Shown here in pieces: positions 1 through 30,386 of a stretch of 30,386 nt of DNA. The notes under the pieces are model-generated. The model ran no database searches and was not told where the DNA came from. It worked only from the letters and a program-made list of their open reading frames with translations. The translations under genes were made by a program, and so were the position numbers. The stretch lies in the NCBI GenBank assembly GCA_020833025.1, contig JAJHRB010000012.1:1-30386 (forward strand), in the 5' to 3' direction. Positions within the stretch are counted from its first letter, which is position 1. Every line of letters begins with the position of its first letter. This stretch comes from Thermoproteaceae archaeon (GTDB taxonomy: Archaea > Thermoproteota > Thermoprotei > Thermoproteales > Thermoproteaceae).

Positions 1-209
1 TGGGACCTGGACGCGAGGAGCAGCGCGCTGGTGAGGAGAGTTCTCGAGACGCCGCTTGACGGCAGCGGGGGCAGGCGTGACGGCTCCTGCGGATTGAGCA
101 CGGCGCTTCCGCCGGCGCCGCGGCCGGGCTGATCGCAAGCGGGATCCGGGCGCTCTGGAGGGAGCTGAGCGGGAGGTAAGCCCCCTTTTTACGTGGCCGG
201 TTCCCCGAT

Positions 210-515
210 ATGCGCGGGCTGCCGCGCGGCATGAGAGGGGGGGCCTACAGAACGCTAGTGCTCAAGTACGACATCCTCGGGCTGCCGCCGGAGGTGCAGC
301 AGAAAATCCCCGCGCTTCTGAGGGCGCAGGAGGAGTTCAGGAGGTGGGCGGCGGAGTGGGCTAAAAGCGGCGGCAAAGTACCGATGCCGGAGGAAAACCC
401 GCTGAGATATCTCGCGCACAAGTTCATTCTCGCGTACAGCGCGCTGAAGTGGCTGAGGGGGCGAGCAATTAAACACGGCATGAAGGTACCGCTGATTCTC
501 AGCGCTCAGCTGAGA
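210..515 (+). pseudogene. 5' fragment of a TnpB-like (IS200/IS605 OrfB-related, Thermoproteales zinc-ribbon type) gene, truncated after ...PLILSAQLR
   Basis: The N-terminus YRTLVLKYDI-LPPEVQQKIPALLRAQEEFRRWA-NPLRY resembles, from memory, the Pyrobaculum TnpB-like family. After AQLR the frame runs into antisense mqnC and has no RuvC or zinc-ribbon motifs. T-rich TATA-like box at 186-192. Confidence 0.6.
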
Positions 516-877
516 CCGAACAGCTCGCGGAACAGCCTCTCGAAGTACTCAATGCCTATTTCCGGGTTCACGCCCCCCTGCACGAGCACTTGGCTGATGC
601 CGTAAACGGCGTCGACTGCCAGAACCCTCCTGACGGCCTCCTCGACAGTGTAAGTGTAGGCCTCGGGGTGTCCCGGAGGCCTGTAGAAGGCGCAGAAGCT
701 GCAGCCGACAGTGCAGACGTTTGTGTAGTTCAGCACCATGTTAGACACAAAGGTCGCGATCCTGCCGTGCATCCTCAGCCTGATCTCGAACGCGCGCCTG
801 CCCAGCTCCCACAAGTCCTCCCTCAGCAGCTCCTCTATCTCCTCACGCCTCGGCACTCCCGGCCTGCCTGCGTCCAC
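506..877 (-). pseudogene. mqnC: 5' fragment (about 117 codons) of cyclic dehypoxanthine futalosine synthase (radical SAM)
   Basis: NYTNVCTVGCSFCAFYR (CxxxCxxC) and VLVQGGVNPE are MqnC-like. The frame stops at FERLFR-ELFGLS*, about one third of the expected length. GTG start at 877. Confidence 0.82.
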
Positions 878-893
878 GAGCTCGCCGGGCCAC

Positions 894-901
894 GGATAAA
901 A
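894..901. promoter_or_regulatory. Probable shared TATA element of divergent mqnC/mqnE
   Basis: GATAAAAG is the only AT-rich patch in the 45-nt gap, about 20-28 nt from both GTG starts (877 on -, 923 on +). Confidence 0.4.
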
Positions 902-922
902 GGGCAGCGCGCCGGGAGCCCG

Positions 923-2002
923 GTGGTCTCGACTCAGGAGGTTCTCGAAATGGCGTCGAGAGGGCTCGACAGGTCAGACGCGCTTTACTTGATGAGGGAG
1001 GCGGACATCTTCACGCTCGCGCATGCCGCGGAGGTTCTGACGAGGAAGTTCTTCGGCGACGTTGTAACGTTCGTCAACAACGTCGTTGTGAACTACACCA
1101 ACATCTGCGTCGCCAGGTGCCCGATATGTGCCTTCTCAAGGCCGCCGGGACACAGAGAGGGCTACGTCAAGAGGCCAGAGGTGGTGGCCGCGGCGGCGGA
1201 GCGGCTCGCGCGGGAGCTGGGAGCCACCGAGCTGCACCTGAACGGCGGGCTCAATCCCGAGCTGGCCCCGGAGTACTTTGACGAGCTCTTCCGCTCGGTC
1301 AAGACGAGGGCCCCGCGCGTGGCGATCAAGGGCCCGACGCTGGCCGAGGCCGTCTTCTACGCCAAGGCGTGGCGCGTGAGCGTGAGGGAGGTGCTGTCCA
1401 GGTGGAGAGATGCAGGCCTCGACGCGATATCGGGCGGCGGCGCCGAGATCTTCGCGCCGGAGGTCAGGAAAGTGATAGCGCCGGGCAAGGCAACGGGCGA
1501 GGAGTGGCTTGACGCGGCCAGAGCTGCACACGAGCTCGGCATACCGACAAACGCCACAATGCTCTACGGGCACGTGGAGAGGGGGGAGCACGTGGTGGAC
1601 CACCTGTTTCACATCAAGGAGCTTCAGGAAAGGACCGGCGGCTTCCTGCTCTTCATACCTGTGAAGTTCAACCCGGGAAATACCGAGCTCTACGCTAGGG
1701 GCCTCGTTAAGTCGCCGGCGCCCGCGACGTACGACGTCAGAGTGACCGCAATCGCGCGCCTGATACTCCTAGGCGGGCTCAAGGTGGGCGCCTACTGGCT
1801 GTCAGTCGGCAAGAGGCTTGCCTCCACGCTCCTCCTCGCCGGCGCAAACGACCTGGTGGGCACCATGTACAACGAGGCGGTGCTGGCGTCAGCCGGCGCT
1901 AGGCACGGCGCGACGCCCGAGGAGCTGGCGGCAATAGCGCGCGAGGCCGGCAAGCTGCCGGCCCTCCGCGACACCTTCCACAGGGTGATCGCAGTGCTGT
2001 GA
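923..2002 (+). CDS. mqnE: Aminofutalosine synthase (radical SAM, futalosine menaquinone pathway)
   Basis: NYTNICVARCPICAF (CxxxCxxC), LHLNGGLNPEL, GGGAEIF and TNATMLYGHVE are MqnE-type. Start is likely GTG 923; the ORF-track extension 590-922 is antisense mqnC. Confidence 0.85.
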   Translation: MVSTQEVLEMASRGLDRSDALYLMREADIFTLAHAAEVLTRKFFGDVVTFVNNVVVNYTNICVARCPICAFSRPPGHREGYVKRPEVVAAAAERLARELGATELHLNGGLNPELAPEYFDELFRSVKTRAPRVAIKGPTLAEAVFYAKAWRVSVREVLSRWRDAGLDAISGGGAEIFAPEVRKVIAPGKATGEEWLDAARAAHELGIPTNATMLYGHVERGEHVVDHLFHIKELQERTGGFLLFIPVKFNPGNTELYARGLVKSPAPATYDVRVTAIARLILLGGLKVGAYWLSVGKRLASTLLLAGANDLVGTMYNEAVLASAGARHGATPEELAAIAREAGKLPALRDTFHRVIAVL

Positions 2003-2064
2003 GCTCGCGCCTGCAGGGATGCCAGGCGCGCCCGAAAGCTAAAAAATAGATGAGGACGTGCACA

Positions 2065-2505
2065 GTGTCGTCTCAAGAGGCACAGGCCAAGGAGGGCGGG
2101 GAGGCGCAGCAGAAAAAGAAGAAGATGGCCGTAGTCGTATTCTCGGGAAGCCTCGACCGCCTGACGGGCGTCGCGATGCTCGTGAGCGGCGCGGTGGCGA
2201 TGGAGTACAACGTGGAGCTGTACTTAATGCTGTGGGCCGTCCACGCGTTCAAGAAGGAGAACGTAGGGAAGATCACGCACCTCAGCGAGTTCAAGGAGTT
2301 CGAGCCCGAGATGGCAAAGAGGCTTAACTGGTACGACCTAATCAAGCGGGCAAAGAAGCTTGGGAGCGTGAAAATTTACGCGTGCGCCGGCTCGGCCGCC
2401 GTCTGGAACGTCATACCCGAGGACCTAGAGCTGGTGGACGGCATAATCGGCGTGGGCGAGATAGTCGAGAGGCTGGCCGAGGCGGACGTTGCTTTATTTG
2501 TGTAG
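2065..2505 (+). CDS. dsrE: DsrE/DsrF/DrsH-like (DsrE2-type) sulfurtransferase
   Basis: VVVFSGSLDRL...VELYLMLWAV...KIYAC pattern with the conserved Cys. Start is uncertain (ATG 2050, GTG 2065 or ATG 2125). A-rich TATA-like box at 2039-2048. Confidence 0.72.
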   Translation: MSSQEAQAKEGGEAQQKKKKMAVVVFSGSLDRLTGVAMLVSGAVAMEYNVELYLMLWAVHAFKKENVGKITHLSEFKEFEPEMAKRLNWYDLIKRAKKLGSVKIYACAGSAAVWNVIPEDLELVDGIIGVGEIVERLAEADVALFV

Positions 2506-2519
2506 ACCCGCGCGGAGAC

Positions 2520-2789
2520 ATGGCCGAGGGACAGCTCCCTCCCGAGGAGCTGAGAAAGCTCAAGCCGGACAAGGTGGTTGACGCCAGGGGGGTGGCATGC
2601 CCGGGACCGCTGCTCGCCGCGAAGCAGGCAATAACCGAGGTGCCGGTGGGCGGGGTACTGGAGGTCCTGTCGTCAGACCCGGGGACGAAGAGGGACCTGC
2701 CGCTCTGGGCCAAGAAGACAGGCCACGTATTCCTCGGCGTGATTGAGGAGAGGGGGTACTGGCGCCTCTTCGTCAAGAGAATGAAATGA
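2520..2789 (+). CDS. tusA: TusA-family sulfur carrier protein
   Basis: VDARGVACPGPLL (CPxP motif), LEVLSSDPGTKRDLPLW; GGAG RBS before ATG 2520. Confidence 0.9.
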   Translation: MAEGQLPPEELRKLKPDKVVDARGVACPGPLLAAKQAITEVPVGGVLEVLSSDPGTKRDLPLWAKKTGHVFLGVIEERGYWRLFVKRMK

Positions 2790-3187
2790 CTCGCGCGCCC
2801 CAAATACTTGTCTTTACCACAAGCACGATCTCAGACCCCGGCGTGGCTTCTGCCGGCCTCATGCGCCTGAAGTATCCCCCGCAGACGGCTATCATCAGGG
2901 TGCCGTGCTCGTCAATGATAAGGCCGGAGTGGATAGTGCTGGCCATAGAGAGCGGCTTTGACGGGGTGTTCGTAGCGGCAGACGGCACTGACTGCCCCTA
3001 CTTGAGGGACTGCACGGAGAGGACTGCGAGAGGGGTAGAGGCCGCGCAGAAGATTCTGGCCAGCAGGGGCGTGGAGCCCGAGAGAGTCAGAATGGCGGCG
3101 GTGTGCTCGGTGTGCGGCGAGGCGTTCGTCAGAATAATAAATGACTTCTTCAACGCGCTGAGCCGGCTCGGGCCCGTGAGGCTATGA
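2786..3187 (+). CDS. mvhD: MvhD/FlpD-like [2Fe-2S] subunit, variant Cys pattern
   Basis: IIRVPCSS-IRPEW-GFDGVFV-DCPY-GVEPERV matches the MvhD scaffold. ATGA overlaps with tusA and the next gene. Confidence 0.8.
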   Translation: MTRAPQILVFTTSTISDPGVASAGLMRLKYPPQTAIIRVPCSSMIRPEWIVLAIESGFDGVFVAADGTDCPYLRDCTERTARGVEAAQKILASRGVEPERVRMAAVCSVCGEAFVRIINDFFNALSRLGPVRL

Positions 3188-4518
3188 TGATGCAGAAAAT
3201 TCTTGAGAGGGCGGAGGCGGCAGGAGAGCAGCTGTCTTACGACGCGGTCGTGATAGGCGGCGGCATAGCCGGCATGGAGGCCTCGCTGAGCCTGGCAGAC
3301 ATGGGCTACAGGGTCTTGCTGGTCGAGAGGGAGCCCACGATTGGAGGCAAGATGTTCCTGCTGAGCAAGGTGTTCCCGACGCTCGACTGCGCCAGCTGCA
3401 TAGCAACGCCGAAGATGGCTGCCGCCGCGCGCCACCCCAACATAACCCTGTGGACGTACTCTGAGGTGAGGAGGGTGCGGGCTCTGGACAGGGGCGCGTT
3501 TGAAGTAGATATCTTGAGGAAGCCGAGATTCGTAAATGAATCTCTGTGTACTGGCTGCGGGCTTTGCGAGGATGCGTGCCCGGTGGTGGTTCCGAAGGAG
3601 CTGGACTTCGGGCTGAGGGGCAGGAAGGCAGTCTACATACCGCTCGACACGGCGGTTCCGAGGAAGGCCGTGGTGGACATAGACAACTGCATTCTCTGCG
3701 GGCAGTGCGAGAGGAGGTGCCCGGCGGGCGCTATAGACTTCACGCAGAAGCCCAGAGTCTACAGAGTCAGAGCGCGCGCGGTGGTGATAGCAACTGGCTG
3801 CAGGCCGTTCCCGGCCGAGCTCAAGGAGGCATACGGCTACGGCAGGACGCCTAACGTCATCACCGCGCTGCAGATGGAGAGATTGCTGGCCCCGACGAGG
3901 CCCTACAATGCAGTGCTGAGGCCCTCGGACGGGAGGGAGCCTGGCAATATCGGCTACGTGCTCTGCGCGGGCTCCAGGGACGTGACCGCGGGGAACCCGA
4001 GGTGCTCTCAGGTCTGCTGCATGTACTCAATAAAGCAGGCGCAGCTGCTGCTGGGCGCGCTGCCCCTTGCCGACGTGACGATTTACTACATGGACGTGAG
4101 GGCCTACGGGAAGGGCTTCGAGGAGTTCTACCAGAGGGCCAGGAGCATGGGCGTGAAATTCGTGAGGGGGAGAGTGGCAAGGATAGAGGGGCTCCCAAAC
4201 GGCGACGTGAGGGTAATGTACGAGGACGTCGAGGAGGGGAGGCTCAAGTCTGCGGTGCACGACCTAGTGGTGCTAGCGGTCGGCCTGCTCCCGGACAACG
4301 AGGTGCTAAAGGCATTTGAGGGCGTGACGATACACACCGACGAGCTCGGCTTCGTGAAGGTCGATCCCGAGGACCCTGTCAGGACAAATGTCGAGGGGGT
4401 GTTTGCAGCGGGGTGCATAACGGGCCCGAAGGACATCCCGGACACGATACTAGAGGCCGCCGCGGCGGCAATGCGGTGCGCCGCCTTCCTGAAGGAGGTC
4501 GAGGCGCGGCAAACATGA
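3184..4518 (+). CDS. hdrA: HdrA-family flavoprotein, short QmoA-like form
   Basis: GGGIAG FAD motif, KVFPTLDCASC, inserted 2x CxxCxxCxxxCP ferredoxin, CAGSRD...CSQVCCMYSIK, GVFAAGCITGPKDIPDTI. Confidence 0.88.
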   Translation: MMMQKILERAEAAGEQLSYDAVVIGGGIAGMEASLSLADMGYRVLLVEREPTIGGKMFLLSKVFPTLDCASCIATPKMAAAARHPNITLWTYSEVRRVRALDRGAFEVDILRKPRFVNESLCTGCGLCEDACPVVVPKELDFGLRGRKAVYIPLDTAVPRKAVVDIDNCILCGQCERRCPAGAIDFTQKPRVYRVRARAVVIATGCRPFPAELKEAYGYGRTPNVITALQMERLLAPTRPYNAVLRPSDGREPGNIGYVLCAGSRDVTAGNPRCSQVCCMYSIKQAQLLLGALPLADVTIYYMDVRAYGKGFEEFYQRARSMGVKFVRGRVARIEGLPNGDVRVMYEDVEEGRLKSAVHDLVVLAVGLLPDNEVLKAFEGVTIHTDELGFVKVDPEDPVRTNVEGVFAAGCITGPKDIPDTILEAAAAAMRCAAFLKEVEARQT

Positions 4519-6473
4519 CGGGCGGCGGGGTGAGAATAGGCGTTTACGTCTGCCACTGCGGCGGCAATATCTCAGACACGGTGGATGTCAAGAGAGTCGT
4601 CGAGGAGGTCGGAAAGGAGCCCGGCGTCGTGACAGCCGTGGACTTCCCCTTCATGTGCTCGGAGGCCGGCCAGAAGCTCGTAGAGGACGACGTAAGGAGC
4701 GGGAGGGTGAACGCAGTGGTTGTGGCCGCGTGCTCGCCCAGACTCCACGAGGCGACCTTCAGGGCGGCAATTTCCAGAGCCGGCGGGAACCCGTACATGT
4801 ACTACCACGTCGACATAAGGGAGGAGTGCTCCTGGGCTCACGAGGGCGACAGGGAGGGGGCAACGGAGAAGGCAATAAGGCATGTGAGGATGGCCGTGGC
4901 GTACTTGAGGCGCGCCGAGCCGCTCAGCAAGATCAAGGCCGCCAGCGAGAGGTCGGTGTTAGTAATTGGAGGGGGACTCGCCGGGCTGAGGGCCGCGCTG
5001 GACCTGGCAGAGGCGGGAGTTAGAGTATACCTCGTGGAGAGGTCGCCGTTTCTCGGCGGGAATGCCGCGAGGCTGGGCGCGCTGAAGGTATTCCCCTACG
5101 GGAGGCCTGCCATCGACATTGTGAGGTCGCTGATAGGGAAGCTGGTCGGCAGGAGAGAAGTCACCATATTTACAAATGCCGAGGTCGAGGCGGTGTCCGG
5201 CTACATCGGGAATTTTGACGTGCGGATTAAGGTCTGGCCGCGCTACTTCAAGGGCAAGTGCGCCGGGGATCTGGCCAGAGTCTGTCCCAAGAGGGCCCGG
5301 GACGAGTTCTACTTCGGGGTTGCGGAGAGAACGGCAATACTGCTCCCGCCATTTGAGGGGGCCTACCCCGACATACCAGCGATAGACATCAACCTGTGCG
5401 ACAGGTGCGGCCTCTGCGCCAAGGCGTGCCCGAGCGTTGACCTGAGCCAGGAGCCGCAGACCGTCAGCGTGAGAGTGGGCGCGATAATCGCGGCCACCGG
5501 CTTCAGGCCCTACGCCCCCAGGAACGGCGAGTGCGGCCGCGGGCTTCCCGGCGTAATTACACTGCACGAGCTCGTTGGGGCCCTCAACAAGTTCGGCGGC
5601 ATTAGGGTCGACGGCAGGGCGCCGGAGAGCGCCGTGTTCATCTACTGCGTCGGGAGCAGGCAGAGGAGGGCAGGCGGCGAGGGGGCCAACGAGTACTGCT
5701 CGAGGTACTGCTGCATAGCCGCGCTAGACGCCGCGCTCCACTTGCGCGAGCTGCTGCCGGGCGTCAGGATATACCACGTCGCGAGGGATATCAGGTCATA
5801 CGGCGTCAACGAGCTGCTGTACGAGGCGGCGGGCAGGCTAGGGGACGTTTTCGTGAAGTATAGCGAGGAGGCGCCGCCCCGGGTGGAGCGCCAGGGCGAC
5901 AAGCTGGTCGTCAGGGTGAGAGACGTTCTGACCGAGAGCGTCGAGCTGGAGATCCCCGCGGACCTGGTAGTCCTCGTCACCGGAATGGAGCCGTCAGACG
6001 GGACGGCGGCCATCGCCGAGAGGCTTAAGCTCCAGAGGGGTCCGGACGGGTTCCTGCAGGAGGTGCACCCGAAGCTCAAGCCCGTCGAGACCGCGCTGGG
6101 CGGGATATTCATAGCGGGCACGGCGCAGGCGCCGCGGGGAGTGGCGGAGACCCTCGCGTCAGCGTCCGCGGCCGCGGCGAGGGCCGCCTCGCTAGTGCTC
6201 AGGGGATACGTCGAGCTGGAGCCGTTTGTCGCTTACGTTGATGCCTCTAAGTGCAACGCCTGCGAGGCCTGCATTTCTGAGTGCCCGTACGGCGCCATCG
6301 AGATCGTGAGGGCGGGCTCCCGCGAAGTTGCAAGCGTTAACGAGGCGCTCTGCAAGGGGTGCGGCGCGTGCATTCCCGCGTGCCCGAACTCTGCAATACA
6401 GCTGAGGGGGCTCACTAGCGCCCAGATAGAGGACATGATCAGGTCCGCGCTGGGGCATGGGCGAAGCGCCTAG
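4515..6473 (+). CDS. hdrA: HdrA-family flavoprotein, long form (N-terminal domain, FAD domain, C-terminal 2x[4Fe-4S])
   Basis: GVYVCHCGGNI, CSEAGQ, AACSPRLHE, IREECSW, GGGLAG, CVGSRQ...CSRYCC, and C-terminal CNACEACISECP / CKGCGACIPACP. ATG 4515 overlaps the previous stop (ATGA). Confidence 0.88.
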   Translation: MTGGGVRIGVYVCHCGGNISDTVDVKRVVEEVGKEPGVVTAVDFPFMCSEAGQKLVEDDVRSGRVNAVVVAACSPRLHEATFRAAISRAGGNPYMYYHVDIREECSWAHEGDREGATEKAIRHVRMAVAYLRRAEPLSKIKAASERSVLVIGGGLAGLRAALDLAEAGVRVYLVERSPFLGGNAARLGALKVFPYGRPAIDIVRSLIGKLVGRREVTIFTNAEVEAVSGYIGNFDVRIKVWPRYFKGKCAGDLARVCPKRARDEFYFGVAERTAILLPPFEGAYPDIPAIDINLCDRCGLCAKACPSVDLSQEPQTVSVRVGAIIAATGFRPYAPRNGECGRGLPGVITLHELVGALNKFGGIRVDGRAPESAVFIYCVGSRQRRAGGEGANEYCSRYCCIAALDAALHLRELLPGVRIYHVARDIRSYGVNELLYEAAGRLGDVFVKYSEEAPPRVERQGDKLVVRVRDVLTESVELEIPADLVVLVTGMEPSDGTAAIAERLKLQRGPDGFLQEVHPKLKPVETALGGIFIAGTAQAPRGVAETLASASAAAARAASLVLRGYVELEPFVAYVDASKCNACEACISECPYGAIEIVRAGSREVASVNEALCKGCGACIPACPNSAIQLRGLTSAQIEDMIRSALGHGRSA

Positions 6474-6750
6474 GAGGGAGCTGACATCCGAAAGACTGAG
6501 GAGGGAGCTAAACTTTCAGGTGCCCGAGGAGCTGGCCCGCCGCGTGAGGGAAGCCGCCGCCATACGGGCCAAAATACTGAAGTGCCTGGAGGGCAGGGAG
6601 ATGACAGTCAGGGAAATAGCGAGAGAGGCGGGCATTCCCGAGAGCGTGGTGTTCTGGCACTTGATGACAATGTACAAGTACAACCTCGTCGAGCCGGCGG
6701 AGAAGACAGAGGACGGCCTTTACAAGTACAGGCTTAAGCGCGGGCGGTGA
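6457..6750 (+). CDS. Small winged-helix (ArsR-like) DNA-binding protein inside the hdr operon
   Basis: RAKILKCL-EMTVREIAREAGIPESVVFWHL-LVE-YKYRL HTH and wing pattern. Overlaps both neighbours. Confidence 0.7.
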   Translation: MGEAPRRELTSERLRRELNFQVPEELARRVREAAAIRAKILKCLEGREMTVREIAREAGIPESVVFWHLMTMYKYNLVEPAEKTEDGLYKYRLKRGR

Positions 6751-7853
6751 GGGTCGACCACAGGCTTGCAGACGAGCTGAGAGAGCTCGGCGCGCGGAAC
6801 ATATCCCAGTGTTACAGCTGCGGCGTCTGCACGGCAATCTGCCCGCTGTCTGAGGAGGGGCGCGAGATCCCCCGGAGGATGGTCAGGTACGCCGTGCTCG
6901 GCCTGAGGGACAGGCTGGAGAGAAGCCTGGAGCCGTGGCTGTGTTACTACTGCGGCGAGTGCACCAAATCGTGCCCCCGGGGCGCGGATCCCGGGGCCCT
7001 CATGATGGCCGTCCGGAGGTACTTGATAACGCGGTACGACTTCACGGGCATATCGAGAGTGCTGTACAGGTCGCCGCTCGCCGAGGCGCTCCTCGCGGCG
7101 GCGCTGTTCCTGGCGGTGGTGCTGGGAGTTTACTTCCTCCACGGCCCCGTGAATCTCGAGAGAGTGGACATGGAGTCCTTCCTGCCGGCGGGCGTGGTTG
7201 ACGCCGCCGACATAGCCGTCGCCGCGACTCTCGCGTCACTGCTCCTCGCGAACGCCTACAGGATGTACAGGCTGACGCGCAGGGGCCCGAGGCTCCCTCT
7301 TACCGCCTATATTACGGAGCTCGTCAAGACCGTGCCGCCGCACTTCTTCACGCAGCTCAGAATGCTGAAGTGCAGGGGGAGCGTGAGGGACTGGGTCATG
7401 CACGCTCTGACGGCGTACGGGTACGGGATCGTGTTCGTGCTAGTCGTGCTGTTCCTGCGCGCGATACACGCCGGGGTCTACCCCGCGGCGCACCCGCTGA
7501 GGCTGGCGGGCTACGTGGCCTCGGCATTGCTGCTCGCCGGCGCGGGCTACGCGATTTACGGGCGCGCGAGGAGGAGCTCGGTCGCGAGGCAGTACTCGCA
7601 CCCCACGGACTGGCTCTTCTTAATACTGCTGCTCCTGACAACGCTTACAGGAGTGGCGCTCCACGTCTTCAAGTACCTGAACATGCCCCTAGAGGCGTAC
7701 GTGTGCTACGCTGTGCACCTGGGGCTTGCAGCGCCTCTGCTAATCCTGGAGGTGCCGTTCGCTAAGTGGTCGCACATAGCGTACAGGCCCCTGGCGATAT
7801 ACTTCGCGAGGCTTAACGAGCTGAGGGCACGCCGGCTCCAGCCCTCCCCGTGA
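6747..7853 (+). CDS. QmoC-like protein: HdrC-like 2x[4Fe-4S] domain fused to a multi-pass, probably heme-b, membrane domain
   Basis: CYSCGVCTAICP and CYYCGECTKSCP, then about 6 hydrophobic helices with His residues (VMHAL, ALHVF, AVHLG, FAKWSHIAYRP). Confidence 0.8.
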   Translation: MRVDHRLADELRELGARNISQCYSCGVCTAICPLSEEGREIPRRMVRYAVLGLRDRLERSLEPWLCYYCGECTKSCPRGADPGALMMAVRRYLITRYDFTGISRVLYRSPLAEALLAAALFLAVVLGVYFLHGPVNLERVDMESFLPAGVVDAADIAVAATLASLLLANAYRMYRLTRRGPRLPLTAYITELVKTVPPHFFTQLRMLKCRGSVRDWVMHALTAYGYGIVFVLVVLFLRAIHAGVYPAAHPLRLAGYVASALLLAGAGYAIYGRARRSSVARQYSHPTDWLFLILLLLTTLTGVALHVFKYLNMPLEAYVCYAVHLGLAAPLLILEVPFAKWSHIAYRPLAIYFARLNELRARRLQPSP

Positions 7854-8198
7854 GCCCAGCTCCAGCTCTCCGCACCCTCCTTTGCGCGCCCCTTGGGCGC
7901 GACGCCTTACACTTAACCGAGCTGCTTCTGCCTCCCTTTCGCGACCGTTGAATTAGCGCAGAGGCCCCTCCCTAAGCCCGGCGGCGCCGCCTGCGCCGGG
8001 GCGAGACTTCTAGAGGCGGAGGCCACGACGGCCTAGCTCTGCGGGCCGGAAACGCGCTGACGGGAAGTCGCCAGGCGCGCCGAGACCCTCAAGGGCCGCG
8101 TGAGGTGGGGCGAGAGGCTGGAGAGGGCGCTGGGGAGCGAAGGAAGCTCTGGCGCGCTATGCCCCTTGATCCCAGCCGCGCCTCGCGACTGCCGCGGC

Positions 8199-8684
8199 CT
8201 ACTGCAGTGCGGATAGGTACTTCTCCACCGCTGCCACGAGCCTCTCTACGTCTCTCCTAGCCTCCTCCTCCGTCCTGTACCTGCTGAAAATGCCCTCCCG
8301 GTCGGGCCCGTTGTACTGGAGCTCGTGCAGGTCGAGCGCGATCAGAGTGTAGTACAGCACCTCCTCTCCGTACCTTCCCGCCAGGAGCTGCGCCACCGAC
8401 CTGACCCGCGTCGTGGGCATTAGCGCTGCAATCCAGTACGCCTCCTTGAGCGCCCTGCCGTCTCTCGTCCTCCTCACTCCGGGAAACGCTCCTTCCAGCA
8501 GGTCGAGAGACTTCGCCGCGAGCCCGGCCAGAACGGCCTTCCACGCCTGCCACGCCTTCCCCGCCGCGTTCCTCACGAGGCCCTCCTCCAGGAAGCGCCT
8601 GGCGAGCTCTGCCTCGCACCTTGCCTCGGCGGAGCGGGTCCTTACATAGCCCTCGAGACTCACCCACGGCTTGACCAGCTCCAC
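8199..8684 (-). CDS. PaREP1-family (HEPN-like) protein
   Basis: KPW-Y-R-EA-EAELA-FLEEGLVRNAAGKAWQAWKA...ALDLHELQYNGPD. GTG 8684 lies 22-28 nt after an AAATATA box. Confidence 0.8.
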   Translation of the reverse strand: MELVKPWVSLEGYVRTRSAEARCEAELARRFLEEGLVRNAAGKAWQAWKAVLAGLAAKSLDLLEGAFPGVRRTRDGRALKEAYWIAALMPTTRVRSVAQLLAGRYGEEVLYYTLIALDLHELQYNGPDREGIFSRYRTEEEARRDVERLVAAVEKYLSALQ

Positions 8685-8898
8685 CGCCGGTCTCAATGCG
8701 GCCCGTATATTTTTCCTTGCGCGCCGGCCCGCCATTAGCCAGGCGCGCGGCTTTGCGATGCTCATAAGGCGTTTTCCTGGCGCGTGGCGGCGTGGCCAGT
8801 CGCGTTAGCGCTCGCCGCGCTGGCAGTAGCGGCGCCCCAGCACGGCGGGAGCGGGCAAGCCGTACGCGCTCGCCGCCTTCTGGAATTTACAATCAGCA

Positions 8899-8932
8899 AA
8901 AGCCTCGCCCTTTAGGGCGGGGAGGAGGGCAG
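8899..8932 (+). mobile_element. Orphan IS200/IS605-type right-end hairpin (non-autonomous remnant)
   Basis: AAAGCCTCGCCC-TTTA-GGGCGGGGAGGAG has an 8-bp stem (8903-8910/8915-8922, one G-U pair). It matches from memory the AAGCCCCGCCCTTTAGGGCGGGGAGGAG right end of archaeal tnpB elements and translates as KPRPLGRGGG. No tnpA or tnpB is adjacent. Confidence 0.55.
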
Positions 8933-9001
8933 GTCCTCTGGAGGGTGCACTGCATATCGTCGCGGCGTGGCGGAACCGTGAGCTGCAAGTAGGCGTGCCG
9001 G

Positions 9002-9334
9002 CTACTTGACCCTGACCCAGTATCTCTCCGCGTCTCTCAGCGCGGCGCTCCTCTGCCTGGCCTCCTCGAACTCCTCCGGAGTGTACGGCAGGACCTCCAC
9101 CCACTTCTCGAGCCCCAGCCTGACCTGCAGCCTGGCCACGAGGTCGAGCCTGTCCAGCCACCTAATCCCCGCGAAGTCCGGCGAGACGACTACGAGGTCC
9201 ACGTCGCTGCTCTTGAGCCAGTCGCCCCTTGCATAGGAGCCGAAGAGGTAAGCCTCCGCGACTCTGAAGCCGGCGTCCTCCAGGGCCGAGAGAAGCCTAC
9301 TTACAATCTCTAAGATTTCCGGGGGTGCCCTCAT
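9002..9334 (-). CDS. Minimal nucleotidyltransferase (MNT) antitoxin
   Basis: YLFGSYARGDWLKSSDVDLVVVS (GS-x10-DxD). Overlaps the upstream HEPN gene. Confidence 0.85.
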   Translation of the reverse strand: MRAPPEILEIVSRLLSALEDAGFRVAEAYLFGSYARGDWLKSSDVDLVVVSPDFAGIRWLDRLDLVARLQVRLGLEKWVEVLPYTPEEFEEARQRSAALRDAERYWVRVK

Positions 9335-9743
9335 AGCCTGCCCTGACCAGGAGCTCCTCGGCAATGCCTACCACAGCACCAGCCGTCTCCAGCGCCCTCT
9401 CGGCGTCTCCCCGCGTCACGGCCTCGAAGGGCTGCCCTGCCGCCGCGTCCGGGTATCTCGACACGGTGTAGAACTTGTTCAGCTCTGCCACGCGCACTTC
9501 CAGCTCCGGGCTGAAGTCCACGCCCGCCCTTTTCAACTCCCTGTAGAGCTCGGTGAGGACGTGCGTTCTGGGCGGCTCTGCCCTCAGCACGACGAAGAAC
9601 AGGCTCTTCAGCGCCTTCTCCGCCGCCTGGTGGCTGTAAAACGCGGCGGCGTTAAAGCGCCCGGCCGCGTGCAGTATCCGCGCGGTGCAGAGGTCGTGCC
9701 ACGCCTCGCGGATCCAGTACACGGCCTCGCGCCTGAGGGCCAC
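9297..9743 (-). CDS. HEPN-domain protein, MNT partner
   Basis: W-EA-DL-A...AAFYSHQAAEKALKS...PRTHVL...SRYPD. TATA-like TTAATATA about 25 nt upstream of GTG 9743. Confidence 0.85.
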   Translation of the reverse strand: MALRREAVYWIREAWHDLCTARILHAAGRFNAAAFYSHQAAEKALKSLFFVVLRAEPPRTHVLTELYRELKRAGVDFSPELEVRVAELNKFYTVSRYPDAAAGQPFEAVTRGDAERALETAGAVVGIAEELLVRAGYEGTPGNLRDCK

Positions 9744-9848
9744 GTGGCATCCTGAGGGATCGCTATATTAATGCGGCGCCCGCGGTGCGTGCCGCGGGCG
9801 AGCCAGATGGGGTCGCCGGCCCGGCCTTTGCGAGAAATCCAACTGTGG

Positions 9849-9970
9849 CATGTGGTCTTGGGCGCAGGCGACGCCAGGAGTAAAATAGAGGCGTTCAGAG
9901 CCGCGGGAGTGCCTGTGGCCGAGACGCCGTCTGAAGTGCCGCGCCTCCTAGCAAAAGCTCTCAGAAGGGA
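9849..9970 (+). pseudogene. sucD: 3' remnant of succinyl-CoA synthetase alpha subunit
   Basis: GAGDARSKIEAFRAAGVPVAETPSEVPRLLAKALR resembles the SucD C-terminus. The rest of the gene is absent. Confidence 0.5.
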
Positions 9971-10023
9971 GCAATCTCTCGGGAGGCAGGGCCCGGTTAG
10001 ACTGCGGGACGCAGGGCGCGCTG

Positions 10024-10086
10024 AATTGACATTGTTTATAATCTTCATTAAATTATTATTTCATTTGCAGTTAATGTTTTTATTTT
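10024..10086 (+). promoter_or_regulatory. AT-rich promoter region of mdh
   Basis: Only 10 G/C in 63 nt. Ends in TTTTTATTTT about 20-28 nt before ATG 10105. Confidence 0.5.
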
Positions 10087-10104
10087 GCCGCCTTGCTCCC
10101 CAGC

Positions 10105-11034
10105 ATGATAACAATAGTCGGGAGCGGGAGGGTTGGCACGGCCGCGGCGGCCATAATAGGCCTAATGAGGCTGGACGCGAGGATCGTGCTGATAGACATC
10201 GTGAGGGGGCTGCCCCAGGGAGAGGCCCTGGACTTAAACCACATGAGCTCCATATTGGGGCTCGACGTTGAGTACCTTGGCTCCAACGACTACAGGGACA
10301 TGGCGGGCAGCGATCTCGTCATCGTGACCGCGGGCCTCCCCAGAAAGCCCGGCATGACCAGAGAGGAGCTGCTGGAGTCAAACGCGAAGATAGTCCACGA
10401 GATAGGCAGGGAGATCAGGAGGCACGCGCCCGACTCGGTGGTCATCCTGACCACGAACCCTCTCGACGCGATGACGTACGTCATGTGGAGGGCGACGGGG
10501 CTCCCGAGGGAGAGGGTCATAGGCTTCAGCGGAGTGCTCGACGCCGGCCGCATGGCCTACTACGCCGCGAGGAGGATCGGCATTTCTCCCGCGTCCGTCA
10601 CGGCAGTGGTACTGGGGCAGCACGGCGAGAGCATGCTCCCGGTGCCCGGCAAGAGTTTCGTGCACGGAGTGCCTCTCAGCAGGCTGCTGACGGAGGAGCA
10701 GCTGAGGGAGGTCGTGGAGGAGACCGTGAGGGCCGGCGCCAGGATCACGGAGCTGAGGGGCTTCTCGTCGAACTGGGGCCCCGGCGCGGGTCTCGCGCTG
10801 ATGGCCTACGCCGTCAAGCGGGACGCGAGGAGAGTGCTGATAGCGTCGGTGGTCCTGCAGGGAGAGTACGGGGTGCACGGCGTGCCGGTTGAGGTGCCTC
10901 TAGTGCTCGGCAGGGGCGGCGTGCTGAGAGTACTGGAGCTGGAGCTCACGCCGGAGGAGAGGCAGAAGTTCGCGGAGAGCGTGGAGGCCGTCAGGAGGCT
11001 CATCGCGCAGATACCGCCCGCCTACCTCCAGTGA
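10105..11034 (+). CDS. mdh: Malate dehydrogenase (LDH-like MDH)
   Basis: ITIVGSGRVG, LIDIV, GEALDL, TAGLPRKPGMTR (specificity Arg), TNPLD, GVLDAGR, GQHG. Confidence 0.92.
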   Translation: MITIVGSGRVGTAAAAIIGLMRLDARIVLIDIVRGLPQGEALDLNHMSSILGLDVEYLGSNDYRDMAGSDLVIVTAGLPRKPGMTREELLESNAKIVHEIGREIRRHAPDSVVILTTNPLDAMTYVMWRATGLPRERVIGFSGVLDAGRMAYYAARRIGISPASVTAVVLGQHGESMLPVPGKSFVHGVPLSRLLTEEQLREVVEETVRAGARITELRGFSSNWGPGAGLALMAYAVKRDARRVLIASVVLQGEYGVHGVPVEVPLVLGRGGVLRVLELELTPEERQKFAESVEAVRRLIAQIPPAYLQ

Positions 11035-11247
11035 GCTGCTGCCGCGCCGGCGCACTGCCTATCTGCCGCGGCGCGCTTTTGCCCGCGGGCTGCCCCGGCG
11101 CAGCGCCTTTAGAGCTGCTCCCGCCGGCCCACGGGGAGCGCCCGCTCGCTATCGAGCGCCTGCGGCAGTGCGGCTGGCTCCAGCCCGCGCTCAGGAAAAT
11201 CGCGGAGGCCGGAATGAGGCGACGTGGAGAATAATGCCGGGGGCCTG

Positions 11248-11270
11248 GAATCTTAGGGAAGGATTGAAAT
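11248..11270 (+). repeat. Solitary degenerate copy of the CRISPR repeat
   Basis: GAATCTTA-GGGAAGGATTGAAAT versus array repeat GAATCTCAAGAGAAGGATTGAAAG: 20/24 identical (3 mismatches, 1 gap), including an exact 12-mer. Confidence 0.6.
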
Positions 11271-12074
11271 GGACTCGCACTCGGGCGCGAGGCCGGCCTC
11301 TCTCGCGCGCTCAAGCAGCTCCTGCAGGGCCCGGGCGCCCGCCGCGCCGAGGTCGCGCGTATAGGCATTAACGTACATGTCGACAAAGCGCGCCGTCTCC
11401 TCGAGCGAGAGGCCGCGGGAGAACCTCTGCGCGTGCCTCAGCGCCTCTTCCCTGTGCGCGTCCGCGTATTTAATCGACTCGGCGAGCGCGCGGGAGGCGG
11501 CCTCCGCCAGCTCCCTCCCCAGAGCCCTCCTCACTACGTTAAGGCCGAGTGGCAGCGGAAGGCCGGTCTCGCGCTTCCACCACTCGCCGAGGTCCAGCAG
11601 CGCCCTTAGGCCGCGCCGGCCGTAGGTGATCTGGCCCTCGTGGATGAGAACTCCCGCGTCGACGATGCCAGCCGTCACGGCGTCTGCTATCCTGTCGAAC
11701 GGCACCTCTACCACCCTGACTCCCGGCAGCGCCATTCTAAGCAGCAGCGCGGCGGTGGTGTAGCGGCCCGGCACGGCGACGACTCTAGGAGGCCCGGCGC
11801 CCCGCGCGACGAGCACGGGCCCGTAGCCGTCCCCGACCGACGCGCCGGCCCTGGCCACGAAGTACTCCCTGCACGCGTGCGCGTAGGCGTGCGCGCTGGC
11901 TGCAGAAACGTCCAAGAGGCCCTCTAACACGAGCCTGTTCAGCGTTTCGATGTCGGCGAGGAACTCGACGTGAGGCAGCGGGAGCCTCACGGCCCCCGCC
12001 GTTATGCCGTAAAACACGTAGGCGTCGTCCGCGTCAGGAGAGTGGCCTAGTCTGAGCGCGCCTCCTTGCGCCAC
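11253..12074 (-). CDS. mqnD: 1,4-dihydroxy-6-naphthoate synthase (MqnA/MqnD fold)
   Basis: LRLGHSPDADDAY-ADIETLN-GASVGDGYGP-VAVPG-TTA-FD-I-GVLIHEGQITY-DLGEWW-LPLPLG. Likely GTG start at 12074, 20-27 nt after TATAAAAG. Confidence 0.85.
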   Translation of the reverse strand: MAQGGALRLGHSPDADDAYVFYGITAGAVRLPLPHVEFLADIETLNRLVLEGLLDVSAASAHAYAHACREYFVARAGASVGDGYGPVLVARGAGPPRVVAVPGRYTTAALLLRMALPGVRVVEVPFDRIADAVTAGIVDAGVLIHEGQITYGRRGLRALLDLGEWWKRETGLPLPLGLNVVRRALGRELAEAASRALAESIKYADAHREEALRHAQRFSRGLSLEETARFVDMYVNAYTRDLGAAGARALQELLERAREAGLAPECESISILP

Positions 12075-12102
12075 GCCGTGGCGCAACGCGCCGCTTTTAT
12101 AC
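12066..12102. promoter_or_regulatory. Bidirectional TATA (12094-12102) plus a perfect 9-3-9 inverted repeat over the mqnD start
   Basis: TTGCGCCAC-GCC-GTGGCGCAA at 12066-12086. CTTTTATAC sits about 20-27 nt from both GTG starts (12074 on -, 12121 on +). Confidence 0.5.
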
Positions 12103-12120
12103 TTCAGCGCCGCGCAATGC

Positions 12121-13182
12121 GTGGACGCGTGGGCTCTCGTCGAGACGATGCTCGGCCAGGCCCCGCTCGTCGCCGTCGCCGTCATCGTACTCTACGCGCT
12201 CATGCAGAGGGCGCGCGGCGAGCTGCTGCGGGAGATAGGCAGGGCCAGGGAGGATCTCTCGCGAGAGGTCGGCGCCGTTAGGGGCGAGCTGCTAAGGACG
12301 AGAGAGGACTTTGCAAGAGAGCTGGCGAGAGCCAGGGAGGAGCTCTTGAGGGAGGTCGGCGGCGTGAGGGAGGGGCTCGCGAAGACGAGAGAGGAGTTCC
12401 TGCAAAAACTCGACGAGGTGCGGGGAGAGCTCGAGAGGAGAATTCAAGCAGCAAGAGAGGAGCTCTCCGGCGAGATTCAGAAGACTAGAGAGGGCTTTAC
12501 GCGAGAGCTAGCAAAGACGAGGGAGGAGTTCACGCGCGAGCTGGCGAGAACAGGGGAGGAGTTCGCCCGCGAAATCCAGAGAGTGAGCGACGGAGTGTCG
12601 AGGGCGCGGGAGGACTTCGCGAGAGAGCTGGCGAGAGTGAGAGAGGATTTCGCGAGAGAGATAGGCAGTGCGAGAGAGGGACTCGCCAGGGAGATCGGCG
12701 GGGTGCGGGCGGAGCTCCTAAAGGCCAGGGAGGATCTCGCACGCGAGATTGCCGGGCTGCGGGAGGGGCTCGCGCAGCTAGGCGGGCGCGTGGAGCGCGT
12801 CGAGCAGTCGCTCCGCGCCTTCGGCTCTGCGCTGCTTGACGTGCTGTCGGCCAGAGGCGCGCTGACGGAGGCAGAGGCGAGAATACTCCTCGGCCACCTC
12901 AGGCACGCCCCGCCGGCCCGCTCGAGGCACTACACGGAGGAGGTGCAGAGGAGGCTCCTCGAGATCCTGAGGGCCGTGGAGGAGGGCAGGTACACGGCGA
13001 GTGACGTGAGGGAGCTCGAGTGCATAGCGGAGCTGATGGACAGGGAGTGGCAGGAGACGCGGCGCGGGGACCTGCTGGAGTACAGCTACATGCTCAGAAT
13101 GTTCGTCGCGATCCTCAGGGGCAGGCTGCGCGCCAGGAGGGAGTGGCCGCGAGAGTGGGACCTCGAGCCTCCTCCGTGCTAG
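12121..13182 (+). CDS. Membrane-anchored coiled-coil repeat protein (paREP-like) with a helical C-terminal domain
   Basis: N-terminal TM segment (APLVAVAVIVLYALM), then about 20 units of 11 or 7 residues of RE(E/D)(F/L)xRE(I/L/V)xxx type. Confidence 0.75.
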   Translation: MDAWALVETMLGQAPLVAVAVIVLYALMQRARGELLREIGRAREDLSREVGAVRGELLRTREDFARELARAREELLREVGGVREGLAKTREEFLQKLDEVRGELERRIQAAREELSGEIQKTREGFTRELAKTREEFTRELARTGEEFAREIQRVSDGVSRAREDFARELARVREDFAREIGSAREGLAREIGGVRAELLKAREDLAREIAGLREGLAQLGGRVERVEQSLRAFGSALLDVLSARGALTEAEARILLGHLRHAPPARSRHYTEEVQRRLLEILRAVEEGRYTASDVRELECIAELMDREWQETRRGDLLEYSYMLRMFVAILRGRLRARREWPREWDLEPPPC

Positions 13183-14177
13183 GCCTCGGGGCACACCCTG
13201 CCCACTATTACGTGGCTGTACAGCCCCCCCTGGTACACCACCCTCCTCAGCAGTACCTCCCCGCCGACTGCCCGTACGAACGTCCTGTGCCTCGGCGTTA
13301 TCACGACGTAAGTCGCGCAGCCTCTCGCCAGCCTCCTCATCGCCGCGCCGAGCAGCCTGTAGAGCCTGCCTATCCTGGCCGGCATTCTGAACCCGTACGG
13401 CGGGTTGAACACGTACTTGTCGCAGACGGGCCTCATGATTCTGTGAAGCTTCGTGGAGTCGTACCACAGAACGTCCACCTGCGGGCGCCCCGCCGTGTTC
13501 TCGAGCGCGCCCCTGACGTGCTTCAGCTCGACGTCGACGCATATGTACCGGGACGCCGGGGCGAGCTCCGCCGCCTCCGCGGCTATGGTGCCCCCACCGC
13601 AGGTGAGGTCGCACACAGTCTCGCCGGGCGCCGGCCTCGCGAGCCTGACCATCGCGTTCGCAATTATGGGGTTGAGGCTTGCGTGATGCTCGTAGCGCCT
13701 CCACGGCCTGTCCTTCAGGCTCCTCTTGGCCACGGTCACCCACGCGATCACATAACTCCCCAGCACGTCGACGTTCAGCTCCACGTCGGGGTCCACTAGG
13801 CTTATCACGAAGCCCCTCTCCTTGAGCAGCCTGCCGACCTCGCGCTCCACGTCGCGCGAGGTGAACGGGTGTCTCCCGACCCTCTCGCACCTGACTCCCG
13901 TCGTGGTGTTCCGCGTCAGGTACCTTAGGGCCGCGGGCAGGCACTCGCCGGCGAGCCTCACCACGTCCTCCAGGGAGTCCGCGCGGCCGTCGCAGAGGAA
14001 TACCCCGAAGCGCTCGACTGTCCTGAGGCCGAAGGCGTCGGCCGGCTCGATGTCGGCGTCGGCGATCACCCGCCCGCTCATGTAAACGGCCCTGGCGCTC
14101 CTCAGTCGCGAGCGCTCTGACAGCTCCTCAATCACGAAGTCCTCGAGCCCCGGCACTGTCGTCATGACGTACCTCAC
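13179..14177 (-). CDS. THUMP-domain tRNA guanine-N2 methyltransferase (Trm14-like)
   Basis: MRYVMTTVPGLED N-terminus, THUMP-like RCERVGRHPFTS, ASLNPIIANAM, DLTCGGGTI (SAM binding), FNPPYG. Confidence 0.8.
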   Translation of the reverse strand: MRYVMTTVPGLEDFVIEELSERSRLRSARAVYMSGRVIADADIEPADAFGLRTVERFGVFLCDGRADSLEDVVRLAGECLPAALRYLTRNTTTGVRCERVGRHPFTSRDVEREVGRLLKERGFVISLVDPDVELNVDVLGSYVIAWVTVAKRSLKDRPWRRYEHHASLNPIIANAMVRLARPAPGETVCDLTCGGGTIAAEAAELAPASRYICVDVELKHVRGALENTAGRPQVDVLWYDSTKLHRIMRPVCDKYVFNPPYGFRMPARIGRLYRLLGAAMRRLARGCATYVVITPRHRTFVRAVGGEVLLRRVVYQGGLYSHVIVGRVCPEA

Positions 14178-14241
14178 GCCAGTTATGACGCGGGAGTTAA
14201 TCTGTATCGCCCCTCACGTAGCGCCAGGCGTCGGGCGCGGC

Positions 14242-15102
14242 CTACCGCCTGCGCGCCAGCAGGAAGAGCGCAGCGGCTCCTGCAAGCGCGGCGACGGCCG
14301 CGAGCGCGGGCGAGAGCGCCGCGCCCCTGCCGCGTGCCTCAAGCGGCTCAAACCGCGGCACGTAATCGCCGGGGACGATAAACACGGCGGAGCCGCATGC
14401 GCCCGCCCCGCGCAGGTGCTCGGCCGCCTCCCTCACCGCATCCTGACTTGGGGCTCTCGCGTAATACGCGACCCCCGCGAAGCGGCCGAAGAGCGTGGGC
14501 CAGCATGCGGCAGCAAAGTCGGGCCTCCCGAGCCGCGGGACCTCCACCTCCCTGCACGCGCTGCTGGCCGCGCTGACTCGCGGCACGTCCACAACCACTA
14601 CGCTAAGGTTGTGCTCCGCCGCTACTCTCTCCAGCTCGGCCAGCGCGGTATCCCTCATTCCGCCCAGGTGCGCCACCACGACGACCCCGCCAGAGCTGTC
14701 TCTCTCCTGCGGGAGCCTCTGCACGGCCCACGAGATGTAGTACACGGTGACGTTGAGCCTCGCGAGCGCCCGCCTCACGGGCTCCTCAGCCCACCTTACC
14801 AGAGACTGCAGCGCGGCGACGTACTTATTGTGCACCTCGAGCGTTCTGTGTGCCTCCTCTGGCGTTCTCGCGCCGACGATCTCCCTGGCCCTCCTGGCGG
14901 GCGTTAAATTCTCGTCCGCAACGACCACGCCGCTTCTCTCCAGCCACCTGCCCAGGTTGACGGGATGGTCGAGCGGCGCCGTGAAGACATAAGCGGGGCC
15001 GCAGGGAGTTTCCACCTCCACCACGTACTTCTGCCCGTCCACGTACGCCACGCCGGCCAGCGCCAGCGCGGATGCTAGGAATAGAAAGAGCGCCAGCCTC
15101 AT
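14242..15102 (-). CDS. Exported protein with signal peptide and C-terminal membrane anchor, function unknown
   Basis: ATG 15102 follows a GGTGGAG RBS and overlaps the protease stop (ATGA). Signal MRLALFLFLASALALAG; C-terminal ALAAVAALAGAAALFLLARRR. Confidence 0.72.
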   Translation of the reverse strand: MRLALFLFLASALALAGVAYVDGQKYVVEVETPCGPAYVFTAPLDHPVNLGRWLERSGVVVADENLTPARRAREIVGARTPEEAHRTLEVHNKYVAALQSLVRWAEEPVRRALARLNVTVYYISWAVQRLPQERDSSGGVVVVAHLGGMRDTALAELERVAAEHNLSVVVVDVPRVSAASSACREVEVPRLGRPDFAAACWPTLFGRFAGVAYYARAPSQDAVREAAEHLRGAGACGSAVFIVPGDYVPRFEPLEARGRGAALSPALAAVAALAGAAALFLLARRR

Positions 15103-15796
15103 CTCCACCCAATTACGCCGAGCTTTGACGCTATTGCGTCGTGACTGTGGAAATAGAAGTTGCCGTCCCAAAGCGTAACGGTCCTGCAGCACTTCCCAGT
15201 GTCGGCGCCGACCAGTATGCCCGCCACGGCGGCCCCGTCATTGTAAAAGCGCCAGACGACGCCACCGCTGTCGCCCTTCGCGGCGATCATAGGCCTCTGG
15301 TCGCAATATGGCGGTCCCTCGGCCACCACCCAGCCAACGCCGTTGTTGAAGCTTTCAAGCACGCCGTATATTGTGAGAGTAGATCTGCCAGTTTTACGCA
15401 TGTACGCGCTTCGTTGCATGGCGTGTAGCTCTGCATCTGTGTAATACTTTAGGATGAAGTACTTAACTCCAGCCGGCAAGTCTATCACATAGCGGCTGAC
15501 CTGCGACTTATCTGCAATGTCTATCACAAATGCATCTGGCGCCGTGGAGGCAGCGTATGAATACCCGAGATATAGTAACTGTCAGAGGAGCCGTCTGGCT
15601 GGTATATCTTCACGCCAGCGCCCACCCTGTACTCTACGCAGTGCCCCGCGCTCACATAGCTGAGCGGCTGCGCGGGACTGGAGCTAGGCGCAACGGGGTA
15701 CCCCAGGCTGCAGCGGTCTATGAGTAATCGGATAACCAATGCAGTGGTTGCCGCTAGTGCTGCCGCAGCTACTTTTAGAGCCCGAAGCCGGAGCAC
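15099..15796 (-). pseudogene. Trypsin-like (S1, alpha-lytic/streptogrisin-type) serine protease split by one frameshift
   Basis: Frame 1 carries a signal-like MLRLRALKVAAAALAATTALVI, CSLGY and SAGHC (His 15641-15643). Frame 2 carries PDAFVI (Asp 15534-15536), KTGRST and GDSGG (Ser 15267-15269). The shift lies between 15527 and 15582. Confidence 0.75.
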
Positions 15797-15911
15797 GCTT
15801 CGCGGCGCGCGGGACAGTAATAAGCTTTGCGTACCTTGAGTCTGCAGCGGGCGGCCGCCGCGCGGTAATGGCAGGGCCGTTAGGCCTATAATGCGCACAG
15901 CCACTGGGCCC

Positions 15912-17260
15912 GTGAGCCCGGCCAGTACCGTGCCTATGGCGGTCTTGCTCGCCGCCGCCGTGTTCGGCATCGGCATGGTGGAGAAGAGCGTCTTCGTGCT
16001 GGCGCCGAATCTTTTCGGGGAGGTGGCTTGTGCCGACGGCGGCGTGGTCTACGTCATCACCAGGTACCCTGGCACCGTGGTTCAGGCTGGATCTAAACGG
16101 CACTCTGCTGGGGAGCGCGGCAGTTCACGCCGTTGACTGTGCCGCCTCGGGCGGCAGGCTATACCTCCTGGCCGACCGCCGCCTTTATGTCTTTGACAGG
16201 AATCTCCGCGAGCTGGCAATGGTCGAGCTGGAGGGGCACGCCGCTGTCCTGCCGCGGATCCCTCCCGGCGTTAGAAGTCGCGTGATGGCACTCCGCGGGG
16301 ACAGGCTCTATGTGGTGCTGCACAGCAGAGAGGGGCCCCTCCTCGAGGTCAGAGACGCCGGCACGCTGCGCCTCCTCGACGCGTACAGGCTTCCGAGCGG
16401 CGACGAGTGTGCGTTCTGGGGCCTGGCTGAGGGCAGCGATGTGGTCGCGTACGGCGTGTGCTTAGACCGAGCCGGGAGTAGGTACCTCAAAGTGGTGTGG
16501 CCCGCGGGCAATAGAACTGACGTGCTAAGGCTAAACGTCCCCCTCCACTAAGTTGCTGTCGCTGGGCGGCCGTCTCTACCTAGCCTACGGCTCGACGCTG
16601 GTGATGCTCGGCGGTAATGCGAGCCGGCGCCTCTCCGGCAAGATAACCGACGTGAAGTCGGACGGCCGCTACCTGTACGTGCTCTACTGGGCGTACCCGC
16701 CCAGGCTCGCAAGGCTGTCCCCGGACCTCAGCGCGGCCACAGAGGTCGCGGTGACCGGCGAGGTCCCCTTCGAGCTCGCGATAAGCGGCGACATGCTCTA
16801 CTTAGTGAAGTACGGGCAGCCGCAGCCGCGACTCCCCAAGTGGACGGTAGAGGTGGGCATCGACGCAATTAGACCCGGGAACTACACGCCGGGGGCGATT
16901 GTGTTCTGCTACGCGCCCTCCCCGCTCGACGTAATCTGGCTCGGAACGGGCGGCATACTGATGAGGGGCTGCTGCTGCGTTCCATGCTGCGTCTCCGTGC
17001 AGGGCGCGATCCCGGGGTGGCATAGGCTTGAGGTTCTGTCGCGCGATCTAGCGCTCCTTACCGCGTACAGAGAGCTAACAGAGCTGGGCCACATAACGCC
17101 CTCCCGCCTCAAGGAGATTTACGCCGTGTACGTGGAGCCGGGCAAGACCGCATACGTAATACGCGCAGACCCTGTTGTCGTGTGCCTGGCGGCGCTGGCG
17201 CTCCTGGCCGCGGCCTTTCTTTTAATAAGGCGGAGGCTGAGGGGCTCCCGTGCGGGCTGA
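15912..17260 (+). pseudogene. Exported beta-propeller-like protein with C-terminal TM anchor, broken by two +1 frameshifts
   Basis: ORFs 15891-16136, 16030-16551 and 16553-17260 join if one base is removed near 16078-16083 and one from the C5 run 16539-16543. Repeated G-R-L-Y-(L/V) strand motifs; C-terminal LAALALLAAAFLLIRRR. Confidence 0.62.
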
Positions 17261-17741
17261 GCTGCCCGCCCTCCTGACAGCCGCTTTAGCTCTCGCGGCA
17301 ACCCACTGGGCGCTTGCCGGCGAGCTGTGCATGCAGGGCAATGCGGTGAAAGTCGTCGTAGTCGACTTCTGGGAGAGGCCGGCAGAGTTTCAGTACTACG
17401 TGGTGGCAGACTGGGGCGGGCAGGTCGGCCGCGGGTCTGAGCTGGCTCTCAGACAGGCACGGGGCTGGCTCGTGATTTACATACTGCAGCCCGCCAGGCA
17501 GGGCGGCGTCTACACCGAGTCCGCCGCGTGGCGTGAGCTGGCCGTCGTATTCGCTGAGGGGCGCGTGTGCGCCTCCGGGTTTGACGAGTGCCGCGGCGAG
17601 AGCGGCATATTAACCATCGTCGTGTACCGCGACGGCATCACCTGCCGGGGTGCCGCCGTGATGGCAGCTGCAGTGGCGGCAATGGCGGCCGCCGCGTACG
17701 CGGCGGTCAGGTGGATGCGCGCGAGACGCCGTGGCCGGTAA
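17250..17741 (+). CDS. Small exported single-domain protein with C-terminal TM anchor
   Basis: N-terminal hydrophobic signal, beta-rich core, AAVMAAAVAAMAAAAYAAVRWMRARRR tail. Overlaps both neighbours. Confidence 0.65.
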   Translation: MRAELPALLTAALALAATHWALAGELCMQGNAVKVVVVDFWERPAEFQYYVVADWGGQVGRGSELALRQARGWLVIYILQPARQGGVYTESAAWRELAVVFAEGRVCASGFDECRGESGILTIVVYRDGITCRGAAVMAAAVAAMAAAAYAAVRWMRARRRGR

Positions 17742-19290
17742 GTACATCGCTCTCCTGCTGCTTTTTCTCGCGCCGTTTGCTCACGCCCTGTGTGTCGGGA
17801 ACCACTACGTCTACTTCCCGTACCGCGAGGAGGTTCTCGTGTTCAACAAGGCTGACGGCTCGCTCACACCCGGCGGGTACAGCTTGTCGAAGATAGCCGT
17901 GCCGGTAGAGCCGGGCGGGCGCGTGTGCGCAACTCTCGGCGATGACGTGTATGTAATCGACGGCTACAGCGTGTGGGGCAGCCGCGTCGGCCGCTACCGT
18001 CTCGACGCGCTGGGGGTCTGGGGGCTCGAGGTGCACCGCGGCCATGTCGTTGTCCTTTACACGCAATCCGGGGGAACTGAGGTGCTGTGGCTGACGCCCG
18101 AGCTGAGGCCTGCCGCCAGCTACCAGTTCCCGCCGAGAAGGGGGGCTTCGTACGTGCTTGCGGGCGCTCAGGACGCCTTATGGGTGGTGGAGCGCGACAA
18201 GACGGGGAACCGGAGCGCTGTCTACATGTTCGCCGAGCCGGGCGCGGGCAGAAGGGTGCTCGAGGTGGAGGGGCCTGCTACTCTGGCGAAGGATGGCGCG
18301 GGCAGGGCGTATTTAGTAACGCGCGACGGCGTGTACGCACTGGGCCGCAACATAACGCTGCTGCTCAAGGCCGACCTGCCGGCGGTCGGTAACGTTAGGG
18401 CGTTCGTCCACAGGGGCAGGCTGCTCCTCGCGGAGTATGCGGAGGTAGAGCAGTATGTCGTCAGCGCGCGGATCTCCCGCCGCCTGGTGTCCAGGGTGTG
18501 CGCGCTTGGCGAGACTTGGACTTGCATTTACTTCCCGCAGTACTGGGCGAACGTCGTCGATGTAGAGCTTGACGGCGACCGCCTTTACTTCGCGGTGGTC
18601 GAGCTGCACGTGAGACAGTATGAGTGGTGGGAGAGTGAGAGAGTCCTTATTGCCAGCCATGTGCCGAACGCCACTGTACGCGTTAAAGCCGACGAGAGGC
18701 TTGAAGGCAAGCTCCGCGCGGATGCGATCCCGCTGGCTGTGGGCGGTCTCGGCTTCCGCGAGTTGAGAGTGTTTCCGGGTCGGTATGCGATTTCCGTCTG
18801 GGCATGCGGCGGGCAGTACAGTGAGGAGGTGGAGCTGAAAGACGGCGATCTCTACGAGGTTAAAGTGACAGCGCTCAGGGTGAGAGTAGAAGTGGTAGAC
18901 CTCTGGATGCGACAGGCGCAGGTTCCTATCGCCGTCAGCGGCGACTGCAGCCCGGTCTCGGGCATTGGCGCCGTCGAGACGGACGTCCCGCGGACCGGGG
19001 CCCACCTCACCGTCTACCTCTGGCGTCTCGACAAGCAGGCAGGCACTGTGATAATTACGGCAACGCCGGACGGCAGCGTGACCGCGAGAATTAGCGGCAT
19101 ACGCGGGGACTGCGAGCTAAATGACGGCGTGCTGGTGGTTCGCATTTACAAGGACTACGTCACGTGGCGGGAGCTCGCAATTACGGGCGCGGTCACGGCG
19201 GCGCTGGTGGCGATAATTATCGCGGTAATAAAACTCGCGATTAGGGGCGCGGAGGGATCAGCAGGGCAGCTCGGGGCTCGCACGCGCTGA
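17731..19290 (+). CDS. Exported beta-propeller-like plus beta-sandwich protein with C-terminal TM anchor
   Basis: Signal MAGKYIALLLLFLAPFAHA; repeated DVYV, ALWV, RAYL, RLLL and RLYF strands; PGRYAISV; TM LAITGAVTAALVAIIIAVI. Confidence 0.72.
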   Translation: MAGKYIALLLLFLAPFAHALCVGNHYVYFPYREEVLVFNKADGSLTPGGYSLSKIAVPVEPGGRVCATLGDDVYVIDGYSVWGSRVGRYRLDALGVWGLEVHRGHVVVLYTQSGGTEVLWLTPELRPAASYQFPPRRGASYVLAGAQDALWVVERDKTGNRSAVYMFAEPGAGRRVLEVEGPATLAKDGAGRAYLVTRDGVYALGRNITLLLKADLPAVGNVRAFVHRGRLLLAEYAEVEQYVVSARISRRLVSRVCALGETWTCIYFPQYWANVVDVELDGDRLYFAVVELHVRQYEWWESERVLIASHVPNATVRVKADERLEGKLRADAIPLAVGGLGFRELRVFPGRYAISVWACGGQYSEEVELKDGDLYEVKVTALRVRVEVVDLWMRQAQVPIAVSGDCSPVSGIGAVETDVPRTGAHLTVYLWRLDKQAGTVIITATPDGSVTARISGIRGDCELNDGVLVVRIYKDYVTWRELAITGAVTAALVAIIIAVIKLAIRGAEGSAGQLGARTR

Positions 19291-19773
19291 GACAGTCTCT
19301 TCCTGATAAGAATTGAACGAGTAACGCTGTGTCTCTCTACGAGCCCCCCTACGTAGGGCGAAATATCTGCATCTCTGTCAAAGCCGCCGTACTGGAGCCG
19401 GTGGAGGCCTACCGCCACCTCTGCGGCCAGCCGGAGCCCCACCTCGCTAATCGTCGTCACGGCCTCGCCTAGCCGGTCCGGCGGCATCACGCATCCAGTC
19501 GGCTCTCCCCACGCATCTTCGCGGCGAGACCCACTTCCCCCGGAGAAGTACCTAGCCGGCACGTTCCTGTAACTTACGGCGAGCCCGGCCGCGCAGGCCT
19601 TTAGCGCCTGGTAGGCCTCCTCCCGCCGCGTTTCGCGGCAGGCCATTCTGCAAGAGCCTCTCTGCGAGCTCCGCCCCATGGGCGCCTCCCTGAACCTGTC
19701 CTTCTGGCGCCTTCCGGAATCCGCCCGCGCCTGCCGCCATATCCGTTATTTGGTGCCGTGGGCCCCAACAGCC

Positions 19774-20550
19774 GTGCCGTCGCGCGCGAGCGATATCGCG
19801 GCGGCGCTGAGACGTCTCGGCGTTGAGGGCGCGCTGGCGCTGGAGAGGGCAGACCCGCAGCGCGAGGCCGTTTGCTGCGTGATCCGCAGGCACGGGAGCG
19901 ACGTGGGGACGCGGCTGGCCGTGCTGAACGCGCTGGTGAGCTACATGCTGGCCGGGAGGGGCGAGGAGCACTGGCACTACTTCTGCCTGTACTTCCTCCG
20001 GAGGGAGGTCTCTGACGTGTGCAGGGACTTTGTCGAGTACATTACGTCGAGTCCCTACCTGAAGATCGGCGCCGGGGCGAGAGTCAGGCGCGCGCTCAAG
20101 GCCTGCAACTACAGGCCGGACCTCGAGAGCCCACTAAAGACGCTCTGGGAGCTCTCCGCGCTCCTCGAGGCGGACCCGCGGCAGAAAACGCTACTCTTCG
20201 CCGTCAAGGTGCTCAACTACGCGTACGCGTGCGTCAAGGGCGTCGAGAGGGTTCTGCCCTTCGAGATCCCCATTCCTGTCGACTTCAGGGTTGCCTGGAT
20301 GTCGTGGTGCTCGGGCCTGCTCGACCTCCCCCCTCGTGAGGCGCTGAGACGGCGGGAGACGGTGCAGGCGGCGTGGGATCTCGTCGCCAGGATGAGCGGA
20401 ATACCGCCGCTGCACCTCGACACGGTCCTGTGGCTCGCAGCGCGCGCCGTTCTGTACGGGGAGGACCCGCTCGGCGTGCCCCGCAAGGTCGTCAGGGAGC
20501 TGGCGTGGCGCTGCCCGGGGCGCGAGGGCGGCGACGCCCGGAATCTCTGA
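19774..20550 (+). CDS. Archaeal 8-oxoguanine N-glycosylase/DNA lyase (AGOG family)
   Basis: DPQ, NALVSY-L-GRGEEHW, QKTLLFAVK (catalytic Lys region), IPIPVD (Asp), PPLHLDTVLW. GTG 19774 follows a GTTATTT box. Confidence 0.85.
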   Translation: MPSRASDIAAALRRLGVEGALALERADPQREAVCCVIRRHGSDVGTRLAVLNALVSYMLAGRGEEHWHYFCLYFLRREVSDVCRDFVEYITSSPYLKIGAGARVRRALKACNYRPDLESPLKTLWELSALLEADPRQKTLLFAVKVLNYAYACVKGVERVLPFEIPIPVDFRVAWMSWCSGLLDLPPREALRRRETVQAAWDLVARMSGIPPLHLDTVLWLAARAVLYGEDPLGVPRKVVRELAWRCPGREGGDARNL

Positions 20551-20599
20551 CTCTCAAGACTTAACTGCCGGCGCGCCTCCGCTGCGGACCGGCCGGGGC

Positions 20600-20696
20600 G
20601 GGAGTTGAACTTACTTTCAACTCCCCTGCCGTGTTAGGACGCCCGTCCTAACACGGCGGTCTGCTCCCGGCGGCGGCGCCGTTAACTCCGTTAACG
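20600..20696. repeat. Three tandem perfect inverted repeats between convergent genes
   Basis: GGGAGTTGAA-cttact-TTCAACTCCC (20600-20625); GCCGTGTTAGGAC-gccc-GTCCTAACACGGC (20628-20657); CGTTAAC-tcc-GTTAACG (20680-20696). Confidence 0.85.
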
Positions 20697-20699
20697 CCG

Positions 20700-21389
20700 T
20701 CAGCTCTCCTCGGTCTCGAAGACCGGCTGCGCGAGCCGCCGCGCAAGCCGCTCTAGCTCCTCCTTGATGTTAATGACAAGGAAGCGGACTCTTCCCTCCT
20801 CCACGGCCCTCTTCACCTCCCTCTCGACGCCCGAGAGCCTTGCCGACCTCCCGGTCTTGACCTCCACGAACACTATCTCGTCCACGCGCCCCTCCGAGAG
20901 CCCCCGGAACGCCACGTAGTCAACCGGCGTTCCGATGTGCCTGAGGTCCTTCGGCTCTATGCCGTAGCTCTCGAATATCAAGAGGGGGGCGAGCTCCTCG
21001 CCAACCCGCCCCAGAGTCACCGCGAGACTCCTCTGCACCGCGTCCTGCCTTATTCTCTCCTCGTGCTCTTGCTTCCACCTCTCGAAGAGAGCCTCGTACT
21101 CCCTCCTAATGGCCTCGGCCTTCTCAGACAGCAGCCTGTCGTACTGCGCCTTCAGGCTCTCAAGCTCCCTGGCCCTCCACTCCTCGAAAATCCTCTGCGC
21201 CCTCTCCGCCGCCAGCGCTTCGACGCGCGCCGACAGCTCTCTTATCTTGCTCTCGTACTCCTGTCTCTGTCTCTCGAGCGCCGCCTCGTAATGCCTCTTG
21301 ATCGCCGCAATACTTCTCCTGTGGCGGACCTCGAGAAGCGACAGCAGCGCGAGCAGAGCAAGCAACACTACCACCAGCAACTCGACCAC
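20700..21389 (-). CDS. Holliday-junction-resolvase-like PD-(D/E)xK endonuclease (Endonuc_Holl type) with N-terminal TM and coiled coil
   Basis: R-DAV-RS-AV-LGRVGEELAP...IGTPVDYVAF-G...IVFVEVKTG; N-terminal LLVVVLLALLALLSLL. Confidence 0.8.
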   Translation of the reverse strand: MVELLVVVLLALLALLSLLEVRHRRSIAAIKRHYEAALERQRQEYESKIRELSARVEALAAERAQRIFEEWRARELESLKAQYDRLLSEKAEAIRREYEALFERWKQEHEERIRQDAVQRSLAVTLGRVGEELAPLLIFESYGIEPKDLRHIGTPVDYVAFRGLSEGRVDEIVFVEVKTGRSARLSGVEREVKRAVEEGRVRFLVINIKEELERLARRLAQPVFETEES

Positions 21390-21491
21390 GCGACGGCCGC
21401 AATGCCCGCTTTAAAGTTGTGCAAGCAGGACTGTTGCCTGTGCAAGCGGCTGGGTCGTAAGGCGAGCAGCTAAAAGCCCCGGCGGCAGGAA

Positions 21492-21911
21492 TTGAGGGTG
21501 GACCGCGAGAGGCTGGAGAGAGTCTTGCGGGATCTCGAGCGGGCCGTCAAGTTCATGGAACGCGCGCTGAGCCGCCCGCTCGACGAGTTTGTAAATAATG
21601 ACGAGGCGGTATATGCCGTCAGGTACGCCGTGATAGAGTCCGTGGAGGCCGCCGTTCAGGCCGGCCTGATAATCCTGCGGGGCTCGGGAGCGCGGCCTGG
21701 CAGCTACTGCGAGGTGTTTGAGATGCTGGGCGAGAGGGGCGTCATCCCGCGCGATCTCGCCGCGGCCATGAGGAGATTCGCGGGCCTCAGGAACTTGCTC
21801 GTACACCGCTACTGGGAGGTGGACGACGCCAGGCTCTACAGAGAGCTGAGGGAGGGCGGTCTTGACGTACTTAAGCGGTTCGCAGCTGCGGTGCGTGCTC
21901 AGGTGGTTTGA
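21492..21911 (+). CDS. HepT-like (DUF86) ribonuclease toxin
   Basis: GLRNLLVHRYWEVD (RX4HXY); YAVRYAV...P-SY-EVFE-L. Confidence 0.88.
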   Translation: MRVDRERLERVLRDLERAVKFMERALSRPLDEFVNNDEAVYAVRYAVIESVEAAVQAGLIILRGSGARPGSYCEVFEMLGERGVIPRDLAAAMRRFAGLRNLLVHRYWEVDDARLYRELREGGLDVLKRFAAAVRAQVV

Positions 21912-22314
21912 GCTCGGGCCGGGCGAGCGGGAGGAGGTTGCGAGGAGGCTCGCTGAGGCGCTGAGGGGGGAGGAGAGGGTTGCCCTCGCCTTCCTGTTCG
22001 GGAGCTTCCTGGAGGGGGCCTTCAGAGACGTCGACGTGGCCGTCTACCTGTCGGGCGAGGCGGACCCCCTGGAGGCCGCGGCGTACGCCGAGAGGCTGGC
22101 CGGAAGGCTCTCAGCGCTGGTCGGGCTGCCCGTCGACGTGGTGGTGCTGAACTTCGCGCCGGCGTGGATGAAGAGAAGGGCCATGTCGGGCAGGGAGCTG
22201 CTCGTCAGGGACGAGGCTCTTTACGCGGAGCTCTGGGCCAGCGTGCTCGACGAGGAGCTAGGCCTCTCGGCCTCTTCCCGCGCCTCTAAACTCCAGCCCG
22301 AGCCCCCGGCGTAG
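21895..22314 (+). CDS. MntA-like nucleotidyltransferase antitoxin
   Basis: AFLFGSFLEGAFRDVDVAVY...PVDVVVLN-AP. GTG 21895 overlaps the hepT end. Confidence 0.85.
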   Translation: MLRWFELGPGEREEVARRLAEALRGEERVALAFLFGSFLEGAFRDVDVAVYLSGEADPLEAAAYAERLAGRLSALVGLPVDVVVLNFAPAWMKRRAMSGRELLVRDEALYAELWASVLDEELGLSASSRASKLQPEPPA

Positions 22315-22393
22315 CCCCTAATCAGCACGCGTCAGGAGCGCCGCCCCAAAATCCTAACATACGGTGTTTTTATAGTGACGAAAGTTACATTCT

Positions 22394-22795
22394 GTGGCCG
22401 ACGTCTCAGCCATCGCCTACGACGCGCTCAAGACGGCAGTCGAGCACGCGCTCGGCAAGATAAGGGAGGGCAAGAGGCTTTCCACCGAGGACGTCTTTCT
22501 GCTCTACCTCGGCACAATCGCGGGCGAGCTGAGGGAGCTGAGGGCAGAGATAACCAGGCTTGACCGGCGCATAGACGAGACGAACAGGAGAATAGACGAC
22601 TTAACGAAGTCGCTGTCGGCGAGGATAGACGAGACGAATAGAAGAATCGACGAGATCGCAAAGAGCCTCTCGGCGAGGATAGACGAGACGAACCGGCGTA
22701 TAGATGAGCTGGCAAAGAGAATAGACGCGGTGCAGGCAGCCCTGCTGGAAATACAGAAGCTGTTAATAGAGCTTGTCAGGAGCAGGCAGCAGTAA
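22394..22795 (+). CDS. paREP15-like coiled-coil protein with 18-aa tandem repeats
   Basis: GKRLSTEDVFLLYL followed by about 2.8 copies of RIDETNRRID(D/E)xxKSLSA. TTTTTATAG box at about 22367-22375. Confidence 0.78.
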   Translation: MADVSAIAYDALKTAVEHALGKIREGKRLSTEDVFLLYLGTIAGELRELRAEITRLDRRIDETNRRIDDLTKSLSARIDETNRRIDEIAKSLSARIDETNRRIDELAKRIDAVQAALLEIQKLLIELVRSRQQ

Positions 22796-22850
22796 CAGCA
22801 CGGCCGCCTGGCACCACAAAAAACTACTCGGCGCGCGCCCGGAGGCGTCC

Positions 22851-23115
22851 GTGACGCTGGCGGGCCTCCTCATCGCCGCGGCCCTGGCCCTCACGGCACT
22901 GGCGGTGGCCGCTCCTGCCGTACCTCGCGCGCTTCATCGCCTTTCTTTACCTCCTCGCCCTCGCGGCTCTCCCCCTCATGATTGCCTTCCTGCCGGCCCT
23001 CATCATCCTCCCGCCGCTCGTGCCGTCAGGTGCGGCGCGGGCGACGGGCAGGCCTGCCGGGAGCTCGGAAACAGGCTTGGGGCGCTCCGGAGACCCGGGA
23101 GGGGGTAGCCGTTAG
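22851..23115 (+). pseudogene. Small hydrophobic membrane protein, apparently frameshifted near 22912
   Basis: MTLAGLLIAAALALTALAVAA continues in another frame as LLPYLARFIAFLYLLALAALPLMIAFLPALIIL, ending at TAG 23113-23115. Confidence 0.4.
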
Positions 23116-24368
23116 CGGGCCTCCTCCCCGCCGGCCAGCAGCGCGCGGAGAATCTCCTCCAGCCTCGCCCTCGCCCTCTTGTCAGCTTCCAAGTGGCTCG
23201 GGCACTCAGCCGGGTCCGCCCTTACGAGGTAGATCCTCCGGCCGTCCCTGAGCCTCACCACAGCTACGCCGTCATTCTGCCGCATGTGTCTGTAGAGCTC
23301 GAGAGTCGCCTCATCCTCCGGGTCTGCCCTCCCCTCCTCCAGGTCGGGAAACAGGAGCAGGCCGGCGTCGGCGCCGTACTCGTACATGTACGCCATAGCC
23401 TTAAATCTGCCTAGCGTGATGTACTGCGGCTCGCTGGAGAACTTCGCCTCCACCACGATCCTCCGCCCGCCGTTTATCATGGCGTCGGGCCTGCCCCTGA
23501 GTCTCTCCGCGGGCTCTCCGTCGTAGGAGACGACGAGGGAGGACTCATGGGGCTTGTTGAAGAGTATGCAGACGCGCTGCGTCCCACTCTCGAAGCAGAG
23601 GTCTCCGTCGCGGCAGAGACCGGGGGCGCACTCAGCCTCCGCATAGCCCAGCTCCTTCATGGTCTCGTAGAGGAGGAAGTAGACGTAGATCTCATAGAGC
23701 CGCCAGTCCAGGAACACCACGTCGAGCCCCCTCCCCGCCCTCCCAGCCACGGCGACGCCCCTCAGGAGCCCCCTCAGAACCCAGTAGGAGGCGCAGGCGT
23801 GCCTCAGCCAATCCACGTAGCCCGCATCTCTGCACGTGAGCCAGGTGACGCCACGGGGGAGAGATGCAGACAGGCGCTTGACCTCCCGAATCACGCCGGC
23901 AATCTCGTCCCTCACCTGTCCGGAGATGCCGAGCCGCTCTGCGAGCTCCTTGGCGGTCTTGACGCCCCTCGCCACGAGCCTCCGCAGGAGCAGGTACTCC
24001 GGCGCGTTTAGAGACGAGGGGAGGTAGGTCAGGGAGGCGTATAGCCCGAAGCTCCCCGCCGCGACCGTTCTGGCCACGTCTAAGGCCCCCACGAGATCTC
24101 TGTCGTACACCACCCCGAACTCCCTATAGACGAGCTTGTCCCTCCTCGCCTTGATGACCGCGCGGCGCAGGACATCCAGGGCGTGGAGGGCGGCTTGCGC
24201 CACGACCGTGCTGAACGCCTCAGCTCCGTAGATATCCTCAGGGGCTTCCCTCAGCAGCTTCTCCAGCGCCTCCACTATCCTCCCCCTCTTCGCGTAGTAC
24301 CTAAAGTACTTATCCCCCGCCAGCAGGAGCAGGTTACGCCGGCGCGTCTCCCTAACGCCGCCTGTCAC
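23112..24368 (-). CDS. McrC-like PD-(D/E)xK nuclease
   Basis: GALDVARTV, NAPEYLLL, WRLYEIYV, RPD...VVEAKF, QYITLGRFKAMAYMYEY...LLFP. Coupled (GTGA overlap) downstream of the AAA+ gene. Confidence 0.7.
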   Translation of the reverse strand: MTGGVRETRRRNLLLLAGDKYFRYYAKRGRIVEALEKLLREAPEDIYGAEAFSTVVAQAALHALDVLRRAVIKARRDKLVYREFGVVYDRDLVGALDVARTVAAGSFGLYASLTYLPSSLNAPEYLLLRRLVARGVKTAKELAERLGISGQVRDEIAGVIREVKRLSASLPRGVTWLTCRDAGYVDWLRHACASYWVLRGLLRGVAVAGRAGRGLDVVFLDWRLYEIYVYFLLYETMKELGYAEAECAPGLCRDGDLCFESGTQRVCILFNKPHESSLVVSYDGEPAERLRGRPDAMINGGRRIVVEAKFSSEPQYITLGRFKAMAYMYEYGADAGLLLFPDLEEGRADPEDEATLELYRHMRQNDGVAVVRLRDGRRIYLVRADPAECPSHLEADKRARARLEEILRALLAGGEEAR

Positions 24369-25783
24369 CGCCCGCCTCTCGGCAGCCTCCCGCTCAGCGC
24401 CTCCAAAACTCTCCTCACATCCTCCTCGGTGTACCGCTCCCTGCCCAAGGCCTCCAGCAGCCTGGAGGCGCCGGCCACCACTGCCGGCGGCTTGCCCCTT
24501 AGGGGGCCGTCTGCTCTGCTGCAGAGCTCCCGGAACAGCGGCCGCATCCTCTCTTCCCTCACCAGCGCGTCCAGGTGCCTACAGGCGTCGGCCTCCACGT
24601 TGACGATGACGAACCTCCTCAGCAAGGCCTCCCCGAGCATGAACAGATTCCTGGCATCCCTTAGGTTCATGGTGCCTATAACGCGTATAAGCCTCAGCGG
24701 GCCGTCACCAAGCCTCCTGTAGTACTCCAGAAACTTCCTAGCCTCCTCGTCGACGCGGTTGCCGTAGCTCTCTATCTCCTCCACAAGCCCCCTCGGTATC
24801 GACCAGTCCTCGCAAAACGGCGAGACGAAAACTGCGAAGAAATCGGCGAAGGCCTTGTCGGCATCTGCCCTATTGATCTCATCGACTATAAGAAAGTACG
24901 GCCGGTAGTCGCCGGCGAGCACTCTCTCCGCGGCTCTATTGTAGGCCCTTATCAGAAGCCCAGACCTCCAGTACACCATGTTGTTGATCATCGTCTCCCC
25001 GCCTACCACATCCCGCCTGAACCACAGCGCGTGGGCCACCGCGAGGTGGTACCCGCTGCCCAGCGTCTCGGCGATGGCCTTCGCCAAGGTCGTCTTCCCC
25101 ACACCGGGCGGGCCCACCAGAAGAGGGTTGCCCACCTTCACCGCCGAGACGGCCAGCTCCAGCACATGGTCATCGTCAAAATGGAGACCCCTCCCTCTGA
25201 CCGCCTCGATGACTCTCTGCACATCTACGCTCAAACCGCAGGGACCCGTAACCCTAGGGACCTCCGCGCTCAGACGGTAGGGAGCCTCCATCCTCTCAAG
25301 AGTCCACTTTACCAATCTACAGTCTATCTCTTCGAGGGAGCCCTGAAACACCGGAAACTCGAGCCCCTCGGCGTACTGCCCCCTCGGCAGCCAGTAGAGA
25401 ACGCGAATGAAGAACTTGAAGTCCCACCCCGTCCCCTCCGGCCAGTAATCGCATTTACACTCGCCGACGAGGTCCTCTGCGGAAATCTCGCCAATCACCA
25501 CGATTTTCCTCCCAAGAGGAGACCGCGGCTCCGGCTTGGTAGACACCCCCAGCACCAGCACCCTCCCGGCGTCCCTCACCGCCCTCTTCAGACTCTGATA
25601 GTAGTCAGCATTTCCGAAAGCCCACAAAATAGCCCCCCTACGTTTTCTCGCAGAGATAAAACCGAGACACTCCCGCGGGCACGCGCCGCCCCGCGGCGGG
25701 CTCGGGCTTAAGACGCCCTCCCTCTCAACATCGCTAAGCGAGTGATACCAATTGTCGTAAGAGCCCTGGATGACAAAACACAT
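24365..25783 (-). CDS. McrB-like AAA+ NTPase with an N-terminal putative modified-DNA reader domain
   Basis: Walker A GPPGVGKT, Walker B LIVDEINRAD, McrB-like GTMNLRD...ALLRRF. About 170-aa N-terminal domain with NW...W...VIG...YWP...F pattern. Confidence 0.8.
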   Translation of the reverse strand: MCFVIQGSYDNWYHSLSDVEREGVLSPSPPRGGACPRECLGFISARKRRGAILWAFGNADYYQSLKRAVRDAGRVLVLGVSTKPEPRSPLGRKIVVIGEISAEDLVGECKCDYWPEGTGWDFKFFIRVLYWLPRGQYAEGLEFPVFQGSLEEIDCRLVKWTLERMEAPYRLSAEVPRVTGPCGLSVDVQRVIEAVRGRGLHFDDDHVLELAVSAVKVGNPLLVGPPGVGKTTLAKAIAETLGSGYHLAVAHALWFRRDVVGGETMINNMVYWRSGLLIRAYNRAAERVLAGDYRPYFLIVDEINRADADKAFADFFAVFVSPFCEDWSIPRGLVEEIESYGNRVDEEARKFLEYYRRLGDGPLRLIRVIGTMNLRDARNLFMLGEALLRRFVIVNVEADACRHLDALVREERMRPLFRELCSRADGPLRGKPPAVVAGASRLLEALGRERYTEEDVRRVLEALSGRLPRGGR

Positions 25784-26216
25784 CGAGATTGTTTCATTGA
25801 GACGTCTTTATACGCGATTCCCCGAGCGTTACACTGCAGAATCCGACCACGGCCGCTCTATCGGGGAGGCGCCCATATGTCGCCGTCCACCGCTACTCCT
25901 CCAGGATTCCGCTCCGCCCGGGCCCGGCGTTTATAAATCGTCGTGCGGAACCCGCTTTACACGCATCTAGGCGGTCTGCTCTGCCGCCGGGCTTTGCTCT
26001 GCAAGGCGGGCGCCCAGTTTAAAAAACGTCGTGCGGGCCTGAGGCGCTGGGCGGCGCCGGCACGTGCTTTCGCGCAGTCGCGGGCAAAGGCAGCGCGGCG
26101 CCCGCGTGAATTTGCCGTGGCGCGCCCGCGCAATTGTCGAGGGCACGCCGCGACAAAGCTCTCGATTGCGGCGGAAATGCTTAAAAAGGGGCAGAGAGGC
26201 TCGCCCAGAGAGCCCG
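25784..26216. promoter_or_regulatory. CRISPR leader and divergent promoter region
   Basis: GAAA...TTAAAAA (26181-26187) about 30 nt before repeat 1. TATAAA on the - strand (about 25808-25813) before mcrB. A 20-nt direct repeat at 25929 and 26017. Confidence 0.7.
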
Positions 26217-29200
26217 GAATCTCAAGAGAAGGATTGAAAGGTCGCGTACTTCAGCGCCCAGAACGTGACGGGGGCGCTCGGAATCTCAAGAGAAGGATTG
26301 AAAGCTCCCAAACCCAGGCCTGGCTAGTCAGGGAGCTGAGGAGGAGGAATCTCAAGAGAAGGATTGAAAGACCCGGCGTAGCCCGGGCCGGGCGGCTCCG
26401 GCACGATGAGCGCGAATCTCAAGAGAAGGATTGAAAGGAAGCCGCCAGCGGGCGTCCAGTAGAGCTCGGCTGACTTCTGAATCTCAAGAGAAGGATTGAA
26501 AGCGTCAACTGTCCCGCTGTCTTGGCCCATCTGTCTCCTGACGTGAATCTCAAGAGAAGGATTGAAAGGCGAGGAGCAGGCCAGGGCGTACTACCTCTGG
26601 GCGCAGGCCGTCGAATCTCAAGAGAAGGATTGAAAGCACGTCAAGTACGCTGCAGTCGTCCACCCCTGGATCTATGGAATCTCAAGAGAAGGATTGAAAG
26701 AAGTGCGAGCCCGGAATGACGCTGTGCCACAAGTGCTACCCGAATCTCAAGAGAAGGATTGAAAGCTCCACGGGGCACCCCGGTTTTGTCCTGTCTGCCA
26801 TGTTTGCGTGAATCTCAAGAGAAGGATTGAAAGTCTCCATGAACGTGGCGAGACGCGCGTGGGAGGAGCTGCTCGGAATCTCAAGAGAAGGATTGAAAGG
26901 ATATGTAAGGACGTCCTGCAGCGCGCCAAGGACGCGGTAGGAATCTCAAGAGAAGGATTGAAAGATAGCCAGGGCGCTGGGCTGGGTCATAGCCGGGTCT
27001 CTGCTGAATCTCAAGAGAAGGATTGAAAGAGGCTGCCGGGTGGCGGGGCAGGCCCCCGGAGATTCCGAGGTCTGAATCTCAAGAGAAGGATTGAAAGGAC
27101 AAAGGTCTCGCACTGCGGGAAAGAGCTCCTAGTCCTGTGAATCTCAAGAGAAGGATTGAAAGTTGCAATCACGGCGGCGCCGTCGGCCCACTGCGGGAGC
27201 GCCGAATCTCAAGAGAAGGATTGAAAGCGAGCAATAGCTGAATGCCATGTGCCATGGGCGAAAAGCTTAAGAATCTCAAGAGAAGGATTGAAAGCTCCAG
27301 CTCCTGCCTGCAGGCAGCCAGCTCCGCCTCGTAGCGGAATCTCAAGAGAAGGATTGAAAGTGCCGCTGTAGTTTGCGATCGGGCGGTCGCTCAAGTGCTC
27401 GGAATCTCAAGAGAAGGATTGAAAGAACAACATAGCAGATGACCGCTGGCATGGCTACGCGAGTCTCTGAATCTCAAGAGAAGGATTGAAAGCGCCTCGC
27501 TGATCCTCAAGACGTGGTGGCCGCTGATTGCCTCGGGAATCTCAAGAGAAGGATTGAAAGTTAGGCAAATCTCTTGCAGCTGTTCAAAGGTGAGAGGGCC
27601 GTGTCGAATCTCAAGAGAAGGATTGAAAGATCAACGCCGTGCCGTGGATGCTGCTCGCGAGGGACCTGCCCGAATCTCAAGAGAAGGATTGAAAGTCCCC
27701 CCGGGGTCCCGTTCTTTTGCCGGGCCGGGCCCCGCGAATCTCAAGAGAAGGATTGAAAGCATAAACGCGGCGGAGCTGTTCCACGCCCTCGGCGAGGGCT
27801 GAATCTCAAGAGAAGGATTGAAAGATGGCCCGGCCAGCGCGGGCGTCCACACTGAACCGGTTCCACCGAATCTCAAGAGAAGGATTGAAAGCGGGACTTC
27901 ACGCGGCACTACGGCAATCACGCGGTAGAGTTCTGAATCTCAAGAGAAGGATTGAAAGCCCGCCGCACTGAGTTCGCCCTCGCGGTGGGGCGCGTCTCTG
28001 GGAATCTCAAGAGAAGGATTGAAAGTGAACACGTCCTCCTCCGCGCCCTCCTGTCCGTCCGGGTTGCCGCCGAATCTCAAGAGAAGGATTGAAAGTCCCT
28101 GCGGTAGCGCCTGAGCGTTAAGTAATCGCGCAGCCTGGGAATCTCAAGAGAAGGATTGAAAGTCGCCAAATCTCAGCACCGCCCACGGCCCCTCCCGCCG
28201 CACGAATCTCAAGAGAAGGATTGAAAGCTGAGAACTCGTAGCGGAACGCCCAGTCGTCGCCGAGCTCCGAATCTCAAGAGAAGGATTGAAAGCGTCTGGC
28301 CGGACTGGCGCTCCTACCTCTGCGGCGGCACCGAGGGAATCTCAAGAGAAGGATTGAAAGTCTCCGGCTTTCTCTTCTCGCCCGCCCACTCGTAATCGAA
28401 GTCCGGAATCTCAAGAGAAGGATTGAAAGGCGAGAACTCCCTCGCGGTGCCGCGCCTTATCAGGTCCTCTGCGAATCTCAAGAGAAGGATTGAAAGTCTT
28501 TGCCAGTCCCTCGAGCACCCCCAGCGCGCCGAATATGGAATCTCAAGAGAAGGATTGAAAGCCCTTTTTCCCGCTTTCTACTCCCTTCCCTCTATTCCCG
28601 CGGAATCTCAAGAGAAGGATTGAAAGTCGTGAAGAAGTCGGCAATGGCCCCGAAGGCCTGAGACACCGAATCTCAAGAGAAGGATTGAAAGCCGCGTGGC
28701 GGTCCCAGCGGGCGCGCCGGAAACCGCGGGAATCTCAAGAGAAGGATTGAAAGTTCACGCGGCCATGGTCGAGGCGCGCGTGACGCGGTGGGGGAATCTC
28801 AAGAGAAGGATTGAAAGCTCCAGCGCTTCGCCCTGTAGCAGCACGCCGTCTTGACTCTCGAATCTCAAGAGAAGGATTGAAAGCAATCATGTCGTCGCGG
28901 TACTCGCGTACCTTGAGCCCGCACTCGAATCTCAAGAGAAGGATTGAAAGGTGACCCCGACGGCGGCGCGGTACTACGTGCGCGGCGCCGGGGAATCTCA
29001 AGAGAAGGATTGAAAGGTACTTCCTGCTTGTCAGGTCGTGGCACTCAAGAATCAGAATCTCAAGAGAAGGATTGAAAGGCCGTCGTCAAGTGCGTCGAGG
29101 GCAGTCTCGACGTCAATCTCGAATCTCAAGAGAAGGATTGAAAGCTCAACGCTGTAATACACGCTACCGGTGTAGCTGAAGCCGTGAATCTCAAGAGAAG

Positions 29201-30386
29201 GATTGAAAGCTGCTGCTTGCAGTCCCGGCGTCGGTGACGCGCGAGACGGAATCTCAAGAGAAGGATTGAAAGGTGGTGCATGTCAGTCCCGCGGAGCACG
29301 AGGTCAGTAATCTCCGAATCTCAAGAGAAGGATTGAAAGCGCGGCGGGTAGCGCATCGGCGAGAGGCTCCTGTAGCCCGTGGAATCTCAAGAGAAGGATT
29401 GAAAGGACGTACTGCGCGAGACCGCCGGACGCCTGCAGCACCGAATCTCAAGAGAAGGATTGAAAGGTCACTGCCCTTTCCCTGCGCCCTCTGCGCTATC
29501 TCGGCATCGAATCTCAAGAGAAGGATTGAAAGACCGTCAGGATGGCTGTCGCGGGATTGCCGTGATAGACGCCGAATCTCAAGAGAAGGATTGAAAGTGG
29601 CGTACTTCGGATCCACTTGCGCGGCGCGTCGGAGGTGGGAATCTCAAGAGAAGGATTGAAAGGTGGTGCCAGACGGCGCGCTGAGGAATTTCGTCGCGTG
29701 GGCCGGAATCTCAAGAGAAGGATTGAAAGTGCGTCGCGGCGGCGTGACGCTCATTGACAGCGTGTCGTGGAATCTCAAGAGAAGGATTGAAAGGACGCGG
29801 CCGCAGGGCTCGACGCTATCACGCTCGTGATCGCGAATCTCAAGAGAAGGATTGAAAGATTATGCTTGCCAGCAAGCCAGTGCGGGTAATCGCGCTTGAG
29901 CGAATCTCAAGAGAAGGATTGAAAGCTGCATTGACTTCCCCGATGCCAGCCAGAGCTTCATTGATAAGTGCGGAATCTCAAGAGAAGGATTGAAAGTCCT
30001 TGAACAGGTGGATCCAGCCCGTCCTCAGCAGCGGAATCTCAAGAGAAGGATTGAAAGAGACCTAAGCACGGTCGACCAAGACATCGCCGACGCGGAACGC
30101 GAATCTCAAGAGAAGGATTGAAAGTGGCTGCAGCCCTGCTAACGAGGCCCGCAATGCCCTTGGCCGGAATCTCAAGAGAAGGATTGAAAGTCAAGCACGA
30201 GTGGGGCAGGAGGGTGCCGCTCAGCGCGTTGAATCTCAAGAGAAGGATTGAAAGACGAACTGCCGCACCGCCTGATCATCTACGGTCTCAAGAGGAATCT
30301 CAAGAGAAAGATTGAAAGCTCGGTTGGTACCAACCGGCTGGGAAACCTGGGGCACCACGATCTGAATCTCAAGAGAGGGATTGAAA
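26217..30386 (+). CRISPR. CRISPR array: 64 repeats (last one truncated by the window edge) and 63 spacers of 37-46 nt
   Basis: 24-nt repeat GAATCTCAAGAGAAGGATTGAAAG, counted by hand. Repeats 63 and 64 each carry one substitution, which marks the trailer end. The leader on the left and the ATTGAAAG 3' handle give + orientation. Confidence 0.99.

What the first reader, a model, noticed from the sequence alone, without database searches (positions are those of the whole stretch)
2065..7853. Sulfur-carrier-linked Hdr/Qmo-like membrane redox module with no recognisable partner enzyme
Seen: seven co-oriented, mostly overlapping genes, dsrE-tusA-mvhD-hdrA(short)-hdrA(long)-wHTH-[HdrC plus heme-b-type membrane]. 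Established: QmoABC (two HdrA-like subunits plus an HdrC-membrane fusion) normally serves AprAB. DsrE and TusA normally feed persulfide sulfur to sHdr systems that contain HdrB. Here the Qmo-like architecture is joined to DsrE/TusA, MvhD is a separate gene, and there is no hdrB, aprAB or hydrogenase in the window. Inference: a little-described complex couples the menaquinone pool to protein-bound persulfide (TusA/DsrE-SSH), possibly with flavin-based bifurcation. It could provide a cytoplasmic S0/polysulfide reduction or oxidation route, self-regulated by the internal wHTH.
Basis: partly seen in the sequence, partly recalled or inferred. Interest (0 to 1): 0.8.

Follow-up and report, generated by a model that had tools for sequence, protein, structure and literature searches.

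The report
TusA/DsrE-linked HdrA-QmoC membrane complex
A hot-spring archaeon (a Pyrobaculum) carries a self-contained seven-gene operon for a membrane flavin/iron-sulfur/haem complex encoded with two small sulfur-carrier proteins. Its Vulcanisaeta counterpart is published as the "QmoABC" that enables archaeal sulfate reduction, but comparative evidence suggests the family works on carrier-bound sulfur rather than on APS reductase.

Summary
Seven intact, co-oriented, mostly overlapping genes (2125-7853) encode DsrE2-like, TusA, MvhD, a short HdrA, a long HdrA, a 97-aa winged-helix protein and QmoC.

The core is not undescribed. It is the orthologue (QmoC 59-60% identical, same gene order) of the "type II QmoABC" of 'Ca. 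Vulcanisaeta moutnovskia'.

New findings:
- All six Vulcanisaeta/Caldivirga copies keep the dsrE-tusA-mvhD front end and the winged-helix gene.
- The module is missing from the 17 other Pyrobaculum species and from all 28 other genomes of the family.
- Both flavoproteins lie in a clade fully separate (100/100) from every aprBA-adjacent QmoA/QmoB.
- 31 of 44 other genomes with this build lack aprA, and 28 lack dsrA.
- Ten of ten bacteria with both keep a separate qmoABC beside aprBA.

Caveat: this genome has aprBA-sat and dsrABC elsewhere, only this one Qmo-like set, and no molybdopterin reductase.

Best reading (about 0.5): menaquinone-linked redox of TusA/DsrE-bound sulfur. Main rival (about 0.3): electron donor to AprAB. 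The scan noted TusA/DsrE-Qmo-like operons 96 times in other genomes.

The parts
2125..2505 (+). DsrE2B-like sulfur-carrier protein. 126 aa from the ATG at 2125; the ORF is open from 2050.
   Evidence: Pfam PF13686/PF02635. Best solved relative is 2QS7 = SSO1126, a DsrE2B (E 3.5e-17; identity of 2QS7 from PMC4175335). Its single cysteine (C87) is conserved in 53 of 54 operon-linked homologues. 50-53% identical to the Vulcanisaeta/Caldivirga copies.
2520..2789 (+). TusA sulfur carrier, 89 aa.
   Evidence: PF01206, 77 bits. The cysteine of the DARGxxCPxP motif is conserved in 56 of 62. It is the most conserved protein of the module: 81-84% identical to the Vulcanisaeta/Caldivirga copies. It is the only TusA found in this genome.
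2786..3187 (+). MvhD-type [2Fe-2S] protein, 133 aa. It is the free-standing equivalent of the C-terminal domain of canonical QmoB and of HdrA2.
   Evidence: PF02662, 104.8 bits. It aligns to positions 646-774 of the NCBIfam HdrA2 model. An MvhD-like stretch follows the QmoB-like region in the aprBA-linked cluster of L139. aprBA-linked QmoB is about 740 aa, against about 670 aa for HdrA-long in this class.
3184..4518 (+). HdrA-like flavoprotein, short form ('QmoA' of type II), 444 aa. It holds an FAD domain plus an inserted 2x[4Fe-4S] ferredoxin domain.
   Evidence: Matches solved methanogen HdrA at residues 127-560 (E 7e-118, 397 bits). Both CxxCxxCxxxCP motifs are kept. It falls in the T_s clade at 100/99 support.
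4515..6473 (+). HdrA-like flavoprotein, long form ('QmoB' of type II), 652 aa. It has the N-terminal domain, FAD domain, inserted ferredoxin domain and C-terminal ferredoxin domain, but no MvhD domain.
   Evidence: Matches 5ODC_A HdrA residues 5-642 (E 3.4e-139, 468 bits). Only 25-32% identical to canonical QmoB regions. It falls in the T_l clade at 100/99 support. The start ATG at 4515 overlaps the preceding stop.
6457..6750 (+). 97-aa ArsR/SmtB-fold winged-helix protein. It is a signature component of this operon class; whether it is a regulator or a subunit is open.
   Evidence: PF01022. A homologous ORF of about 95-105 aa lies between hdrA-long and qmoC in 44 of 46 TusA/DsrE-linked loci and in none of the compact aprBA-linked ones. 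The AF2 model has pLDDT 88 and its best fold matches are SmtB, NolR, CzrA and BigR. It has no conserved cysteine.
6747..7853 (+). QmoC-type subunit, 368 aa. It combines an N-terminal HdrC-like 2x[4Fe-4S] domain with a six-helix haem-b-type membrane domain.
   Evidence: NCBIfam qmoC matched over the full model, 177.7 bits, below the 300-bit cut-off. Eight invariant FeS cysteines and invariant His132/219/285/324/343. Six hydrophobic segments. 59-60% identical to WP_013605692.1 of V. moutnovskia and its cluster.

Best explanation
What it is (shown). This is a self-contained seven-gene operon: dsrE2-tusA-mvhD-hdrA(short)-hdrA(long)-wHTH-qmoC. It is the Pyrobaculum orthologue of the 'type II QmoABC' cluster of Vulcanisaeta and Caldivirga. 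It belongs to a widespread operon class in which two HdrA-type flavoproteins, a free MvhD, a small winged-helix protein and a QmoC-type haem-b/FeS membrane anchor are encoded with TusA and a DsrE2-like protein.

How it most likely works (inferred).
1. QmoC exchanges electrons with the menaquinone pool.
2. The electrons pass through its two [4Fe-4S] clusters to the HdrA pair and MvhD.
3. The cognate substrates are the sulfur atoms carried on the conserved cysteines of TusA and DsrE2, as persulfide or thiosulfonate.
4. The likely direction is reductive, releasing sulfide (and sulfite if a thiosulfonate is carried).
5. A low-potential donor such as ferredoxin may confurcate at the HdrA flavin with menaquinol.

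In this genome, which lacks every molybdopterin-type reductase, this would give a cytoplasmic route for sulfane-sulfur or thiosulfate reduction alongside DsrABC-DsrMK. The complex contains no HdrB-type catalytic subunit, so the site of S-S cleavage is unknown.
For: 1. Conserved linkage. The same seven genes in the same order occur in all six Vulcanisaeta/Caldivirga copies, while the flanking genes differ between genera. TusA is the most conserved product, at 81-84%.
2. Breadth. About 45 of 77 nearest QmoC loci carry tusA and/or dsrE beside mvhD-hdrA-hdrA-(wHTH)-qmoC. They come from Chloroflexota, Bacteroidota, Desulfobacterota, Planctomycetota, Verrucomicrobiota and Archaeoglobales.
3. Active sites. 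The carrier cysteines are conserved: TusA 56 of 62, DsrE 53 of 54.
4. Accessory genes. Bacterial versions add a YeeE/YedE sulfur transporter and rhodaneses.
5. Phyletic pattern. Of 44 TusA/DsrE-linked genomes searched, 31 lack aprA and 28 lack dsrA.
6. Non-redundancy. In 10 of 10 bacterial genomes with both the module and aprA, aprBA is followed by its own qmoABC. Ammonifex thiophilus likewise has an aprBA-qmoABC cluster plus a separate set of this type.
7. Phylogeny. The flavoprotein tree splits this class from all aprBA-linked QmoA/QmoB at 100/100 support.
8. Within the order. 43 of 62 Thermoproteales genomes have aprA, including 9 Pyrobaculum species without the module. Two other genera carry a different, aprA-adjacent Qmo-type cluster and no TusA.
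9. Metabolic context. This genome has no PF00384 enzyme, whereas 16 of its 17 congeners have 1-7.
Against: 1. No catalytic site for S-S reduction is encoded: no HdrB/CCG subunit and no conserved extra cysteine pair was identified.
2. The genome has sat-aprBA and dsrABC-MK, and this is its only Qmo-like set. Every Thermoproteales genome with the module that is complete enough also has aprA.
3. The orthologous cluster is the one to which published work on V. moutnovskia, including proteomics that I could not read, attributes sulfate reduction.
4. QmoC of this class is interleaved with aprBA-linked QmoCs, so the modules are interchangeable.
5. TusA genes also lie within about 20 kb of aprA in other Pyrobaculum genomes. 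TusA linkage therefore does not exclude a role in the Dsr/Apr pathway.
6. M. cuprina DsrE2B reacted with none of the sulfur compounds tested in vitro (PMC4175335).
7. Absence calls in metagenome-assembled genomes are not proof of absence.
Confidence: 0.5

Rival explanations
1. It is a true QmoABC ('type II') that passes menaquinol electrons to the separately encoded AprAB. This would make this Pyrobaculum a dissimilatory sulfate reducer like 'Ca. V. moutnovskia'. TusA, DsrE2 and the wHTH protein would be accessories, for example serving DsrC or regulation.
For: - It is orthologous to the V. moutnovskia cluster listed as QmoA/QmoB/QmoC (WP_013605695/4/2). That cluster is cited as the acquisition that enabled archaeal sulfate reduction.
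- The genome holds sat-aprBA, dsrAB, DsrC and a DsrK-like CCG protein, only one Qmo-like set, no molybdopterin reductase and no haem-copper oxidase. Sulfate or sulfite respiration is therefore the only recognisable anaerobic respiration.
- The domain content equals QmoABC: QmoB corresponds to HdrA-long plus MvhD.
- QmoC clusters near the aprBA-linked QmoCs of Ammonifex and Desulfofundulus.
Against: - The module is not adjacent to aprBA in any of the 7 Thermoproteales copies.
- aprA is common in relatives that lack the module.
- The flavoproteins lie outside the aprBA-linked QmoA/QmoB clade at 100/100 support.
- Most carriers of this build lack aprA.
- Carriers that have aprA keep a separate apr-adjacent qmoABC.
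- V. souniana has the same cluster plus apr, sat and dsr, yet its sulfate reduction is called 'still controversial' (PMC9872577).
Confidence: 0.3
2. The complex works in the oxidative or disproportionating direction. Sulfane sulfur delivered by DsrE2/TusA is oxidised through DsrC/DsrAB run in reverse and then AprAB-Sat. The complex collects the electrons for menaquinone, possibly bifurcating part of them to ferredoxin.
For: - TusA and DsrE proteins are the established sulfur-delivery route in sulfur oxidisers. They are encoded next to Hdr-like genes in Sulfolobales (PMC4175335).
- A Cloacimonadota Hdr-TusA-rhodanese-transporter cluster was read as oxidative (PMC8542988).
- dsrABC and aprBA-sat are present here.
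Against: - No terminal oxidase or nitrate reductase was found that could accept the electrons.
- No HdrB was found in the window. LbpA (the lipoate-binding protein of sHdr systems), DsrEFH and DsrL were not searched for.
- Most carriers are fermentative or anaerobic lineages without Dsr or Apr.
Confidence: 0.1
3. The complex is a general quinone/ferredoxin electron hub with no sulfur substrate. TusA and DsrE2 would serve cofactor or Fe-S biosynthesis, or regulate the complex, and the true partner docks on MvhD and is encoded elsewhere.
For: - MvhD is an adaptor for varied partners in methanogen Hdr complexes (PDB titles).
- Some relatives lack TusA/DsrE: Ammonifex L149, and the archaeal qmoC-hdrA-hdrA-mvhD loci L047, L067 and L080.
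Against: - TusA is the most conserved gene of the archaeal module.
- The linkage recurs across many phyla together with YeeE and rhodaneses.
- The carrier cysteines are conserved.
Confidence: 0.07

Closest known systems
'Type II QmoABC' of 'Ca. Vulcanisaeta moutnovskia' (Chernyh et al. 2020, not readable here; Neukirchen et al. 2023, PMC10504309; DiSCo, PMC8477390)
   Same: It is an orthologue. QmoC is 59-60% identical, HdrA-short 73-75% and HdrA-long 68-70%. The seven-gene order is identical, including the gene between 'QmoB' and 'QmoC'. The flavoproteins are HdrA-like rather than QmoAB-like, as published.
   Different: The host is a Pyrobaculum. None of the 17 other species of the genus, nor any Pyrobaculum or Thermoproteus in the 2023 survey table, has it. 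GC is 0.63 here against 0.43-0.47 in the other copies. The accessible papers list only QmoA/B/C. I did not find the dsrE2-tusA-mvhD-wHTH companions discussed.
Canonical QmoABC of sulfate reducers and green sulfur bacteria (aprBA-qmoABC)
   Same: It has the same overall domain set: two HdrA-derived flavoproteins, an MvhD-type module, and an HdrC domain fused to a haem-b membrane domain.
   Different: It is not next to aprBA. MvhD is a separate gene. There is an extra wHTH gene plus TusA and DsrE. The flavoproteins sit in a separate clade (100/100) and are only 25-40% identical. QmoC scores 177.7 bits against a 300-bit cut-off.
sHdr (HdrAB1B2C1C2-type) sulfur-oxidation system with DsrE3A-DsrE2B-TusA (Metallosphaera cuprina, PMC4175335)
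   Same: An HdrA-type flavoprotein is encoded with TusA and a DsrE2B-like protein. The nearest solved DsrE relative is SSO1126, a DsrE2B.
   Different: There is no HdrB (CCG) subunit and no separate soluble HdrC in the operon. A membrane QmoC anchor and a second HdrA are present instead. LbpA and DsrE3A were not searched for.
Methanogen HdrABC-MvhAGD electron-bifurcating complex (PDB 5ODC and relatives)
   Same: HdrA-long aligns over nearly its whole length with solved HdrA (468 bits). HdrA-short aligns with the FAD and inserted ferredoxin domains (397 bits). MvhD is present as a separate subunit.
   Different: There is no HdrB and no adjacent hydrogenase or formate dehydrogenase. HdrC is fused to a membrane cytochrome-b domain. 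There are two different HdrA paralogues. The first Cys motif of the inserted ferredoxin domain of HdrA-long is degenerate.

Membership tests
Type II (HdrA-like) QmoABC, as defined by Chernyh 2020 and Neukirchen 2023 | Two adjacent flavoprotein genes that are closer to HdrA than to bacterial QmoA/QmoB | tested here: met
   They score 468 and 397 bits against solved HdrA. By comparison, they are 25-40% identical to, or score 54-265 bits against, aprBA-linked QmoA/B. They form a separate clade at 100/100.
Type II (HdrA-like) QmoABC, as defined by Chernyh 2020 and Neukirchen 2023 | A QmoC-type subunit (HdrC-like FeS domain fused to a haem-b membrane domain) orthologous to V. moutnovskia WP_013605692 | tested here: met
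   59-60% identity over the full length to the 90% cluster that holds WP_013605692.1. Clade support is 100.
Type II (HdrA-like) QmoABC, as defined by Chernyh 2020 and Neukirchen 2023 | Functional coupling to AprAB in sulfate reduction | not testable with these tools
   aprBA-sat is in the genome but on another contig. The comparative data argue against an obligate coupling for the class.
Canonical QmoABC | Gene adjacency to aprBA | tested here: not met
   aprBA-sat is on C37 and the module on C47. None of the 7 Thermoproteales copies is apr-adjacent.
Canonical QmoABC | QmoB of about 740-780 aa with a fused C-terminal MvhD-like domain | tested here: not met
   HdrA-long is 652 aa without that domain, and MvhD is a separate 133-aa gene.
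Canonical QmoABC | Flavoproteins inside the QmoA and QmoB clades | tested here: not met
   Careful tree of 46 rows: QmoA-like 100/98, QmoB-like 100/100, and this class on the other side of a 100/100 branch.
Canonical QmoABC | QmoC reaching the NCBIfam equivalog cut-off (NF038018, 300 bits) | tested here: not met
   177.7 bits.
sHdr sulfur-oxidising heterodisulfide-reductase-like system | HdrB subunits with CCG domains (noncubane clusters) encoded in the cluster | tested here: not met
   No CCG domain is in the window. The genome's three CCG proteins lie on C24, C8 and C65 in other contexts.
sHdr sulfur-oxidising heterodisulfide-reductase-like system | TusA and DsrE-family carriers encoded alongside | tested here: met
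ArsR/SmtB persulfide-sensing repressors (BigR/SqrR type), considered for the wHTH protein | A pair of conserved sensing cysteines | tested here: not met
   There is one cysteine, kept in only 7 of 33 homologues. The fold is nevertheless ArsR/SmtB-like.

The most novel reading that the evidence does not exclude
The gene set published as the archaeal 'qmoABC', and credited with the independent origin of sulfate reduction in Crenarchaeota, may not be an APS-reductase partner at all. It may be a member of an uncharacterised respiratory enzyme class: a menaquinone-linked, HdrA-based oxidoreductase. Its electron acceptor would be sulfur bound to the carrier proteins TusA/DsrE2, cleaved without an HdrB-type site. 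In this molybdoenzyme-free Pyrobaculum it would be the cell's only route for respiring zero-valent sulfur or thiosulfate.
Probability: 0.3. Interest if true: 0.8.

Novelty: new member of a known kind. Interest (0 to 1): 0.6.

Why it matters
There are three reasons.

1. It extends the "type II Qmo" cluster to Pyrobaculum. Here it sits in a reduced genome with no molybdopterin reductase or oxidase. That gives either a new candidate archaeal sulfate reducer or a new sulfur-respiring route.

2. The published Vulcanisaeta "qmoABC" turns out to be only the middle of a conserved seven-gene unit that includes TusA, DsrE2, MvhD and a winged-helix protein. Its flavoproteins belong to a clade whose members mostly live in genomes without Apr or Dsr. 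This bears directly on the current account of how archaeal sulfate reduction arose, and it is testable in the cultured strains V. moutnovskia and V. souniana.

3. The same class is widespread in anaerobic Chloroflexota, Bacteroidota, Desulfobacterota and Planctomycetota. Its substrate would therefore matter for anoxic sulfur cycling.

Tried and rejected
- Insertion site. I tried to fix it by comparing flanks with six complete Pyrobaculum genomes. Only mqnC is shared and nothing downstream is syntenic, so no insertion scar or direction of transfer could be shown.
- Shared regulatory box. I compared the regions upstream of dsrE and of aprB. Only TATA-like boxes were seen.
- wHTH as a persulfide sensor. 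Rejected, because it has no conserved cysteine. Its fold search gave only generic ArsR/SmtB matches.
- Co-transfer of TusA with the module. TusA is present in 1-7 copies in most Thermoproteales, so its phyletic pattern is uninformative.
- QmoC phylogeny as a functional marker. Rejected, because apr-linked and TusA-linked QmoCs interleave.
- My provisional 'type II-A' label for aprBA-linked loci whose QmoC resembles this class. Dropped for the flavoproteins after the tree placed them with canonical QmoA/B.
- Rfam scan of the window: no hits.
- Chernyh et al. 2020 is not held, so its proteomic evidence was not checked.
- No solved QmoABC structure was found by sequence.

Full report
**1. Observation**

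The + strand between 2050 and 7853 carries seven intact co-oriented genes.

Pfam and NCBIfam identify them as follows:
- a DsrE-family protein;
- TusA;
- MvhD/FlpD;
- a 444-aa HdrA-like protein covering model positions 126-563 of HdrA2;
- a long HdrA-like protein covering positions 1-641;
- an ArsR-type winged-helix protein of 97 aa;
- a QmoC-type protein, matched over the full qmoC model but below its cut-off (177.7 vs 300 bits).

Alignment with relatives and the DNA itself move three starts: DsrE to 2125, TusA to 2520 and HdrA-long to the ATG at 4515. With these starts, four junctions overlap by 4 nt and one by 17 nt. A TATA-like box lies just upstream, at about 2036-2049. This is one tightly coupled operon.

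QmoC has eight invariant FeS cysteines, six hydrophobic segments and five invariant histidines.

The window holds no CCG/HdrB, AprAB or hydrogenase gene.

**2. The genome around it**

The window is contig C47 of a 1.56-Mb, 94%-complete Pyrobaculum-type assembly.

Elsewhere in the genome:
- aprB-aprA-sat-DUF6955 on C37;
- dsrAB, DsrC and a CCG protein on C24;
- a [NiFe] hydrogenase next to an HdrD-like protein on C65.

A BLAST of the seven proteins against all ORFs of the genome finds no second HdrA/QmoC set and no second TusA or DsrE.

The genome has no PF00384 molybdopterin oxidoreductase, whereas 16 of its 17 congeners have 1-7. It also has no haem-copper oxidase and no YeeE.

**3. Identity with a published cluster**

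Neukirchen et al. (PMC10504309) describe a 'type II' QmoABC whose A and B subunits are closer to HdrA. It was first reported in 'Ca. V. moutnovskia' and Ammonifex. [quoted passage not shown]

Their table lists V. moutnovskia WP_013605692 (QmoC), WP_013605694 (QmoB) and WP_013605695 (QmoA), with one unlisted gene between C and B.

A search of 62 Thermoproteales genomes finds full-length relatives of the window's QmoC in only six genomes of another family. One of them has a contig of 2,298,983 bp. An exact-cluster look-up ties that protein to WP_013605692.1 of V. moutnovskia 768-28, and its cluster-mate to V. souniana.

All six copies have the same seven-gene order. Identities to the window are:

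| Protein | Identity |
|---|---|
| TusA | 81-84% |
| MvhD | 70-74% |
| HdrA-short | 72-75% |
| HdrA-long | 67-70% |
| wHTH | 54-60% |
| QmoC | 54-60% |
| DsrE | 50-53% |

The genes flanking the unit differ between Vulcanisaeta, Caldivirga and the window, so the seven genes are the conserved unit.

No other genome of the window's genus (0 of 17) or family (0 of 28) has it. No Pyrobaculum or Thermoproteus in the 2023 survey table has a Qmo entry either.

The module's GC is 0.63, like its host, against 0.43-0.47 in the other copies. In the trees the window is sister to the Vulcanisaeta-Caldivirga group. Old transfer and differential loss are both possible. I could not show the direction.

**4. 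Does it serve AprAB?**

*Within the order.* aprA occurs in 43 of 62 genomes, including 9 Pyrobaculum species that lack the module. AprAB therefore exists there without it. Two other genera have a different, aprA-adjacent cluster: an HdrC-like gene, then a QmoB-like flavoprotein 52% identical to Ammonifex QmoA, then a cytochrome-b part. No TusA was found in those genomes.

*Across prokaryotes.* A scan of species-representative genomes gave 80 loci. ORF-level annotation sorts them into two main builds.
- TusA/DsrE-linked, about 45 of 77 loci with a full QmoC: tusA-mvhD-hdrA-hdrA-(wHTH)-qmoC-dsrE, or with dsrE in front. HdrA-long is about 670 aa. A homologous ORF of about 100 aa lies before qmoC in 44 of 46.
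- aprBA-linked: aprB-aprA-qmoA-qmoB (about 740 aa)-qmoC, with none of tusA, dsrE, free mvhD or the small ORF.

*Phyletic pattern.* Of 44 TusA/DsrE-linked genomes, 13 have aprA and 16 have dsrA. None of the Chloroflexota in the set has aprA.

*Non-redundancy.* In all ten bacterial genomes with both the module and aprA that I opened, aprBA is followed by its own qmoABC. Ammonifex thiophilus has an aprBA-qmoABC cluster and also a separate mvhD-hdrA-hdrA-wHTH-qmoC set. This fits the published remark that both its QmoCs are type II.

*Flavoprotein tree.* A careful tree of 46 rows has four clean groups: T-short, T-long, QmoA-like and QmoB-like. A 100/100 branch separates this class from every apr-linked flavoprotein (72-row quick tree).
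- Groups were defined by gene neighbourhood and subunit length, not by sequence.
- Three loci without a detected tusA (L045, L047, L080) were counted with this class.
- Three loci without aprA in the fetched range (L070, L071, L113) were counted with the apr-linked set.
- The trees are unrooted.

*QmoC tree.* QmoC behaves differently: apr-linked and TusA-linked QmoCs interleave. The membrane anchor has evidently been exchanged between the two kinds of complex.

**5. What the parts say**

- HdrA-long matches solved methanogen HdrA over nearly its whole length (E 3.4e-139). The N-terminal cluster motifs are conserved and one Cys motif in the inserted ferredoxin domain is degenerate.
- HdrA-short matches the FAD and inserted ferredoxin domains (E 7e-118) and keeps both Cys motifs.
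- MvhD corresponds to the C-terminal domain of HdrA2 and of QmoB.
- The DsrE protein is nearest to SSO1126 (PDB 2QS7). Liu et al. identify that protein as DsrE2B, the partner of DsrE3A and TusA in the Sulfolobales hdr cluster.
- The single cysteines of TusA and DsrE are conserved across the class.
- Bacterial versions add YeeE/YedE, rhodaneses and a separate ArsR gene upstream of tusA.
- The internal wHTH protein folds like ArsR/SmtB repressors but has no conserved cysteine. It is translationally coupled on both sides. Whether it is a regulator or a subunit remains open.

**6. Weighing the readings**

The class-level evidence points to TusA/DsrE-bound sulfur as the cognate partner: conserved cis-linkage, conserved active-site cysteines, sulfur-trafficking accessories, absence of Apr and Dsr in most carriers, coexistence with a separate apr-linked Qmo, and a distinct flavoprotein clade.

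Where an Apr-linked complex uses a QmoC of this kind, TusA, DsrE and the wHTH are absent and MvhD is fused. This suggests that AprAB and the carriers are alternative partners.

I therefore favour menaquinone-linked redox of carrier-bound sulfane sulfur or thiosulfonate. The direction is probably reductive, possibly with confurcation at the HdrA flavin. My confidence is about 0.5.

The mechanism has a gap: no HdrB-type site is encoded.

The main rival, at about 0.3, is that in Thermoproteales the complex feeds AprAB, as published. It is favoured by this genome's content: sat-aprBA, dsrABC, one Qmo-like set and no other recognisable terminal reductase. It is also favoured by the V. moutnovskia work, which I could not read. 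It is weakened by the points above and by the V. souniana note, which says the strain has 'qmoABC' with apr, sat and dsr, yet its sulfate reduction is 'still controversial'.

An oxidative role (about 0.1) lacks an electron sink here. A substrate-free hub role (about 0.07) does not explain the conservation of TusA.

**7. Novelty**

The core is a known kind, type II Qmo, and this is a new member in a new genus.

I did not find the following in the papers I could search, apart from a passing mention of an Hdr-TusA-rhodanese-transporter cluster in Cloacimonadota:
- the conserved dsrE2-tusA-mvhD-wHTH companions of the archaeal cluster;
- the clean separation of its flavoproteins from all apr-linked Qmo;
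- the phyletic pattern of the class.

This scan has already noted TusA/DsrE-Qmo-like operons 96 times in at least 82 other genomes. One of those notes supplied the lead to the type II literature.

Noticed in passing
window 26217-30318: A CRISPR array with 63 copies of GAATCTCAAGAGAAGGATTGAAAG (62 exact) at a spacing of about 62-70 bp. It runs nearly to the contig end and explains the low-GC, ORF-poor stretch.
   Followed up: partly
whole genome G000: No molybdopterin oxidoreductase (PF00384) and no haem-copper oxidase (PF00115) were found in this 94%-complete assembly, whereas 16 of the 17 other species of the genus have 1-7 molybdopterin enzymes. This looks like a respiratory repertoire reduced to Dsr/Apr, this module and a hydrogenase.
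   Followed up: partly
window 590-2002 and 11253-12185; 8199-9743: The module sits between two futalosine-pathway menaquinone genes: an MqnC-like radical SAM gene (true start near residue 110 of the ORF) and a VitK2_biosynth-family gene. A PaREP1 gene and a HEPN/nucleotidyltransferase pair lie in between. In six other Pyrobaculum genomes nothing downstream of mqnC is syntenic.
   Followed up: partly
G000 contig C37 (L005) 2101-6427; L140: aprB-aprA-sat is followed by a DUF6955 gene. The same sat-DUF6955-aprBA neighbourhood occurs in an Archaeoglobales genome, with DUF6955 52% and Sat 56% identical.
   Followed up: no
L141 (G003) 7246-13516; L142 (G016) 6823-12246: Two other Thermoproteales genera have a different apr-adjacent Qmo-type cluster. 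aprA (about 1000 bits to the aprA model) is followed by an HdrC-like gene of about 90 aa, then one QmoB-like flavoprotein of about 800 aa, and in G003 a separate cytochrome-b part. No TusA was found in these genomes.
   Followed up: partly
L040 (G027), L042/L044 (G028), L043 (G030): Several Vulcanisaeta copies of the module are interrupted. In G028, qmoC has 3 TAA stops, hdrA-long is in pieces and mvhD is truncated. In G027, mvhD and hdrA-short read as one ORF and hdrA-long is split. In G030, qmoC is split. This could be decay or assembly error; it is unresolved.
   Followed up: no
L149 (Ammonifex thiophilus) 3-13032: A second Qmo-like set, mvhD-hdrA-hdrA-wHTH-qmoC, has no tusA or dsrE nearby. 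An AprA-like flavoprotein (33% identical to the window genome's AprA) lies about 7 kb away. The aprBA-qmoABC cluster of the same genome is elsewhere, at L074.
   Followed up: partly
window 6747-7853 (QmoC residue 209); window 4515-6473: An invariant cysteine (C209) lies in the loop before the third membrane helix of QmoC in all 17 aligned homologues. In HdrA-long, the first CxxCxxCxxxCP motif of the inserted ferredoxin domain is degenerate compared with solved HdrA.
   Followed up: no
L059 5133-5477 and 11922-12959; L051 5244-5564; L064 65-1469: Bacterial versions of the operon carry a second ArsR-family gene directly upstream of tusA. They also carry a YeeE/YedE sulfur transporter between an extra tusA and dsrE (Chloroflexota), or two rhodanese genes (Bacteroidales).
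   Followed up: partly

Follow-up and report, generated by a model that had tools for sequence, protein, structure and literature searches.

The mqnD gene of the 30,386-nt window analysed here (the whole stretch of DNA under study, contig C47 of a hot-spring Pyrobaculum genome) ends within a 23-nt degenerate copy of the repeat that makes up the CRISPR array in the same window. The explanation we favour, with a probability of about 0.7, is that this copy would be an inert or disarmed relic of a leader-repeat module, or of a fragment of an array end, which has been co-opted as the C-terminus of MqnD; it is preferred because the copy lacks a recognisable leader and a TATA element and its repeat is degraded. 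The position of the repeat, at the border of a recent deletion/insertion in a housekeeping region, is resolved to the nucleotide, and the repeat now provides the C-terminus and the stop codon of a gene for respiratory-quinone biosynthesis. Solitary or degenerate CRISPR repeats are known, usually as array ends, as regulators within cas loci or as viral decoys. Unusual in the present case are the nucleotide-level evidence of arrival, the co-option as a gene end and the apparent membership of a recently spreading leader-repeat family. The features concerned are collected in Table 1.

Table 1. Positions of the solitary repeat, its neighbours and the CRISPR array within the window.
Feature	Position	Strand	Evidence or remark
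mdh, malate/lactate dehydrogenase	10093..11034	+	PF00056, PF02866; 96.6% nt identity to sister up to the stop
Ancestral intergenic remnant downstream of mdh	11037..11188	+	11066-11188 79% identical to L100 6486-6364
59-nt filler	11189..11247	+	no sister or genome counterpart; weak f1 leader likeness; TATA missing
Degenerate solitary CRISPR repeat, 23 nt	11248..11270	+	sequence, chance scan, L100 homology break, identity in L103
Last five mqnD codons (I S I L P) and TAA stop, complement of the repeat	11253..11270	-	sequence, orthologue tails
Putative 8-nt crRNA 5' handle ATTGAAAT	11263..11270	+	read from sequence; handle length by PMC3396285
mqnD ORF, 1,4-dihydroxy-6-naphthoate synthase family	11253..12185	-	PF02621, domain end at residue 296/310
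Array leader, f1 type, GAAATGCTTAAAA BRE/TATA	26077..26216	+	sequence, leader HMM
CRISPR array, 63+ repeats GAATCTCAAGAGAAGGATTGAAAG	26217..30386	+	continues on C118

The repeat copy and the CRISPR-Cas complement

The copy, GAATCTTAGGGAAGGATTGAAAT, differs from the array repeat GAATCTCAAGAGAAGGATTGAAAG by three substitutions and a 1-nt deletion (edit distance 4), and the 20 identical positions in 24 alignment columns given in the preliminary description are borne out by the alignment, the copy itself being 23 and not 24 nt long. Its distance from the array had been estimated well, since the array starts 14.9 kb away in the same orientation (15 kb had been given), as had its position downstream of the mdh stop codon at 11032-11034 (213 nt measured, ~210 nt given) and the agreement of seven of the eight 3'-terminal bases with ATTGAAAG, in which the last base of the handle is the altered one. 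The region originally assigned, 11248-11310, is longer than the repeat, which ends at 11270; the remainder covers the hypothetical guide only, and nothing sets 11271-11310 apart from ordinary mqnD coding sequence. Likewise, the repeat had been said to overlap the whole SISILP-stop end of mqnD, of which ISILP and the stop lie inside it and the first S just outside. The copy retains the 5' GAATCT block as well as the 12 nt that surround the expected Cas6 cut site (GAAGGATTGAAA).

The genome (1.56 Mb, 126 contigs, 62.6% GC) was scanned on both strands by an exact edit-distance search with a threshold of ≤4, which returned 36 matches outside arrays. At the same threshold no match was obtained in 12 order-3 Markov genomes of 1.56 Mb each, the comparison with shuffled-type sequence for which the preliminary description had called, and the reversed genome gave one. 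A chance origin of the 23-mer is very unlikely; it is genuinely CRISPR-derived and resembles the GAATCTC...ATTGAAAG repeat type of Thermoproteaceae beyond chance. The variant nearest to it in the genome, at edit distance 3 (2 if the last base is ignored), is a solitary repeat on C59. The copy has none of the regular repeat/spacer alternation of a CRISPR array: there is no second repeat within edit distance 5 at 11000-11500, and TRF detected no array around it.

The Cas types of the genome had also been proposed for inspection, and Cas1, Cas6, Cmr2/Cas10 and Cas7 were found. The terminal repeat of the array, on C118, adjoins cas1; Cmr2/Cas10 is encoded at C46:22370-24235 and Cas6 at C46:28985-29620, the latter found by TIGR01877 and without a match to PF01881 (Cas6_C), while Cas7/DevR corresponds to an ORF on C106 (1099-1968). 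Judged by these genes, a type III-B and a type I system coexist.

Two spacers of the array have perfect matches elsewhere in the assembly, 27825-27867 to C94:16792-16830 (39/39) and 29273-29315 to both C79:4269-4311 and C16:10477-10519 (43/43); they are either self-targeting or directed at mobile elements that were binned with the genome. C103 carries, between two repeats, a 50-nt spacer-like segment that is the same as C106:1280-1329, inside the Cas7/DevR ORF; either an overlap in the assembly or a spacer that targets the genome's own cas7 may account for it.

A lineage-specific deletion/insertion junction

The origin of the present arrangement was examined by comparison with two sister contigs of ~95% nt identity to the window, L100 (JGI metagenome, P0121) and L101 (Logan assembly, P0126). 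Window positions 8858-11036 are collinear with L100 8816-6640 (96.6% nt identity) and positions 11271-15740 with L100 4804-336 (94.6%), while 11066-11188 is 79% identical to L100 6486-6364. The 82 nt at 11189-11270 stand in place of 1,559 nt of L100 (4805-6363), which hold the last four mqnD codons and two additional genes (294 and 204 aa) that run in the direction of mdh and have no Pfam match. Homology to L100 restarts at 11271, one base past the 3' end of the repeat, which places the repeat as CRISPR-derived DNA at a lineage-specific deletion/insertion junction. As the mqnD tail of the sister agrees with those of the outgroups, the state in the window is the derived one. Other Pyrobaculum species (70-81% identity) are unable to place the breakpoint, because mdh and mqnD lie far apart there and share no neighbours with the window. 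The junction is real, being bridged by independent assemblies: two Logan contigs from an independent study span it from mdh through the spacer and repeat into mqnD, one over 10705-11326 with two differences (X2) and the other over 10700-12493 at ~3.5% divergence (X3), and a JGI strain (L103), ~2% diverged, has the same arrangement and an identical 23-mer. The strains seen differ by at most 3.5%, and the invariance of the 23-mer among them for that reason weighs neither way. The relic of an array end at a rearrangement, which the preliminary description had held in reserve, essentially matches what is observed, with the repeat as the right edge of the 82-nt filler.

The following course of events would account for these observations. 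In the recent ancestor of this lineage, mdh and mqnD were presumably separated by the two co-directional genes and mqnD ended in ...CEPEYV-stop. One event, or a short series, would then have removed the 1,559 nt and left behind the 82-nt filler, the right edge of which coincides exactly with the repeat's 3' terminus. On the strand of mqnD, five new C-terminal residues and a TAA stop would have come from the repeat, and the relic would be retained as it now forms the end of mqnD.

The 59 nt of the filler that precede the repeat have a less certain source. BLAST of this segment and of the whole spacer against the genome gave nothing longer than 17 nt, and leader HMMs found nothing upstream of 11248 even at E<100; no TATA element is present. 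In global alignments the ~60 nt upstream of 11248 have a weak likeness to f1 leaders (empirical p ~0.008) and none of note to f2 leaders (p = 0.3). The segment diverges from any leader more than the 17% change of the repeat or the ~21% noncoding divergence between the lineages would predict, and with a p of only ~0.008 a leader origin is uncertain. A derivation from the promoter and start region of the 294-aa sister gene was tried and rejected, as the global alignment looked forced. That the copy stems from a leader-repeat module, and that it is not processed, we infer from the comparison with related units described below. The intact 5' GAATCT block and cut-site context speak against an inert relic, and since the genome tolerates repeat variants of 22 to 24 nt, Cas6 might still cut the copy.

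An origin by spacer-protospacer recombination, by inversion or by collapse of an array in place was rejected both here and at the glgP site described below, because the sister, with which both flanks are collinear, lacks an array at the two sites. The spacers of the genome have only chance matches of ≤19 nt to the sister-only DNA, and there is hence no sign of a spacer-directed deletion. Cas1-Cas2 nick the repeat-spacer boundary during adaptation. Repair synthesis running off a nicked leader-repeat template, a mode of copying that we offer as speculation, would be in line with a right edge fixed at this boundary and a left edge that varies.

The cassette found only in the sister (L100 4813-6311) encodes a 294-aa protein with an N-terminus that looks membrane-spanning, and diverged paralogues of its genes (27-43% identity) occur at C28:12974-14209 and at the start of C50. 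On the sister contig, mdh is closely preceded by a HEPN/nucleotidyltransferase pair.

Leader-repeat units elsewhere in the genome

The copy at mqnD is one of ~25 solitary repeat-like sites, distributed over about as many contigs, at least 16 of which carry a strongly matching BRE/TATA leader. Upstream of most solitary repeats, at a distance of 30-44 nt, the leader contains a BRE/TATA-like element (GAAATGCTTAAAA or GAAAAGCTTAAAA), which corresponds to the promoter-like element that is conserved in all 37 Pyrobaculum arrays (Bernick et al., PMC3396285). The leaders fall into two families, f1 with 24-nt repeats, which includes the leader of the window array itself, and f2 with 22-nt repeats. With HMMs of both families (nhmmer), 21 loci were recovered at E 1e-19 to 1e-37, four of them real arrays, as well as partial, decayed leaders beside degenerate repeats (C9:8426, C23, C58). 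Among f1 solitary units the mean pairwise identity is 97.5% in the repeat, 93.7% in the BRE/TATA element and 80.3% in the rest of the leader, and this excess of conservation suggests that both repeat and promoter are under constraint. Pairwise repeat identity among the other solitary units is 96-97.5%, and that of the mqnD copy 83%. Homology between paralogous units stops at the last base of the repeat (+23/+24). The mqnD copy has this same insertion boundary, as does the unit at glgP on C10, but neither a BRE/TATA leader nor a near-consensus repeat. In five complete relatives the strict leader-plus-repeat pattern had no match, and a simple repeat pattern found mostly arrays among the matches listed.

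The bases immediately following the repeat are, in many units, antisense to the end of a convergently oriented gene. Such a gene has its stop codon inside the repeat for glgP (C10), a TrpB-like gene (C59), an aspartyl protease (C58), a GTPase (C23) and mqnD, and 3-22 nt beyond it for GMP synthase (C54), an ABC ATPase (C64) and a prephenate-dehydrogenase-like gene (C44); the units on C11/C27, C105 and C50 are positioned directly before a start codon on the same strand. C/D box sRNA genes have the same gene-end geometry, and the accumulation at gene ends may thus stem from a tolerance of small-RNA modules at such places and need not imply regulation.

The unit at glgP offers the closest parallel to mqnD. 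It consists of 96 nt (C10 4924-5019, locus L104), a 72-nt leader followed by a 24-nt repeat, and replaces 169 nt of intergenic sister DNA (L106 7464-7632). The flanks are collinear with L106 at ~95% and homology resumes at C10 5020, one base past the repeat. The unit keeps its promoter, and the GlgP tail, which reads ...GYLER-stop in the sister, has become ...GYLERYFQSFF-stop in the window lineage (JGI, NCBI and Logan/ENA copies). A different situation is found at the 3' end of the TrpB-like gene (C59:9289-9310, L105, versus L117 4230-4330), where repeat-derived tails occur in both lineages: in the window lineage a lone 22-nt repeat is preceded by a leader of its own and the tail is ...YEIFNPS-stop, while the sister has an f1 leader with two repeats ~25 nt apart and the tail ...YERALFNPSF-stop. 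The junctions differ and are not cleanly polarised, and the site looks like an older one or a hot spot undergoing turnover. The mqnD and glgP cases together indicate that, in a natural population of Pyrobaculum, leader-repeat DNA is being copied into further places on the chromosome, the copied DNA in those cases always ending at the spacer-proximal boundary of the repeat.

These units permit a wider reading, in which the mqnD copy would be a disarmed member of a lineage-specific family of leader-repeat modules that is still spreading and that forms a cis-antisense regulon of the type III-B system. Taken as a whole we consider it rather unlikely. Each insertion would be a short local replacement, its right edge fixed at the repeat 3' end and its left edge variable, and would come about by a Cas1-linked or repair-templated copying mechanism; the right edge would come to rest on the C-terminal codons of convergently oriented housekeeping genes (among them glgP, TrpB-like, GMP synthase and mqnD). 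From every promoter-bearing module a crRNA would be made whose guide is the antisense of the gene itself, with the anti-tag built in, and at mqnD the promoter may have been lost because a knock-down of menaquinone synthesis did harm. Should the promoter-bearing copies undergo processing, both the control of host mRNAs by CRISPR guides and the way in which CRISPR loci originate would be open to direct test; otherwise the copies remain markers of a part played by CRISPR DNA in genome rearrangement and in the remodelling of gene ends.

The proposed antisense guide

The preliminary description had proposed that RNA from the + strand is processed by Cas6 into an antisense guide that controls menaquinone synthesis. 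This proposal found no positive support, the copy being devoid of a leader and promoter and its repeat degraded against ~97% identity in the functional-looking units, and the mqnD copy is probably not a working guide gene. In its full form, read-through from mdh or a weak internal promoter would give a transcript that Cas6 cuts 8 nt from the repeat end, and the resulting RNA, AUUGAAAU-GGACUCGCACUC..., once loaded into the type III-B Cmr complex, would direct cleavage of the 3' end of the mqnD mRNA, while an anti-tag built into the mRNA silences Cas10.

Several observations are in line with such a guide. The Cas content makes the mechanism enzymatically possible, with the effector side represented by Cmr2/Cas10, Cas7 (DevR) and Cas6 genes and with cas1 also present, and the 5' block and cut-site context of the repeat are intact. 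The repeat is co-directional with mdh, downstream of which only a T4 tract is found in the window lineage in place of the T6 of the sister, and without a strong oligo-T terminator + strand RNA may reach the repeat. On the mqnD strand, the stretch that pairs with 11271 onward is directly followed by ATTTCAAT, which by construction is the anti-tag. Other promoter-bearing solitary units aim their first 40 nt antisense into genes verified by Pfam, and this renders the mechanism plausible for the family. The logic of tag and anti-tag is well established for type III systems. At mqnD, however, there is no leader, BRE or TATA, and the model would need read-through from mdh, which is conceivable. The four changes of the repeat also contrast with the 97.5% mutual identity of the promoter-bearing units, the predicted handle differs at its last base, and the changes are those that create the mqnD stop, in keeping with a sequence that may now evolve as coding DNA. 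Among the sequencing runs listed for the locus there is no RNA run. An active guide at this site is accordingly rated improbable.

The new C-terminus of MqnD

The mqnD frame closes with ...C E S I S I L P and a TAA at 11255-11253. Its closest named matches are Pyrobaculum MAGs and P. oguniense (67-75% identity), and Pyrobaculum MqnD orthologues end in ...C[TIKQR]P[QEDV][YI][VI](DL)-stop. The decisive comparison is the protein cluster at 90% identity, in which six members with 97-100% identity end CESISILP and the sister proteins P0121 and P0126, with 93-94% identity, end CEPEYV; the member at 91% (L102) likewise has the ancestral tail once a frameshift is read through. Conservation of the SISILP codons in other species had been named beforehand as the finding that would make the repeat match coincidental. 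They are not conserved: orthologues and close lineages terminate PEYV, PQYV or PVIV (e.g. CEPEYV-stop, CTPQYV-stop), SISILP is confined to the window lineage, and the match is consequently not a coincidence of coding sequence. As for the other end of the gene, the 310-aa ORF is probably over-extended at its 5' side, because database copies measure 268-277 aa and start 33-42 residues further in, with homology beginning at residue 44; the true start is probably near 12074.

An unmutated consensus repeat in the mqnD frame would contain no stop, and the frame would continue into the complement of the leader. The changes that make the mqnD copy degenerate are the very ones that create its TAA, which suggests that the 23-mer now evolves as coding DNA, and we infer that the stop-creating changes were selected. 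This leads to a further alternative, that the repeat is a co-opted 3'-end element kept mainly for the mqnD stop and for the termination of transcription through its T-containing complement. [quoted passage not shown] 2012, PMC3396285). However, the complement of the mqnD copy holds a T3 run only, weak as an archaeal terminator, and as an account of its own the alternative is rated improbable; it is compatible with, and not opposed to, the relic explanation.

A chance resemblance of the C-terminal codons to the repeat, for which the single match at edit distance 4 in the reversed genome and the possibility that AT-rich gene 3' ends favour such words could be cited, can be regarded as effectively refuted by the mqnD tail and sister-contig comparisons, given the empty Markov genomes, the absence of the tail from orthologues, the homology break exactly at the repeat 3' end and the same geometry at glgP.

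Relation to known systems

The mqnD copy belongs to the same repeat family as the degenerate and orphan repeats of Pyrobaculum (PMC3396285), with the 8-nt handle borne by Pyrobaculum crRNAs (Bernick et al. 2012, PMC3396285), and like the degenerate arrays described there it has decayed by point changes and a 1-nt indel, with no spacers left. Unlike these arrays, it is not situated at an existing or ancestral array end, as the sister has two ordinary genes at this place; it came with the 82-nt filler at a deletion junction and is now coding. With CreA (of CreTA), crlRNA and scaRNA (bioRxiv 10.1101/2023.03.03.530964; PMC9458426) it shares a repeat outside an array and a potential handle-plus-guide RNA against a cellular transcript. 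Those RNAs have a promoter of their own, reside in or beside cas loci and pair partially in trans with a promoter or toxin target, whereas the mqnD copy is promoter-less, has housekeeping genes as neighbours at a distance of 15 kb from the array, and would simply target the opposite strand. As a single repeat mimic without a spacer it also resembles Racrs and the solitary repeat units of viruses (PMC10651486), but these are carried by viruses and mobile elements and act as Cas decoys, while the mqnD copy is chromosomal and no mobile-element genes are seen at its junction.

C/D box sRNA genes of Pyrobaculum provide an analogy for the location at gene ends. They commonly overlap ORF 3' ends convergently and shift position between species (PMC3388794; PMC6009581), and 97 of 526 overlap ORFs, the sRNA donating the stop in 23 (Lui et al. 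2018, PMC6009581). The dynamic positions are a common trait; unlike these genes, the mqnD copy has no C/D boxes and no Rfam match (over 10800-11500 at E≤1, two noise matches only), the module being of the CRISPR leader-repeat kind.

Further features of the surrounding DNA were recorded. In the third lineage, L102, a TnpB-type gene (Cas12f1-like_TNB, 2400-2954) is located directly upstream of mqnD and the neighbourhood is rearranged again. The window itself contains a gene of the PaREP1 family (8199-8765) and two tandem repeats unrelated to the CRISPR repeat, at 12610-12699 and 22571-22719 with periods of 33 and 54 nt, the first of which lies inside a coiled-coil-like ORF (12121-13182).
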